A stretch of 64,000 nucleotides of DNA from positions 5,396,001 through 5,460,000 of the forward strand of contig OZ076409.1 in assembly GCA_964187785.1 (NCBI GenBank), written 5' to 3'. The notes under the pieces were generated by a model, which saw only the letters and a list, made by a program, of their open reading frames with translations, searched no databases and was not told the DNA's origin. The translations under genes were made by a program, and so were the position numbers. Positions within the stretch are counted from its first letter, which is position 1; the number at the start of each line of letters is the position of its first letter. Positions 1 through 64,000 of the stretch are shown here, piece by piece. This stretch comes from Amphiscolops sp. MND2022 (taxonomy: Eukaryota).

Positions 1-1
1 C

Positions 2-421
2 TCTATTTTCAGCAGCAACTGCGGGTCGTCCTCCTGCAGCAGCTCTGGCAACGACGTTAGGGTACGCCTCCAATGCCAAACGTTGGAGGTCAGTGAGGAA
101 GTCTTGGGCGCTTTCCTCGGACGATTTCAATTTTCTGGCTGAGAAGATGAGTTTCTGCAATTGAACGCGCTGGTCGTTCTGGTATCTCTCACGAAGTGCA
201 GCTACGGCGAGATCATAGTCAACTCTCGTGGCTTCGGGCAGTTGATCGAAGAATGTTAATGCACCACCCTTAAGGTGCAAATGCAGATACTGATGACGAT
301 CATTATCGGCAATGCCTGCAATTTGGATGCAGCTTGCAAGTTGTCTGAGGAACTCATTTAAATTTTCTTTTTCTGTACCTTTGAAGGGTTGAAGATTTAC
401 AAAAGGTTGAATTGCGGCCAT
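2..421 (-). CDS. gag: Ty3/Gypsy-type Gag (capsid) N-terminal part, runs off the window start
   Basis: Manual translation from ATG at 421 is open to the edge: MAAIQPFVNLQPFKGTEKENLNEFLRQLASCIQIAG...LHLKGGALTFFDQLPEATRVDYDLAVAALRERY...ESAQDFLTDLQRLALEAYP, a retrotransposon Gag pattern; lies downstream of an LTR and PBS. Confidence 0.85.
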   Translation of the reverse strand, partial: MAAIQPFVNLQPFKGTEKENLNEFLRQLASCIQIAGIADNDRHQYLHLHLKGGALTFFDQLPEATRVDYDLAVAALRERYQNDQRVQLQKLIFSARKLKSSEESAQDFLTDLQRLALEAYPNVVARAAAGGRPAVAAENR

Positions 422-655
422 TGAGAAAGAAGTATTGTTTTTGTTTTCAAGAGCGATTTGAATTTGTCAGAAGAAAGCAATGAGATTTTGTTGAAATGAA
501 TTTTATTATTCAGTCAGCAGCAGAAGTGAAGAGAAGAGGTTTTGTCAGCATTATCAGCATGTTATTGTTAGTGAAGTGAGTTTATTGTAGAGAGAGTGGC
601 ACTTGAGCATTGTTATATTTTAAGTGATTTTGGTTTCTGGAGAAAAGGAGAATAG

Positions 656-667
656 CTCCTGTCACCA
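656..667 (-). promoter_or_regulatory. Primer binding site TGGTGACAGGAG (probably tRNA-Leu-like)
   Basis: TGG start directly after the LTR terminal CA; identical 12-mer at 30678-30689. Confidence 0.75.
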
Positions 668-1080
668 TGTCATAGATCAAAAAGTTTAGGCAGAGCGGTG
701 GAAAAGTTTTATTCATTTTGGCAAATCTTCTAGGAGCTGAAGGGTTCTCTCCTATTGAGATTCTCCGGAAAGTGAGAGTTGATGTTTTGAATAATTAATT
801 AGAGTGTTTCAGAGAGATGAAGTTATTTACAAAATGTAAGAAGGAGTTTAGCATAGTTGAAGATATACTCAAAATATCGAAAAGAAATGATAGAGGTTCT
901 GGTTGAACGTGTTTATAGTTCACTAGTTCTCTCAGTTGTGTGTCAGGTCCACTTCCAGTGCTACAGAGGCTTTCTCATCGTATTCGTGTTGATCTGTGAT
1001 TGGCTGCCACATCTGATTAGTCCACGTCTGTCCTGTGAATACTTGAACGAAATTTTGTACATGATTCTTGAATCATGACA
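668..1080 (-). mobile_element. 5' LTR (413 bp) of a Gypsy-type retrotransposon extending left of the window
   Basis: Bounded by TGTCAT...ATGACA inverted termini; followed on the minus strand by PBS TGGTGACAGGAG (656-667) and then gag. Confidence 0.8.
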
Positions 1081-1552
1081 CATCGCCACTACAAAATTGA
1101 ATTTTTCGTTTGATTAAAAATGATCATGCTCCGTTGAAATTGATTAAAAGTGTGGCTCTTTTCTCTGAACGTTCAAGAAACGGTCATAAGTAGGCTCCAA
1201 ACAAACAAACAAACTATCCCCAGTGGCTGACAGTTACTTGTGCGAGTTCACGTGGAGACAACAAATCAAAAGATTTATTTGAAGAAATGTTAAACGATAT
1301 AGCCAAATATAATCCTTTATGTTGAATTTTTTTCTTTGAAATTGTGGGGAAAAGGAAAAAGAGCCGCAATTCTTATCATTAAAAAACTCACATCATCAAT
1401 TTGAAAAAAGACAACTTTTATTGGACAAACAGTTCATTGCAAAAAAAGAAAATGTTAAAACTCCATTTTGAGTTCAATCATTGAAAATATGCGTTGCAAT
1501 TTTACTATGGCAACTCACTTCAACTTTCTCGACAATTCTGATTGGAAGTAGT

Positions 1553-1950
1553 TTTGTAGTCGGTGCCTTTCTCAAGAAAAGAGCCGACTATAGTCATGAC
1601 TTTTCGTCAGTGTTTTTTTCGATACACCTTAAGTGACCCAAATAGTTCTACCAAAAGTTCTGCAAAATTTTAAATTGTACCTGTTGGCCAAACTTTTCAC
1701 CAAAGGGTCCCTCCTTCGTTTTTTTTGGAGTTTTGCGACAGAATGGATGAAAAATCTCAAAGCGTCCCCCCTGGCACGCCAATTCGGTCCAACTTTTGGT
1801 TTTTCGGGTGCTGTAGAAGAGAATACTTTGATACATTTCAGAAAAAGCCATTTTCGAGTCTCAAGGGTACCTCCGGGTATTTTTGGCTCCCAAATATTTC
1901 AAACACTCTGTTTTTTCTTCAACCTTGAGCGAGGAGCCGACTTGAGTCCA
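1553..1950 (+). mobile_element. Degenerate copy of abundant Helentron/HINE-like non-autonomous repeat (family A)
   Basis: 5' TAGTCGGTGCC, 3' GAGCCGACTT subterminal inverted motif, internal AAGGGTCCC motifs shared with many copies in the window. Confidence 0.5.
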
Positions 1951-2630
1951 AACGAGACTACCCCTCTTGATTTATAAGCCTCTGGGTGGATGTAATTTAT
2001 TCTGTAATTTATTGAAAATAGGTCCAACTTAAGTAACGTGGTTCTGTGTTTTTTGAGCCTGAATTGGGATGCCAACTTAGAAAAAAACTTTTTCAGAGAT
2101 GCTATTTTTTGTTTCCGCCCTCGTTGAATGAAGTTTTTCAATGATATATGGAAATGCCTGCTCCACTATTTGCGAATTAGAAGTTGAATTATAGTGGAAG
2201 AGTTTGCTGAAAGCTTGAAATGTCTCAGTTATTTTTTTCTTTGATATTTTTTGCTATTTGGTCATTTGACATTTTAGGTCTGACATCAATCTAATTAGAT
2301 GATTGGATCTGAAAATTGTCTGAACCGCAAATGATGGCACAGATTTCATCTGAATGTTAATAAAGATTTGCATGATTCCCGCAAAAAAATGCTGCCATTT
2401 TGAATTTGTGCTTAAGAAGTATTTTACAGATTCGAGTGAGAAGTACGTCGCCTACGTTCCGAAAACCGCTGATTTCCCTTTCCTGATAAACGGCTTTTTC
2501 ATATGGAAAAGAAATTGGACGACAATTCATAGATTTTCACTTCAAATTAAAAATTTGACGTCTTTGAAGTGAAATGTCAATAATTGTTTTTTTCTATATT
2601 TACATTCACGTTTTAAAAACTTCAAATTTT

Positions 2631-3197
2631 TAGGAGTCGGAAAAAATTTTCGACTACTTATGCAATCGTGCTGTTTTTAGGAGTCGGAAAAAATTTTCGA
2701 CTACTTATGCAATCGTGCTGTTTTTTTGTTTTTTTTCTCCCGACCTTTTCATGAAAACTTCAAATTTCTCAACAACTGTCCATACGATTTTCACAAAATT
2801 TTGCACAGTCATTCTACACCCAAAGGGGCCCCTGCGTGTGCAAAAGCATCAAAGTCGTATGGCTGGGATGTGAGAAACATAGCCAAATTTAGCCAAAAAA
2901 TGGCCAAAAACAGCCATTTTTCGACTTTTTTCGATTTTCTCAAAAACTGTCCATACGATTCGAACGAAATTTTCTACAGTCATTCTACAACATATTATGG
3001 TCCTTTATGTGCAATTTCATTAAATTCGTATGGCTGGGATGTGAGAAACATACCCAAAAATAGCCCAAAAATGGCCAAAAACAGCCATTTTTCGATTTTT
3101 TCGATTTTCTCACAAACTGTTCATACGATTCGTACGAAAGCGAGTCAGAAGGAAAAAGACTTAAGCCGACTCCTTTACCGCATATGCGGCTCTGGTT
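2631..3197 (+). mobile_element. Helentron/HINE-like element (family B) with internal ~171-bp repeat units
   Basis: Sub-TIR AGGAGTCGG / CCGACTCCT, 3' palindrome CCGCATATGCGG then CTGG and a T-run; 5' 47-bp end duplicated in tandem. Confidence 0.6.
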
Positions 3198-3341
3198 TTT
3201 TTAATTTTTTTCTCCCGACCTTTTCATGAAAACTTCAAATTTCTCAAAAACTGTCCATACGATTTTCACAAAATTTTGCACAGTCATTCTACACCCAAAG
3301 GGGCCCCTGCGTGTGCAAAGGCATCAAAATCGTATGGCTGG

Positions 3342-5820
3342 GTGAGTGGGGGCATCCCCAAAAATTGTTCTGAGGGATGGGTAGGGCCCCTATCCCGAGA
3401 TCGAGGGCGGAGCTAAATAACAACCATATCCAAAATGTAAACTTTTAGTGAGATCTCGAAAACTGTCCGTAGCATTGGGCTGAAACTTTGCACACGTGCA
3501 CAACTCGATATTCTAAGCACTTTTTTCCTCTGACGTTTTGCCGAAATGATCTTTGGTTTTTTTGAAAACGACTTTTTCAGTTTTTTCTCAATCATGACCT
3601 CATAACTTGTCTCAGAGTACTCGGAGCGATTCAGACGTGGACCACAATATTGTTCAACGGTTCGTAGGGAGTGTGCAGGGCAATTTTGGCGGATGGAAAT
3701 CGGATGGAAACAAAGTGAGCAATAGAGAAATTTCCAAGAATTTTTTTTGAAAAAATATTTTTTTTAACATTTTTGCCCAAATTTTCAAAGACACAGTCAC
3801 AGTGGGTAGTTTCTGCCCAAATTATTGCTCAACAAGACCATTTGGCCTATTTGCGGCAGTTTTAGCGTACCAGCATTGCCGGTGAAAAAATATGTGACTT
3901 CGAACATTCAAAATGTTTTTTTTTTCGATTTGACTTTTTTGTTCATCTTCAAGCCGCTCAAAGGTAAGAAACTTCCACACAACTTAGATTGCAAGTGGAT
4001 GCATGTGGAAAGTACTCTGATGGACGAGAAAAATGGGCTATAGAACAACTCTCTATCTTAATCTGACGTTGACTTATGATGTTTTGGATATGCGATTGAG
4101 AAATGTTAAAATTTTCAAAAAATGAAAATGGAAGACAAGTCTCATTGAAAACTTATGTTCAGCAGAGCTGTTCAATTGACGTAGTTTAGTGTACCAACAC
4201 TCATCAATTTTTTCGACCTATTTTAAAAAAGTGTTGAAGTCTGCATTAAGTATCAGTTAACAAGACATACTCAAGTACATTCTCATCTCTCCCCACTGTC
4301 GGGGGAGATGAGAATGTACACTTCGAAAGCCAAAATATGCTACCTTCTCAACTTCTTCAACCTCGTCAACCGGCACGCAGACGACACAAAACTGTTTCCA
4401 GTAACTCCATGACTTTTAGCTGTAGGTTCTTTAAAAATATCGCAGTGGTGATACTAAGTGCTCCAAAATTGAATACATATAGTTAACCATGGAAATACTT
4501 TAAGAACATCTGTCATCGTGATAAATTTTTCGCACCCATCCACTAGCTTATCCTGTGAGGACGTGCATCCGTCTTGGTGATTGGGGAATCCCCAAAAATT
4601 GTTCTGAGGGATGGGTAGGGCCCCTATCCCGAGATCGAGGGCAGAGCTAAATAACAACCATATCCAAAATGTAAACTTTTGAGTACGATCTCGAAAACTG
4701 TCCTTAGCAGTGGGCTGAAACTTTGCACACGTGCACCACTCGATTTTCTAAGCACTTTTTTGTTCTGACGTTTTGCCGAAAAGATCTTTGGTCATGCCGA
4801 AAAACCCTATTTTTTCAAGAAAAAACGACTTTTTTCAGTTTTTTCTCAATTATGACCTAATAACTTGTCTCAGAGTGCTCGGAGCGATTCGGACATGGCC
4901 CACAATATTGTTCAACGGGGAGTGTGCAGGGCAATTTTGGCGCCAATCGGATGGAAAAGCAGTGAGGAAGAGACAAATTCCGAGAAAAAGTTTTTTCTAC
5001 CATTTTTGCCCAAATTTTCAAAGATACAGTCACAGTGGGTAGTTTCTGCTCAAATTAGTGCTCAACATAACACCTTGGCCTAGTTGCGGCAGTTTTAGCG
5101 TTCCAGCACTGTCTAGTCAAAAAAAATATGTGATTTCGAATATTCAAAAAATAATTTTCGACTTGACTTTTTTGTTCAACTTCAGGCTGCCCAAAGGTAA
5201 ACTTCCACACAACTTAGACTGCAAGTGGATGCATGTGGAAAGTACTCGGATAGACGAGAAAAATGGGCTATAGAGCAACTCTCTATCTTAAGTTGACGTT
5301 GACTTTTGATGTTTTGAGTGTGCGATTGAGAAGTGTTAAAATTGTCAAAAAATGAAAATGGAAGACAAGTCTCATTGAAAACTTATCGATAGACGTTCAA
5401 CCAACCGCAGAGCTGTTCAATTGACCTAGTTTAGTGCACCAATACTCATCAATGTTTTTGACCTCTTTTAAAAAGTGTTGAAATGTGCATTAGGTATCAG
5501 TTAACAAGAAATACTCAAGTACATTCTCATCTCTCCGAACTGCCGGGGGAGGTGAGAATGTACACTTCGAAAGCCAAAATATGCTACCTTCTCAACTTCT
5601 TCAACCTTGTCAACTGACACGCAGAAGACACAAAACTGTTTCCAGTAACTCCATGACTTTTACTGTAGGTTCTGTAAAAATATCGCAGTGGTGATACTAA
5701 GTGATCCAAAATTGATTACATATAGTAAACCATGGAAATACTTTAGGAACATCTGTCATCGTGATAAACTTTTCGCACCCAGTCACTAGCCAATCCTGTG
5801 AGGACGTGGCATCCGTCTTG
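3342..5820 (+). repeat. Head-to-tail dimer of a ~1.24-kb element (3342-4576 and 4577-5820)
   Basis: Both copies begin GTGA(G/T)TGGG...CCCCAAAAATTGTTCTGAGGGATGGG and end GAGGACGTG(G)CATCCGTCTTG; colinear throughout. Confidence 0.85.
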
Positions 5821-6790
5821 GATGTGAGAAACATAGCCAAAATAAGCGCAAAAATGGCTGAAAAACAGCCATTTTTCGACTTTTTTCGATTTTCTCAAAA
5901 ACTGTCCATACGATTCGAACGAAATTTTGTACAGTTATTCTACACCATATTGGAGTCCTATATGTGCAATGACATCAAAATCGTATGGCTGAGGTGTGAG
6001 AAACAGCCAAAATTAGCCCAAAAATGGCCAAAAAACAGCCATTTTTCGACTTTTTTCGCTTTTCTCAAAAACTGTACATACGATTCGAACGAAATTTTCT
6101 ACAGTTATTCTACACCATATTTGAGTCCTATATGTGCAATGGCATCAAAATCGTATGGCTGGGATGTGAGAAACATAGCCAAAATTAGCGCAAAAATGGC
6201 TGAAAAATAGCCATTTTTCGACTTTTTTCAATTTTCTCAAAAACTGTTCATACGATTCGAACAAAATTTTCTACAGTTATTCTACATCATATTAGAGTCC
6301 TATATGGGCAAAGGCATTAAAATCGTATGGCTGGGATGTGAGAAGCATAGCCAAAATTAGCCCAAAATTGGCCAAGAAACAGCCATTTTTCGACTTTTTT
6401 CGCTTTTCTCAAAGACTGTCCATACGATTCGAACGAAATTTTCTACAGTTATTCTACACCATATTAGAGTCCTATATGTGCAATGGCATCAAAATCGTAT
6501 GGCTGGGATGTGAGAAACATAGCCAAAATTAGCCCAAAATGGCCAAAAAACAGCCATTTTTCGACTTTTTTTGATTTTCTGAAAAACTGTCCATACGATT
6601 CGAACGAATTTTTCTACAGTTATTTTACACCTTATTAGAGTCCTATATGTGCAATGGCATCAGAATCGTATGGCTGGGATGTGAGAAACATAGCCAAATT
6701 TAGCCCAAAAATGGCCAAAAAAACAGTCATTTTTCGATTTTTTCGATTTTCTCACAAACTGTTCATACGATTCGAACGAAAGCGAGTCAG
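5821..6790 (+). repeat. Tandem array of 170-172-bp units (about 5.5 copies)
   Basis: TCGTATGGCT recurs at 5981, 6151, 6323, 6495, 6666; same unit at 2760-3340. Confidence 0.92.
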
Positions 6791-7718
6791 AAGGAAAAAG
6801 ACTTAATTCGACTCCTTTACCGCATATGCGGCTCTAGTTTTTAAAAGGTAAGGGCTTTTTCAAGCAAAACCATCACATTAATGTTAATGATAAATGATTT
6901 TCGCTTTATCGGAAAAACGAAAACAACCGCTTTAGGCTCAATTGGAATAGGCTGCTTTTCGAAACCTCCATACTACCGAAGACTTCAAAACAATGACCAT
7001 TGAAAATTTCAAATCAAACCTCTCAAGCTATCAAAAAATGAAAAAAATAGGGAGCTGGTAGCATCTGGCGGATAAAAAGGACAACGTTGAGCAGTCAGAC
7101 TTTTATGACATTGAGCAAGTCACTTTGAAACCACAGCTTCAAGTCCACCATTACTTGACCTCTTGGCTGAAAATATGGTACCATAGCTTGCTATGGGGAG
7201 ATAACCGCTTTTTGCGACGAATAACAGAATTGGATTTCGTTAAAAACACTTGTACGACTGCCTCTAGAGTTAGATGTCATTCTATCTAAATAATGCAAAC
7301 TTTCGACATCAATTTCGTTTGTCGACGAAAATCTCATCGCAAAAGATATCGTCCAAGAGGTTCGAATCGTCTTGGGAAATGTTGAGTGGAAGCAAAACTT
7401 TTTGGTTTGTTAAATTCAGAATTGAAGATTAACATAGAGTCCGTCTATACTTGAGTGGAACCGGAGACTTTTAACAAGTTACATCCTTGAGCTAGGTGTT
7501 TGGAGTGCGAAACGTGGCAGTGTTGGTTTCCAAGCTTGTTGACTGGGCTGGGCGCATTTCCGGTAAAGTGAGGTAATCGTACGTAACGAAACATTTTCTA
7601 ATCAGCCCAGAATTCAAAGCGCAAATGTACTCAGCTTTCTAGTCCACATGACATAGTAGTCACTTACCAAAATCGATTTGCCATAAGCGGCACTCACAGT
7701 CACTTGTACTTGGAGGAA

Positions 7719-8830
7719 GGAATGAATGAATGAATGAATGAATCAATGAATGAACGAATGAACAATTTATTATTAATTTGTTACCCAAGGGCGTACACTT
7801 TACAAAACAAAATAATAATTACCTTGTACTAGTTGTATGAGCTTTACAGATGAGCTGCAAAGAGCAAAAAGTTATTTGAAAAACTAGATGTTCATAGAAT
7901 TCATTAACTGGTCATATTTCGTCATATTTGGATACGAGTTTGAAAATTCCGGAAGAAGTTCAACCCTTCTACTTCTAAATTAGTAACACACCATAATCAA
8001 GTGGTCTTCGTCCGCTTTACATTGTTTACGGCAAAAGGACAATTTTAGCCTTGGTTGTCCGTGATTTTTTTCCTCGGTGACGTGCATGATGCACAGCAAA
8101 ATTGGCTCAGTTGTCACCTTTGCTTGCCCTTCAGGTTTTGTCTATAGGGTTTTAGTAGCACCCGATGTTTGAATTCCATACAGCAATCCCAATGTGAGGT
8201 GAAATGTAGCATCGTATGCCAGGACTAAATTACTAAGTCTTCGCATTGTCACCAAACATTTTTCTTGAACTCAGCGTCGCAGATGTAATTCACGTATGCA
8301 TCTACCATAAAGTTTCCGCAACTTACCATAATTTTTTCCACACTCAATATCCATTTGTTCTCATATTCGTTGGAATTGATTAGCCAAATCATCGTAGTCG
8401 CGAAATTTTTTTCATTGTGTTTTTTTCCAACAAGATGTCATTTGCCATACTGTATATATGAGTTCTTGCTGGAACTCCTCATATGTCGTTGCTCTAGGAG
8501 AAAAGTTTTAAACTCTTAGCTCACGTGCGAGAAAATAACAAAGAAACGTTGCGACCAGTTCAGTGTTCTCATGGCCCCACACTTCACCCACAGCCATGTA
8601 GGAAAATGTGTATTATCATCACGTCAAAAAGTGTATTTTGGTGTACGTTTCCAGATCTATTTTACTAATCCGAACATCCGGCTCGATTAGTGCTTTTTTA
8701 GATTTGTCGACACTGTTGTACTTGAACATGACCCCGAGGTACCAATATGTATCGACACGCTCAAATGCAGTTCTATTAACATAAAGATTTAGTTTTTTCC
8801 TAATTTGTCCTCGTGAAGAAAAGGATTTTT
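7719..8830 (-). pseudogene. 5'-truncated, decayed non-LTR retrotransposon (LINE) RT C-terminus with microsatellite tail
   Basis: Minus-strand remnants FERVDTYWYLGVMF (YLG motif) and GEVWG; ends in AATAAA followed by an (ATTC)n tail at 7719-7762. Confidence 0.6.
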
Positions 8831-9929
8831 TATTTCGGATAAATTTATTGTCATTTTATTCTCATTGCAGTAGTTCAGGGTTGCGTCGAGAGCTCGTTGC
8901 GTACCTTCTTCAGTTTTTCTTCCGGAATGTATTTGAGGACCATGTGTTTAATTTCCCCCATGAACACCTTGTTTCGAATCCCCCAACACGAAAGCACTAT
9001 TTGTTCATCAATAAAAATAGGAATATATTATATGAATGTTAATACTCAGAGGATTGTCTCTACAACTGTTTTGACACTTCAGGCAAAAAATTACCCTAAT
9101 GTTTTGATTTTATTGCCCAGAATAGCAGAAATTCACGCTTAGAACAAGCTAAAAGCGTATAAATTGGCCCCTATTTCTACGCAAATTTTCTCCGTGACAA
9201 ACTCTAATGAGCAACTTTTAACTGACAGTCAATGTAATGGATAGGATTATGTTGACGTCAATTATTTTTTTTGGATGACCGAAGTTCCAACGGAAACGAT
9301 TTAGTATTTAAACCTTGTGTGTCATTTTTCCCCTGGGGCCGCTTGGGGGGATTGAACACATGGTCCGTATTTAAATATATTTTTGCAACCCTGATGGGTA
9401 CATAGAGATAACCAAATAACTGACTTTGCATAGTTTTGGTAGTGACACCTAAGTGATGGCTCAAGTTACGTAACATAGTTACGTCACGTGAGCTGCATTG
9501 TTGAAAAACTTGTATAATAATAACGAGATTTTTTCAGTATTATATATTGAAAATGAATCTCTTTGAATTAGTTATGATTAGAGACTAAAAATATAAAATC
9601 CTCGCGCCTGGAGCATTTCTGATGAGCATATCTACTAGAACCCCAAAGGGTTCCTCTTTTCCAAAATAGCTGCTAGACTATAAAGTAAATTTATTATTTT
9701 TTTCAGAATTTCGACTTTATTTTAAAAGTTGAATATTACCGCTAGACATTCTTTTCCACTACGAGGTTCAATTATTTATATTTTATTGTTTTGTATTTGT
9801 ATGATTAAGTTTTTCACAAGCAAATTTCTGCAGATGAGCCATTATTATTTGTCAGTATTTACGTCATTCTTTCACGCATTTATGTCAAGAAAAAAAAAGA
9901 AACACGTCAGCATTTCAGCGCAAATTGAT

Positions 9930-10338
9930 TCTTTTCTGTCCCCCCCCCACCACCAAAGTTTTTGAAAATAACTTTCCTTAAAAACTTTAGACTATCCTAA
10001 TTAAAAGTAAAACCGTCTTTCATAACAGGAAGTTAACTTCTATTAGAGTAGTTTTCTGCTTGAACAAAACGTTGTTCACGCATTTCGACTATAATCATGT
10101 TCGTATTAAGTGTTTATTGATGACTCAAAACAGGAAGCTGTTGATTTCTTCATCAAAAATGCGTGACTACTTAAGGAAAAAGCGTGAACAAAGTTTGCAT
10201 TTGAATCCTTAACTATCACCTTGAGAATAAGTTTAAAATTGAAGTTTTCTGGTTTGTATTCAAATCTATTTGTTATAATATTTTCACTAATTTTCCAGGA
10301 AAATTTTGATGGTTGGGGGGGGGGGCAGAAAAGAGGCC
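9930..10338. mobile_element. ~400-bp MITE-like element (family C)
   Basis: Inverted ends TTTCTGTCCCCCCC / GGGGGGGCAGAAA; an inverted copy at 17907-18304 and partial copies near 12050-12380, 33175-33395, 40225-40470, 41885-42210. Confidence 0.6.
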
Positions 10339-11469
10339 GCAAATTTCACAAGATGACAAAAACTCGAATCATGCCCGTTATATCTTTTCATCTTCTCGTT
10401 TGATTGATCAAACTTCCTTTGCAATTCTGATTAAAGCAATACCTCGGTAAACAAGGAAGTTAGAACTGGTTTAATCACTTCATATAAGCGTCAGAAGTTT
10501 TGAAATGTTTTGCAGTACCGGAACTTAGTTGTGGCAAATTCCATTTGTTATACGAATGAAGAGTTTCCTTCGACTTTTAGTTGAATTGTTGTACATTGTC
10601 GCACAAATTCTCGATCAAAACAATTCAGTGGGTTCAGGAGATCATAAGGAGTCTCAGAAAGAATAGAATTTCTGAAAAAAACTACTCAATCCTCGAAAAA
10701 CTCAAATTTCAAGAAAATTTTTCAATTTGCATTTTCCAACTTTTTATTTTCGGCCTACATATAATAAAGGGGATCATGATCTGTGTTGCGTTTTTTCCAA
10801 ATTCTTCCAAAATTCCACTTTATCTTCACTCCACTTCACTTAGTTACTTGACTATTTTTTAGTTACTTGACTATTTTACTAGTATCTAAAATTGCGCCAG
10901 GGCGCCGTTGGTCGTGCGTGTGCCTGACAGACATTTGGTCGTAGGTTCGAACCCGTGCTGATGCGATACATTTTTCCCGGTGCTTAGTGGGCGTCTTGTT
11001 CAGTATGAAACAAATTTTGGAAACTAGACAGAATTCTAAACTTTTGTAGTTGGCAAATTTTTGGATTCGTGACATTTTACGAGAAATTTGGTTTCGAATT
11101 TTGCCATTTTGAGCAATGAGGTTGCGATATTTTAGAACGCTAGTGTGCCGCAACTCTATAAGCCTATGTGTCTGAATTAGGAAAGAAAGAAAAATTAATT
11201 GAATTGGGTATATACCATGATGTTCCATTCGAAACTAGGTTTTATGTGTTTCTCGGCGTTTTCATTTCAGAACCTTCAGTTACTTTTTTTCGTGGATATG
11301 AGGTGTGAAATTGACGACTTAGCCAGGAAGCATCGTGTAAGAATATACGAGGAAAAATATTTTTGAAATGCAAGTTTTGCCTATTTTCTGTACCTCCAAA
11401 ACCCCCCTCCCCCACCCAACCATCAAAATGCTTTGGGCAAAATATACAGAAGTTTTTCAAAATGGCACC

Positions 11470-12020
11470 CCTGGTTGGAACTGCTTGAACTTTTTACATG
11501 TTTTTGTAGGTTACCAACCTAATTTTCCATGATTTTATAAAGTTCTCAATGAAACGTCCAATGAACAAAACTTCACTGATTCAATTTAATCTTATCAAGC
11601 TGCCTATAAAATGCATCCTAAATTTGGCGGCAATTTTGCGCCGCAAAGTTTTGCAGGTTTCATTAAGACGCCGTTCTAATTTTGAAAGCAGCTGAGACCG
11701 TCATCAATTTTACCGATGCTTTTTACCGTCATCAATTTTTGCTTTCAATGCAAATGAACTTCAGTCTTGTTATAAGTTTCAAAGTAGCGTCATATTCAGC
11801 GTGCTATCTGACTAACGGTGATTACATAACATACTTACTTGAGGAAGTTACGCGTGAAAACAAAGTGATCACTGTGGTGAAGAAGTGGAAATGTTTTCAG
11901 TTTAAATTGAAATAGTGGAAGCTGCATTGTAATCCTACAAAATGTTTCCATGCAGGCTCCCGGAATTTTCCATGTCTTGTAAAAAATTAGCCTGCATCTT
12001 TCCATGCAGCATGTAAAAAG
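11470..12020 (+). repeat. Dispersed ~550-bp repeat, second copy at ~15645-16190
   Basis: Both start TGGTTGGAACTGCTTGAA and share TAGCGTCATATTCAGCGTGCTAT...GAAGAAGTGGAAATGTTTTCAG. Confidence 0.75.
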
Positions 12021-13363
12021 TTCTAGCAATCTCGACTAGGGACAATAAAAAATTAAAATCTTTTTCCATAACAGAGAATAAACTTCTATTGGAAGAGTTT
12101 TTTGTTTGAACAAAACATTTTTCACACATTCTGACTGTGATTAGCTTCGAATGGATTTTTTTGTGAGTCACAAAACAGGAAGTTTTTGATTTCTTCATCA
12201 AGAATGTGTGACTTCAAAAGGAGAAAAGTGTGAACAAAGTCTATACACGGATCCCAAACTGTCAATCTGGGAATACATTTAATTTTGAAGGTTTTTAGTT
12301 TTAGTTTCAAGTCTATTTATGAAAATATTTGCACAATTTTTTTAAAAAATTGGCAGTGGGGGTATTGGAGCAGAAAAGAGTACAATTTTTTTCAATGGTT
12401 TTCCAAGGTTATCGAAGATCGATTAAAATCTTAAAATCACTCTCTGTGTTTTTTCACTTGAAAGATTTTTCAAGGTAGACACTGCACCGTGTCAATTAGA
12501 AATTTGATTGGCACATTTTTGTCAAACGTCGGAATGCATCAAAGGCTACGGTGAAAGGCGTTATCTTAATTCGCTTTTTGCTTTTTCAAATTTCAGCTGA
12601 ATTTTTCCTGCTGAGTTATTGGAATTGTAATTGTCCTTTTTTTCTTGCAGAAATAATCTAGTGAGAATTCAGCAATATGTTTGCAGAAACAAACCTTTCT
12701 AAACAAAATAGGCCCCTCCGGGGCTCAGTACTATTTCTGCTTTAATCTTTATTTTTTTAAAACAAAAAATCATTAATAAAAGAATCATATCTGGAATACC
12801 AATACACTCCTGTTTAATCATTACTTAGAGCACAATTAATCACTGTACAAGTTTACACCGCCTTTAATTCTTCTCGGACTAAAGAAAATATAACTAAGCG
12901 TAGACGAAGTTTCGCATTCGCATTTGAATGCAGGCGAAGCTCTCAACGAACGAATAATTAACACTCATTCGCTTCATCTCAATGACGTCAGCATACGAAT
13001 GGATAATTACCACTCGCTCGTTCTATCGCACTAGAATTGAATTGTTGTCGGCAGCTTTCCCACGCTTACACTCACTGCCGAACAAAATATCTGAATTATT
13101 CAGTAGGACGAAATTTGACGACTGAAAAAAAAAAGGACCAACTTTGAGGTTACAATAACATTCCTGCTAAAGCAGAAATATTAAAAACCCAATAGCGAAA
13201 ATTGAGCGGCTGCTTTTGAATGATTTCACTTTGAAGTTCAACATTGTTTCATTCGAAGATTGAAGATCTCCTTAAACTCATCGATTTTTCCCTTGAATTA
13301 ATCCCAAGTCGTTGTAGCCGTTTCAGAAACTTTGAAATTTGACCATGGTAGACGTTTTAATTA

Positions 13364-13559
13364 CAGTCAGACTCGGATAAAAATTCTCAAAGCGCATTAA
13401 GAAGAGTTTCTTCTATCCATAGTTTCTTTTATTAGTTGTCCTATTAACGTAGAAAACTTGTCTTGCATAGAAGCAGAGGAGTGAAAACGTTTCTTATATC
13501 CAAATGTTTCTTTTACCCGTGTTTCTTTTATCCGTTTTTCCTTTATTCGAGTTCGACTG
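13364..13559. mobile_element. Short pogo/Tc1-mariner-type MITE
   Basis: TA|CAGTCAGACTCGGATAA...TTATTCGAGTTCGACTG|TA: imperfect 17-bp TIR with TA TSD. Confidence 0.6.
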
Positions 13560-14293
13560 TACATCGAAAAGGATAAAGTAAAGCTTCAAGCGACGTTTTC
13601 CAAAAAAAATTCGGCATTACAGTACTCGCCGAGTTGTTGAACGTCTAGTTGAGCTGAAGTTAAGATTAGTTCTTCAGTTTTACATCAAAAGTTACATCTT
13701 CTCACTTTGAGAATTGTTCAAACAATTGTAAATCTCCAATTGATGACCGGAGTCAAAAATACATTGGGCAAATTCCCGACGATAAAATTGCTTTCAGAGA
13801 ACTTCGACATTCTGTTATAGATCATGATCTATCATGATCTGCAGTGCAAAACCTCGCAGAACACGTTCGCCAAAGTTCCTCCCAAAAATGCTGGCAGGGA
13901 TATGCGAGACGTCTTTTTGTGCATTCCGGCATATTTTTAGGTGTTGATTCAACTCCAATTTTCGAAAAAAAGCGATTGAAAGTTTGTTATGTTCCATGAA
14001 CTACTTTTTCATCGGTACAGAGGATTTTTTGAACACCCCCTTTATCACCTAAGCAATACAAGCCAACAAAACACTTTTTTCCAGAAGTTTGTGAGCTCGA
14101 TTAATTGAATGGACACATTTTCAAACCATAGTAATTTTATTTCCAACAAGAAATTTTTTGATGTTAGTTATTACGGAAAACATCAATTTGCAAATTTTTC
14201 ACAATGTCAAATGACGTGAAGTTGCATATTTTGTGGGAAAAAACACGCGCATTTCTGACAGCCATGATCTTGAGAATAAACGGTTGCCAACTA

Positions 14294-14677
14294 CAGTGTA
14301 GGACGTTGAAACTTTGCGAAACGACATTCAAATTTGTTTTCCAAAATTAGTCTGTTTTATCAATCTTAATTCTAATTGGCTAATTGCAAAAATTAGACAA
14401 TCAATTTTAACAAAATAGACATTCAAAAACAGCATACGCTGCTGCTACTATCATGCTACTAGAGAGGTAGAAAGAATGAAAATAAATGATGCTTCGCATA
14501 GCGGCGGAAACTTTCAATCTTAATTACCAGCGGTATGCGGGCAGTGGCCTGCTGATGGATTACTAAAATTGAATGTCGATACGGGAATTTTGAATGTCTA
14601 TTTAGAAAATTTAATCTCTCATCTGATTGGTTCGAGAATTTTGAATGTCGTTTTCCAATTTTCAGCGTCCTGCACTG
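14294..14677. mobile_element. Tc1/mariner-type MITE
   Basis: TA|CAGTGTAGGACGTTGAAA...TTTCAGCGTCCTGCACTG|TA, extended TIR AAACGACATTCAAA and inner inverted AAATAGACATTCAAAA. Confidence 0.75.
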
Positions 14678-16324
14678 TATTAGTTAATCAGCGTACATAT
14701 TATTCCATTGCCAACTAAGCTATACTGTCCTTTCTTAGCTTTGTGATTACCTTTACCCAACCGCTTAGAAAAACACACTAGAGTTTAAGTGCTTTCAACA
14801 ATTGTAAAAAAAGGTTCATTTTGAAAGCTCCTCAAGTTTTCTGCAGACGCTTGATGAATCTCTATACGAAATTTCAAAGGTTATTCACAAAAATTCAAGT
14901 GAAACAAGATTCAAGAAGCTTTTTTTCGAAAAGGAAAAGGGAAATGTAAAAACATAACAGATCCTGTAAAGTGTTGCAAGATGTTGTGCAATTGAAACAT
15001 ACTTCAAATCCTACATCATAGGACTAATCTCAACATCGGATATGTCAAAAAGAGGAAAAATTACGAATGGTAACTCCGACAATGTTTTATTTTAAACCCC
15101 CCCAGGTACACCTTGATTCAAATTCTCATTTCTGAGAACGTGTATCTACGGAGACCTTCACTAGAAATCATAACAAGGTTTTCTCGCCTTGATCGTTGCT
15201 TACCACTCTTTCCAAGTTTTTGTTCAGGCGGCTGGTATCGTCAAGAGAACATTTAAGAGGATCGTTTTCAGTTACCCAAGATACTGTTAGAATCAAAACT
15301 TCAGATCTATACTAAATAGAGTATTACAAGAAGCATTCTAAAGTATCGGACGTTCAAATATCGTATTTTGACTTCATTCTTTTGGCATATGGCTGATACT
15401 AACCTGGCTGATTCCATTACTCACGAAAAAGATAATTGATTCGGAAGACCGCTTCACTCAATATATGAACTTTTGTTTTTTTTTCATGTCAGTTCTTCAA
15501 AACTGCCTTGGTCGATGGTTTTTCGACATTTCTCGTCATTCGGAATAAATAGTAATTCCCTTAAATCACGTATGTGTACTTTAAGTTCGCGGACTGCTTT
15601 CATTTGATCATGAAGTCACGTCGTATAGACTACAGGAAACTATCCATGGTTGGAACTGCTTGAAATTTTTACAAGTTTTTGTATGTTACCAAACTAATTT
15701 TTCATGATTTTATAAAACTCTCGGGAAGACTTCCATGCATTAAAATTTGACTGATTCAATTTAATTCTGAATAAAATGCCTAAAAAATGCATCCTAAATG
15801 TAGCGGCAATTCCGAAACACGAAGTTATGCAGATTTCACCAAGATTCCATTCTAATTTTGAAAGCAGCTGTGTCCTCATTAATTTCATTGCAATTTCAAT
15901 GCAAATAAACTTCAGTCACATTATAAGTCTCAAAATAGCGTCATATTCAGCGTGCTATTTGACTAACGGTGATTACATAATGTACTCACTTGAGAAACTT
16001 ACGCGTGAAAACAAAGTGATCGCGGCGGTGAAGAAGTGGAAATGTTTTCAGTTTTAATTGAAATAGTGGAAGCTGCATTGTAATCCTATAAACTTTCATG
16101 TGTGCCTTCAGTATTTTCTATATTTATCAATACTTTAGAATGCATGCATGGATGCAACATGAAAAACTTTTCGGCATGTTCGACTAGTGACGCTGACGAA
16201 GTTTGCTCAAGAATCGTTTTCAGAAATAACTTCAATAATGTGTTTCTCTGCTTTGCTTCTTACAAGTCCATTAGATTGTCCCTGTCAACAAGAATGTTTC
16301 AGGAAGTTGATATCATGAAAAAAT

Positions 16325-16754
16325 GGTACTCCTGACTAAGTGTGGTCCCTACAAAATTTATGCAGCCGGCCTGAAAACTCCTGACTATGTGTGGTCCCTA
16401 GCAAATTTAGAAAAGCCAACGTAAAGCAAACATTACATGTAGTTCAAAACAGCGGAATTCAATTTACTAGCTTTTAGTGCTGTTACAGCCAATATGTATG
16501 GAACTTGATTCGAAGAGGTTAGCATATTTGTTGTATGGCTCGGTCGCTTCGCTCCCTTCGGCAAGTAGCAACATTGAGGCATGGCCATGTGGCACGTCGC
16601 TTCGCTCCTGCATTTAGGGCACTAGGGGTATGTGAACATAGCTGACTACGTTATAATAATTATTCTGACAAAATATGCAGGGACCACACTTACATTATAG
16701 GGACCACACTTAGTAAGGAGAAATCGCTTGGGACCACACTTAGTCAGGAGTACC
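16325..16754. mobile_element. MITE with perfect 25-bp TIR and subterminal repeats
   Basis: GGTACTCCTGACTAAGTGTGGTCCC / GGGACCACACTTAGTCAGGAGTACC; GGGACCACACTTA repeated three times at the right end; middle (16470-16660) is another repeat also found at ~37745-37950 (inverted) and ~38770-38935. Confidence 0.8.
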
Positions 16755-17906
16755 GAAAAAATTTTCCAAGTTAGAGGTTTGCTATTATTAGTTGTATTTA
16801 GAACTTATATGTTTTTTTTTGCTTCTTCCATAATTTCTAAATCAATTCAGGTAAGTTTCTACCTAAGTGTTACAGAGTTATCCAATCATTTAAAAAACTT
16901 TTAAAAACAGTCCCGATATAGAGTCTTGATGGGTTAAATAAGATAAACTTAGCTAAGATTTCTGAAGAATGCACCGAGTTTCTAATGGACAAAGCCCACG
17001 ATATACTATCCGCTCATTGATAAAGGTTACCACATCCTCCATAAATGATTGTGCTAGAGATTTTAAGTTTGGGAAGATAATGCAATCTTCACGTGAAATT
17101 TACTTGTTTTCATTAGCTTCTCTGATAACATACCATACTGTAATCAGTGAATTGGACCTCTGATTGCAAAAAATCATTTGGTCTCGAATAAAGGATACCA
17201 AAATTTTCTGAATGAAAATGTATTTTTGAAACCGAAAAGTTCAATAAATTTTAATGTTGATTACAAAAGTTTTTGTTTAAAATTCTGAGATCAATATACA
17301 AAAATTTAGACACTATGCTTTTTACAACTGATTGTTTCTAACTTATTTTAGTTCAATTTTCGAGTCTTGAGAGTTGAAAAAATTGTTTTAATCTTTCAGA
17401 CGTTTTTTAACGTCTCAGGCTAATTAAATGTCTGTCCAACTTTTCGGCATTCAAAGTAGTTTGGCCCGTCACTAATTGCTGAGTTTCGTTGCTTTTGAGA
17501 TTTTTGCTGTAGTGAACTGGCCAAATTGCCAATTGAATTGATCTTGTTTGTAAAAAGATAGAGTTAAAGCGAAGCAACTGATCCTTAGACTTGCATTGTG
17601 TTAGAAAATCACCTTTCCTAGTTTTCCCCATAAATTAGATCTCTCAAGATTTCCGCAAAATCTTGCACTCAAATTATCTCTTGATTCAGTCCGTTTAAGC
17701 CACTGATTAGTTTGAATCTCTGAACAAGTCTCAAATTTCAAAAGCATGAAACAGTCAAAAATGACACTTATCAGAAAAGTCAGAAACGTTTTTCGATGAA
17801 AAATGCTTTAGAACAAAAAAGAAGTTCAAAATTGAATTGAGTTCCTGAATTGAACTTTCAATTAAAACGATTGAACAAGTGGAATCTCAATAAATCAATG
17901 AAAACC

Positions 17907-18304
17907 GGGCTCTTTTCTGTTCCCCCCACCACCAATTTTTTTTGGAAAATTAATGAAAATCTGATAACAAAAAGACTTGAATACAAACCAGAAAGCTTCA
18001 ATTTTAAATTTATTTTCAGGGTGACAGTTTATAATTGAGATGAAAATTTTGTTCACACTTTTTCCCTATGTAGTCACGCATTTTGATGAAGAAATCGACA
18101 GTAGTCATCAATAAACACATAATACGAACATAATCATAGTCAAAATATGTGAACAATGTTTTGTTCAAGCAAAAAAACTGTTCTAATAGACGTTAACTTC
18201 CCGTTATGAAAGAAGGTTTTACTTTTAATTAAGCTAGTGTAAAGTTTTTAGTGAAATTTACTTTCAAAAATTTTGGCGGTGGGGGGGGGGGGGCAGAAAA
18301 GTGC
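17907..18304. mobile_element. Family C MITE-like copy, inverted relative to 9930-10338
   Basis: GGCTCTTTTCTGTTCCCCCC...GGGGGGGCAGAAAAGTGCC termini; internal sequence is the reverse complement of the 9.9-10.3 kb copy. Confidence 0.6.
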
Positions 18305-18402
18305 CGAAAACCGTTCAGATGATCTGTTGTGTTGTACTATGATGCTTCTGTTGTTATAGTTACATTTTTCACGTATGTAATTAGCTCCATAATGTTTTCT
18401 TT

Positions 18403-18990
18403 TTAGTCAGCGCTTTTCGTGTAAACAAAAAATACCCGACTCTTACAATGACCCTTTTTTCTACAGACCACAGACCTCACACTGAAGGGTCCACTTTTTA
18501 CAGAACCTCTCTAGGCCCCCTAACTTACTAGCAAGCAATTTCGGGTGCTTCCAAAGGGTATCGCTTTTGGCTACCAAAATTTTTGAAGCTTTTGTCGTTA
18601 CTAGACAACTCAGAAGGTTAGGTTTTACTGTTTTTTGGCATTGTGAGACTTTTTCCCCTATTTGGTTATTTTGATTATCTGCAACAACCTGGATAAAAAA
18701 AAACAAAAGGTCTCTTTTGCGTTTTTCGCCACCTTGAGACTTTTTTTCCGACCTAGTTCACTATAAAAAATGTTTTCGTCCTAAAAAGGCTTTTTTCGGC
18801 ACTGTGAGACTTTTGCCCGAATAGATATTTTTTTCAGAAAAAAAAACATTTAAAACATTCAGTTGTTAGATGTTTCAAGTTGGAGAAAAGTGGTTTTCGA
18901 GTCTTATGCGTACTACAATTCTAACTACCATAGAATGCATTGGGGTATTCGGGTATTTGGGCGCCGACTTGGGCCGATCTCGGCTTGCTG
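18403..18990 (+). mobile_element. Family A HINE-like copy
   Basis: TTTTAGTCAGCGC...GGCGCCGACTTGGGCCGATCTCGGCTTG. Confidence 0.55.
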
Positions 18991-20125
18991 GTCATTGTTT
19001 TTAAAATCGTTGTTTATTCAAAATTCTGAATTAATTTCATCCATCGTCCACAAATTATTCTCTGTTTTTTTTTCAATGCGACTTGCAATCAATTAGTTTT
19101 CACCATAAAAAGAAAAGTAAACTGACTAGTATTCATTTTTCTCCTAAATCTTCATTAGACTCCAATTTAAGCGGACATACTCAGAACCAATTCCGTGAAA
19201 ATTTTTTGTTTATCATAACTAATTGTATCCAGTTTGTTTATTCTATCGTAAACCTCCAATTAAAATTGTTTACTCTTTTATTTCAACTCAACTGCTTTCA
19301 TTGCAAAAGAATTAGATTTTTGAACAAAGCTAAGCCAACATACCAGAGTGAAAGGAATGTGAAAGTATTCAATCGAAATGGTTGGAAGAGAGAAAACAAT
19401 CTACCAATAATTTTCCAATCATAGTTTCTTTTTTTGGAATCATCGTGTGGCGTTTAGGTCATCGAAAAATAACACGTTTCTACGGAATATGAACATTTTT
19501 TAACAGTCAAAAACATGAATGTCAAAGTTTCGTCACTCTCTGAAAACTTAATCTTTTGACCTCTGAAAACAATATTGCACAAGGAAAACATTCGATATTT
19601 GACCTCCTCAAACTTATATTTAGTACGGCCTCATTCTACAAAAAATATATATTTTTCTTAGTTTTTTGAAAAAAAAGTGCACGACCTTTACAGTGGCACG
19701 TAATACCTGTGGAAAAAACCTACGGTTTTTGTGCTCTGTGCGACTTTTTGAAAAACAATTTCATTTTGTCAGCGGGTGCGCCCTTCACTTTTCAAAAATT
19801 TCTGGCTTGGAAAAAGCGTTTTGCGAACTTAGAGGGTCTCTTTTTGGGTTTTTCGCCACTATGAAACTTTTCCTGAAATGAACAACTTTTTGATACCTTT
19901 TTGAAAAATTGAGTTTTAAGGTGTTTCGAGAAATTTTAGGGCAGTAAATTTGATGAATTTTTCACAATAGTGTCCCTCTGCTTCAAAACACTTTGATCTT
20001 TCTGAACTTTGAGCGGGGCGCCGACTTGGGCCGCTCCCGGCTTTTTTTCTGTTTGATCTCTCTACTTTTGAATTGGGGTAATTTATAGACCTATGACCTT
20101 TGACCTCTGACCTTTGATGTTTCAG

Positions 20126-20341
20126 ATGACCTCGCCAACCATCAACAACCTGATTCTGCTGGGGTCACTGCTGATCTACCTGTCTACGATGCTCTCCTCG
20201 GCCAACGCCTTCTCAACTGACCCCGTGGTGTTGACCTATTGCTGCAGGGTCGAGTTATGTCTGGTGTCTCTGGGGTTCACTGTCGGGTACGGGTCACTCT
20301 TCAGCAAGACCTGGAGGATCTACAAAATATTCACTGACAGG
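20126..20341 (+). CDS. GABA-B-receptor-like class C GPCR, exon encoding TM2-TM3
   Basis: TTTCAG acceptor; MTSPTINNLILLGSLLIY...LGFTVGYGSLFSKTWRIYKIF matches GABA-B motifs (MSSP.NNLI, GAMFAKTWRVH.IF); GT donor at 20342; 216 nt, phase 0/0. Confidence 0.9.
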
Positions 20342-20398
20342 GTATCTTGTTTGCTTAATCTCCAGATTAAACATGCAAGACAAGAAAGATTAACTAGA

Positions 20399-20870
20399 AA
20401 CAAGCCGGGACCGGCCCATGTCTGCGCTATATCTAAGGCTCAAAATAGCAAAAGGACTTCAAAATGTCAAAATATTGGTGAATTTGGAACCTTTTATGAA
20501 TTTTTTTTGAAAAAAAGTCTCACAATACCAAAAAAAAACTGAAAGGGAGGACCCTTTGGGATTTTTCAACATCCATTCTGATGCAAAACTCCAAAAAATT
20601 GAAGGAAGGCCCTTTGGTCGAAAAAAATTTTGAAAAAAGTCGCACAGTGCCGAAAAAATCTAAAGGGGGACCGTTTGGTCTCGTCCGGTATTATATGTTA
20701 CGCGGGAACCCTTTTTGGTTCAGTTCCTTGGGCCAACATGTACAATTTGGCGTCTTCTCAAATTTTTGTAGAACTTTTGGTAGAACTATTTTGGTCACTT
20801 CAGGTGGTCTTAAAAACACTGACGAAAAGTCATGACTATAGTCGACTCTTTTCTTAAAACTAAAAATAAA
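20399..20870 (-). mobile_element. Family A HINE-like copy
   Basis: ACAAGCCGGGACCGGCCC terminus, ATCTAAGGCTCAAAA and GGGACCCTTTGG motifs. Confidence 0.6.
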
Positions 20871-23737
20871 ACTTCGTGTTGTAGTAAGTCTGGAAGCCCA
20901 GACAGGTGTAAGACTGCTCCCTTTGCAAGTCTTCTAGGTCAATGAAGCCAGTTTGTAGAGCTATCAATGACAGGTTGATGACCTTTGACAGCCGGCACTG
21001 CCCTTAAATCAAATTCATCAAGATGTTTTTCTTCAAATTCAGAAGGAAGATATCGTAAAGTCACCTTGAAGCAGAGTTTTTCCATCGCTAATTTGTTTCG
21101 CTAATCGATAAACCGTTAATTCCAAAATCGATATTTCGCTGAAAAACTTTTTCTTCAAACGAATCAATGTCTGAAATCCAGTATGTTTCAAAATTCACTC
21201 ATAACCTAATTCAATATTTGCAAAAAAGAAGACTAGAATTCTTCATACTTTGTAAGTTTTGTGGGTGTTAGAGTTGGAATTTTGCGTAATTCATTTTGAA
21301 ACTCCGTGTACTTTCCGAGGAACAAATTAAAAACCATTATTTAAAAACCAGAGATTTGACACCGCCAATTACCGATTCAGCGAATTGGCGGCCGCAATAA
21401 TTTTTTAGCGATTTTATTAGGGATTCAATTCAGCGCCAACTAATAGATTGACCAAATTAAAAAACTCCGCGGAAAAAACACAACAATTCAAAATGAATTT
21501 CGGAATATTCAAACTCTTACACTTGTAAAACTTACACAGTATGAAAAATTCTAGTCTTTTTTTCTTGCAAAAATTGAATCAAGTTATCACTGAATTTGGA
21601 AACATACTGGAATTCAGACATTTAATAGTTTGAAGAAAATTTTTGGCGATTTTGAAATTAGCGGTTTAGCGATGTCAAAACTCTGATTTAGGGTTTCCAT
21701 GTTTTACTTCCATGTTGGCACCTTTTCGGACGCTTTCTTGATATTAAAATGGCATCCGATTGATTTACTAATGTTCGGCTTCAAACCGGGGTTTGAAACT
21801 TACCGTTCTCTCGGCCGTTTTGGAAAGAAAAAACATCACTTTACCTATTTTTTTTTCAAAATTTCTTTTTGCCTCACTGAAATGTTTGGCTCTTATGGTG
21901 GTTCTTAAATTCAATTTTCTGCTTTTCTTGACTTGCGGTTGACTAATTAGCATGTGAACAAAATTTGTATTCCGTGGCACGGCTGGGAAAATCTTTAGCG
22001 CACATTGAAATGCTGCCAGCATTTTCCAAGTTGCCTCTTAATTTTACAAAATTCAAGAAGCTGTCTGTTAATTTAACAAAAAAATTTCGAGGCATGTTCC
22101 CTGAATTTTCTGTTTCATTACAAACAAGCCGGGAACGGCCAAAGTCGGGGCTAAATCTAAGGCTAAAATTGTAAAAGGGGGAGGGACCCTTTGGGCTTTG
22201 TGAAACTCCAGTTGGTTGCAAAATATGAAAAATTGAAGGGGGACCTTTGGGAGATTTTAAAATTGGGAGAAACTGAACACCGTTAGCTTTCTGATGGCTA
22301 CAGGAATCAACACGCAGGAAGTGAAATGAAATTTTACTGATGCTGACAGACTCAGTGATATTAATCAGTTTTGTGTGCGCCCCTCTTTGCTTGCCTCTGT
22401 CAAAATAAAAATGCGCAATTGACGAACGGAATTTGTTCTTCCCGTGGAACTTATAGTACCCCGGTTGCGAATATCTTGTTACGGAAAATTAAGTCCTCAC
22501 AAATGGAACAAAGCTGCCAAATTACTATTGTATTTCTCCGAATTTCATCACGTCGTCTTAATGTTTTCGCATTCACATCCTTATTAATTTGGTATCAAGA
22601 AGTCAACTATCGCAGTTCGCAGTCTATTGACATCAATTTAAGTCAAAACAATTGAACTGAACTACTGAGCTTTTGACTACTAATTTGACTCTAATTCATT
22701 GAAAAGACCCAGAAACTGATGCAAAAGAGCCAAAGCTAATTTTTAGAAGCGCATTTTAGAAAAAAATGTTCCCGGTCGTTACAGTGATTTTTTTCGTCAG
22801 ACCACAAAAATGTATGCGTAGCGTCCACTTTTTCAACAGCTTGTTTACGCCGCCAGTAGCTAGGATGCGGGCTTCCGAAGCAAACTGTCAACGGTTCGAT
22901 TCCTGTCTGGGACTATATCTTTGTTTGCAAACCCTTAACGTGCCAAGGGGTCCCTCTTTGGGTTTCTTTTCGGCACTGTGCAACTTTTTTCGGAAAGATT
23001 TTCATATTACTAGAGGATGTTCTATTCTTCGTTTTTCCCGTGTTTCATCTTCCAAAAAGACGTTTTTAAAGCCTAAATATTCCCATATTTTGGTTTTCGG
23101 CTTTGTGCAACTTCTCTTCCAAAACTCCCCCTTTTAATGTTCTTCGAAAACTTGTTTATTTCTCAAACAGAAATGAAAACAGAATTTTGACATGTTTGAA
23201 AAACTCTGCTTTAGGAGCCTTAAGCGAGGCGCCGACTTTAGACGTTCCCGTTGTAAACAAAAATTGAAGTTTCGAGATAGCAGAGTTCGGATGTCAAAAG
23301 CATAAGTTTTTTACTATGTATTTTTTTGCGAAATATAATTTTACGGAACATTTTTCGGTTACCGGGATTCGAACCTACACTCTAATGGTTGATAGTCTAG
23401 CGCACATCCTCTATATGCTATCGCTACTTGAATTCCGTTAATTTAATCTTATTTTCATTTGCAAACATGCTCCGGGCCCAAGAAGATGTGGTGAAGAAAA
23501 ATTCAAAAAAAGGAAACTTTTTTTCTTCACCACATCTTGTTGGGCCCGGAGGATGTTTGCAAATGAAAATAAGATTAAATTAACGGAAATCAAAAACTTG
23601 ATCAAGTTTAAACAAAAATTGTTCTTTTGTATGTTCGTACATATTAATTTGATATTCATTACTGTTATTCGGGACCATAAACTATTTGAATAGAATAGTC
23701 TTGTCAAACACATATCTTGATGCCCGGAGTTTTTCAG

Positions 23738-23882
23738 GGTGGAAAAGCCTCCACAAACGTGCGAGTGAAGGACCAACAGCTGCTGATTTTCATTCTGGTG
23801 GGAACTGTGTTTGACGTCATCTTTCTGGCTGTGTGGTTGCTCGTTTCGCCCATGACTATAGTCCAGTCGTTCGGAAACATTG
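23738..23882 (+). CDS. GABA-B-like GPCR exon encoding TM4
   Basis: TTTTCAG acceptor; GGKASTNVRVKDQQLLIFILVGTVFDVIFLAVWLLVSPM resembles KD..LL...D..IL..W...DP; GT donor at 23883; 145 nt, phase 0/1, consistent with neighbours. Confidence 0.88.
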
Positions 23883-24084
23883 GTTAGAAATATTAGCTCC
23901 TTTCTGGTTCCCCCGCCACCACCAATTATTTTGAGAAAAAAGGTCTTTGGAAATTTCAGAAGACTAGCCGAATTAAATGTAAAACCTTCTTTCATAACCG
24001 GAAGTTAACGTCTATCAGAATGGTTCTTTGTTTGAACGAAACAATTTTCACGCATCTTGACTATAATTACGTTCTTATTCACTG

Positions 24085-24612
24085 TTTTTTAGTCGGCGCC
24101 TTTTCCCTTAAGGAAAAAAGCCCGACTATTACAGTGGGTAGTTTTTTTAGTCGGCGCCTTTTCCCTTAAGGAAAAAAGCCCGACTCTTACAGTGAGTAGT
24201 TTTTTTTGTTTTTTTCAGTTGACAATCTCACTCTGAGTGGTCCACTTTTCTTACAATTCTTACAATTTTCAAAATCTTACAATTATTACTTAGCAAAATT
24301 AAAATACTGGCGCAAAAGTAGTTTTTATATCATCTAAGGGTCCCCAAAGGGTATTTTCGGCACTGTGCGACTTTTTTTCGAAAAAATTTTTATTGTTCCA
24401 AAAGGGTCCCCCCTTCGAGTTTTTTCATATTTTGCAACTGAATGTATGTTAATACATCACAAAGGGTCCCCCCTTTTACATTTTTCGGCACTATGCGACT
24501 TTTTTTGAAAGAATTTTTTTTTTCAAAAATTCATGTTTTTTTCCAAAAAATTTTTTTTTGCGCTTTTTGAGCCTTAGATATGGCGCCGACTTTGGACGTT
24601 CTCGTCTTGTTT
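24085..24612 (+). mobile_element. Family A HINE-like copy with duplicated 5' end
   Basis: TTTTTAGTCGGCGCC (twice)...GGCGCCGACTTTGGACGTTCTCGTCTTGTTT. Confidence 0.6.
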
Positions 24613-24732
24613 CTTTTTCAGCCTACAATCTCACTCTGAATGGTCCACTTTTTACAATTTGTTCATCTGTTCTGTTGTTCATCTTCTTCGACTAAATTTC
24701 TGAAGCCGGAGAGCGGGGGTTCGATTCTCGCA

Positions 24733-25386
24733 CTAAACCATAATAATTTTATGCTTCCAAAAGTACAGCAGGTGAGACCAAAGGGTGCCCCTGTCGTAAG
24801 CACGCGCGTTTGTGGATGTAGTTGGACCGTCTTTCTGACAGTCCATAAATGGCTTACTTCTCGAGTTATCTCTGGAATCTGAGTTTCGCAGAACTTCGGA
24901 ATATCCTTCCGGTCTCTCGGCCGGAACGTTCCATCTTTCTCTGGTCAAATGTCCCGATCCGGCCACAATGGCATTTTGAATCTGGGGTAAAACCTGATTG
25001 CTAATTGCATCAATTATGGCTCTCTGTATCTGAACACTGACACTATTCATCATCTCGTCCATCTCTCTAGATATTCGGGAATTCAATTCACTCGACAGTC
25101 TATTTATCTCAGCACTAGAATTACCTCCAGCAGAGTTTTGGCCGTAATCGGCATTTGGACTAAGTCCGTCATTTCTTGAATTTAAGTACCTGTTTTCATC
25201 ATTATTTTCAAATTGATCACCAAAAGTACTTTCAGGTCTTCTGGCTTGATTACTACTGAGGCTTTCATCTCTCTCATTTCTACTGAAATGGTTTTCTCCG
25301 AGCATCATATCTACATTTTCAATGTCCGAAATTATCTCAACTCCTCTAGATTTTCTGGTTTTCTTCTGCTTTCTTGTTGTAGGCAT
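24733..25386 (-). CDS. Gag N-terminal segment duplicated in the 3' LTR, reading out into flanking DNA
   Basis: Identical to the first 198 aa of ORF 30436-31284 except one residue; diverges exactly at the LTR end (AYD|RGT versus AYD|MVTG). Confidence 0.6.
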   Translation of the reverse strand: MPTTRKQKKTRKSRGVEIISDIENVDMMLGENHFSRNERDESLSSNQARRPESTFGDQFENNDENRYLNSRNDGLSPNADYGQNSAGGNSSAEINRLSSELNSRISREMDEMMNSVSVQIQRAIIDAISNQVLPQIQNAIVAGSGHLTRERWNVPAERPEGYSEVLRNSDSRDNSRSKPFMDCQKDGPTTSTNARAYDRGTLWSHLLYFWKHKIIMV

Positions 25387-26973
25387 TAGAAAGAAAGTCC
25401 GAGGTAAAACAGTGAATTAGGTTTTATTCGGAAAATAGGATTTTGTACGTTGTATCGTAAACAGGTATATCAAACTAAACTTGGAGAAGCAAAATACAAT
25501 TGTGTCCCTCTCGGAAAAATACCAATATATATACCCCTGAGAGGGTGACACTCACATTCCTTTTTAACAATCTATTTACAAATTCCATAAAGGGCACATG
25601 ACTATGGCGGGTGACCACTAACATTCATTCATTTTTAGCGGCGTCAACTGCATCAAAGCACTTTAGGAATTTGTCCCGTTAGGGTCAAAGGGCAATCATA
25701 CCTAATTCATCCGCAGCAACATCATTTAAAGTTTACATAAAATATGGAATGCACTCAAATGCATTTTCTAACTGCAAATACTATCATCAAAGGGGAGCGG
25801 AGGAATTTAGCCTTATTATATTAGGCAAACAACACTTTGACCAAACATCAAAACTAATACTTTCAAATTGTTTACAGTGAGAGGAATGTAAACTATTTAG
25901 CGGCACGTGCCTACACACGTGCGTAGAATCAACAAAACAAAGACACAGTTTCATGCAATAGAAATGAACATAATATAGCAATATGGCCGAATACGGCCAT
26001 TGGACTTGGGAGCTGGCCAATAGTGAAGGCCGGAATAGGACAGGTGACGGGTATTCGGATTGCTACTACTGGCCGTTATTATTGCACTAATTGGATTTAA
26101 AAAGCTCATTAACATCTTCAAGTATATAAATATAATCTTACATGACTGTAAAACAAACTCATTCATGCTTAAAAGCATCTCTAATAATAATAAGCAAAAT
26201 GGCCTAAACCGGCCATTTGCCTTTTGTCCCGCATTACCAATCTAATATAACGTCAAGTGGCCATATACGGCCAATCAATTAAAAATGTGTACAGCGCTTT
26301 ACACAATCTGGCCTGAATAGGCTAATTGCCTCGTATTAAGTAAACATTATTAAAATACTGGTCAAACGGCCTTAACCGTCTGAAAGAGCTAAGTCTGTGG
26401 TGTAGTTAGTTAATACTGCACTAGAGGGGTTATTCAGCCTAAGAGTACAAGCACATGAATCCTGGTTAATAATTAGCATCACAATTGCGCTTTTTGTGAA
26501 ATGGCCGGAACCGGCCGTTTGACTGAATATTTATTAAAAGTAGCGAAGTTATGTCCACAGGCCTTATTCGGCCATTAATGAATGGAAATATTAACTGCGT
26601 AGCAAATGGAGTAATTTGATTGGACAAGGCCGCGTGCTCAAGTGACGTATCTGGTACGGGATTTTATCAATAGCAACTATAATTAAAACAATTAGCAATG
26701 CTTCTTCTAACACCTTTTATCATTGCATCTGACGTATTAAGACAGCTTCAAGTACTTTCCAAGAAAATAAACAGCACTACTGATTAAATAGCACAGATTA
26801 CTTGATGAAAGCTAAATAGGCCGAAACCGGCCATTGGACCAGCGTCCGCGAGCATAGTGGTTAGATTAAGGCAAGCGGCCATAACCGGCCAAATAATGTA
26901 TTGCTGAGAGATAATACTAATACTAGCTATACTGCACTGTGATTGGTTAATTTGCAGGAGGCAGCCTGCGACA
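24792..26973 (-). repeat. 3' LTR (2182 bp)
   Basis: Direct repeat of 30690-32871; only three substitutions noticed by eye. Confidence 0.95.
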
Positions 26974-27112
26974 CTGCGGGTGGAATAAATAAAAACGACC
27001 CTGCATTAAGTCCATTCAAATAAGCTTCCTTCATAATTGCTGTGACGTAGGCCGGCTCACCTCTTGGTGTTGATCTCCTTATCACTCCCGTCATCAGAAT
27101 AGGTGTGAACAA
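26927..27112 (-). CDS. Remnant of a small accessory ORF crossing the internal region/3' LTR junction
   Basis: GEPAYVTAIMKEAYLNGLNAGSFLFIPPAVSQAASC aligns without gaps to GEPYYVKEARRRAFIEGMHAGPYVLIPRGLSRAAAC (59518-59844). Confidence 0.6.
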   Translation of the reverse strand: MFTPILMTGVIRRSTPRGEPAYVTAIMKEAYLNGLNAGSFLFIPPAVSQAASCKLTNHSAV

Positions 27113-28266
27113 TGCTCAAGTTGTTAATATCAAATACACTCGTCTCAAGTGGGTAATTAACGAGTCGCTTGGAGGCAATTAACGGCACGCACCAAAGGTT
27201 TCTCTTAAAATGGTTTTAGCCAATCAAAATTGACTTTCGATAAAATGGAAATTGGATAGTAAAATGGTGAAAATAATAACTAAAATAATCCAGAATGCGG
27301 AAATTCTAACTAAATGGTAATAAGGGCAACGGAACAAAACGGCAAAACGGAACAAGGTAAATGGCCATAATCGGCTTCTAAGTAACTAATTTGTAAATAA
27401 TGAGCAATCTTCTGTACATTTCGCTGGCAGACTCCATGCACAGTTTTAAATTCGTAAATAGCCATAAAATATTAACCCGGTAATCTCTTCAGCCACGAAC
27501 TCCAACTTTTCAATTTTGAGTATCATTATTCTAATTCCTTTATTATTTGGATTTTTGTTCATTTGAATTCATCTTTACGACGTCCATCTCTCTCCGACTT
27601 CATCTTTGTTGCTGACTACATCTTCCTCGGAGTATTCCGGAGCATCTTCCCCTTTTCAGCCGAGCTCGGCCACTTTCCCCAACTTCACCAGCCGAATAAG
27701 GACGCTTACCCAGAAGGAGTTTCCATCACTGCAGGATGTCTTCAAACACAAGTTGATCTGGATTTTTATTTTGAACTAATTTAACTTGATCAGGGTTAAA
27801 ATTTGTTCATAAAATGCTTCCTGCTTCCATCACTAAACACGTGATAACACGTTTCATTCAAATTTTTAGAACACTTTCGAAAGATTTCTGACGCGGCAAA
27901 ATGGATTTCTTTCAAGGAAGCTAACCGCCAAATTTCATCTCTTTCTGTTTATAGAATCAGAACAAAGAGACTACTCGAACACCAGATCCCAATTCACCCG
28001 TGGGTACAGGTTATGCTGTTGTGTTTTCACCGCCCCTGTTTCCTCCTCTTAGAGTAGAGAGGTCCCCAAGTAGTACTGACAGTGTTGATGTTACAGCTTA
28101 CGCTGACGAAAAGGTCAGACTCCATGCAGAGGCTCAATTGCTAGAAGGGTCACAGGTCGCTGAATCATTCATGGGCGACCAAGAGACAAAGGACGAAGAA
28201 GGAAGAAGGGTAGATGCAGTAGGAAGAGAAGTAGAAGGAGAGGTAGAAGCAGAGGGAGGAAGGACT

Positions 28267-29577
28267 TTAAAAATGAAAAGGAAAAGAAGGAAAGAGAGCA
28301 GTGTTCCTTCTTGGACGCTCATTAATCTTTTCGTAGTATCTGAAGTCTTCTGAGTAGTTTGGATTAGGATTAGGTCTCAGATTATATCTTCCACCTCTAG
28401 GACTCCGATTTTCATTTCCTTCATCATTTTGCGATATTTCGGGCACGATAATATCATCCCCCTTTTTTGGAGACTTTTGTGCATCGCTATCATTAGCAGA
28501 ATTTCGTTCTGAAAAATTTGCATCGTTTCCTTGTCTTTCGGAGAGATCCAGCAAAGATTTTTCTGGATTTTTGTGGTAAACGGCCGAATCCGGCCAATCA
28601 GAGTTTTCATTTCTAGTAGCTTCACTATCTTCATTTGCATTGCTGACGTCACTTTTCAGTCGTTTATCTCGACTGTGCTCTGTATCGTTGACGTCATTCG
28701 GACAATCAGTCGTGATTATGTAATCCGCTTCATTCTCGCTTGCGTTATCTGCGTTCGCTTTTGCCGTAGTCAGTCTTTCGCCATTCGGCAAGCTAGCCGG
28801 AATAGGCTCGCTGCCTCGTGTAGCTAGTTGTTCACCAAAGTTTGTTTCCCACGTAATTGTGTACAAATCGTCCTGCGGAATGACAATTTCTTCGTCCGGC
28901 AGTAATCGCTCTTCTCGGAAATTGTCCTCAAGCGGTTGATTGGGGACAAACTTTTTGAGGCGAATTCGATGCAAGATCTGAGTTTTAAGGTTAATGTTGG
29001 TTGACAGGGGTATACAGTCTGGTTCACCATTTTTGGTAATGAGTACATTCAGGAACTGTCTCTCGTCTAGTAGCGATTGTGGAATTGATTCTGCACAGTT
29101 TTCGATATTCTCGGTTCCCAAGGGGTTTGGAAACACCGGATGGTTTAGCGCTCTGGTTTTCTTGTTATGGGTAATTGGAGGGTTCTCGTGGACTGTCTTG
29201 TTGCAATGTTCAATATCGTCTAGAACATATTGAAATTGCAATAGATCCTGGTTGCAGATCTCAGTGTCCCAGTAGTGATCTCTTCCATAATCTGGGTCGA
29301 TGTATGTAGGGTTGTAGTCGTCTACTAAGGGAATGGGCCTGAATCGGATAGTAAAGGTAGTTGTGTAATCAGGATCCCAAACAGGAATTGATTTCTGGAA
29401 CAAATGGGTATTATTATAGGTAATAATGATAGCTTTTTCAATCTGCTGCTGCCAGACAACAGAAGGATAGCCCATCAATTGTTGTTGGTAATTATGAAAG
29501 TTTTTGGTTTGAGGGTCCGATTTGATGTATTGACAGACAGAGACTAGTTGGTTGTATTGGAGTGGTGGCGAAGCTAG
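28267..29577 (-). pseudogene. pol: Pol-frame remnant: pre-protease region joined in frame to post-integrase tail
   Basis: Open from the slippery site at the gag end to 28267; no DTG, YxDD or DDE motifs; junction IPLSTNINLK|TQILHRIRLKKF near 28985; acidic tail ending RYNLRPNP. Confidence 0.7.
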
Positions 29578-30446
29578 TTTTTTGACTCATCTTTGCTTGA
29601 TGAGGATTGGGAATTGGATGATGTTGGCTTGTGATGGGGTTTTGAGGATTTGGGGTCAGGATCGCTGTCCGACGAGTCCTCTGGCCTGGTGCGTTTGGGC
29701 TTGAGATGCGCACCAGCACCTTGCCAGCATCTCTCCTCATGGTGGTTTGTCTTGCCACATGTCCCACATTTAGGATAAACCTTTATCTGTGTGGGCTTGC
29801 CTTGTTGGGCATCTTTCTCCTTTTTCTTTTTGCGCTTTTCACAGTCTTTGACCATGTGGCCCTTTTCTTTGCAATAGTTGCAGGTAATGTCACTCATTTG
29901 GACGTTTGATGGAACAGTTTTTGTTTTTGTGGCTGAAGACGTCATTGATGCCATTGGTAGGTCATCAGATTCTTCAAGGGCGTTTAGCTCCAATTCTCTC
30001 TCAAGATGAGCGACAATTTCGTCATAGGAGCCGTTCTCTAATCTGGCCATATTTACTGATCTTTTTTGCTTGGGCGGCAGTTTTGCGTATAGGAGACTGT
30101 CAATAATCTTTTGGGCATGGTCTCCGAATGCTTTTTCTGCGCCTTGATTCAGCTCTTCGAAAAAATCTGGTAGTTTTGTCGTATTTGGATCAAATACCAG
30201 ACGGTGCCATTTATGTTTGGCAGTTGCTTGAGATTCGGGTTTGACGTATTTCCGTCTGAAGATGACTAATACGTCCTCGAGAGTTTGTCTGTTAGCTGTG
30301 CTAATGTTTCGGAATGTTTGCAGAGCGTTTTTGCTCAAAAGCGAATGAAAATGATTAATTTTCATCTGCTCGGACATCAACTTGATCATCGTGTGGAATA
30401 GATATACGAACAGCCCGAACTTCTTGCTTTTGCCGTCAAAAGTCAT
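29574..30446 (-). CDS. gag: Gag capsid/nucleocapsid with two CCHC zinc knuckles
   Basis: TFDGKS capsid start; CNYCKEKGHMVKDC and CGTCGKTNHHEERC; ends TCA AAA AAC TAG (slippery heptamer). Confidence 0.9.
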   Translation of the reverse strand: MTFDGKSKKFGLFVYLFHTMIKLMSEQMKINHFHSLLSKNALQTFRNISTANRQTLEDVLVIFRRKYVKPESQATAKHKWHRLVFDPNTTKLPDFFEELNQGAEKAFGDHAQKIIDSLLYAKLPPKQKRSVNMARLENGSYDEIVAHLERELELNALEESDDLPMASMTSSATKTKTVPSNVQMSDITCNYCKEKGHMVKDCEKRKKKKEKDAQQGKPTQIKVYPKCGTCGKTNHHEERCWQGAGAHLKPKRTRPEDSSDSDPDPKSSKPHHKPTSSNSQSSSSKDESKN

Positions 30447-31284
30447 AGTGTTTGAGTTGACTGGGCGGATAGTGGGTTGTTGGACGGTTCTGCATACTGG
30501 TCAAGACATCAGCTAGCCTGTTGATAGGATCTTGTTCCGGGGCCGGAACGGTCCTTTCTTGTGCTGGGATCGTCGTGTCGAGCAGGGGATTGAGGTCATC
30601 ATGAGATCGGTTGAGATGACTTTTTGATGGCATTCGTCCCGTGAGAAACTCAGGAATATCAGTTGGAGATTCGTTTTCTCCTGTCACCATGTCGTAAGCA
30701 CGCGCGTTTGTGGATGTAGTTGGACCGTCTTTCTGACAGTCCATAAATGGCTTACTTCTCGAGTTATCTCTGGAATCTGAGTTTCGCAGAACTTCGGAAT
30801 ATCCTTCCTGTCTCTCGGCCGGAACGTTCCATCTTTCTCTGGTCAAATGTCCCGATCCGGCCACAATGGCATTTTGAATCTGGGGTAAAACCTGATTGCT
30901 AATTGCATCAATTATGGCTCTCTGTATCTGAACACTGACACTATTCATCATCTCGTCCATCTCTCTAGATATTCGGGAATTCAATTCACTCGACAGTCTA
31001 TTTATCTCAGCACTAGAATTACCTCCAGCAGAGTTTTGGCCGTAATCGGCATTTGGACTAAGTCCGTCATTTCTTGAATTTAAGTACCTGTTTTCATCAT
31101 TATTTTCAAATTGATCACCAAAAGTACTTTCAGGTCTTCTGGCTTGATTACTACTGAGGCTTTCATCTCTCTCATTTCTACTGAAATGGTTTTCTCCGAG
31201 CATCATATCTACATTTTCAATGTCCGAAATTATCTCAACTCCTCTAGATTTTCTGGTTTTCTTCTGCTTTCTTGTTGTAGGCAT
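30436..31284 (-). CDS. gag: Gag N-terminal region starting inside the 5' LTR; frameshifted from the rest of gag near 30475
   Basis: 282-aa ORF crossing the LTR end (30690) and PBS; alternative frame TIRPVNSNTMTFDG links to the next ORF. Confidence 0.8.
   Translation of the reverse strand: MPTTRKQKKTRKSRGVEIISDIENVDMMLGENHFSRNERDESLSSNQARRPESTFGDQFENNDENRYLNSRNDGLSPNADYGQNSAGGNSSAEINRLSSELNSRISREMDEMMNSVSVQIQRAIIDAISNQVLPQIQNAIVAGSGHLTRERWNVPAERQEGYSEVLRNSDSRDNSRSKPFMDCQKDGPTTSTNARAYDMVTGENESPTDIPEFLTGRMPSKSHLNRSHDDLNPLLDTTIPAQERTVPAPEQDPINRLADVLTSMQNRPTTHYPPSQLKHYDF
30678..30689 (-). promoter_or_regulatory. Primer binding site TGGTGACAGGAG
   Basis: Immediately after the 5' LTR terminal CA; same as 656-667. 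Confidence 0.8.
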
Positions 31285-32871
31285 TAGAAAGAAAGTCCGA
31301 GGTAAAACAGTGAATTAGGTTTTATTCGGAAAATAGGATTTTGTACGTTGTATCGTAAACAGGTATATCAAACTAAACTTGGAGAAGCAAAATACAATTG
31401 TGTCCCTCTCGGAAAAATACCAATATATATACCCCTGAGAGGGTGACACTCACATTCCTTTTTAACAATCTATTTACAAATTCCATAAAGGGCACATGAC
31501 TATGGCGGGTGACCACTAACATTCATTCATTTTTAGCGGCGTCAACTGCATCAAAGCACTTTAGGAATTTGTCCCGTTAGGGTCAAAGGGCAATCATACC
31601 TAATTCATCCGCAGCAACATCATTTAAAGTTTACATAAAATATGGAATGCACTCAAATGCATTTTCTAACTGCAAATACTATCATCAAAGGGGAGCGGAG
31701 GAATTTAGCCTTATTATATTAGGCAAACAACACTTTGACCAAACATCAAAACTAATACTTTCAAATTGTTTACAGTGAGAGGAATGTAAACTATTTAGCG
31801 GCACGTGCCTACACACGTGCGTAGAATCAACAAAACAAAGACACAGTTTCATGCAATAGAAATGAACATAATATAGCAATATGGCCGAATACGGCCATTG
31901 GACTTGGGAGCTGGCCAATAGTGAAGGCCGGAATAGGACAGGTGACGGGTATTCGGATTGCTACTACTGGCCGTTATTATTGCACTAATTGGATTTAAAA
32001 AGCTCATTAACATCTTCAAGTATATAAATATAATCTTACATGACTGTAAAACAAACTCATTCATGCTTAAAAGCATCTCTAATAATAATAAGCAAAATGG
32101 CCTAAACCGGCCATTTGCCTTTTGTCCCGCATTACCAATCTAATATAACGTCAAGTGGCCATATACGGCCAATCAATTAAAAATGTGTACAGCGCTTTAC
32201 ACAATCTGGCCTGAATAGGCTAATTGCCTCGTATTAAGTAAACATTATTAAAATACTGGTCAAACGGCCTTAACCGTCTGAAAGAGCTAAGTCTGTGGTG
32301 TAGTTAGTTAATACTGCACTAGAGGGGTTATTCAGCCTAAGAGTACAAGCACATGAATCCTGGTTAATAATTAGCATCACAATTGCGCTTTTTGTGAAAT
32401 GGCCGGAACCGGCCGTTTGACTGAATATTTATTAAAAGTAGCGAAGTTATGTCCACAGGCCTTATTCGGCCATTAATGAATGGAAATATTAACTGCGTAG
32501 CAAATGGAGTAATTTGATTGGACAAGGCCGCGTGCTCAAGTGACGTATCTGGTACGGGATTTTATCAATAGCAACTATAAATAAAACAATTAGCAATGCT
32601 TCTTCTAACACCTTTTATCATTGCATCTGACGTATTAAGACAGCTTCAAGTACTTTCCAAGAAAATAAACAGCACTACTGATTAAATAGCACAGATTACT
32701 TGATGAAAGCTAAATAGGCCGAAACCGGCCATTGGACCAGCGTCCGCGAGCATAGTGGTTAGATTAAGGCAAGCGGCCATAACCGGCCAAATAATGTATT
32801 GCTGAGAGATAAAACTAATACTAGCTATACTGCACTGTGATTGGTTAATTTGCAGGAGGCAGCCTGCGACA
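30690..32871 (-). repeat. 5' LTR (2182 bp)
   Basis: Direct repeat of 24792-26973, adjacent to PBS. Confidence 0.95.
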
Positions 32872-34119
32872 GCCCCCTTTGGGTTTTTTTGGCACTATGC
32901 GACTTTTTTTCGAAAATTTTCGGATTCTATCAAAGGGTAACCCCTTGCATTTTTTTGAAGTTTTTGGTTTGTAAAAACGTTAAATGAGCCTGAATGGCCT
33001 CTTTTTGAGTTTTTCGGCATTGTGCGACTTTCTAAAAAAAAACTTTTTTTCGAAAAAAAAATTTCAAAATTTTTTTTTGAAAAAAATAATTTTTCCAAAT
33101 GTTTCCAATAGTTGTTCTTTGAATATTTTTGAGCCTTAGATATGACGCCGACTTGAGACGATCCCGTCTTGTTGTCACTCAAAACAGGAAGTTGTTGATT
33201 TCTTTTTCTCTGCTTTTTCAAGAATGCGTGACTTCATTCGTAAAAATAGTGTGAACAAAGTTTGCATCTCAAATCCAAACTGTCACATTGGAAATGAATT
33301 ACAATTGAAGGTTTCTGTTTTATGTCAAAGTCTCTTTGTCATAATATTTCCACAAAGTTTCCAAAAAAACATGGTAAGGGGGATTGAAAAGAGCCGACAT
33401 ATCAGATCTTTTTACTATGTCCCCCCTTTTGACTCGTTACACTATGCCCCCCATCTATTGGTTTTCATTTGCAAATCTCCACTCAGCCAATCAGAAGCAA
33501 TTATACTTCATACATGCATTTAAAACTGTTTCACTTTGTCCTCCCTTTTGGCTAGAGGGGGGACACAGTGAAAGAGGTCCGTAATATCTCAAAAGAAGGC
33601 AAGATTCGCTCACGTCGGCGCTTCCTTCATCCCTAGTTGGATCTGTTGGGAAGTTTTGCATGTTCACCAATGTTGCCAAGCACTTTCAGTATGATTTTGG
33701 AAGTTCCTTAGTGAATCATTCATTTTCCCAAATATTTCCCAGATACAATGCCATTTCTTCAAGTATTTATTAGGATTTCTATACAACTTTGTGGGTTTTC
33801 AGAGAAACAACAAGGACGAGAAAGACAAATGAAAGTAAATTTTTAGAAAATTTCAGACTGGCCTAATTAAATGTGGAATCTTCTTTCATAACAGGAAGTT
33901 AAACAGAAAAGAGCCAAATACTCATCAGGAGTATGTCTTATAACAAGAAAATCTAAAATCAGAGAAATCACATTTATGTTGATAAGCTGATAAGTTGAAG
34001 TGCATCATTCAAAGTTATTTTTTTCTGCCCATATAAGGAAAAAAGAACAATTTTTGAGAAATATTTGGAACTCAAAAAGTTTTTTATGCGTTCTATATTA
34101 GTGAACCGGAACATGTATC

Positions 34120-34640
34120 AACAAGCCTGGAACGGCCCAAGTCGGCGCCATATCTAAGGCTCAAAAATAGCAACAGGACTTCTAAGTGTCAAGTATTCTC
34201 TTCTCTTCTACAGTACCCGCATGAGGAAAAAATTTTCCGAATTTTTTCTCGAAATTTTTTTGAAGGCTCCGGTAAGTCGCATAGTGCCAAAAAAAGTAAA
34301 AAGGGGGCTTTTGTTTTTGAACATCCATTCTTTTGCAAATAAGAAAAAAATAAGGAAAAATAAGGGGACCCCTTGGAGACATTAAAAAAATTCGCGAAAA
34401 AAAGTCTGATAAAGCCGAAAGAACATGCACTAAAAATTTGGTCTAGGGCGAGACTCGAACCCACGTCCTTTTGCTTTGCAGACCTCAAAAAAATCCTAAT
34501 TAACCTCTATGCACAACTTACATTAGTGTGGCAGTTGAAGGAAGCCAGCTTATAAAGCTTATAAAATCTGTCACTTCATTGGTCTTTAAAAAAGTCACTG
34601 CAATAGTCTGTGTTTTTCTACGAAAAGCGCTGACTAAAAA
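34120..34640 (-). mobile_element. Family A HINE-like copy
   Basis: AACAAGCCTGGAACGGCCCAAGTCGGCGCC...GCGCTGACTAAAAA. Confidence 0.65.
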
Positions 34641-35083
34641 ACAAGACGCGTAATAATTTTGGCTGATCAAATTTCGAGATATTCGCAACTTTCATTTCAG
34701 CTTGTCGATCATTCGAAATGACGTCTTTTATTTCAACTGAGTCGACCTAAACACACATCTTTAAGAAAAGAGGAGCCGCAGTGGTTTTGCGATAAAAATT
34801 GTACACTGATAAAAGACGCCTTTAGCAATTAATCGGACACTTTAAAAGCTCACTTGTTTGAAAGACGGGCCGAAAACAGCCGCAAAAAATTTCTAATAAT
34901 AAATCTCTAATAAGAGTCTGCCGATCTGAACACTAGTTCATGAATACAGTTGGGTACGAAAATCTCACGTATAACTTGTGTTTTATAGATTTCTCGAAGT
35001 TTTAGCTAAAGAAACGTTTTAGTGCGGCGTTTGTTTCCCAAAAAATCCTCGAACCAACCGCAAGGCCAACCTTACCAAGTTAT

Positions 35084-35582
35084 AACAAGCCGGGAACGGC
35101 CCAAGTCGGCGCCATATCTAAGGCTCAAAAATATTCAAGGAACAACTTTTGGGAACATTTTGGGGAAAATATTTTTCAAAAAAAGTACTTGGTAAAAAAG
35201 TCGCATAATGCCGAAAAACCCAAAAAGAGACCCTTTAGGCTCATTAAACGTTTTTTACAAACCGAAAACTTCAAATAACTCAAGGGAGTACCCTTTGACA
35301 AAATTCAAAAATTTCGGAAAAAAGTCGCATAGTTCCGAAAAAAAATCCAAAGGGGGACCCTTTGGTCTCACCTCTACTTGTGGAAGCATGAAAAAAATTT
35401 TGGTTTAGTGCGAGACTCGAACCCACGCTCTCCTGCTTCTCTAAGTCTGAAAATTAGTCGGCCAAGAAGATGAACATACCAGCTTATAAAAGCTTATGAA
35501 ATCTGTCACTTCGTTGGTCTTGAAAAAAAGAAAAGTCACTACTATAGTCTGCAATTTTCTTCGAAAAGCGCCGACTAAAAAA
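35084..35582 (-). mobile_element. Family A HINE-like copy
   Basis: AACAAGCCGGGAACGGCCCAAGTCGGCGCC...GCGCCGACTAAAAA. Confidence 0.65.
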
Positions 35583-36436
35583 TCTAGTTCATATCGCTGA
35601 TTCTGCAGTTTTTCATTCCTTAGTTTGATCATGAGTTACACCTTTTCAACTCTTTTTAAACTGATGGTCTAAAAATTAGGCAAAACAGATACCATCAGCG
35701 TCTATGGTTTCACCTATGGCGGCGGAAAAAAATTAGAAACTTTCGAACAAACCGAACAATAACCTCCAAACACTCAGAAGTCTAAATTTGAGTTTAACCG
35801 TTTGGGTCATCTAATAGTTAGTCTCTCCGTTTTTTGTTCAGCAAATGACGTCTGAAAAGTAATGCAACCGCTTCTGTTGCAAAGCAAAAGCATTGCGATT
35901 CACGGTGATAGGCTATTCAGAAGCAGTCGATGTTAGATGCCAACAACCGTTCTGGAGGACTATTTGGTGAAAAGTAATTCGAATTGGAAACATGGAAAAT
36001 TGAAGGATTTTCATTTTTACAAATTCAGCGTATTGCATTTCATCGGTGGAATCTTCATTCTCTAAAGGTTTTAATCAACGAAGCAACTTTCTCAACTCGG
36101 TTTTACTGTTTCGGTGTAAAAATATGAACCGTTTTCGGCTAAAAATTGGTTACGTTTGACTCAAATGAGTCCGTTTGCTGAAAAAACTATATCATCCTAG
36201 CTGCGAAAATATCATCGAATTCTAGAGAAATTTTTAAAATCTATTTCTCATTTTATCATAAATATCGAGGGTCGCCTGAAGACATTTTGCTTAAAAATTT
36301 TCGCAGAGAGCATCGAAACGTTAATATCGACATAATGAAGTGCTTGAGTGCAACAAGTTGAAACTAAGTTCTCTTCATATAATTTTGACTCTTTTACGTT
36401 TTCCCATCAATTTTTTAGTCTGTTGTTTTGTTCCAG

Positions 36437-36568
36437 AGAGTATCCGGAAGGACGACCACGTGCTGGAAGTACAGTGGATCACCCAGCACTGTGTCTCCCA
36501 GATGACCGCGTTTCCCTACGTCTTCATCTTCACCAAGGGATTCGTTCTGCTCTACGGCGCCTTTCTGG
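36437..36568 (+). CDS. GABA-B-like GPCR exon encoding ECL2 and TM5
   Basis: TTCCAG acceptor; QHCVSQM...FTKGFVLLYGAFL matches EHC...YKGLL.LFG.FLA; GTGAG donor; 132 nt, phase 1/1. Confidence 0.9.
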
Positions 36569-39500
36569 GTGAGGAGACAAGACACCCACATCTCACTATT
36601 TCAGAGGGGTTGATCGGGGGAGGGGGGTTTGAGATCAGTGATAATGTGTTAAATCTTTGCAACAGATTTTTTTAGCAATAACTGATTGAAAATTTTTTAA
36701 CCGAATCTGTTAAACCATTTTTGCCATGAATCTGAACTTAACCAATTTTCTAACAACTTTTTGAAGCGCATTAGGGTTTACTTTCGAGGCCATTTCCTCA
36801 AAGTTCTTGAAAACACAACCGGAGGAGTGGTTGGGAAATAAGAGAAGGTGCGGAAACTAGGCGAGACTGCCTGGCCTTACTTGAACTCCTAAACCTACGG
36901 CGCCTTTCTGGGTGAGACAAGACAATCCCACTCTTTCGGTATGGATAGGTATCGCTTTCCAGAAAAATCGCGTGCCCAAGTTAGGATCTCATGACAGTCT
37001 ATCCAATGGCTATCGATTGACTCGTGTACAGACAAAAGCACCAATTTCACACATAAGCGCCATAGTCAAAAGCGCCCCAATACAAAGAGCCTCACTTATT
37101 TTTAACCAATTTCATCTCTATATAAATATACTTGAAGGTGTTCAAACAAAATAACATTGGTAATGCCATGTTTTACATTTTAACACCAAACAAATTCCAA
37201 TTGAAAACGTCCTAAACTGTTAATTTCGGCGTTTCTGCCAACAAAATATTCATTTCCTGTAGAAACAATTAGTCAATAAACAGTTTTAAAATGAAAAACT
37301 CATAATTATTTGATTGAAGTGAGAAACTTGAAGTTGGTGGCCTAAAAGAGTCAGCAAGTTCCATGTAGCCTTTTACTGGGGCGCTTCTGTCTGAGGAGGG
37401 CGCTTTGTCTGGTGACCGATAGACCAACTAAATGCGTCAGTTAGAGTGCTAATACTACAATTTCGAGGAATTTTTCCAAATGATAAAGCAAGAAACCAAT
37501 TTGAACCAATGAACTGAATTATGTCACGAAGCATTCTCAGAGAACAATTGTTGAGAAGCGAAAATGATCCAAATCTTGCGGGGAAATCTCATACAGCAGA
37601 AGTCTCATGCAGCAAAAAAATGAAAATTAGGTCGTCCCATAAAGGAGAAAGGTTGTTTATGCTGCAATCTGATTAGCTGAAATTTGAAATCGAATTGAAT
37701 TCACTAGGCTGAAAACGCGTGTCAGATTTTGTTGGAATTATTATTATAACGTAGTCAGCTCATACTCCTAGTGCCCTAAATGAATGCAGGAGCGAAGCTA
37801 CGCCGAGCGAGGTACCATATGACCATGCCTCAATGTTGTTACTTGGCGATGGGAGCCTAGCGACCGAGCCATTTAACAAATATGCTTTTTCAAAAAAAAT
37901 CAAGTCCCATTAATAGTGGCTGTAACAGCACTAAACGCTAGTGTTTTGAATTCTACTGCATGGGATTGAATTTTCATTTTCTGTCGTATAAATTGGCCCC
38001 AATCTTGCTTCTAATGTGAACCAAAAAAGCAGTACGCATAAAAATCTAAGAGCTCTCATAGTTTCAAATGTTTATCAACAAACAATTCACGACAACTTTG
38101 AACGGCGACATTCTTGAACGGCAACTTTTTTGAAACAAAAGAATATTCACACATCAAAAATGAGATCGAGAATACTTGTAGCGATGTCTAGACGTTTTCT
38201 GATGGTTCGAACCATCCTTAGTTGAAGATATGGTTATGTAAACAAGATCTTTTTTCTAAATGATTGCAATGATAAGGACTGGTCCAGGACTGGTAAGGAC
38301 TTGTCCAGGACTTGTAGGGCTAAACGTGGCACATGTAAGGCCTGGTCCAGAACTTGACAAGTCCTTACCAGTCCTTGGAATGTTTGGCAGACCTGGAATT
38401 CAAATCTTTTTCAGTACGGGTGACAGGAAAATTGAAAGGTTTTCAGTGTTTTGTTTACTAGATGAACCATAAAAAACGGAACGCACGAAAATGTTTGAGC
38501 TTTCTAAGTTTCAAATATTTGTCGACAAACATTTCAAAATAACTCTGGACATTGCAATTCAGCTTGTCAGTTATTCAATTTTACAACTTTTTTCGAATAA
38601 AAAGAACTTTCAAACATCAGAAGTGTGAACGAAATGGAAGTAGTCTAACAAGCAGACCTTCTAGTAAGCAGACTACTCAAAAAGCTGAAAATTTAATCTA
38701 AATGTCAATTGTTTGACCAATCAGAAGTTAGAATTACAATCCAATGAAATGAGTGCTGGTACAGTCACTGTGTATGGAACTTGATGTACTTGAAGATGTT
38801 AGCTTATTCGTTGTCTGGCTCGGTCACTTCGCTCCCTTCGCCATTTAGCAACATTGCGGCATGGCCAACATTGCGGCATGGCTTCGCTCCTGCATTCAAA
38901 GCATTAGAGGTATCTGAACAGAGCTGACAACGTTATATTAGGAATTTAGTTGACTGCTAATCTGACGCAATTATTTAGTTCTAATCTGAAATTTCAACCA
39001 ATGGAAATCGCGTCACCAATCTGCTCATTAGCACGAATAATACCTTCATTCGATTTGACTGGTCTGCTTGTTGGACGCACTCCGAACGAAATGACTGGTA
39101 AAGATTTTTTGTGAATGTTCAAGTCAATTTTTTTGAGAATGAATACGTAGTGAGAAAATGATTGACAGAGAAAATGGAAGATTATCAGTGTCCTATTTAA
39201 AAATATAACGATTTTGAAGAGGATTTTTGCACAAAAAAAGTGCAAATGTCCGCGGAACCATTTCCCGGAAAAAAGCGGAAGGTGCCAAAAATACCTTCGA
39301 CACCCTCCAATACTTTGATGCACGTCTGTGCGTCCATTTCAGGTTCCCGCCTTTTCTCATCTCCAAAAATCCGGCCTGAAAACCACGCCCACTATCAATA
39401 AAAAGTTTTGAGATTAAGCATTTCACGCCCCAAGCTTCTAAAAGCTCTTGATAAAAGTTGTATTCATACGATGGGCCTTAGTTTTTCATTTTCAATTGGG

Positions 39501-40539
39501 GAACAAAAGGCATAGATAGTGCAATTGGTATATGCTCCAACCAAAATATTATCTCAACAAATGGTTGTTTATATCCGGCGGCTATCCCCGAATTTCTGTT
39601 TGCTCGAGGAAAAAACACGCCTTGTTAAAAAACAGATGATAAATTTGAGAGATATTCGTGGGATATTGCAGAGTACTTTGGGAGAAAATCAATATATCTC
39701 TTTTGCGGCAAAAATCCATACATTAGTCTTAGGAAAATTGAAGCCATGTAAAGGTTGTATTTTTATGTCATACTCGTGTATTTTCAAAGGAAAGTATTTC
39801 AGATACTGTAAAATTTTATTCAGTTACTAATTTATTTTTTGAAACAAATTATTCAAGTTTTGCTCTGATTTTCGACGATAAATTTCGAATTAGAATTACC
39901 CAAGCTTTGGAAGTTTTCTGTTCTGACCTATTTCAACAAAATTCCTCCAAATAATTCATCGAGTGTTGCACAAAAATATATAGGTTACCAATTTTAGTTG
40001 TCGTTGATTTTTTTAGAAGGAACAATATTTTCTGAGTATAAAGTTTGACCTATAAAACCATTTATGACCACCCGGATACAAAGCCACATGCGATTCCATG
40101 CAATTCCATGGAACCTCATGAATACAAATCCGGGCAAAACAAATCATGGCTCAGAGTCAAGTTGCTGAAATATTGGCGGGAAAGAATCTGAAGCTTTCAT
40201 TTATTTTTTTTTGGGTTCTAGGGCATCATAGTTTTTGTGACTCAAAACGAAGCTGTTCAATTTCTTCAGTTATAACTGCCGTGAATGCACAAAGAAAAAT
40301 ATAGTGAACAAAGTTTGTATCTGGCTTCTAAACTTTCACCCTATTTGATCTAAAAAATAAACTATAGATTTCTGCTTCTGTTTCAAGGTTTTTCACCAAT
40401 AGGTTTTCAAAGTTTTTCTAATGTTTTCACAAATTTCCCAAAAAAATGGTGGCGGGGGGAAGAAAAGAACCGAAAGTTTGTTGTATGTTCAATTTTTGGG
40501 CGTATTGTCTTTGGGCATAATATGCGGGGGCCATTCAAT

Positions 40540-41153
40540 TTTTAGTCGGCGCTTTCGTAGAAAGAACAGACTATAGTAGTGACTTTTTTTTAATTTCAAG
40601 ACCGACGAACTGGCTGATTTTATAAATTTTATTAGCTTTTACTTAGTAACTTGTAACTTTTAATGCCACTTGGCACAGGGGTTAATCCGGATTTTTTGAG
40701 ATTTGAGAAGCAGAAGGACGTGGGTTCGACTCTCCCACTTGACCAAAATATGTTTCGGCTCTGTGAGACTTTCCTCGAAAATTTTCTCAATGTATCCAAA
40801 GGGACCCCGTTCAATTTTCAAAAATATTTTGCAACAAGTTGGATTCCAAATAACCCCGAAGGGTCCCCCCTCTTACATTTTCGGCACTGTGAGATTGTTC
40901 CAAATTGTCATTTTTCGTCTGAAATTGAGATTTTTTATGCTTTTACAAGTTTTATACGCTGGATTTTTACTAGTTTGTTGTTCAATTTTTTGATATTTTG
41001 CAACAAATTGGATTCCACATAACCCCGAAGGGCCCCCCTTTTACATTTTCGGCACTGTGAGACAGTTTCAAAATTGTCATTTTTCGTCTGAAATTGAGTT
41101 TTTTTTAGTTTTTTACAAGTTTTTTACGTTGGATTTTTTTACTAGTATGTTGT
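40540..41153 (+). mobile_element. Family A HINE-like copy with two ~170-bp tandem units, abutting an exon
   Basis: Starts TTTTAGTCGGCGC; TAACCCCGAAGGG repeats at 40850 and 41020. Confidence 0.6.
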
Positions 41154-41160
41154 TTTTCAG

Positions 41161-41366
41161 CGTACGAGACGCGTCAGGTGCACATCGAGGAGCTGAACGA
41201 TAGTCGCAGCATCGGCATCTCCATCTACAACACCATCATCCTGTCTGGCTTCGGACTGCTCGCCTCGTTCGCCATCAAGACTGACGTCACCATGACCTAC
41301 CTCCTCATGGGCGCCATCAAAGTCTTCTGCGTGGCCATCACCATCTGTGTCATATTCCTGCCCAAG
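41161..41366 (+). CDS. GABA-B-like GPCR exon encoding TM6-TM7
   Basis: TTTTTCAG acceptor; AYETRQVHIEELNDSRSIGISIYN...IFLPK matches AWETR.V....LNDS..IG.SVYN...FVPK; 206 nt, phase 1/0; GC donor. Confidence 0.92.
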
Positions 41367-41453
41367 GCTAGTAACACCGCTTCTTTTCAGTTTTCTGTTA
41401 CCCCCCACCACCTAAAATTTTTTGAAAGAGTATTGTGAAGATATCAAAATAAC

Positions 41454-41882
41454 TAGACGGGAACGTCTAAAGTCGGCGCTATCTCTAAGGCTCAAAAAGC
41501 GCAAAAGACTTTTTTTGAAAAAAAACTTGAAATTTTGAATTTTTTTCTTTCAGAAAATAACGCATAGTGAAAGGGGGACTCTTTGGCGACAAAAATTTTT
41601 TCGAAAAATGTCGCACAATGCCGAAAAAATCGAAAGGGGGGACCCTTTAGTCTCGCCCGGTTTTGTAGGTTACGTTAAAAAAGTAAAAAAAAATGAAAGG
41701 GGGGACCCTTTTGCACTAATTTCCGCTGGCCGGACTTGGCCTTATGGTAGTAGTTTTAGTAGTTTCGATTGTAAGAAAAGTGGACCAATCAGAGTGAGAT
41801 TGTAGTCTGACGAAAAAAAAAGAAGAAAAACTAGCCACTGTAAGAGTCGGGCACTTTTCACTAGAAAAGCTCCGACTAAAAA
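41454..41882 (-). mobile_element. Family A HINE-like copy
   Basis: AGACGGGAACGTCTAAAGTCGGCGC...CCGACTAAAAA. Confidence 0.65.
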
Positions 41883-42828
41883 CACTTAGGACTAAATCCG
41901 AAACTTTTACTTTTATATTTCAGGGGCATGGTGACAGTTTAGAATCCAGATACAAACTTTGTTCACGCTATTTTTCCTAGTGAAGTCATGCGTTCCTGTT
42001 GAAATTTCAACAGCTTCCTGAATCACAACAAAAAACAGTTAATTTTCAACATATTCACAATCAAAATGTGTGGAGCAATGTTTTGTTCAAACGAAAAACT
42101 ATTCCAAGTTAATTTCATGTTATGGAAAAACTTCACTTCGAATTCAACTAGTTTAGCAAATTTTTGTATATTTCTCTCAAAAAAAATTGATGGTGGGGAA
42201 AATCAGAGAAGAGCCTTAACACCAATGGATCAAACCGCATCCATCAATATTTGAGAATATGCCTTCTTTCAAAAATGCGTTGATCGAAAAGTAAGTGGTT
42301 CATCAAAAATGTTTACACTGTCTCCTAAGGCACAAGCAGGTATGTTACATGCTCCCAGAGGTTTATCAGAACTCCAGTCTTCAATCCGTTTGTGCATCGG
42401 TGCAAAGATATTGGGGGAAATTAGAACAATTTCTGACTCATTTTTAGTCAGCGCATTTCGACAAAAAGAACCAACTATAACAGTGCTTTTTTAAAACCAG
42501 CGAACTGATAGATTTCTATAATCATTTTTATGATTTAGCAACTAACGTAGTTGCTTTATTAAGGTCTAACTGCCACTTGGCCTAGAGGTTAACTTGGATT
42601 TCTGAGATCTGAGACGAGGTCTGAAAAGCAGAAGTGCAAGGGTTCGAGGCTCGACCTATACCGAAAATTTTTATTGCTGAAAAAAGTAGGGGGAGACCGA
42701 AGGATCCCCGCTTAGGGTTTTTTTTCGGGTTTATGCGACTTTTATTAATTAATTTCTACGACCTCATTCAATAGTTTTTGATTCTGTTAATTGATGAGCT
42801 TTCTCAGAAGTGTGAAAAAGATCTACGT

Positions 42829-44188
42829 TTTTAGTCGGCGCATTTTCCTTTAAGGAAAAAAGCCCGACTATTACAGTGGCTAGTTTTTTTTTTTCGTCAG
42901 ACCACAGAGCTCATCGCGTATGTACCACTTTTCACAGAAACTGATAAGTTCACTCAGGCCAAGTTCCACCAATGCAAACTTACTGCAAAGGGTCCCCCTT
43001 TCGTTTTTTACCTTTTTTACGTAACCTACAAAACCGGAAGACTCCAAAGGGTCCCCCCTTTCAATTTTTTTTCGGCACTGTGCGAATTTTTTTTTCGAAA
43101 ATTTTTAATTTTTCAAAAGAGTCCCCCCTTCGGATTTTTTGATATTTTGCAACAGAAAGTATGTTAATGAATCCCAAAGGGTCCCCCCTTTCATTTTTCG
43201 GCACTATGCGACGTTTTCGAAGTTTTTTCAAAAAATTTTTTTCAAAAAAAATTTTCAAAAATTTTTTTGTTTCCAGTCGAGAAAAGTGATTTTCCAGTCA
43301 TATCGAGCATGAAAGGCACACTTTGGGTGTCTCGAAAGTGTTTTCAAAGCTTTTCATGAATACATCCTGGGCATATTTAGAAAACTGAGCTTTTTGAGCC
43401 TTAGATATAGCGCCGACTTTAGACGTTCCCGTCTTGTTTCGGCTTTCCGCGACTTGTTTTTCAAAAAATTTCATTTGATCGAAGGGTACCCCTTCAGTTT
43501 CATCTGCTGAAATCTGCTTTTTTTGCACTACGAGACTTTTAAAAAATATATTTTTCATTGTTTCTAGTTGGTGAAAAACGGTTTTCAAGTCTTATGCGTA
43601 TCCCTTCAGATATTTTTCGGCAACGTAAGTTTGATGGAATTTTCACAAAAGTGTGCCTTTCCATATTTAAAACCATTTGTTTTTAGTCGGCGCTTTTCTA
43701 GTGAAAAGTGCCCGACTCTTACATTGGCTAGTTTTTTTAAATTTTTTTTTCGTCAGACCACAGACCTCATCGCGTATGTACCACTTTTTACAGAAATTGA
43801 TAAAACTACTCAGACTACCCAGGCCAAGTCCGGCCAATGCAAACTTAGTGCAAAGGGTCCCCCCTTTCATTTTTAACCTTTTTTACGTAACCTACAAAAC
43901 CAGAAGAGACTAAAGTGTCTCCCCTTTCAATTTTTTTCGGCACTGTGCGACTTTTTTTGAAAATTTTTTAATGTCTCAAAAGAGTCCCCCTTTCGAGTTT
44001 TTTGATATTTTGCAACAGAATATTATATGTTAATAAAGCCCAAAGGGTCCCCCTTTTACATTTTTCGGCACTATGCGACATTTTCTGAAAGAAAAAAAAT
44101 CAAAAAATTCAAGTTTTTTTTTAAAAAAATCTTTTGCGCTTTTTGAGCCTTAGATATAGCGCCGACTTTAGACGTTCCCGTCTTGTTT
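42829..44188 (+). mobile_element. Two adjacent family A HINE-like copies (42829-43438, 43680-44188)
   Basis: Each TTTTAGTCGGCGC...GCGCCGACTTTAGACGTTCCCGTCTTGTTT. Confidence 0.7.
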
Positions 44189-44809
44189 TAACCTTGAGCG
44201 GAACGACGACTAGGGCCGTTTCCGGTTTGGCAATTCTTTTTTGCAGGTATCTTTCCAAAACTAATCTCCTTTGAGGATGAAAAATCAACTTTATTCTGAT
44301 TGTCAAAATTGAGCACAAGGAGTGCAATATCAATCTTTTACTGTGACATCAAGTGCAACGTTAGGAACCCCCTAACTTTCGGACAAAAGAATTTCTCAGG
44401 AAATGATGTGACAAAATCCAAGGGGAATGATAAATGACAGTTTTTTGGATATTTAACGAATAATTACCCCGGTTCACATTCCCTGTGTGTATGGTCCGGA
44501 ATGTCATGTAAAAAATTGTTTTTTTTTTAGAACAAGGAATAGAATCGTTCAAAATATTGTTTATGTTAGCAATCAAAGTACGCTGTGAACATCATTTCAT
44601 TTTTTAATTCCTCGAAACGAAGAAAATTGAAATTGGATAAATGAAACTCAGTCTCCGATAAAGAGTTTACTTTTCTTTGTTAGAACAATTCTTGGTACGT
44701 TGAGTCAACTCTGCGGTAAATCGCAAGTGAACTTGACAAAAAGTTAACTTTTAACGTTCCCTGGTTGGAACTGAGTGCAAAAAATATATATTATTTTCTC
44801 AACAATTTT

Positions 44810-45498
44810 AAGCCGGGAACGGCATAAGTCGGCGCCATATCTAAGGCTCAAAAAGAGCATAAGGACTGCAAAGGGTCAAGTATTCTCTTCTACAGTACCC
44901 GAAAAACCCAAAAGTTGAACAAAATTGGCGCACCAGGGGAATCCTTTGAGATTTTTTATCTATTGTGTCGCAAATAATCAAAAAAATTGAAGGGTGACCC
45001 TTTGGTGAAAATTTTTTCTTTAAAAATCTTACAATCCCGAAAAAGTCTTGAAGGTGGACCCTTTAGTCTCGTCCAGTTTTGTATGTTATGCTAAAAAAGG
45101 AACAACTCTTATAGTCCAGTTCCCTGGGCCAAAAGGTACAGTTTGGGTATCTTGGGCCTTAAAAATGTAGAACTTTTGGTAGAACTGTTATTGGTCACTT
45201 CAGGTGTATCGAAAAACAAGCCGGGAACGGCCCAAGTCTGCGCCATATCTAAGGCTCAATAAGACTCGAAAACACTTTTTCTACAACTGGAAAAGCTCTC
45301 AAAAAACTAAAAATTGAGGAGAAAACTTTTCCGAATTTTTTTTCGAAATTTTTTTTGAAGTCTCCGGTAAGTCGCATAGTGCCGAAAAATGTAAAAGGGT
45401 GGATCTTTGGGATTTTTTGAACATCCATTCTGTTGCAAAATATCAAAAAATTGATGACTATAGTCGACCCTTTTCATGAGAAAAGCGCCGACTAAAAA
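44810..45498 (-). mobile_element. Nested or adjacent family A HINE-like copies
   Basis: AGCCGGGAACGGC termini near 44811 and 45219; GCGCCGACTAAAAA near 45485. Confidence 0.6.
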
Positions 45499-45925
45499 CC
45501 TACAACTTCTCCAGTCATTTTATTTTCATTTCTCAGTATTTGTCCGAAAACTGGAGTGTTTTTCCTCGAATTGACAAAATTGGTCTTTTCCTATACTGAA
45601 GATAGAGCCTGTCATGAATATCCGAATTTTGATATTGAAACAATTTGAGCTGAAAAGATGTTATTTGCATTGAAACTCTGTATTGGATAATTTTCAAAAT
45701 TGAATAACATCGAATGGATTGTATTGGTGCAGTGCATTGGAATTGATTTGCTGCTCGAAATTTTAAAAAATCTTAGACAACATTTTCCCAGTCCATGATT
45801 TTCAACAATGTCAAAGCATTCAAAGGGCAGTCCAAAAATGCCTTTTAGTCATTTTACTTCGTCATTTCGTTCCGTGGTTTCCGAATTGACCTTCTCAAAG
45901 TTTGACCTTTGACCTTTGTTTTTAG

Positions 45926-46035
45926 GTAAGCCAACTGCGCAAAGACCCAGAGGGCAAGAACTTGAACGTGACCCGAAGAATGACCTTGAACCACAAAACG
46001 AGTGCGGCCAGCAACCAATCCCAGAAGTTGTCCCT
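45926..46035 (+). CDS. GABA-B-like GPCR exon, start of cytoplasmic tail (truncated by gap)
   Basis: TTTTTAG acceptor; phase 0 VSQLRKDPEGKNLNV continues FLPK, as in FVPK...LR.NP of GABA-B subunits; open up to the N run. Confidence 0.75.
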
Positions 46036-46235
46036 NNNNNNNNNNNNNNNNNNNNNNNNNNNNNNNNNNNNNNNNNNNNNNNNNNNNNNNNNNNNNNNNN
46101 NNNNNNNNNNNNNNNNNNNNNNNNNNNNNNNNNNNNNNNNNNNNNNNNNNNNNNNNNNNNNNNNNNNNNNNNNNNNNNNNNNNNNNNNNNNNNNNNNNNN
46201 NNNNNNNNNNNNNNNNNNNNNNNNNNNNNNNNNNN
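46036..46235. other. Assembly gap (200 N)
   Basis: Run of N. Confidence 1.
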
Positions 46236-46584
46236 AAAATCATTATAAAGAACACTTATTCCTTTAGAGCTTAACTTCGATTGTCTTTTTTTTATTTGAT
46301 CAATATTGGTGTGGGGTATAATCTCTAAGTTTACTCTTTCTCTTACACTTTTCATAGTCTTACTAAAGAAGGCATTGCTCTAAAGCTTGTAAAAATCCTT
46401 TTCCAAAGTTTGTTTTTGCTTTGGCGCGCCTTTTGGTGTTATGATTAATGTATTTTTCTAACCAAGGTGAATGTTTGAATCTGTAAATCATATGTATCTC
46501 TGTTACTTTCATCCCCATTTTAGTGTAAAACTTGAACATCATATAGTGTATCATATATTTTTGTTTGTTTGTTAAGTGACACAT
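46236..46584 (-). pseudogene. polB: Protein-primed DNA polymerase B fragment (inverted)
   Basis: YMIHY..FKFY...GMKVTEIH..YRFKHSPWLEKYINHNTKRRAKAKTNF and MKSVRERV motifs typical of Polinton pPolB. Confidence 0.8.
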
Positions 46585-46604
46585 ATATATATATATATAT
46601 ATAT

Positions 46605-47319
46605 ATATGACAAAGAAAAAACAGTCTTTGATAAACCAATTTACCTGGGATTCTCTGTTTTAGAACTGAGTAAATTGTTAATGTAAGAGTTTTAATATCA
46701 GAAAATACAACCATTTTAAAATAACAGAATTAAACTGCATTATATGGATACAGACTCATTGATTCTAAGTATAAAAACTTTAAACATTTTAATAGACTTG
46801 GAATCACCAATTTTTGAATTAGACAACTTCGTAGCTTTAGGATCAAAATCATATTCGTTTAGTTACAAAGATATGCAAAGCAATACTCAAAAGGTAACGC
46901 AAAAGACAGTGCAAAGCACAATCCAAAAGTCAAAACAAAAAGGAATACAACATACACCAATCCTCAATCGATTTATAAAATCAACATTTAGTTCTCAAAC
47001 AACAACAGCAACTAATTATTCTATCCGTTCAAGTGCGCACAACTTAACCGTTCAGAAACAAGATAAACTAGATTTGAATCCTTTTGATGATAAAAGAGTG
47101 TACTTAAATCCAATACAAAGTTTATCATGGGATAAACACACCCAGAAAGGCGATTGTCCTTGTATATATTGTTTGAAATTAATTGGTTTGTATTATAAAG
47201 AAATAACTGAAGGATTGAGGAATGATGAAAAAATATACTATAACACTTGGACTCTGAAAGAAAATCTAAGTCATCAACAGCTTTTAAGTCTGATAAGTGA
47301 TCGGGCACAACTTTTATAA
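46605..47319 (+). pseudogene. polB: Protein-primed DNA polymerase B, C-terminal part
   Basis: FDKPIYLGFSVLELSKLLM...LHYMDTDS catalytic motif, FVALGSKSYS, KQKGI, LNPFDDKRVY; in-frame stops upstream of 46744. Confidence 0.88.
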
Positions 47320-47399
47320 ATACACCTAAAAAACATTTATAATGGGATATGTTGGGTTATGATTTATGATAGGTTATGATTGGTTATACCTTTGATTCA

Positions 47400-48527
47400 T
47401 CATTTCAAGTCAAAATGTCTATGTCCATCACTACTAATACTTATTAGTTTTGCGGTTAGAACTAATGCATAAGCTATATAATCAGCTACATCAATAGCAG
47501 CACTTATTTTAAATTCTAATCTAACAGGTTGACTCGCAATGTGATCGTTTTGTTTGCTTAGGTCAAATACATAAAAATTGAAATTTGTTCTGATTTTGTG
47601 CAAATCAATAAATGGGTTGAGTAAGTTAGTTTCATTTTGCAAGTGATAAAAGTTTTCAATTTCCTTGTATGCTCGATCATATTTGTCGCGGTCGTAGTCA
47701 CATTCTATTGCATTATCATGTGTTTGTGAATCAATTTTATCTCTTTAAATCCAATAATTACAAAAGTTGGAGACGACTCGCCACTATTGCCTAATTCAAA
47801 TGTCCAATTGTTATTGGTGCTAACATCCCTTCTAAAAACAATCCGTTCCGCGTAACTCAACTCGGTTGGGTCTTTATTCAGTAGCTGATCCATAACAAGT
47901 TGTTGGTTTTCGATTCTGGGTATATAGTGTGGAATATACCAACTTATGTCTTTTACAACTACTTTTGCAGCATCCACCCCATTGCCTCTTATGATAGCAT
48001 CATTGTTATTGTTCCGTTTTAAAGTAAGAGTATAGCCCAATCCATGAGTTATTTTTTCTTGATCAGCAAAACCAAACAAGTCTTTTAGTTTTATTCTCAC
48101 AAAAAAGTTCCTTTCTCTGTTTTATTGTTTGTTAGTTCTTGTCTCGTGATTGCAGTATTTTGAGAAGATTGTTGAGTGCTAGTCAAACACTTGTACATTA
48201 AAGAAATTGAGTGCAAATTGTCAACTTTTTCCAGGTGTTTCCCCGCACTTGTTGTCAGTTTAGCTTCACTCAATAAAGCAACGGGCCCAAATTAACCAAG
48301 CTTATTTCATCACCGTTGGCATATCTTGTATCATCATTTTTAAGGACTTCAAGTTCTAATAAGATGTAAGAAAGCTGTAAACATATGTATGCATCTTTTC
48401 TTGGCAAACTGATACTTATATTCGAGTTGGCGTTATTGATTGTCGCTAAACTACTTGGAAAATATTTAATAAAATCAATTTTATGAATAGGTTTCTCAAG
48501 AATGTATTTACTCTTTATAGAAAACAT
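47400..48527 (-). pseudogene. Major capsid protein (double jelly-roll), three frameshifted fragments
   Basis: beta-rich fragments incl. IKLKDLFGFA...YTLTLKR...ISWYIPH.IP...PTFVIIGF...FYVFDLSKQ...VRLEFK resembling Polinton-type MCP; ~1.1 kb in viral context. Confidence 0.75.
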
Positions 48528-48599
48528 TGATTCTATTTATAATTAAAAATTATTGGAAAATTGCCGGAAAATTACTCGAACTTGTGGAAAATATTCATA

Positions 48600-49436
48600 C
48601 TTTCTAACCTTTTGTTGTTATAGTCAAAGTTGAATATATTTCTTAAAAGTTCTTGTTCATAGTATTTTCCTTGAATAATTTCTCTATTTTCATCTTCCAA
48701 AGTTTATGTTACTGGGTCGTTGTGTTGATGCTGTGTATTTTGAAAAGTTCTCTATTCCAATTTATTGTGCAACCTTTTGAATAAATGTTCCTTTCGCCAG
48801 GAACTCTTACAAAATCTCCCACTTGGAACTTGGGGACTTTGGGCAGTTTGGGGAATGGTATTAGACTTGGTTTTGGTGTGTTATTTTTAGAAACCATTCC
48901 AAATAGTGTCATTTTTGTTGAATCATGAACACGATTATTATTTTATCCAAAGCATTATTAATGTGATTCAACCAGTTACCTTTACCTTCAATATACATTG
49001 GTTCTTTGATTCAGTCCAGAAGTGTTTTATTGAAGCGTTCAACAAAAACAGCTTTCAAATCTGAATTGGTTAAATAAATTTGAAAATTTTGCTCTTTTAA
49101 ATAGTGCAAAAATGTCTGGCTGTAAAACTCTTTACCTCTATCACTCCACACTTTTCGCGGTTTTCTTTTACTAGTTTCCAATAAATTCTTGAATGCAGTT
49201 GTTGTACTTTCTCCTGATTTATCTTTGAGAGGAATCGCACATGCATATTTAGTATGATTGTCAATTATTGTGAAAATAAATTTGTAGTTTTTGTTGTAAT
49301 TGCTTGAACTTGAGCGATCAATTAAATCAATACTCCAAAATTCATCTTTATAGTGAGTTTGTATTTGAATTCTTCGAAACTTCTCGATTACAGGAGAGAA
49401 TACTTCTTTAGCAATCTGCTCTTTCTTTTGGTTCAT
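48600..49436 (-). pseudogene. int: Retroviral-like (rve) integrase of Polinton type
   Basis: WSIDLID, IIDNHTKYACAIPLKDK, VWSDRGKEF, VERFNKTL (D,D,E) and C-terminal PKFQVGDFVRV...KG...NWNRELFKI. Confidence 0.92.
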
Positions 49437-49586
49437 TTATTATAGTATCAAACAATTTTTACTAATTAAATGAAAAATGAATATTACATGAATGATGATA
49501 AAGGTGGGAGCAGTCGCGACGACGAAAATAAATTACCCTGGTATCAGACGATACGAGGCCGTATAAAACCAATCTTTACGAATCCA

Positions 49587-50613
49587 ATGTTTTTACCATT
49601 TAAATTTTATTTATAATTATTGCATTTATTATATATTGGTATTACGTTCGTCCTAAATGGTATTAAAAAATTTATAAAAAATTATTTAAATTTGATAGGT
49701 TCAAATACTCTCATCTGAAAAGCCAAAAAATTGAGAGCTCAGAAAATCAACAACTTGCTCCACCAATTGGAAATACTAACTCTCATTTTCTAATACTTGG
49801 AAGTAGTGGGTCGGGGAAGACATCTTTTTTAAAGCATTATTTAACACAGAAAAAATCAAACTTTGTAGTATTCGGACGAGATAGTACTGAGTTTCATGCT
49901 TCCAACTTTGTTCCTTTGTTACATTTAGAAAAATTAGGTATTGAATCACTTGCTAATGAAACGGTAATACTGGATAATGCAGGTGCATACAAGAGTCTCA
50001 AAATAAAAGTAGAAGACTTATTTCGGCTTGGTAGACATCATAACATCCAGGTATTTTATCTCGCTCACTATGCAAAGGATGTTCTCCCAGTTGTAAAAGA
50101 AAACTGCCTCAAGTTGTATTTAACAATTAACAACCCAGATAACTTTTTTGAGTCGATTGTGCAAACCTATTCAATCAAAGAATTAAAGTGGAGACAATAC
50201 CGTGATCGGTTAGAATTTGGTATGATTGAATTTGACACCCGTAGTCAGTAGTACAGAGTACTAAACCTCAAGTACAATTTAATTTATGAATCTAGTAAGC
50301 GCAACAAGTGGAGTCCCGAGGACTACGTTGCTTATGGAATGTTTTTTTTCACTGGTGATGTGTATCATAGATTAAAGGTGTTTTTAGAGGAGATGTCTGA
50401 CCAGACAATTGAAATAACACCATACAACGTAGCTTTTTATTATGTGGAGTATTGTAAACAAAATTAAATAAAAGTGAATGAATCCAAAATAGACAACTAC
50501 ACAGAGCGTATGCAACAACCACTGATTCCAGACAAAGTTAAAGAGGACTTTAAGAAAATTATATATGATCATACAATCAATTACAGCAAGACACAGGTAA
50601 ATTCGGAGAATTA
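49587..50613 (+). pseudogene. A32/FtsK-HerA-like packaging ATPase 1 (ends approximate, internal stops)
   Basis: Walker A GSSGSGKT (49799-49822) in frame with VILDNAG (Walker B) and LFRLGRHHNIQVFYLAH. Confidence 0.75.
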
Positions 50614-50923
50614 ATTCTTAGAGAAGTTTATAGAAGTTTAGAGATATTTAGAGATATTTAGAGATATTTAGAGGATATGAGTGATTCCTTAAAGAATTTG
50701 AGTGACTCTCTAAGACTCTTTAAGACTCTCTAAGATTCTTTCAACTCCTCTAAGAGCACACATATTCTCTAAGATGTATGCTCTTAGAGAAGTTGAGAGA
50801 AAATATTTCCTCTTAGAGTTTTTAGAGGAAATTGAGAGATTTCTTTGTGATTTTTTGCTTAGTGATTCTTAGAGGAGTTGAGATAAGATTAGTAAACAAT
50901 TTTGTAATTTTTTCACTAAATGA

Positions 50924-51960
50924 ATGAAGTGCTTAATTTGTAGGGAAAGTAGTGAAAAATCACTGTGTGATGATTGCAATAAAAAAAAGATGTGCGGATT
51001 GTAATGAGATGAAAATGGACTTCTATTCATATGAAAATTGTGAAATGTATAACGTTTGTAAAGAATGTTTCAACAAAAAGGTAAGGGGTGAATTTTGTAA
51101 TAAGAAATTAATTAAGAGTTATTTAAGGTCTCATATCAAGAAGCAGCATATACAACATAATATCCAGCATCATTATAATCAGCAGCACATACACCAGCAA
51201 CGGTATAATGGTAGTGGTATTGGTAGTGGTGTTTACAACGATAGTGCTTTACAATGATTCAATACTGCTTGCATTGGTGTTTCCGGAGGTCCTTCCGGAG
51301 GTCCTTCCGGAGTTGCTTGCAATAGCGAGCAGAATACCGATAGTGAGAATAATAGGACATTAATAGTTGGTCCATCATTTTGTGGTAAGACTCATTTGCT
51401 GTTGAATAAATTACGATTGAATCGTTTGAATGACTATGAGACAAATTCCCCATCGCCACAAATTCATATCATTACGAGGAGTCCGGAACAATACGAAGAT
51501 GTGAAACTAGAATTAGAACTAGGAGATGCTTTGCAAGACGTTTCAGTGGAAGAAAATTTGGAGGATTTGGAAATGTACCGGGGGTGTTGTGTAGTATTTG
51601 ATGATATGCTAGACTCCAATCAGAAATTAATAGATCCATTTTTTACTAGAGGAAAGACACAAAAACTTGGATATTTGTAATTTATCACAAAGTTACTTCA
51701 ATGTACCAAAAAAGACAATTAGAAACAATTCGAATGTAATAAGTTTGTTTCAACAAGCATTTGAAGATTTTGAACACATTTATAGAGATATAGCAGGTTT
51801 TGATATGTCTTATGACGAATTCAAACAACTGTGCAGAGAGGCATGGAAAAAAATACTGTTATTTTTTAATAAACAGGCTAGAAGATAAAAATAGGAGAAG
51901 GTACAAGATTTGCAATGAATCTAATTCAAATTACAAGATCTTTAATCCACATACTGAACC
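50924..51960 (+). pseudogene. Zinc-finger-fused A32-like packaging ATPase 2
   Basis: Cys/His-rich ORF 50952-51257 is in frame, across one TGA, with TLIVGPSFCGKT (51369-51392), VVFDDM, FFTRG and, after a frameshift, LSQSYFNVPKKTIRNNSN. Confidence 0.82.
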
Positions 51961-52493
51961 TTTTTGAAGTTGGGTGCATCAAATGTGCTTTGTAATGTGG
52001 AATTAAAATTGCTTTGCATATTTTGGTGTTGGGAGGGTGTAAAGCATTCATACTCTATTAGTTTATCTACATTTGCTATCATTTGTTCATTGAACAGAAA
52101 ACTGTCATTTCCTCCTACTTTTTCAAAATAAAGTAGTTTTAATTGATCAACTAATTCGTCTGGATCAGATGGGAGGAAGACGATGTGGCTCTGCGTGTAG
52201 CCCTGGAATCCGCTTCTCGCGTAGTTTTGCGTGTAGCTCTGCAATCCGCTTCCTAATTGAATGTCGTCGATAGTATTACCCCAATGGAATTGTTGATAGC
52301 GAGAGTACAACTCTTCAATAAAATAACATCTCGTTGATTTGTTATCCCCATAGTATATGTTATAATTCATATCATCTAAGAAACTATATATTGTGTCCAG
52401 GTTATTTATTTCTCTAGCAATTTGTGTATTAGTTATAAAATATTGAAGATCTAGGTCATTTAGATCGTACGAAATCTCATTCTGGAAAGTCAT
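51942..52493 (-). CDS. Polinton conserved protein (LPSDPDELVDQLKLL motif), copy 1
   Basis: 183-aa ORF with GSG motif followed by LPSDPDELVDQLKLL...GN...NE, a pattern I recall from Polinton-associated proteins; ATAAATG start. Confidence 0.6.
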   Translation of the reverse strand: MTFQNEISYDLNDLDLQYFITNTQIAREINNLDTIYSFLDDMNYNIYYGDNKSTRCYFIEELYSRYQQFHWGNTIDDIQLGSGLQSYTQNYARSGFQGYTQSHIVFLPSDPDELVDQLKLLYFEKVGGNDSFLFNEQMIANVDKLIEYECFTPSQHQNMQSNFNSTLQSTFDAPNFKKVQYVD

Positions 52494-53225
52494 TTATGAA
52501 CCATTGATTATTACAAATTGGGGGTTATGGAGGTTAATTGTGAATAAATTTGGATTGTTTTGTGTAATTGGTTCTAAACTAAATTGACGTTTGGTGTTAA
52601 GAAGGTTGGAAACTGCCTTTACAATACTGGAACCAACTTGGTTGGAATTAACAAGACTCGTAAGAAGTTGATTATTACGGTTTGTAATTTCATCATAATC
52701 TTGAATTCCCTGTTTATTAGATTTTTGCAGATTATCATACAAAGTGTTGCTACTTTCTTGAATAGCCAATGAAGAATCATGAAAAGCTTGTATTTGCTAT
52801 TCAGATAATTGTTTTTGGTTTTCAGTAGCTTCCACCTGCTTTGCAGTAACAGGTTTAAAAACTTCTTCCATATCGTAGTGGAAGTATTGCTTCCCTAGTT
52901 TCTTTTTTAATCTTTCTTTGTGTAGTAAAGAGTTTGTTTCTTGCACTTTTTCAAATTTTTCTAAGTCATCCCGAGAATGAATTGAATACATTTATTAAAT
53001 ATACTTAATGAATTTTCCCCAAATATAAACCCTTCCCTTGATCTTTAATCCACATACTGAACCTTTTTGAAGTTGGGTGCATCAAATGTGCTTTGTAATG
53101 TGGAATTAAAATTGCTTTGCATATTTTGGTGTTGGGAGGGTGTAAAGCATTCATACTCTATTAGTTTATCTACATTTGCTATCATTTGTTCATTGAACAG
53201 AAAACTGTCATTTCCCCCTACTTTT

Positions 53226-53600
53226 TCAAAATAAAGTAAGTAGTTTTAATTGATCAACTAATTCGTCTGGATCAGATGGGAGGCAGACGATGTGGCTCTG
53301 CGTGTAGCCCTGCAATCCGCTTCCCGCGTAGTTTTGCGTGTAGCTCTGCAATCCGCTTCCTAATTGAATGTCGTCGATAGTATTACCCCAATGGGATTGT
53401 TGATAGCGAGAGTACAACTCTTCAATAAAATAATATCTCGTTGATTTGTTATCCCCATAGTTTATGTTATAATTCATATCATCTAAGAAACTATAAATTG
53501 TGTCCAGGTTATTTATTTCTCTAGCAATTTGTGTATTAGTTATAAAATATTGAAGATCTAGGTCATTTAGATCGTATGAAAGCTCATTCTGGAAAGTCAT
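53226..53600 (-). pseudogene. Same conserved protein, copy 2, truncated by a 4-bp insertion
   Basis: Near identical to copy 1 until QLKLL, then frameshift at ~53237. Confidence 0.6.
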
Positions 53601-54119
53601 TTATGAACCTTTGATTAATACAGGTTGGGGGTTATGGAGGTTAATTGTGAATAAATTTGGATTGTTTTGTGTAATTGGTTCTAAACTAAATTGACGTTTG
53701 GTGTTAAGAAGGTTGGGAACTGCCTTTACAATACTGGAATCAACTTGGTTGGAATTAACCAGACTCGTAAGAAGTTGATTATTACGGTTTGTAATTTCAT
53801 CATAATCTTGAATTCCCTGTTTATTAGATTTTTGCAGATTATCATACAAAGTGTTGCTACTTTCTTGAATAGCCAATGAAGAATCATGAAAAGCTTGTAT
53901 TTGCTTTAAAGATAATTGTTTTTGGTTTTCAGTAGTTTCCACCTGCTTTGCGGTGGCTTCCGCCTGCCTTGCAGTAACAGGTTTAAAAACTTCTTCCATA
54001 TCGTAGTGGAAGTCTTGCTTCCCTAGTTTCTTTTTTAATCTTTCTTTGTGTAGTGAAGAGTTTGTTTCTTGCACTTTTTCAAATTTTACAGAGTCATCCC
54101 GATTATGAATTGAATACAT
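53601..54119 (-). CDS. Polinton hypothetical coiled-coil protein; copy at 52494-52991 is broken by a stop
   Basis: 172-aa ORF with EEVFKPVT motif, ATAAATG start, duplicated. Confidence 0.55.
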   Translation of the reverse strand: MYSIHNRDDSVKFEKVQETNSSLHKERLKKKLGKQDFHYDMEEVFKPVTARQAEATAKQVETTENQKQLSLKQIQAFHDSSLAIQESSNTLYDNLQKSNKQGIQDYDEITNRNNQLLTSLVNSNQVDSSIVKAVPNLLNTKRQFSLEPITQNNPNLFTINLHNPQPVLIKGS

Positions 54120-54133
54120 TTATTAAATATATT

Positions 54134-54560
54134 TAATGAATTTTCCCCAAATATAAGCGCTTCCCTTGATGTACAAGTTTTACAATATCAGGAGCAGATG
54201 CAGCAGTAAGGTTTGGATTTTAACTTGCTGCTGCAGTTTCAATATTTGCTGCTATTTCCAATGCGCGGGCTGGATTATTGAGTATTTTCTTTCCAACGTT
54301 CTTGGCGGCAGCTTTCGCAGCTTTTCCCACACCTCGGAAATGGTCGCCCAATCCTTACCCTTTTATTGTTTGATCAGATACTAAAAGGGAGTTATTTCTT
54401 TCACACGTAGTACAAGTACCACGTAATGATTTTACGGGTAATCATGTTTTTTTATTTTTAGTACTATCTCCACGAATATTTGTGGTAGCGGAATAATGTT
54501 TTCCATCAACACCATATGAAATATTTTTAAATTTACCGAAAGTGCTTTGCTTATTGTAGC
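54134..54560 (-). pseudogene. Small virion-type protein: CxxC region plus basic amphipathic helix (pVI-like candidate)
   Basis: Single frame with three stops: ...RGTCTTC...IKG*GLGDHFRGVGKAAKAAAKNVGKKILNNPARALEIAAN... Confidence 0.5.
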
Positions 54561-55064
54561 TCAGTTATAAGGAAAAAAATTCATTATATTTTTAAGAATC
54601 AAATCTTGATAATTTGAATTGTGAATGTTAATGTCTCCCCGTTGAAATAAACTCTGTTGTCTGTTGTGGTTGGAGTCTGCTAGGAAAAATTGGATGGTGT
54701 CCAGTCGTGTTTTGTTTCTTTTTTTATACAAAACAGTGGTTGGTTCTTTTATAATTTTATATCCGGGATGTGCGCTTAAATTAAATGAAGATAAACTTCG
54801 TTCTCGAAAACCATAAACAATTGAACCATCTACGCAGTCGCACTTCAGGTGAACTTTGTCGGTGGTTGTTATTATGACTGGTTTCTCTGACGTGTGAATT
54901 CCGGGTGGGTAATCTTTAAGTGTAAAACCCAAAAGAAAGTTAAGTCTGGAATTAAAGTGAATATGGTGTGAGGTTGTTAAAACTGATTTCATTGATATTG
55001 TGTTGGGATATATATAGACTTTGAAATCATTATCACTTTCATCAATTTTTTTGTTTAAAGGCAT
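54561..55064 (-). pseudogene. Minor capsid protein (penton-like single jelly-roll), partial
   Basis: LLGF...SEKPV.I...VHLKCDCVDGSIVYG...FNLSAHPGYKIIKEP...Y...IQFFLAD pattern characteristic of Polinton minor capsid. Confidence 0.75.
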
Positions 55065-55148
55065 TATTTATATCAACTAGTTCATAAGCTCCTGGTGTTA
55101 GTTGTATTTCAAAGAAATCGTTTTCAATAATCTCAAAGCTTGGTATGT

Positions 55149-55641
55149 TTAGAGTTGGTGGCATATCTCGCCCTGACTTGGTGGGAGAGATGAAATTTTA
55201 GACTGTTGTTTTGGCGGTTTATTATATTGTTTGAAAGTTTCTATTATTTTAATTAATTGGTAGTACAAACTTAGTACTGCATTTTTGAAGCCAATTATGT
55301 TCGTGAGATACAACACATACAAAGAATTCGCTGCACAATAACTATCAATTTTCTGAATTTGACATTCTGAATAGAAACCATTTTTTGTTCGTTTCATTAT
55401 GTTTACTGGAGGTGGACAGCCATAAGAATCAAAATCAAATTCGTTAACAAACATAATCCAATGTTCCTTTAGTTGGGTGTAAATTTACAATTCCAAAATC
55501 TGTTGTAAACTTATCAACTCTCATGTATATTCCACACGGGATATTTATTTCATTAAGTATTTCTTTTATTTTTACATTAGAAGTTGCTTTATTTTTTAGT
55601 CTGTATTTTTCAACAAATTCTTTGAATGATGAATAATTCAT
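55149..55641 (-). pseudogene. Adenain-like cysteine protease (frameshifted)
   Basis: GIVNL...GT, then HWIM across a frameshift at ~55463, FDSYGCPPP, IQKIDSYCA (His, Asp, Gln, Cys residues). Confidence 0.8.
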
Positions 55642-55909
55642 TTATTAGTTGTTTTTCATTGTGGAGCACGTACGTTAGTAGTGAACGTCAAATGGTTTGG
55701 GGGGGAGAATATAGTCTTTCAACCTAAGACATTCCGCGCTAGTTTCTATAATACGCTATCGCAACTGAAACATATGGTGCACAGTCAAAAGAAAAATTTC
55801 AACTCAAAACTACTTACTATTCACCGTTAATTCCATAAACTGCTTCAAAAATATAAAAAGTAAACCAAACCCACAAAACCAAAAATTGATGATTTTCTTC
55901 GTCTTTTCT

Positions 55910-56232
55910 CCTGATCCGCGAAGTTTCGCGCGCAGCTCCGCAGGAATATTTGTACGCCCAGGAATATCCAGGAATAACAGGAATATTTGCAGGAATACCC
56001 GGGATTAATTGTATGTGAGGAAATAATCGTGTTGGAGTATTTATTGCATACAAGCACTGAAAAAAAGGAAAATTGGAATTCGTATTTTTCATTTTTATTT
56101 ATTGCATACAAGCACTGAAAAAGAAAGAAAAATTGGAATTCGTATTTTTATTTATGCGTTGTGTTTTGCGTTGCGCAAATTTGCGTATTGGTTATTTTTG
56201 CAGAACTTCGCGCGAAGCTTCGCGAACACTTG
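55910..56232. repeat. Structured non-coding end of the Polinton: inverted GC-rich arms around a ~56-bp direct repeat
   Basis: CGCGAAGTTTCGCGCGCAG (55917) versus CTTCGCGCGAAGCTTCGCG (56206); TTATTGCATACAAGCACTGAAAAA...AAAATTGGAATTCGTATTTTT twice. Confidence 0.6.
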
Positions 56233-58343
56233 TGTCACCACTTGGATGCACATGGTCTGGCTTTGTGAAAAAACGCTAATTTCAATGGTTTGCTTAACTT
56301 GAATTTTTTTGTTGCTTGGCCTATAACAGCATTTCTCCTACTATTTTCGGCTCTATGCGACTTACCAGAACATTCGAAAAAAAGGCTTCGAAAAAAATTT
56401 TGAGTGCTTGACACTTTGAAGGCTTTTTTCTATTTTTGAGCATTAGATACGGCGCTGACTTGGGCCGTTCCCGGCTTGTTAAGAAAAAAAGAGGGAAAAC
56501 ATTGACTTTCGAAAGCTTGTTTTCTTCAAACAAACCAAATAATCATAAAAGAACCAATGATGAAGAAATCATTTCAAAGATTGACTGAATAATAAAGTTG
56601 TGTCAAAACAAAAGAAGAGCAATCTTACAATTCCGTATTTACAGTCGACAGTATAACTTATAGCTACGAGGAGATCTCCAAAATAAAACGGATTCGTGGT
56701 GTTTTAATCGGTCTTTCCCGTAAGATTGAAAAGACCTGACAATTGCAATGATTTTTTCAAGACCAGTGAACTGAAGATTTCTATAGGCTTTTCTATAGGT
56801 TGTAAGTTCGGATTGCCACTTGGCCTAAAGATTGACCCACTTTTTCTGATGTCTGGGAAGCAAGATTAAGAGTGGGTTCGATTTTCACGCAAAGCCAAAA
56901 TTTTCATTTGCTTGCAAGGGTATTGGGGAGACCAATTAGTTTTCCTTTCGGTTCTTTTTGGCGTTTTGCGACATTTTTCTGAAGTTTTCCAAGCAGAACA
57001 CCCCCTCTGATTTTTAGCAAAGAGAGTTTTGCGAGCAGAGAGGACCACTTCAGGATTTTTCCGCCGAACGCGACTTTGGATTTTCCTACTTTTGGCCGGT
57101 TGTTTTTCATAACCTTCGAATCCCTTTTGCTTTTTGGGAAAAAAATCTGAGTCTTTATAAGAAGACTGCCGTAGTATTAACCCCATTTATGATGGACGTC
57201 AACTGTGGGCCTTGTGAGTGAAAGCTTATCATTTTTTTGCTTTTGTAGCAATTTCTACAATCTTCAAATTATACACTCCGAATTAAACTGTTTCGGACAT
57301 AAGAGAAGAAGTTTGTGGCACACCATGAAATATTTCAGCAGGTGTAACCCAAAATGATCTCTACAAGGATGATTGAAGAATTTCATACAAGACCATATTA
57401 CCATGGATACTGAATGAATAGATGAATTGTTTATAATATGACTTGAGTTTGATTCATTTCTCAATTAATAACCTCGTTAGAGATTTTCTCCTGAGTGTCA
57501 GAGAATGAGGACAGCGAATTTTTTCACAATCAATGAAAATTACGAAACACAAAAAGGATATAGCAAAACGAAAATTTGTCTTTATCAACAATCTATTGGA
57601 CTATCTGGGGCCAGTTGTTATTTGTGTCAAAATAGTTTGTTTTTCGAACCACCGGTGAAAAAGTGAATGGAAAAAAGTTAAAATTTGCAACAAAATACTT
57701 TTCAGAAGCAGCTTTTTTTTCAATATCAGAGCAACTGTTTGCTAAGTTACAGTCAGACTCTAGTAACACAGTTTGCCACTGAAAACGCAGATGGAAGTTT
57801 TTTCAAAGTCGCTTCAGCTAAGAGTTCGATCGGCATTTGAAAAGCACGGCGAAGCTGGGCCCGCACCACCGGGGTGGCGCTCTCACCCAACAAATGACAC
57901 CAATTTCCAGGTTAACTAGTGTGCATTTAAAGGCTTAGTTGAAGAGTTTTCAGGAGCAGAAAACTGATTTAAGCTGTGGATATTATTCGTAGAGAAATTA
58001 AGCATTAAGAAATTGTTGCCAGTTTTGTGTCAATTGTTTGACTTCTCTGTGTGCTGACGAGGATAAGTTTACAGCACAATTATTGATTCGTTTGATACAA
58101 AGCAAAGCTTAGAATGTTCGTTGATGAAATAATTTACAACTGCTCGGTGGATGGGATTTTGAAAATAGTGATGCGATAAATTAATGCAAGAACCCAATCA
58201 CTCTACAATTCGCTTTGTTTGAGAATTCATTGCCTGGTATACGTTTTTATGTAATATATACAGTAACTTGTATCAAAAAGCTACACATTAAGGTACTTTA
58301 ATGAAGCTATTAATCTAATACCCAATTCCCCAAATGGTAGTAT

Positions 58344-59567
58344 TGTAAGGACTCTCTCCCTCAGGTTCCATAAGTTTTCGGCAAGAGCGAGAGTTTCCGC
58401 TAAAGAAATGGTTTCCATCCACGTTGCGTTCATCATTCTCCGCATTATGAGGCTTCTGGACATTGAAGGGACACATTCCAACTGTCTGTTCAGTATCGTT
58501 TCAACAACCCTTGCACTTGCGTAATTATCTTTTCAGATATCGCTGAGCTTATGGCATCCTCTATCTGGGCGTTCATCCCACTTAATAGGCTATTCCTCTC
58601 CTGAGAGGTGCTTTAATTTATTTCACCAGACAACATGTCTAAATCTTTTGTTAGATTTGGATTAGGTCTATTTTCAGGCATGTTTCTAATTTCATTTTCT
58701 TGAGATAAATCACTTCTCATTGAAATACTTTCTCCATTTTCATCCCTGTTAAGTATACCTGAAAACCCTGTCATTTGATCAATGTATCTTTCTATTTCAT
58801 TGTACTCACCACTACCAAGCATGACATCCAAATTCTTTATGTCTGACATTATTTCAGCTTCTCTAGACTTCCTGGCTTTTTCTTTCTTGCTCTATGTCGA
58901 AGACATTTTTTGGAATAAAATTTAGTAACTCGTAACTTGACTCATTAGATTCAATGAATTCCAAGTGTTCAAGAGTGACAACAATGCCTGTTACTTCATT
59001 CCACAAAACTTGTTGTGTCCCCTCCTTTGGGGAATCTTGTGTATATACCCTAAGCTGCATGACTTTCAGTTTTAGGTCAATCATAAGATTAAAAAAAGCA
59101 CTGCTTCATGGTAGTCATGCTATGCTGCCTTCGAAGGATTCATTTTGACACTTTCCTATGAATAGTAATGCACTATGTGTTTAGAAGGTCATCAAAAAAT
59201 AGTACCTTTAATACTCTAATGACAGTGACTTGACAATTAGGTGAATTTCATGAATACATGTATCACTAGGCGTACTGCATACAAGAACATGAGAGACATG
59301 TCTATCAATGTCTTAAGAACACGTAGTAAGACACTATCTTCGTTTTGATTCAACTGTTGATACATGTAATTTACATTCCAATTACATGTGTGTTAGTACA
59401 GTTACATGTGTGTTAGTACAAAAAGTTACATGACTTGTTAATGGTACAGAAGTTTACAGTTTGTAGAATTTTCGCAGAGTACTCAGAGAAGCGGCAAGTT
59501 GGAAGGTGTAGAATTTGTTAATATCGCACTCCGTAAACGTTATCATCACAGGCTGCCGCCCGTGACA
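58344..59567 (-). repeat. Putative 3' LTR (~1.22 kb)
   Basis: Right edge GTGACA at the position homologous to 26973; left edge TGTAAG tentative because the partner LTR is outside the window. Confidence 0.55.
58345..58906 (-). pseudogene. Gag N-terminal segment inside the LTR
   Basis: MSST*SKKEKARKSREAEIMSDIKNLDVMLG...LDMLSGEIN aligns with MPTTRKQKKTRKSRGVEIISDIENVDMMLG...INRLSSELN. Confidence 0.72.
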
Positions 59568-59844
59568 AACCCCGAGGAATTAGGACGTAGGGCCCAGCAT
59601 GCATGCCCTCAATGAACGCTCTTCTTCTCGCCTCCTTGACGTAGTAGGGCTCACCTGGGTAATCTGTGTTGTGAATGAAGTCGATCACTATTTCGCCTGC
59701 TATTTGCTCATATAGCTTCCCACATATCATACAGTTCGTGAAGTACCCCTGGGTTGCGCCATTAAGCATTTGAGAGGGTTGTCCAGCAGGCAAATGCACC
59801 TGCATTGGTGTGGAAGGGGGCTGACAGGGTCCGGACTGACTCAC
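59518..59844 (-). CDS. Small accessory protein with CxxC, crossing the 3' LTR boundary
   Basis: CMICGK...GEPYYV...AFIEGMHAG...LSRAAAC; homolog at 26927-27112. Confidence 0.6.
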   Translation of the reverse strand: MSQSGPCQPPSTPMQVHLPAGQPSQMLNGATQGYFTNCMICGKLYEQIAGEIVIDFIHNTDYPGEPYYVKEARRRAFIEGMHAGPYVLIPRGLSRAAACDDNVYGVRY

Positions 59845-61440
59845 TTACAGGTAGCGTCTGCACTGCCACAGACACTTTTTTGGTTACACGGTTACCCGGG
59901 TTACACGGTGCTAGTAAATCATTAAGAAGAGTGTTCATAAGTCCTATCCCACGAACAGGTGGCGACAGAGGGGTATCCATAAATGGTATCAGGTTGCTGC
60001 ATGCCATCATAGGTTGATGCTCCCATTGAGTCCCTTCCCTTGTTGTTTGTTGTCTCATGACACTTGTCGTAAAGGGTTGGTAGACAGAGTAAGGCCCTCC
60101 ACGCACAATGGCGTAGAGGTAGAGGCGCAAGCTCCAGGGTTTTCTATGGCGGCAATGTTCATTGCGAATATTTGGCTGCCACATGCATCATGTTCGCTTC
60201 AAATTCGGAGGCGATTATCGAGACTCCATCATAAAAAGAAACTGGAAAAGTCACTGGAAATCGTAATCAGCTCTGAGTAGATTGACTCCTGTCCAGATTC
60301 GAGGTACAATAGAGGACCCAATTTATATTTCCCAATTAGGACTTTCTTAGCAATCTTGCTTTGAGGAGCAAATGCGCCGTATCTTCTTCAATTTAGGAAC
60401 TAACATCACTGGCCCCACTTTCCTAACGTGGGGGTTTCCCGTTAACGTTGTCCGCGTGGTTGGTGATGCGGCGTAACCTCTCTTTGAAGTTTCTGATGAT
60501 TGGATTCTCAAGTCCCGGTCTCACCATAACTCATGTTCATCATAACAACAACTAAATCAATTTCACCTGCCTTTTAGGTTGTTTACTACCCATCTTTACC
60601 TCTTCTACTGAATCTCAAGTGAGTAATTAAACATTTGTTTCCAAGGTAATTCTCTACTATCCCCTACCATTCAGGTAATTTTGATGAATTATTAAGTTTT
60701 GCTAACTAACTAACTTAAATTAATTTTAATGTCCACATAATTTTGATCAATTTCTTTTTGCATTTTTTTTATCGCTCAATTTTCGTTGTCCAATTATGTC
60801 CAAATAGACATTGTACAGACAAATTAAAGTGTACTTCGCTGGCAGACTTGGTGCACTTTCTCATACGCATACATGTATACTCTATTTATCTCATTGCCAC
60901 GATCTCCAATTAACCATTGTAATTTTTTTACACCTCACTGTTCGTTATTAATCATTCATTGCTCTCGCTTTCATCACGTCCGTTCAATTTTTTCTTTGCC
61001 TCCGTCGCTACTCATCAAACTTTTTTTCCTATCTCTTTATTATGAAATCTTCTTTAATTCAGTTGTATTACTACATTACCTTTATTTATAAACCCTTTCA
61101 TTCGAGTTATAGTTGTAGTATATATTAGTTATTTTGTTTTCCGTATCATATTGGCTTAATTGTTTTCCCGATTGTCCTTCGGACAATACCTTTCATCCCT
61201 CACTCTTCCCAACGGATTGTTTTGTTTTGAACTTCTTTCAAAACAACATCTTTTGCTTCACTTCACCAGTTCGCATTGTTAACTTCCATTTCTGCTCATT
61301 TTGTTCTGCTCCAGTGCTACCTTGATTCCGCAGCGAAACGATAACTTCACTTCCGGCGATCTTTGCTACTTCCTGTTTTTGGGAAAGTTTCCATCTCACA
61401 TTTCCATGTTGTGAAGACACAGCTTTATTGATCTTCCACA

Positions 61441-63921
61441 CTAAAAACTTCCTCCATCAAAAATACACATTGTAATACACATGGAAAAGCTATTTTGGAC
61501 TTCCGGAAGCTTTTAAAGCGGCAAAATGGATTTTTTTCGCAGGAAGCGTTCCGCGTAAACTTATTCCATTTCGTTTAGATACTCCTTTTGAGAAGGCGTC
61601 TGAAATTTCTGAAATTTCGTCAACGGAAAACTAGCAGCAAGAAGCAGGAAGCTCTTAAGAAAGCCATACTTGCATTAACCCCCCAGTAGAACCTTCATGA
61701 TGACATTCCTGTCCAGTGGGAGTTCCGAAGAGGATGTGAATCAATACGCTCACAACTCTGTTTCCTCAATTGAGGCAACACAAGGCAAGTCATCATGTGA
61801 AGTGATTACTACAACCGATGTCACAGATTGTCTTACTTTCTCAATTTCCCCAACTAGGATCACTCTACCTCAGACAAAGTTGCCAATGCAAAGCGACATT
61901 CCAACATCCACTGAGGTCACAGCCAATGTCCCACAGGTTGAACCTGACGTCCTCCAATTAAGTGCTCTTGGAGTTGACCCACCTACCTCTTCCAACGCTG
62001 CTATCTTTCGTAACTCTTTCCAGGACAGTGTTTCGGATGTCCTTAGTTTGGGAGAGTGCACTAAATTGCCAGACCCGAACCCACTTTTCACTGAGATTTT
62101 CGAAAACCGTGTGGCAGTCACAGGGGAATCTGGTTTCACCGTGCTCCATCAACCACAGCAGCTCAGCGGTCAGGTTGATGATTTTGAAACTGATACTGCA
62201 GATGGGGACCAGTGTAATACAAACAGCAGACGTGCCAATACCGTTCTAAACACTCTTGACCCGATCCCTCGCCTCAGGCGTCTCTGTGGACCTTGCAGGT
62301 CTCTCCTGAAGAAATTATTTTGATGAGAATGAGCCTGTAACCCTTTCAAAAGATCACACCACTGTTGTCTTCAGTGAAAGCAAGTATATACTTTTATAAA
62401 ATTTGTGTGTGATGAGACAGCGCAGGCGTCTTTTGAGATGATGAGCGGGTTACTTCAAAGAGCTTCGAGGTTACCAACTGGTTCCACTATCCAATCTAGA
62501 CGGACAAGGCCTCGTTCTTCAAGTAGAGTTAGGGCAAGTAGAGTTAGGGCAGTTAGGGCATAGGCCCAGTAAGCAGTCACTCCAAAAGTGACACCAGTGG
62601 AGTCATCCAAACTGGGGAGAAAGATGTTAGTTTCCAGAGCAACAACAACGCTGAAGGCCCGACTGCCCTACGTTCAGCTTCTAGTCCCAAGATTGGTGTC
62701 CTGCAGTCAACAGAAGCTTCCGGCAGCAGCCAGTACTGAATAAATTCTCTTCAGAAAGTGGCACTCGGCGAGTTTTTTTATGATAAGAGTGGGGCTGAAT
62801 CCACAAGGACCGTTGGAGTTGGCGATTCTTTACCCAAAAGGCCAAGAATGAGCCAAACGGATAAAGATTTCAAGGTGGCTTTTTTCCACAAAGTTGAGTT
62901 GTCCCGAGTGTTTGTCTCAGGCCCTATAAACCCTCTAGAGCATCCTCTTATTTCTCTGCCAGATCTGCCAAAGGAATGTCTCCATGAGTTGGAGCTTGAG
63001 CTACGCAAGTTTTTTGATGAGGATTTGATGGAAATAAGGGATAAACACCACTTTTATGTGGACGTTAAGGCCTCTAGAGAAAACGTCACACCGAACAGCA
63101 GTCGAAATTACCCCCAGGCATGTCTAATTGGTGATTACTTGAGGCCAGGAGGTAATGTTGCATTACTCCGGAGCATCTGGACAAATGTTGAGACAATTAC
63201 CAATTACCAAAGTCGATTTGCTGATTTCGACTGGAGCGAAGAAGGCATGACTGTGAAAATCTGAAAAATTGATATTATATTTAAGCTGTTTTTACAGTTA
63301 GAGTTAAGTTTTGGTATAGCTATTAGTTTGACCATTCTATCACTTGGTTGTCTTCATGTGTCCACTTTATCATTGATTTTGATTTTTCGTTTCTTTAGGT
63401 TATCTTCCACCCTTGACCACTGGACAGTTTGTCTTAGAGAGTGAGACATCTGGTCGTTTCAAATTTGCCTACGTCCGTTTCTGGAAAAGTGACAGCCTCG
63501 TCAAGAAAGGCCTTCATATGTCGTTATGGTCTTGAAAGCACCCCTCTTGCAGGATATATGAAAGTGAGATCGCGCATTCTCTCAGTTGTATCAACCAAGC
63601 CCCACATGTGCAGCTCAGTTGTGTCAACCATGCTGCCCATGCGATTTCATCCAGGCTATAGATGAGTCAGGTTTATTTCGCCGCACCCTGCAGAAACCCT
63701 TCCGTTTCGAGACTGCCGATTTGCATTTTATCACGCATCGGGATTCCTACAGTGTGTTGAATCGCATTGACTTCTTCTCAGTATTGCAAGGACTGATTGT
63801 ATCCCTTGGAGGAAGTTTATACTATCCATGGACTTTGCATGGTCCCGAGTTGACTAAGGTATCGTATGGGTTTTGTCTGGTAATCCCTTTCTTTTTTGCA
63901 GGAGGTACTTTATCATCATGA
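61441..63921 (+). pseudogene. Antisense accessory gene(s) of the LTR element, fragmented; includes zinc-finger-like segment
   Basis: Successive + strand ORFs (61697-62323, 62758-63264, 63586-63921); KAAKWIFF motif shared with 27890; FLCQICQRNVSM at 62951 in the +1 frame. Confidence 0.5.
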
Positions 63922-64000
63922 TTTTAGGCCATCATTGTCTGCATATTTGACCTGCTTGCTCTCCCTCTTGTTTGTCACGAGCTAACGTCCCACTGATCTG

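Follow-up and report, generated by a model that had tools for sequence, protein, structure and literature searches.

A reading frame crossing the 3′ LTR boundary of Ty3/gypsy-type retrotransposons of Amphiscolops is probably the end of an accessory gene with a superimposed cis-acting core

The frame at positions 26927–27115 (minus strand), which runs across the 3′ LTR boundary of a retrotransposon of Amphiscolops sp. MND2022, is probably the 3′-terminal part of a conserved accessory gene, designated ORF3 (~260–280 aa), from a Ty3/gypsy-type clade with the order gag-pol-ORF3-3′ LTR; its last codons would be shared with a cis-acting core, and in one branch of the clade the plus strand would be primed from a non-purine sequence. 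Positions refer to the window, the whole stretch of 64,000 nt that was analyzed (assembly GCA_964187785.1, contig OZ076409.1, 5,396,001–5,460,000 of the forward strand). A slash within a sequence marks the boundary between the interior of an element and its 3′ LTR.

Results

Structure and Abundance of Element 1

Comparison of the window with itself revealed one long direct repeat (24789–26973 versus 30687–32871, 99.8% identity); as reading of both ends shows, the limits given by BLAST are 3 nt too long, by chance extension. The repeats are the LTRs of element 1, of 2182 bp each, with three differences between them and the termini TGTCG...CGACA. The features of the element are:

24792–32871, minus strand: element 1, whole LTR element
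32872–32876: target-site duplication GGGGC, upstream copy
30690–32871, minus strand: 5′ LTR
30678–30689, minus strand: primer-binding site (PBS) TGGTGACAGGAG, directly after the 5′ LTR and within the gag frame
29574–31284, minus strand: gag, ~572 aa in relatives, with zinc knuckles
28267–29586, minus strand: deleted pol, a single frame with Pol residues 1–165 fused to 1474–1690 of a 1690-aa polyprotein
26927–27115, minus strand: ORF3 relic, a stop-to-stop frame of 62 codons over the 26974/26973 boundary
26952–26980, minus strand: junction core (−7 to +22), CCCGCAG/TGTCGCAGGCTGCCTCCTGCAA
24792–26973, minus strand: 3′ LTR, starting TGTCGCAGG and ending ACGACA
24787–24791: target-site duplication GGGGC (minus-strand reading), downstream copy

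The 5-bp duplication GGGGC flanks element 1 on both sides (read for the copy in the window only), and the 12 nt of the PBS TGGTGACAGGAG are complementary to the 3′ end of tRNA-Leu(CAG), including the CCA. A tRNA 3′-end pattern ending CTCCTGTCA gave 1104 + 27 matches genome-wide, versus 3 + 5 for the reversed control; at the two matching loci examined, ARAGORN predicted a tRNA-Leu(cag) at L058 and no tRNA at L057. The LTR pair, the target-site duplication and the PBS therefore identify element 1 as a genuine and very young LTR retrotransposon, whose left side has the canonical order of LTR and then PBS.

A query with the junction of element 1 retrieved 2411 candidate matches in the 1.07-Gb genome, and 35 of the 40 that were scored covered the junction at 97–100% identity. 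The branch of element 1, with thousands of candidate copies at 94–100% identity, is the most prolific here. Among 20 other copies examined, 19 have the same ~8-kb form and start their 5′ LTR at the identical base, while the remaining one has no match to the 5′ LTR; a longer interior was found in none of the 20, and RT and IN are absent from all of them.

Coding Regions and Gene Order

The gag gene of element 1 has a frameshift near 30466–30488 and is still full in most copies. A full database Gag (572 aa) maps unbroken over the boundary between the 5′ LTR and the PBS; its ATG is at LTR nucleotide 1588, placing codons 1–198 (595 nt), a third of gag, inside the LTR, with a second copy of them in the 3′ LTR. 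With TATATA at LTR nucleotide 1441 and AATAAA at 1546, the R region can be guessed to end shortly upstream of this ATG. Since the gag frame spans the LTR/PBS boundary and ORF3 enters U3 (see below), each end of the LTR is part of a reading frame, and the PBS falls within translated sequence.

The deleted pol of element 1 is a frame of 439 codons. The Pfam domains of a relative, P0279, are gag-asp_proteas (179–267), RVT_1 (578–743), RT_RNaseH (835–933), Integrase_H2C2 (1131–1186) and rve (1207–1302), that is, in the order PR-RT-RNaseH-IN, and the closest solved chain to the Pol of the relatives is Ty3 Gag-Pol (7q5b, E 2e-47). By domain content and closest structure, the Pol of the relatives is thus of the Ty3/gypsy type. 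The BEL/Pao assignment first suggested by a weak DUF1759 match of gag (E 0.008, below the cut-off) was dropped, because the pol of the relatives has gypsy-type Pfam domains and no Pao-type ones; DUF1759 is precomputed in many of the Gag relatives.

Element 1 contains, in this order, gag, Pol 1–165/1474–1690, the ORF3 relic and the LTR, and L035, a copy of the sister branch to which element 2 of the window belongs, contains part of gag, Pol 137–437, ORF3 and the LTR. The two arrangements therefore give the order gag-pol-ORF3-LTR in both branches, as pieced together from a deleted element and a partial one. To judge by what it has lost and kept, element 1 arose by deletion from a Ty3/gypsy-type element and is non-autonomous: PR-RT-RNaseH-IN are gone, as is ORF3 except for its last 48 codons, and the junction core is retained. 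Its persistence may be due to this retained core and to copying in trans by autonomous relatives.

ORF3 at the 3′ LTR Junction

On the minus strand the 3′ junction of element 1 reads ...TTTATTCCACCCGCAG/TGTCGCAGG, with 26974 as the last internal base and 26973 as the first base of the LTR (in a wider reading, ...GGGTCGTTTTTATTTATTCCACCCGCAG/TGTCGCAGGCTGCC...). The frame across it, ...FLFIPPAVSQAASCKLTNHSAV followed by a stop codon, ends 14 codons past the boundary, so that 45 nt of it, stop codon counted, belong to the LTR. It is 65% identical over 48 aa (E 3e-17) to P0146, a protein encoded in this genome, and because only the last 48 residues of P0146 match, the rest of the gene (~261 aa) being absent, we consider the frame a relic. 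Among 20 copies, it has a stop codon in 3 and an amino-acid replacement in 4, with no sign of selection; these copies were the best matches to this very region, and their identity of 99–100% there is biased accordingly.

The second junction of the window has these features:

59518–60300, minus strand: ORF3 of element 2, a frameshifted copy
59546–59574, minus strand: junction core of element 2, CGGGGTT/TGTCACGGGCGGCAGCCTGTGA
58451–59567, minus strand: LTR-like segment of element 2, with its TG start at 59567
58451–58888, minus strand: decayed N-terminus of gag in the LTR-like segment, with a stop at codon 5

Here the junction is ATTCCTCGGGGTT/TGTCAC at 59568/59567 (minus strand). ORF3 is split into a C-terminal part (59518–59844), which reads ...VLIPRGLSRAAACDDNVYGVRY up to its stop codon, an upstream part in another frame (59762–60187), and an N-terminal ...ITISSD... 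stretch near 60300. The earlier note had taken both junctions as belonging to large LTR elements, which needs correction for element 2: a second LTR was not found nearby, and from its decay element 2 is to be classed as an old member of the sister branch. In four of four loci with solo or 5′ LTRs of this branch, homology begins exactly at TGTCAC and the flanks are unrelated, and the LTR boundary is therefore fixed in the branch of element 2 too. The same note had placed the junctions here, with the homologous peptides IPPAVSQAASC and IPRGLSRAAAC reading through them and the TG of the LTR in the same codon position; the frames 26927–27115 and 59518–59844 (both minus strand) bear this out, and the TG occupies positions 2–3 of the codon in both (Val GTG in one element, Leu TTG in the other). 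Its description of a conserved ORF applies to the ORF3 family, which is under selection (see below), but not to the copy in element 1, a relic of 48 codons.

A search with the frame of element 2 retrieved small proteins without names in database clusters, and a profile search with ORF3 found 300 cluster representatives at E ≤ 1e-3 (131 at ≤ 1e-10), the match reaching the C-terminus of the protein in every case. Full-length forms have 260–283 aa. Within this genome, 146 matches were scored of 8142 candidates, with 74–100% identity, and 134 of the 146 are free of stop codons within the match, i.e., there are over 100 open copies. In intact ORF3 the last ~30 codons are inside the LTR and the stop codon lies ~92 nt into it; (V/L)SQAAACDG, the best-conserved motif of ORF3, is encoded by the opening ~25 nt of the LTR (TG TCN CAG GCN GCN GCN TGT GAY GG). 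The protein also has an N-terminus that is acidic and rich in Ser, the motif SP(L/M)SPPxHERGP, a CxxC and a predicted helical hairpin.

Five of seven ORF3 proteins tested had no Pfam match; of the other two, P0143 matched only DUF6094, below the cut-off, and P0277, an outlier of 1643 aa, matched unrelated families. Modeling with AF2 gave a pLDDT of 39.5 with 10 sequences and of 62.9 with 150, confident only at residues ~170–225, a CxxC followed by the helical hairpin. The ESM Atlas search with ORF3 gave no usable match, Foldseek comparison of the model with the PDB nothing at E ≤ 0.001, and a wide structure search with VIA generic helical hairpins, with a best Z of 5.4. As a guess from these features of the protein, ORF3 may be a small regulatory or adaptor protein.

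Sequence Upstream of the 3′ LTR

Element 1 has 5 purines among the last 15 nt before its 3′ LTR, and element 2 has 6. Throughout the branch of element 1 there are 5–6 purines in these 15 nt, the longest purine run before the LTR is of two (the AG directly before TG), and the heptamer CCCGCAG is found in element 1 and in all six sub-lineages, none of which has a polypurine tract (PPT) directly before the 3′ LTR. No 12-nt window with at least 10 purines exists within 100 nt of the LTR of element 1, the nearest being at −101. A purine-rich stretch ~50–60 nt upstream, formed by the AGR codons of an RRR motif, was rejected as the primer because the LTR would then start there. In the branch of element 2, CGGGGAG, with the six-purine run GGGGAG, precedes TG in 18 of 26 copies and AG/TG occurs in 22 of 26, with 5 to 9 purines in the last 15 nt; this tract is a short G run behind a U-rich stretch, resembling the 3′ end of a retroviral PPT. 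The lack of a purine-rich tract that the earlier note had reported for both elements thus stands for element 1 (5 of 15), but has to be qualified for element 2, whose branch has a short G run by the LTR.

The residues preceding the boundary were read in 88 of 150 homologs, those where the motif was found. The commonest are PGG, in 18, and PRG, in 15 before Val, 6 before Leu and 1 before Met, both encoded by G-rich codons; about a dozen homologs have PPA, APA or similar, and the branch of element 1 is of this kind.

It is possible, although we rather doubt it, that priming is ordinary throughout, with a short primer ending in ...AG that is cut by the element's own RNase H, and that the low purine content falls within the normal spread of PPTs. 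The prevalence of CGGGGAG and of AG/TG in the sister branch, together with the predominance of PGG and PRG before the boundary, fits such a reading, and the Ty1 tract adjoining the LTR contains pyrimidines. It is argued against by the branch of element 1, which is the most prolific despite having 5–6 purines in 15 nt and no more than two of them consecutive, and by the lack of any purine-rich 12-nt window within 100 nt of its LTR. According to a published review, PPTs have no common consensus, those of Ty1 and Ty3 are short, the all-purine rule can be broken, and PPT and RT may evolve together (PMC3185511). The first and second of these points also suit ordinary priming; the absence of a consensus, the looseness of the purine rule and co-evolution are why we read CCCGCAG as the end of a co-evolved non-purine primer.

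According to this reading of CCCGCAG, the plus-strand primer would be the RNA just upstream of TG, after the U-rich run, with the heptamer CGGGGAG in the branch of element 2 and CCCGCAG in that of element 1; an RT/RNase H co-evolved with the primer would recognize the heptamer, and a long purine run would be unneeded. A non-canonical priming signal, as the earlier note had proposed, is plausible for the family as a whole, likely for the branch of element 1, and a weaker claim for that of element 2. A bolder version is speculative and, in our opinion, unlikely: that a widespread gypsy-type clade starts its plus strand without a PPT, the start being specified by a module of ~30 nt that encodes the C-terminal motif of ORF3, and that the ORF3 protein or an adapted RNase H may help to choose the primer.

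Synonymous Sites at the Junction

We aligned 26 diverged copies from the branch of element 2, of which 20 remained after redundant ones were removed (<93% identity). Diversity at the third codon position is 0.21 in the core (−7 to +22) versus 0.52 in the other coding sequence (Mann-Whitney p 2.9e-5), and dS is 0.33 versus ~1.4 elsewhere. In the branch of element 1, CCCGCAG/TGTCGCAGGCTGCCGCCTGTGA is invariant in the six sub-lineages, all those compared, and the synonymous sites just upstream vary. Because synonymous sites are frozen from −7 to +22, a cis signal at the nucleotide level appears to be laid over the codons; likewise, as ORF3 ends inside U3, the start site of the plus strand and the U3 end recognized by integrase are located within coding sequence. 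The core presumably comprises the 3′ end of the plus-strand primer and the terminal att site of U3.

The frozen sites might instead reflect a palindrome or hairpin at LTR nucleotides 2–23 (e.g., GTCGCAGGC-TGCC-GCCTGTGAC) that is the actual signal, used in priming or recognized by integrase or a DNA-binding protein. An RNA hairpin is predicted with −17.8 kcal/mol for L056 (z −3.2) and with −17.3 for element 2 (z −2.8), and a perfect palindrome of 14 nt, CAGGCGGCCGCCTG, is common in the sister branch. However, the hairpin has no significance in L031 (z −1.1), L047 (+0.2), L034 (−0.2) or element 1 (−0.9), the stem being weakest precisely in element 1, the most abundant form, and the paired columns hardly vary, so that covariation is absent in either direction. 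We consider this explanation improbable, and favor a core formed by the primer end and the att site.

Selection on the ORF3 Protein

In the branch of element 2, the diversity at codon positions 1/2/3 is 0.12/0.11/0.50 in the 60 codons before the LTR (dN/dS 0.08) and 0.25/0.17/0.57 in the 23 codons that the LTR contributes before the frame stops (dN/dS 0.17), whereas after the stop codon all positions are equally variable (0.46/0.49/0.53). The dN/dS ratios (NG86) are rough, as dS is saturated (~1.4) and many pairs were lost, with 51 of 190 usable in the C-domain, and the estimates are also blurred by the neutral decay of transposable element copies after insertion. The pattern indicates that purifying selection on the ORF3 protein continues to its stop codon, ~92 nt into the LTR, in the branch of element 2. 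The suggestion in the earlier note of a coding-constrained att site agrees with these ratios, which were found before the boundary as well as after it; conversely, the cis signal constrains the codons.

That the likeness of the two peptides could be a mere by-product of nucleotide conservation at the PPT and att site, with no gene involved, was raised in the earlier note itself, and we find it very improbable. Certain data do point that way: element 1 and the commonest form of the sister branch agree at 16 of the 19 nt with which the LTR begins, synonymous sites are frozen in the core, and the frame of element 1 is a relic with stop codons in 3 of 20 copies. Nevertheless, outside the core, before the boundary and beyond it, variation at third positions exceeds that at first and second positions four- to fivefold, a three-base periodicity that ends with the stop codon; the homologs are proteins of 260–283 aa, with 134 of the 146 scored copies from the genome open within the match; and the junctions of the two elements in the window have no similarity by blastn, yet their products are 42% identical over 36 aa by tblastx. 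For the family, then, codon periodicity and dN/dS in the 20 copies speak against conservation at the nucleotide level only. A tandem duplication or an assembly error simulating an LTR junction, suggested at first sight by the tandem-like look of the repeats, their unusual length (2.2 kb) and the start of gag within them, is hardly credible given the TG...CA ends, the 5-bp target-site duplication, the PBS right behind the 5′ repeat, and a left boundary common to 19 of 20 copies and, in the sister branch, to all four of the solo or 5′ LTR loci compared.

Discussion

Accessory genes that read through the 3′ PPT into U3 are known from retroviruses, namely nef of HIV and SIV, bel/bet of foamy viruses and sag of MMTV. 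Like them, ORF3 is small and non-structural, follows pol, and covers the primer site and the terminus of U3, but it shows no likeness in sequence or fold to retroviral accessory proteins in the searches of Pfam, ESM Atlas, Foldseek and VIA. The elements also differ from complex retroviruses in their Ty3/gypsy-type pol and in that no env was seen in the deleted and partial copies read. HIV has an all-purine tract of 15 nt inside nef (PMC3185511), compared with a run of six purines, or none, here.

The elements resemble yeast Ty3 (Metaviridae) in the order PR-RT-RNaseH-IN, the tRNA-primed PBS, the TG...CA ends and the 5-bp target-site duplication. The PPT of Ty3 consists of 14 purines, GAGAGAGAGGAAGA (PMC3185511). 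Further differences from Ty3 are the LTRs of 2.2 kb with 198 codons of gag and the presence of a third ORF, which Ty3 lacks. In Ty1, TYA starts inside the 5′ LTR, which contains only a few dozen nt of gag; its PBS is likewise within the gag frame, and it has a short, imperfect PPT. The elements described here share with Ty1 the start of gag in the LTR, a translated PBS and a short or imperfect purine tract; nonetheless, Ty1 is copia-type, with IN before RT and without ORF3, and here 595 nt of gag are in the LTR.

In plant Ty3/gypsy elements of the Tat/Retand type, pol and the 3′ LTR are separated by further ORFs (PMC4408406). The likeness lies in an extra ORF downstream of pol without an annotated function; the proteins, however, are unrelated. 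Element 1 is comparable to non-autonomous elements of the LARD type in that it lacks RT and IN, is highly amplified, and has retained its LTRs and PBS together with the ~150 nt that precede the 3′ LTR, but differs from them in the full gag of most copies and in the fused ends of pol.

In the open-access literature we found no description of this arrangement of ORF3 and LTR, nor of an LTR element lacking a PPT. Priming of the plus strand from a purine tract is treated as nearly universal in LTR elements and retroviruses, and annotation tools rely on the PPT. A successful branch with an invariant, pyrimidine-rich heptamer in its place would make what RNase H recognizes testable in a natural system. 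Likewise, ORF3 would add an unnamed protein family, with 300 cluster representatives, as a retrotransposon accessory gene overlapping U3, whereas such overlaps are otherwise known chiefly in complex retroviruses.

Start of gag within the Element 1 LTR

In element 1, the minus-strand Ty3/gypsy-type element of the window, the LTR holds the first 198 codons of gag, which are therefore present twice in the element:

30690–31284, minus strand: gag codons 1–198, 5′ LTR
24792–25386, minus strand: gag codons 1–198, 3′ LTR

The primer-binding site (30678–30689), complementary to the 3′ end of tRNA-Leu(CAG), is part of the translated gag frame, and the LTR contains a TATATA (nt 1441) and an AATAAA (nt 1546) shortly upstream of the gag ATG (nt 1588). 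Sequence ends resembling this tRNA 3′ end number more than 1100 across the genome, which is why many of them may be tRNA-derived repeats and not tRNA genes. A dense array of such ends, spaced ~240–530 bp, occupies about 35.587–35.629 Mb of contig C8 of the genome assembly (G000).

Translated across the 5′ flank and LTR start of element 1 (32872–32900, minus strand), the sequence gives RGLSQAASCK, since the GGGGC target site looks like the codons preceding the 3′ LTR; this is probably a coincidence. The target is also similar to the heptamer found before the LTR in the sister branch, to which the decayed element 2 belongs.

Antisense Frames near ORF3 Copies

Two frames run antisense to element 2, 2–3.7 kb upstream of its junction with the LTR:

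61679–62323, plus strand: antisense frame
62740–63264, plus strand: antisense frame

They may be part of element 2; they were found again, at an equivalent relative position, in two other loci of the same genome (L034 and L031), and a Pfam search assigned them to no family. In a third locus, L032, a frame at 1–3180, antisense to the copy of the accessory gene ORF3, looks like a BEL/Pao gag-protease, in which both a Cys/His knuckle and the motif DSGAS were recognised by eye. It lies on the other strand, 2.8 kb upstream of the junction of that ORF3 copy, and is probably a separate insertion.

Other Repeats of the Window

Self-comparison of the window sequence revealed the direct repeats and tandem duplications listed here with the remaining repeats:

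3338–5821: ~1.24-kb tandem duplication, within repeat region 2720–6842
5817–6781: satellite of ~171-bp units, within the same region
51937–54170: ~1.1-kb tandem duplication, 95% identity
11469–11941 and 15644–16092: direct repeat pair, ~82% identical, 4.2 kb apart
20402, 34123, 35087, 41454, 44810, 45218; and 24342, 32874, 43057, 43920: short interspersed families D3 and D6 (two position sets)

Copies of D3 and D6 are dispersed around and between the LTR elements of the window, one of the two families starting AAGCCGGGAACGGCCCAAGTCGGCGCC, and the direct repeat pair may itself represent an older LTR element.

Follow-up and report, generated by a model that had tools for sequence, protein, structure and literature searches.

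A clade of acoel Ty3/gypsy elements in which the LTR probably encodes the head of Gag

In Ty1 of Saccharomyces cerevisiae (Ty1/copia, Pseudoviridae), GAG starts ~40 nt within the LTR, about a dozen codons, and reverse transcription is primed by initiator Met tRNA. Coding sequence also overlaps the U3 of the 3' LTR in HIV nef, MMTV sag and the integrase tail of CRM. The parts of PMC4974528 used here place the Ty1 PBS inside the GAG ORF, at RNA nt 94–104, and describe for Ty3 a 5' PBS segment that adjoins the 5' UTR. Antisense ORFs between pol and the 3' LTR are reported for the large elements Grande, RIRE2, Retand and Boty; the consulted sections of these reports (PMC7264820, PMC6317226) describe no gag start inside the LTR, and the review among them has LTR followed by gag as its standard layout. 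TR-GAG elements, from plants, are non-autonomous, under 4 kb and have a single ORF (PMC4350172, in part), and MDG1 carries small ORFs upstream of gag in a preprint whose consulted sections show no in-LTR gag start (bioRxiv 10.1101/2025.03.14.642691). Such a layout is likewise absent from the descriptions in the consulted parts of PMC4402516 (Tor), PMC5408684 (rotifer) and PMC4202319 (microsporidia), and from those of the genome papers PMC6451197 and PMC11410931; the supplements of the errantivirus survey PMC13524379 gave no match to six names of acoels or xenacoelomorphs, and acoel names do not occur in the portions seen of its main text either. An exact-phrase literature search, which is insensitive and has Repbase, GyDB, Dfam and subscription journals outside its scope, returned no account of the clade described below, or of a gypsy gag beginning hundreds of bases inside the LTR.

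Self-comparison of the window (the whole stretch of 64,000 nucleotides from Amphiscolops sp. analysed here) revealed one long direct repeat, the LTR pair of an 8.1 kb element with a pol remnant ORF, a copy of what we call family A. Its features, in the order of its own strand, are:

32872..32876 (-): target-site duplication (TSD) GGGGC, 5' side; partner at 24787-24791
30690..32871 (-): 5' LTR, 2182 bp, TGTCG...CGACA
31423..31431 (-): TATA box, 147 nt 5' of the gag ATG
31321..31326 (-): AATAAA, candidate polyA signal, 42 nt 5' of the ATG
30690..31284 (-): LTR-coded Gag N-terminus, 198 codons; basic start motif, disorder, predicted helix aa 90-141, disorder
30678..30689 (-): primer-binding site, 12 nt complementary to host tRNA-Leu(CAG) + CCA; in-frame reading (M)VTG
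30436..30689 (-): Gag linker 3' of the PBS; the frame shifts near 30484 and stops at 30436 in this copy
29574..30500 (-): region of gag for capsid and zinc knuckles; in this copy its frame differs from that of the N-terminus
28267..29586 (-): internal segment, 5' of the shortened 3' internal region
26974..28266 (-): 3' internal region, shortened, with relics of an antisense cassette and a junction ORF and with the mRNA-capture site of sister copies
24792..26973 (-): 3' LTR, 2182 bp, 3 differences from the 5' LTR
24733..25386 (-): second gag head, in the 3' LTR, 217 aa, running 19 codons into flanking host DNA

The LTRs have TG..CA ends, the TSD falls within 4–6 bp and a tRNA PBS adjoins the 5' LTR. 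The host tRNA-Leu gene was called by ARAGORN at two of six loci, and a related family has a 20-nt PBS match to tRNA-Leu. The bases just before the 3' LTR, at the position of the polypurine tract (PPT), are GGGGAG in families C and D, CCCGCAG in A and B and GGCGCCC in J. The gag ATG lies at LTR position 1588, 595 nt (198 codons plus 1 nt) from the LTR end. Shuffling this 595-nt stretch 20,000 times never gave a sequence free of stops, and the other two frames of the stretch contain 10 and 27 stops in a sister copy. The last LTR base and the PBS, TGGTGACAGGAG, read D|MVTG continuously with the gag frame. An earlier note on this DNA had put an ATG at 31284 inside the LTR, the LTR edge at 30690 and a coding PBS reading MVTG; each of these placements stands, the edge on the TG..CA ends, the 5-bp TSD and the 2182-bp repeat pair. 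Its ORF of 30436..31284 begins correctly, but both its 282-aa length and its end at 30436 result from the frameshift near 30484: Gag is 569–574 aa in 25/25 fetched sister copies, which were chosen by best protein score, favouring intact frames. A search of the genome itself found an open frame of 573–582 codons in most of the copies listed (138 of 14,397 candidates scored). A dense tandem tRNA-Leu-like array, of the primer type of these elements, was also noticed at ~35.59-35.64 Mb of G000:C8, the pattern matching 849 times genome-wide.

The window copy has no protease, RT, RNase H or integrase domain (Pfam). The same pol deletion, identical in 25/25 fetched family A copies, leaves the first ~213 aa and the last ~217 aa of pol; family A is therefore non-autonomous, and the window copy is a deletion derivative within it. 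The family nevertheless keeps the full gag ORF in most copies, and it is still multiplying, presumably mobilised by autonomous relatives. In lacking pol enzymes and keeping gag it resembles the TR-GAG elements as the available part of their description presents them, from which it differs in its ~8 kb size, its retained pol ends and its gag start in the LTR. The start of its capsid carries family-specific changes and a 3-aa gap at positions that are otherwise invariant elsewhere.

In some family A copies host mRNAs have been captured, always at the same exact internal position, and each starts with the acoel spliced leader (L031:6561-7740, L039:6046-8002, L147, L148, L151, L275-L282; the window equivalent is near 27234). 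They occur in 5/25 fetched copies, with 8 exact junction matches genome-wide, and five genes are represented: TRPM (3), CSE1 (2), an SLC28 nucleoside transporter, an XRN exonuclease and WDR36. The last 96 nt of the TRPM and CSE1 inserts are identical to each other, suggesting that capture was serial and that the leader is a template-switch site that can be used again. Retroposition mediated by LTRs is already known (PMC5131818, in part) and the capture seen here extends it; a leader-guided capture hotspot was not found in the literature search. The leader matches the published acoel leader in the part of PMC9911081 consulted and has 1750 exact matches genome-wide, several dispersed ones heading LINE-like ORF1 retrocopies (by inspection). 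Its RNA genes are in tandem at ~16.23-16.41 Mb of G000:C1 (L168-L186), each with leader, GT donor and a AATTTTTG Sm-type site.

The gag start lies within the LTR in six families of this genome: by 595 nt in A, 592 in B, 565 in C, 556–562 in D, 382 in J and 322–343 in E. The length is 1 mod 3 in every one of them. For B the figure holds in 39/39 copies, of which 5 had both LTRs fetched and 34 were placed by the position of the PBS, and for E in 13/13 (1 with both LTRs); J is represented by three copies with LTR pairs, two of them measured. The ATG formed at the junction by LTR CA and TGG is in the gag frame in all six families, and the N-terminal tip, M-x(1-2)-T-R-x-(Q/K), is similar throughout. 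The nearest autonomous relative of A is B, with a Gag head ~78% identical; at ~16 kb, it encodes a gag of 573 aa, a pol of 1738 aa (PR-RT-RH-IN), three antisense ORFs and a sense junction ORF. Pfam matches in an autonomous relative (L041) confirm the order protease, RT, RNase H, integrase, and Ty1/copia membership is ruled out by an integrase that does not precede RT. The capsid is Ty3/Arc-like (ESM Atlas top match 0.95, Ty3_capsid), while zf-CCHC and DUF1759 matches are near or below the Pfam cut-off only. Pol order, capsid type, CCHC knuckles and 5-bp TSD are those of conventional Metaviridae, including errantiviruses and the Oikopleura Tor elements. As separate observations, two pol proteins of the clade (P0215, P0221) carry a precomputed dUTPase domain (PF00692), and a tandem run of family B elements shares LTRs at 14.47-kb spacing (G000:C12 14.83-14.88 Mb; L047, L048).

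The acoel families thus match Ty1 both in a gag start within the LTR and in a PBS inside gag. They differ from it in being Ty3/gypsy elements with the pol order given above, in using tRNA-Leu rather than initiator Met as primer, and in an overlap of 107–198 codons, some ten times the ~40 nt of Ty1. The earlier judgement that about 200 codons within an LTR is unusual is upheld, with 198 here against about a dozen in Ty1.

Whether the LTR stretch is constrained as protein was assessed from substitutions. Its dN/dS is 0.11 and 0.15 between A and B, 0.08 and 0.22 within B, 0.15 in D and 0.24 in C (CI 0.09–0.66); over A–D six of nine pairs are unsaturated, the three wider ones being saturated. In E the ratio is 0.09–0.18 (4/12 unsaturated pairs), with a third-position excess in 12/12, and in J the LTR part has pS of 0.22–0.25 against pN of 0.04. 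Within B, piN/piS over 39 copies is 0.12 (0.09–0.17) in the LTR part and 0.02 in the capsid, so that constraint on the LTR part is the weaker. The copies compared had been selected by best protein score, a choice that favours intact frames. The LTR-coded part is under purifying selection in the five autonomous families, which bears out the constraint implied by the earlier note, at dN/dS of 0.08–0.24 and, in B, piN/piS of 0.12; from this selection, its translation can be presumed. Within A, piN/piS is 0.40 (0.14–1.19) in the LTR part, an interval that does not demonstrate present-day selection, 0.59 in the capsid and 1.20 in the C-terminus. Family A Gag is under relaxed selection. Synonymous divergence dips in the first 30 codons past the PBS (A/B, D and E pairs), a pattern expected if an RNA signal overlaps gag; no consistent stable RNA fold was seen around the PBS (z-scores −2.4 to +1.1, mononucleotide shuffles).

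A TATA box occurs 116–164 nt 5' of the gag ATG in 9/9 LTRs of families A–D, and also in J; it is missing in family E LTRs. Transcription would start downstream of it, ~90–130 nt 5' of the gag ATG, and nine of ten leaders have no upstream ATG, so ribosomes would initiate at the LTR ATG as the first AUG. The AATAAA near this ATG is found in family A only and is not conserved in B–D, and the genome yielded no polyadenylated retrocopy ending near it in an exact-pattern test, which is weak. The R/U5 border generally cannot be set without RNA (PMC3601003, in part). Reverse transcription would be primed inside gag, and the minus strong-stop DNA, computed from the TATA position, is predicted to be 451–712 nt (in E from an assumed 120-nt leader). 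Such DNA would carry the head to the 3' end, which would explain a gag head in both LTRs. The predicted range, 450–710 nt, compares with ~90 for Ty1, whose PBS lies at RNA nt 94–104 (PMC4974528, in part). The head in the 3' LTR forms a run-off ORF of 199–229 aa, 20 of the 23 measured being complete; that of the window copy has 217 aa.

In 39 family B copies, the mean difference is 14.2% in U3, 7.8% in LTR-coded gag, 1.4% in the 400 nt past the PBS and 4.2% over the 700 nt that follow. Distances between heads correlate with those of U3 (Mantel rho 0.78), the first 400 nt past the PBS (0.64) and the capsid region (0.30). Of the sites diagnostic for the two main types of U3, with 21 and 7 copies, 33 are in the head and 5 within 900 nt past the PBS. 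Across these copies the head follows the LTR (U3) type more than the capsid type. A sharp swap point at the PBS was only partly supported: no diagnostic site lies between −208 and +202 of the PBS, the last in the head being 209 nt before it; the boundary is blurred by ~200 nt, and the stretch just past the PBS varies with the head as well (rho 0.64). Pairwise profiles resolve three modules, the gag–pol interior, the antisense cassette, and the junction ORF with the LTR. The pattern fits template switching in which one parent's LTR frames another's interior, and switches between co-packaged RNAs could join one parent's head to another's capsid.

The heads of A–D, E and J have no detectable homology (hhalign probability at most 2.2%), and have in common only a basic tip and a disorder–helix–disorder plan; either fast divergence or replacement would account for this. 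AlphaFold gives one helix at aa 90–141 (pLDDT ~60–78) in a low-confidence Gag model (mean pLDDT 50), and a fold search with that model gave only non-significant capsid matches, none at E <= 0.001. Searches of metagenome contigs, Pfam, PDB sequences and the ESM Atlas (best 0.75) yielded no relative of the LTR-coded head. With its basic tip, single helix and disorder, the head is predicted to be an RNA-binding, localisation or oligomerisation module.

The other internal LTR edge is occupied in autonomous relatives by a junction ORF of 160–321 aa (10 copies measured), which crosses the PPT and ends 83–92 nt inside the 3' LTR. It is in sense, conserved and without a Pfam match (L042:4835-5797 and homologues), and in 7/8 pairs synonymous exceed non-synonymous differences in its in-LTR part. 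Since this ORF and the gag head are both constrained, both internal LTR edges are coding in the autonomous families. The earlier claim to that effect therefore holds for them; in the window copy only a remnant of the junction ORF is present. Like nef, sag and the CRM integrase tail, the ORF ends inside the 3' LTR; those overlap U3 only, whereas here coding sequence covers both edges and overlaps the LTR mainly on its R/U5 side. Between pol and the 3' LTR the clade shares with plant and fungal gypsy elements the possession of additional antisense ORFs. The antisense cassette, ~4.3 kb, is 35–48% different between copies with near-identical gag–pol (L042, L044, L046, L048, L050), and thus swaps as a module.

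A second, family-C-like element in the window is represented by two features:

58344..59567 (-), limits approximate: 3' LTR, with a decayed gag head at 58344-58906
59518..59844 (-): junction ORF remnant, crossing into that 3' LTR

The segment 58344-58906 had been cited as a homologous gag portion within an LTR. It is homologous (tblastn E 3e-11; 72% DNA identity to family C LTRs) and does lie in an LTR, but its in-frame stops and the lack of a PBS after it identify a decayed 3' LTR.

Searches with distant RT proteins identified related families in the same genome, with 49–57% RT–RH identity. Fourteen of 18 fetched copies have LTR pairs and belong to the conventional families F, G, H, K, M and N; the others are one family E copy and three family I copies in which no LTR pair was detected, I being assigned to the conventional group by PBS position only. 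In the six conventional families LTRs of 320–443 bp are followed by the same tRNA-Leu PBS, a leader of 79–1178 nt and a capsid-first Gag of 330–420 aa. Their junction codon opens a frame of only 7–12 aa in 6/8 copies and is TTG in the other two. Most of these relatives have a sense ORF of 750–810 aa 3' of pol (L118, L120, L126, L128, L260, L266, L268, L270, L274), without a significant Pfam match in the six tested; the label 'env-like' that we apply to it is provisional, taken from position and size. In having a sense third ORF these relatives resemble Metaviridae such as the env-bearing errantiviruses.

Families B, C, D, J and E form one clade (SH-aLRT 99.5, UFBoot 85; a quick tree was similar), in which A, having no RT, is placed by its Gag. 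RT–RH is ~27–33% identical to that of named elements of other animals, on a long branch from few named proteins. The grouping of the conventional families has support of 88/28, which does not settle paraphyly, and the direction of change therefore leans on Ty3-type outgroups. With the Ty3-type layout as the wider default, the in-LTR gag start is most likely a single derived change. It goes together with an antisense cassette that stands where the env-like ORF would be, a link seen as a correlation on a single branch. A capsid-first gag would have been extended upstream through leader and LTR, once in this lineage, and the env-like gene may have been exchanged for the antisense cassette together with that extension. 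The earlier suggestion of a distinct architecture is borne out in that the layout is clade-wide and absent from related families; sharing its logic with Ty1, it is less unique than was claimed.

Several other explanations of these data were considered. The overlap might be an artefact of local duplication or of wrongly placed LTR limits, and the window copy does carry a deletion and a frameshift; we give this practically no credence, as the TG..CA ends, the TSD and the PBS sit at the exact edge and the arrangement recurs in independent insertions of six families. Gag might instead start at the ATG that spans the LTR end and the PBS (CA|TGG), the LTR frame being untranslated. That ATG indeed shares the gag frame in each of the six families, and what lies downstream of it, 374 aa, approximates a conventional Gag of 330–420 aa in size. 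Yet the LTR part shows purifying selection, in-frame indels and a conserved N-terminal tip; moreover, the ATG is a by-product of CA plus TGG, which opens only the 7–12 aa frames in conventional families, and one family D copy has ATA there. The selection leads us to reject a start solely at the primer-site ATG, and we regard it as very improbable. A less easily dismissed alternative, still unlikely, involves two products: Gag might be initiated both at the LTR ATG, as a long form, and at the junction ATG, as a short capsid-first form, or the head might be cleaved off or be made as a separate accessory protein from 3' or solo LTRs. The junction Met is maintained in frame, every 3' LTR has a promoter and a head with its run-off ORF of 199–229 aa (20 complete of 23), and ~200-aa proteins of this sort are abundant in the protein collection. 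Several in-frame AUGs between the two starts disfavour leaky scanning, however, the genome yielded no join of spliced leader to gag (again a weak exact-pattern test), and the head frame is continuous with the capsid in intact copies.

A further alternative concerns the origin of the layout: the LTR boundary may have slid downstream, a new PBS arising inside a long gag and the old PBS, leader and gag start being absorbed into the LTR. The mechanism is a simple one, and it would place copies of the gag head in both LTRs at once; a tandem PBS duplication exists in a related family (L269), and ingroup LTRs are 2–7 times the outgroup length. Against it, ten ingroup LTRs contain no PBS relic (best match 3–8 nt), and the outgroups have the same tRNA-Leu PBS with no Gag extension. 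We consider such sliding improbable.

We therefore favour, with considerable though not full confidence, a Ty3/gypsy clade in which a selected gag frame spans the LTR interior and a tRNA-Leu PBS, and in which a Gag of ~470–570 aa is likely translated from the LTR ATG as a single protein. What is new here is the selection across families, the comparison with conventional relatives, the LTR-linked reassortment and the non-autonomous status of family A; the Ty1 logic and antisense ORFs were known. In gypsy elements R/U5 and the primer site are as a rule non-coding; the layout departs from this for up to a third of Gag, well beyond Ty1. It predicts unusually long strong-stop DNA and Gag chimeras formed by simple recombination, and the conventional relatives in the same genome offer a rare before-and-after comparison of a capsid gene gaining an N-terminus as an env-like gene is lost. 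ORF finders will make a false gene of ~200 aa from each 3' or solo LTR, in a type of genome of which about half is reported to be LTR elements (PMC9911081, in part).

More tentatively, the LTR may be a portable cassette of promoter, Gag head and 3' accessory tail, a possibility that we think worth stating although we incline against it. Heads would be re-dealt by template switching, unrelated heads (A–D, J, E) would be acquired by whole-LTR replacement, the LTR-matched specificity module would have arisen with loss of the env-like gene, and 3' and solo LTRs would stand ready for host fusions. If so, the specificity of the head could lie in RNA selection, cell compartment or evasion of silencing, and thousands of 3' and solo LTRs would each offer a promoter and an open N-terminus to host fusion genes.

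Elsewhere in the window, positions 46700-55500 hold decayed ORFs and a 1.1-kb tandem duplication at 51937-54170. By motifs that we take to be integrase-like (49011-49436) and ATPase-like (49667-51680), this region presumably resembles a Polinton/Maverick-type element.

Follow-up and report, generated by a model that had tools for sequence, protein, structure and literature searches.

Gene content of the locus

The window, that is, the whole stretch of 64,000 nucleotides analysed here (Amphiscolops sp. MND2022, assembly GCA_964187785.1, contig OZ076409.1, positions 5,396,001 to 5,460,000), contains two packaging-type ATPase pseudogenes on the plus strand of an island of low GC content at about 46.2–55.5 kb (Table 1). 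As read from its sequence, this island is a decayed Polinton, and the two ATPases are found among roughly ten genes of the copy. The limits of the two genes were set by mapping full-length relatives on the window (tblastn).

Table 1. Features of the decayed Polinton, in window coordinates
Feature	Position	Strand	Description
Protein-primed family B polymerase, putative remnant	46240..47319	.	Two oppositely oriented pieces around (AT)13
Double jelly-roll major capsid protein remnant	47400..48536	-	Two pieces; Pfam DJR-like_dom E=1.1e-7 and 1.9e-4
Retroviral-type integrase remnant	48709..49436	-	Divergent from ATPase 1; Pfam rve E=1.1e-10 on 49014-49436; 3' piece (48709-48942) assigned by position only
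ATPase 1 pseudogene	49488..50614	+	Hydrophobic helix, A32/FtsK core with His sensor, helical C-terminal extension
Spacer	50615..50923	.	309 bp; 10-nt TTAGAG-type repeats in both orientations
ATPase 2 pseudogene	50924..51967	+	CxxC zinc-finger region, low-complexity linker, A32/FtsK core with Gln sensor
Further element ORFs	51937..55067	-	Without Pfam matches
Candidate minor capsid gene (may be)	54561-55067	-	Without Pfam match
Adenain-type cysteine protease, likely remnant	55149..55700	-	His, Asp and Gln/Cys motifs

ATPase 1 carries one frame change, inside the hydrophobic segment, and three in-frame stops, and the reading frame of ATPase 2 changes three times and is interrupted by one stop. 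Both genes are thus broken in this copy, and their function must be deduced from relatives. The motifs GSSGSGKT, VILDN and GRHHNI, which a sequence-only reading of the locus had reported for ATPase 1, are present there in a single frame, and GPSFCGKT, VVFDD and TRG..SQSYF are likewise present in ATPase 2 but span a frame change. The hydrophobic N-terminus of ATPase 1 suspected in the same reading is real and conserved, with the helix at about 49590–49655, but the gene starts at 49488, upstream of the position 49587 given there. A cysteine-rich ORF at 50924–51257 was considered as a separate gene and rejected, since tblastn with full-length relatives identified it as the zinc-finger N-terminus of ATPase 2; the two ATPase genes are thus adjacent, separated by the 309-bp spacer. 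No coding match to either ATPase family was found in the spacer. Its folding as single-stranded DNA was strong (z=-4.75, against a shuffle control that does not preserve the repeats), and the spacer could be a candidate protein-binding or packaging signal.

Regarding the other genes, the capsid remnant scored 31.9 bits with Pfam DJR-like_dom against a cut-off of 27. Pfam scans of the polymerase and protease remnants gave no match. We take the former to be a putative protein-primed family B polymerase from YMDTDS and the neighbouring C-terminal motifs in its translation, and the latter is presumably an adenain-type protease from motifs spotted by eye. The polymerase remnant adjoins a 200-N gap, and the opposite orientation of its two pieces, joined at (AT)13 beside this gap, represents an inversion or an assembly artefact. 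A 1.1-kb tandem duplication (51937–53042 and 53040–54170, 93–99% identical) includes two unassigned minus-strand ORFs of the element. Neither terminal inverted repeats nor a target-site duplication were found in 46240–56400, the left end meeting the 200-N gap, and neither a fusogen nor any further envelope gene was identified in the copy, which is truncated.

Elsewhere in the window, exons of a class C GPCR (7tm_3) lie at 20111–20542 and 41109–41438, with more than 20 kb of repeat-rich introns between them. Situated upstream of the Polinton, these exons point to an animal as host. An element at 24733–25416 and 28267–31314 is Gag-like and has a zinc knuckle; judged by eye, it resembles an LTR retrotransposon, and the start of its first ORF is present twice. 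Dispersed repeats at 32800–45500 and 56400–57000, in both orientations and many copies of 60–95% identity, are probably a non-autonomous transposon.

Two distinct families of A32-type ATPases

Relatives of ATPase 1 formed 413 clusters among 611 candidates. The 120 clusters listed, with 686 members, were on ENA contigs, many of hundreds of kb, and 105 of the 120 relatives listed were at least 330 aa long. Of these 120, 113 had Walker A and 114 the Arg finger, and the standard Walker B and a His at the sensor position were each present in 115, whereas the atypical Walker B of the window was shared by two. A hydrophobic helix, defined as a Kyte-Doolittle 19-mer of at least 1.6, was found in 103 of the 104 listed relatives whose core is preceded by 60 residues or more. 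The His in place of Gln and the C-terminal extension, both pointed out in the sequence-only reading, are thus real, and together with the hydrophobic N-terminus they are conserved in relatives, which makes them family traits and not products of decay. That the N-terminus is a membrane anchor is predicted from the scan for hydrophobicity and from a model with a mean pLDDT of 59.

Packaging ATPases of this family are characterised, in the part of the source available, by Walker A and B motifs, by an Arg finger that acts on the adjacent subunit, and by a sensor residue that is polar and mostly Gln (PMC11703096). The His of ATPase 1 agrees with this feature in being polar, but is other than Gln, and need not imply inactivity. 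The adenovirus protein IVa2 also has a His near the sensor position. In Pfam searches, ATPase 1 of the window scored 29.1 bits with Pox_A32 against a cut-off of 22.8, and its scores for FtsK_SpoIIIE, TrwB_AAD_bind and Zot were all under the cut-offs, suggesting that ATPase 1 is like the coupling proteins without being a member of their families.

The fold was modelled on the ATPase 1 relative P0052 (mean pLDDT 59, with the core at about 75–88 and the tail and linker of low confidence). The model matched STIV2 B204 (4kfr) with Z 15.1 and rmsd 2.8 over 169 aligned residues, and HerA and VirB4 with Z 14.0 each; TcpA and FtsK were also among the solved-structure matches. Foldseek matches comprised A32-like proteins of giant viruses, virophages and one adintovirus, while Atlas matches comprised general A32 clusters only, and a search of solved structures by sequence gave no useful match. 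As far as this model indicates, ATPase 1 is an A32-type protein with the FtsK/HerA fold. The possibility that it belongs to a non-A32 P-loop family was rejected on the basis of the A32 motif set and the fold match to B204, HerA and FtsK.

Relatives of ATPase 2 formed 658 clusters among 757 candidates. The 120 listed were again on ENA contigs, many of hundreds of kb, and 93 of them were at least 270 aa long. Walker A (114/120), Walker B (107/120), the Arg finger (108/120) and the Gln sensor (110/120) were conserved among the relatives listed, and at least two CxxC pairs were present in 78 of the 88 listed relatives with a long N-terminus. The zf-C2HC_2 domain scored 26.2 bits in relative P0186, slightly below the cut-off of 27. 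A hydrophobic stretch of the ATPase 1 type was found in none of 96 listed ATPase 2 relatives. Precomputed Pox_A32 matches were present in 7 of the 120 relatives listed, and the full-length relatives P0152 and P0186 gave no match to Pox_A32. The predicted model of ATPase 2 (pLDDT 46.5) was too low in confidence for a fold search, and its class is assigned from the motifs, the profile match to ATPase 1 (93%) and the tree.

BLASTP of ATPase 1 against ATPase 2 aligned the P-loop alone (8/15 identities, E=0.055), in agreement with the little similarity beyond the motifs stated in the sequence-only reading, while the family profiles aligned over 109 columns (hhalign, 93%, E=3e-7), with a core identity of about 25%.

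Phylogeny and probable joint inheritance of the pair

A search with the ATPase 1 profile against 1.84 billion representatives gave 297 matches at E<=0.001, and most of the 150 listed were short fragments. Distant relatives were picked by hand (15 longer matches, one cluster member and six from another search), and they were mostly from metagenome contigs of 1–8 kb. All 22 had the His, although their selection by likeness to the ATPase 1 profile favours its retention, and 19 had the hydrophobic helix, the remaining three having short N-termini. The clam Mactra antiquata has two copies of the His clade, P0505 and P0513 (KAL4240361.1 and KAL4224295.1), on different chromosome-scale records; both are annotated as hypothetical proteins, and both gene models are without the hydrophobic helix. 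P0505 begins just past the position of the helix in close relatives, and its start may thus have been called too late. Loci of relatives were also sought in viral and metagenome contigs, prokaryote genomes and phage records, where none was confirmed. Two motif-pattern scans gave 12 loci and no relative, and four of these loci were one giant-virus region with a chance match in a non-coding frame.

In the core tree of 39 rows, the His clade was separated from the Gln-type proteins, including ATPase 2, with support of 97/96, and the long-branch P0508 fell inside the His clade. The split was clean (100/100) in a tree of 25 rows, built after removal of 14 rows, among them the long branches P0506, P0508, P0509 and P0486. 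An AU test rejected a joint clade of the element's two ATPase families (p-AU about 1e-129), and a recent duplication was thus rejected, as had been proposed from the motifs. The His clade being separate and a joint clade being rejected, ATPase 1 is an ancient paralog or xenolog. The suggestion of a repurposed paralog therefore fits, but a xenolog from another element lineage is equally possible. The trees contain six other A32-like rows; the phylogeny advised in the sequence-only reading thus yielded separate clades, but on a sample short of a full phylogeny.

Joint inheritance was examined through the contigs of the relatives, which were equated when identical in size on the assumption of one assembly, with 0.3–1.5 Gb tried as its size. 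Among the matches listed, 24 contigs were common to both families, ATPase 1 being present on 174 contigs and ATPase 2 on 161. Coincidence of numbers alone would give 0.06 shared contigs, and a size-aware control was used instead. Under independent placement, contigs shorter than 100 kb (n=45) shared 5 against 1.3–0.3 expected, those shorter than 250 kb (n=97) shared 13 against 6.2–1.3 expected, and contigs of all sizes shared 24 against 23–5 expected (0.3–1.5 Gb throughout), so that over all sizes the excess is gone at 0.3 Gb (24 observed against 23.1 expected). The ATPase 1 and ATPase 2 distances of the 24 pairs and the window were correlated (Mantel r=0.61, 0/10,000 permutations), as were those of the 14 pairs from contigs shorter than 250 kb (r=0.42, 11/5,000 permutations), and the two ATPases of the window take corresponding positions in the two trees. 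Incongruence was apparent for four of the 24 pairs, on contigs of 127–766 kb.

The shared contigs and the co-divergence suggest that ATPase 1 and ATPase 2 are likely to be inherited together across the element family, with adjacency itself seen in this window alone. Co-occurrence in other copies, a check set out beforehand, was thus found as an excess of shared contigs among the small ones, but with four incongruent pairs. Two ATPases are apparently normal for the element family, and the pair is thus a family trait and not a quirk of one copy. The sequence-only reading had allowed that dual ATPases might already be standard for this clade; they do appear to be the norm, but no paper describing the pair was found.

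Possible roles of the two ATPases

One ATPase per Polinton or adintovirus element is described in the portions available of PMC8097293, PMC8502044 and bioRxiv 2023.08.22.554363, and Table S1 of PMC4028283 scores the ATPase as presence or absence only. In the open-access literature, as far as its accessible text extends, no report of two ATPases in one Polinton was found, and a prior annotation, for example in Repbase, is possible. Such an element is unmentioned in the accessible parts of PMC8502044, PMC4028283, PMC5803895, PMC11131425, PMC8575486, PMC8097293 and PMC11703096, and in those of bioRxiv 2023.08.22.554363, 2026.06.19.733378, 2026.10.13.758929 and 2022.07.12.499685. The present element resembles Polinton/Maverick elements (adintoviruses) in its integrase, its double jelly-roll capsid protein and the likely protein-primed polymerase and protease, and ATPase 2 has the Walker A and B motifs, Arg finger and Gln sensor. 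It is unlike them, as they are described in these partial sources, in having two ATPases, of which ATPase 2 carries a zinc finger and ATPase 1 a predicted membrane anchor. Among giant viruses, Medusavirus stheno, Gaeavirus and Klosneuvirus each have more than one A32-like entry (Foldseek matches), which provides a precedent for extra copies in Nucleocytoviricota; this likeness is one of copy number and not of sequence, and there the several A32-like genes sit in genomes of hundreds of kb.

ATPase 1 shares its fold and motif set with B204 of STIV and STIV2, vaccinia A32 and the virophage ATPases but, compared with what the sources available in part describe, adds an N-terminal hydrophobic helix, a His as sensor and a helical tail about 100 residues long. 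According to the available part of PMC11703096, viral FtsK/HerA members are minimal motor domains, with filamentous phages noted for membrane domains, and FtsK has its membrane domain at the N-terminus. By analogy, the layout of ATPase 1 (helix, linker, motor and helical tail) resembles that of the anchored FtsK/HerA members. FtsK/SpoIIIE, TrwB/TcpA and gp1/Zot of filamentous phages, all among the fold matches of ATPase 1, are likewise FtsK/HerA-superfamily motors tied to a membrane, whereas ATPase 1 is a viral protein of the A32 type, in which one predicted helix precedes the motor.

Considering these results, we tentatively prefer a scenario in which ATPase 2 packages the genome and ATPase 1, anchored in a membrane, assembles into a ring of its own that acts at a membrane step. 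The zinc finger of ATPase 2 would bind the genome, and its motor would pump the genome into the capsid. ATPase 1 would form a separate ring, anchored in host-derived membrane by its single N-terminal helix, with the motor beyond a flexible linker on the far side, in the manner of FtsK or the TrwB-type coupling proteins. There the ring might be a docking site for the capsid or for the ATPase 2 motor; alternatively, it might pump the genome through a membrane, whether an internal one, that of an envelope or that of the nucleus.

The roles may instead be reversed, with ATPase 1, which has its own anchor, as the actual packaging motor of a virion that contains a membrane, and ATPase 2 as an accessory for recognition or delivery of the genome. 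The Pox_A32 cut-off is passed by ATPase 1 and missed by two ATPase 2 relatives, so that either could be the main motor; the model of ATPase 1 best matches packaging ATPases, its clade is old and widespread, and FtsK/HerA packaging has been linked to viruses that pass their DNA across a membrane (PMC11703096, in the part available). It is ATPase 2, on the other hand, that has the usual Gln as its sensor and falls among the Gln-type A32-like proteins, and we consider the reversal unlikely. A mixed ring of both proteins, in which ATPase 1 would supply the membrane-anchored subunits, corresponds to the heteromeric motor proposed in the sequence-only reading. The genes are adjacent, on the same strand and co-diverging, and the Arg finger, which acts on the neighbouring subunit, is kept in both. 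Mixed rings often have one degenerate partner, whereas both ATPases have a full catalytic set; furthermore, the core identity is about 25%, the separate history of the two is long, and linkage alone suffices for co-divergence, so that a mixed ring seems quite unlikely.

In a mosaic element, the second ATPase would have been gained from another Polinton lineage by module exchange; each ATPase would belong to the module of its own ancestry, and the two would be redundant for the most part. ATPase 1 is nested in a clade from other sources, and module exchange is described for adintoviruses and Polinton-like viruses in the accessible parts of PMC8502044 and bioRxiv 2026.06.19.733378. If one gene were redundant, its decay would be expected, whereas both ATPases retain full-length frames and invariant catalytic residues in sub-families differing at up to about one-third of residues, which speaks against redundancy and makes this explanation decidedly unlikely. 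That one ATPase derives from a nested element or from a different P-loop family is scarcely credible. The repeat-rich spacer between the genes does contain inverted repeats, but no terminal repeats enclose either gene and the genes co-diverge, on which grounds a separate nested element was set aside as improbable; both proteins have the A32 motif set, and the fold of ATPase 1 matches B204, HerA and FtsK. This possibility, raised in the sequence-only reading as one that would undo its claim, is thus largely excluded.

What is new is not so much this broken copy as the clade of A32 ATPases with a His sensor and a predicted membrane anchor, together with the fact that such an ATPase is paired with a standard one. 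A32 is used as a single-copy marker in trees of these viruses. Because Pfam best recognises the atypical ATPase 1, picking the A32 marker could mix two lineages. Furthermore, ATPase 1, as a natural anchored variant with a His sensor beside a standard one, is a testable protein.

DNA packaging by FtsK/HerA viral motors is described as poorly understood (PMC11703096), and Polinton virions as without observation so far (PMC8097293; bioRxiv 2023.08.22.554363), in the parts of these sources available; nematode Mavericks with a fusogen, as described in a source available in part, are a precedent for enveloped particles. The conserved second motor with its predicted anchor suggests a specific membrane step in the packaging or movement of Polinton DNA. 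It is possible, though doubtful, that a lineage of animal Polintons and related free viruses has a two-motor system, in which an ATPase of the undescribed and widespread His-sensor clade pumps the genome across a membrane or works in a mixed ring with the zinc-finger packaging ATPase. If so, these elements would form membrane-containing particles, or would move their DNA between compartments or cells in the manner of a conjugative coupling protein.
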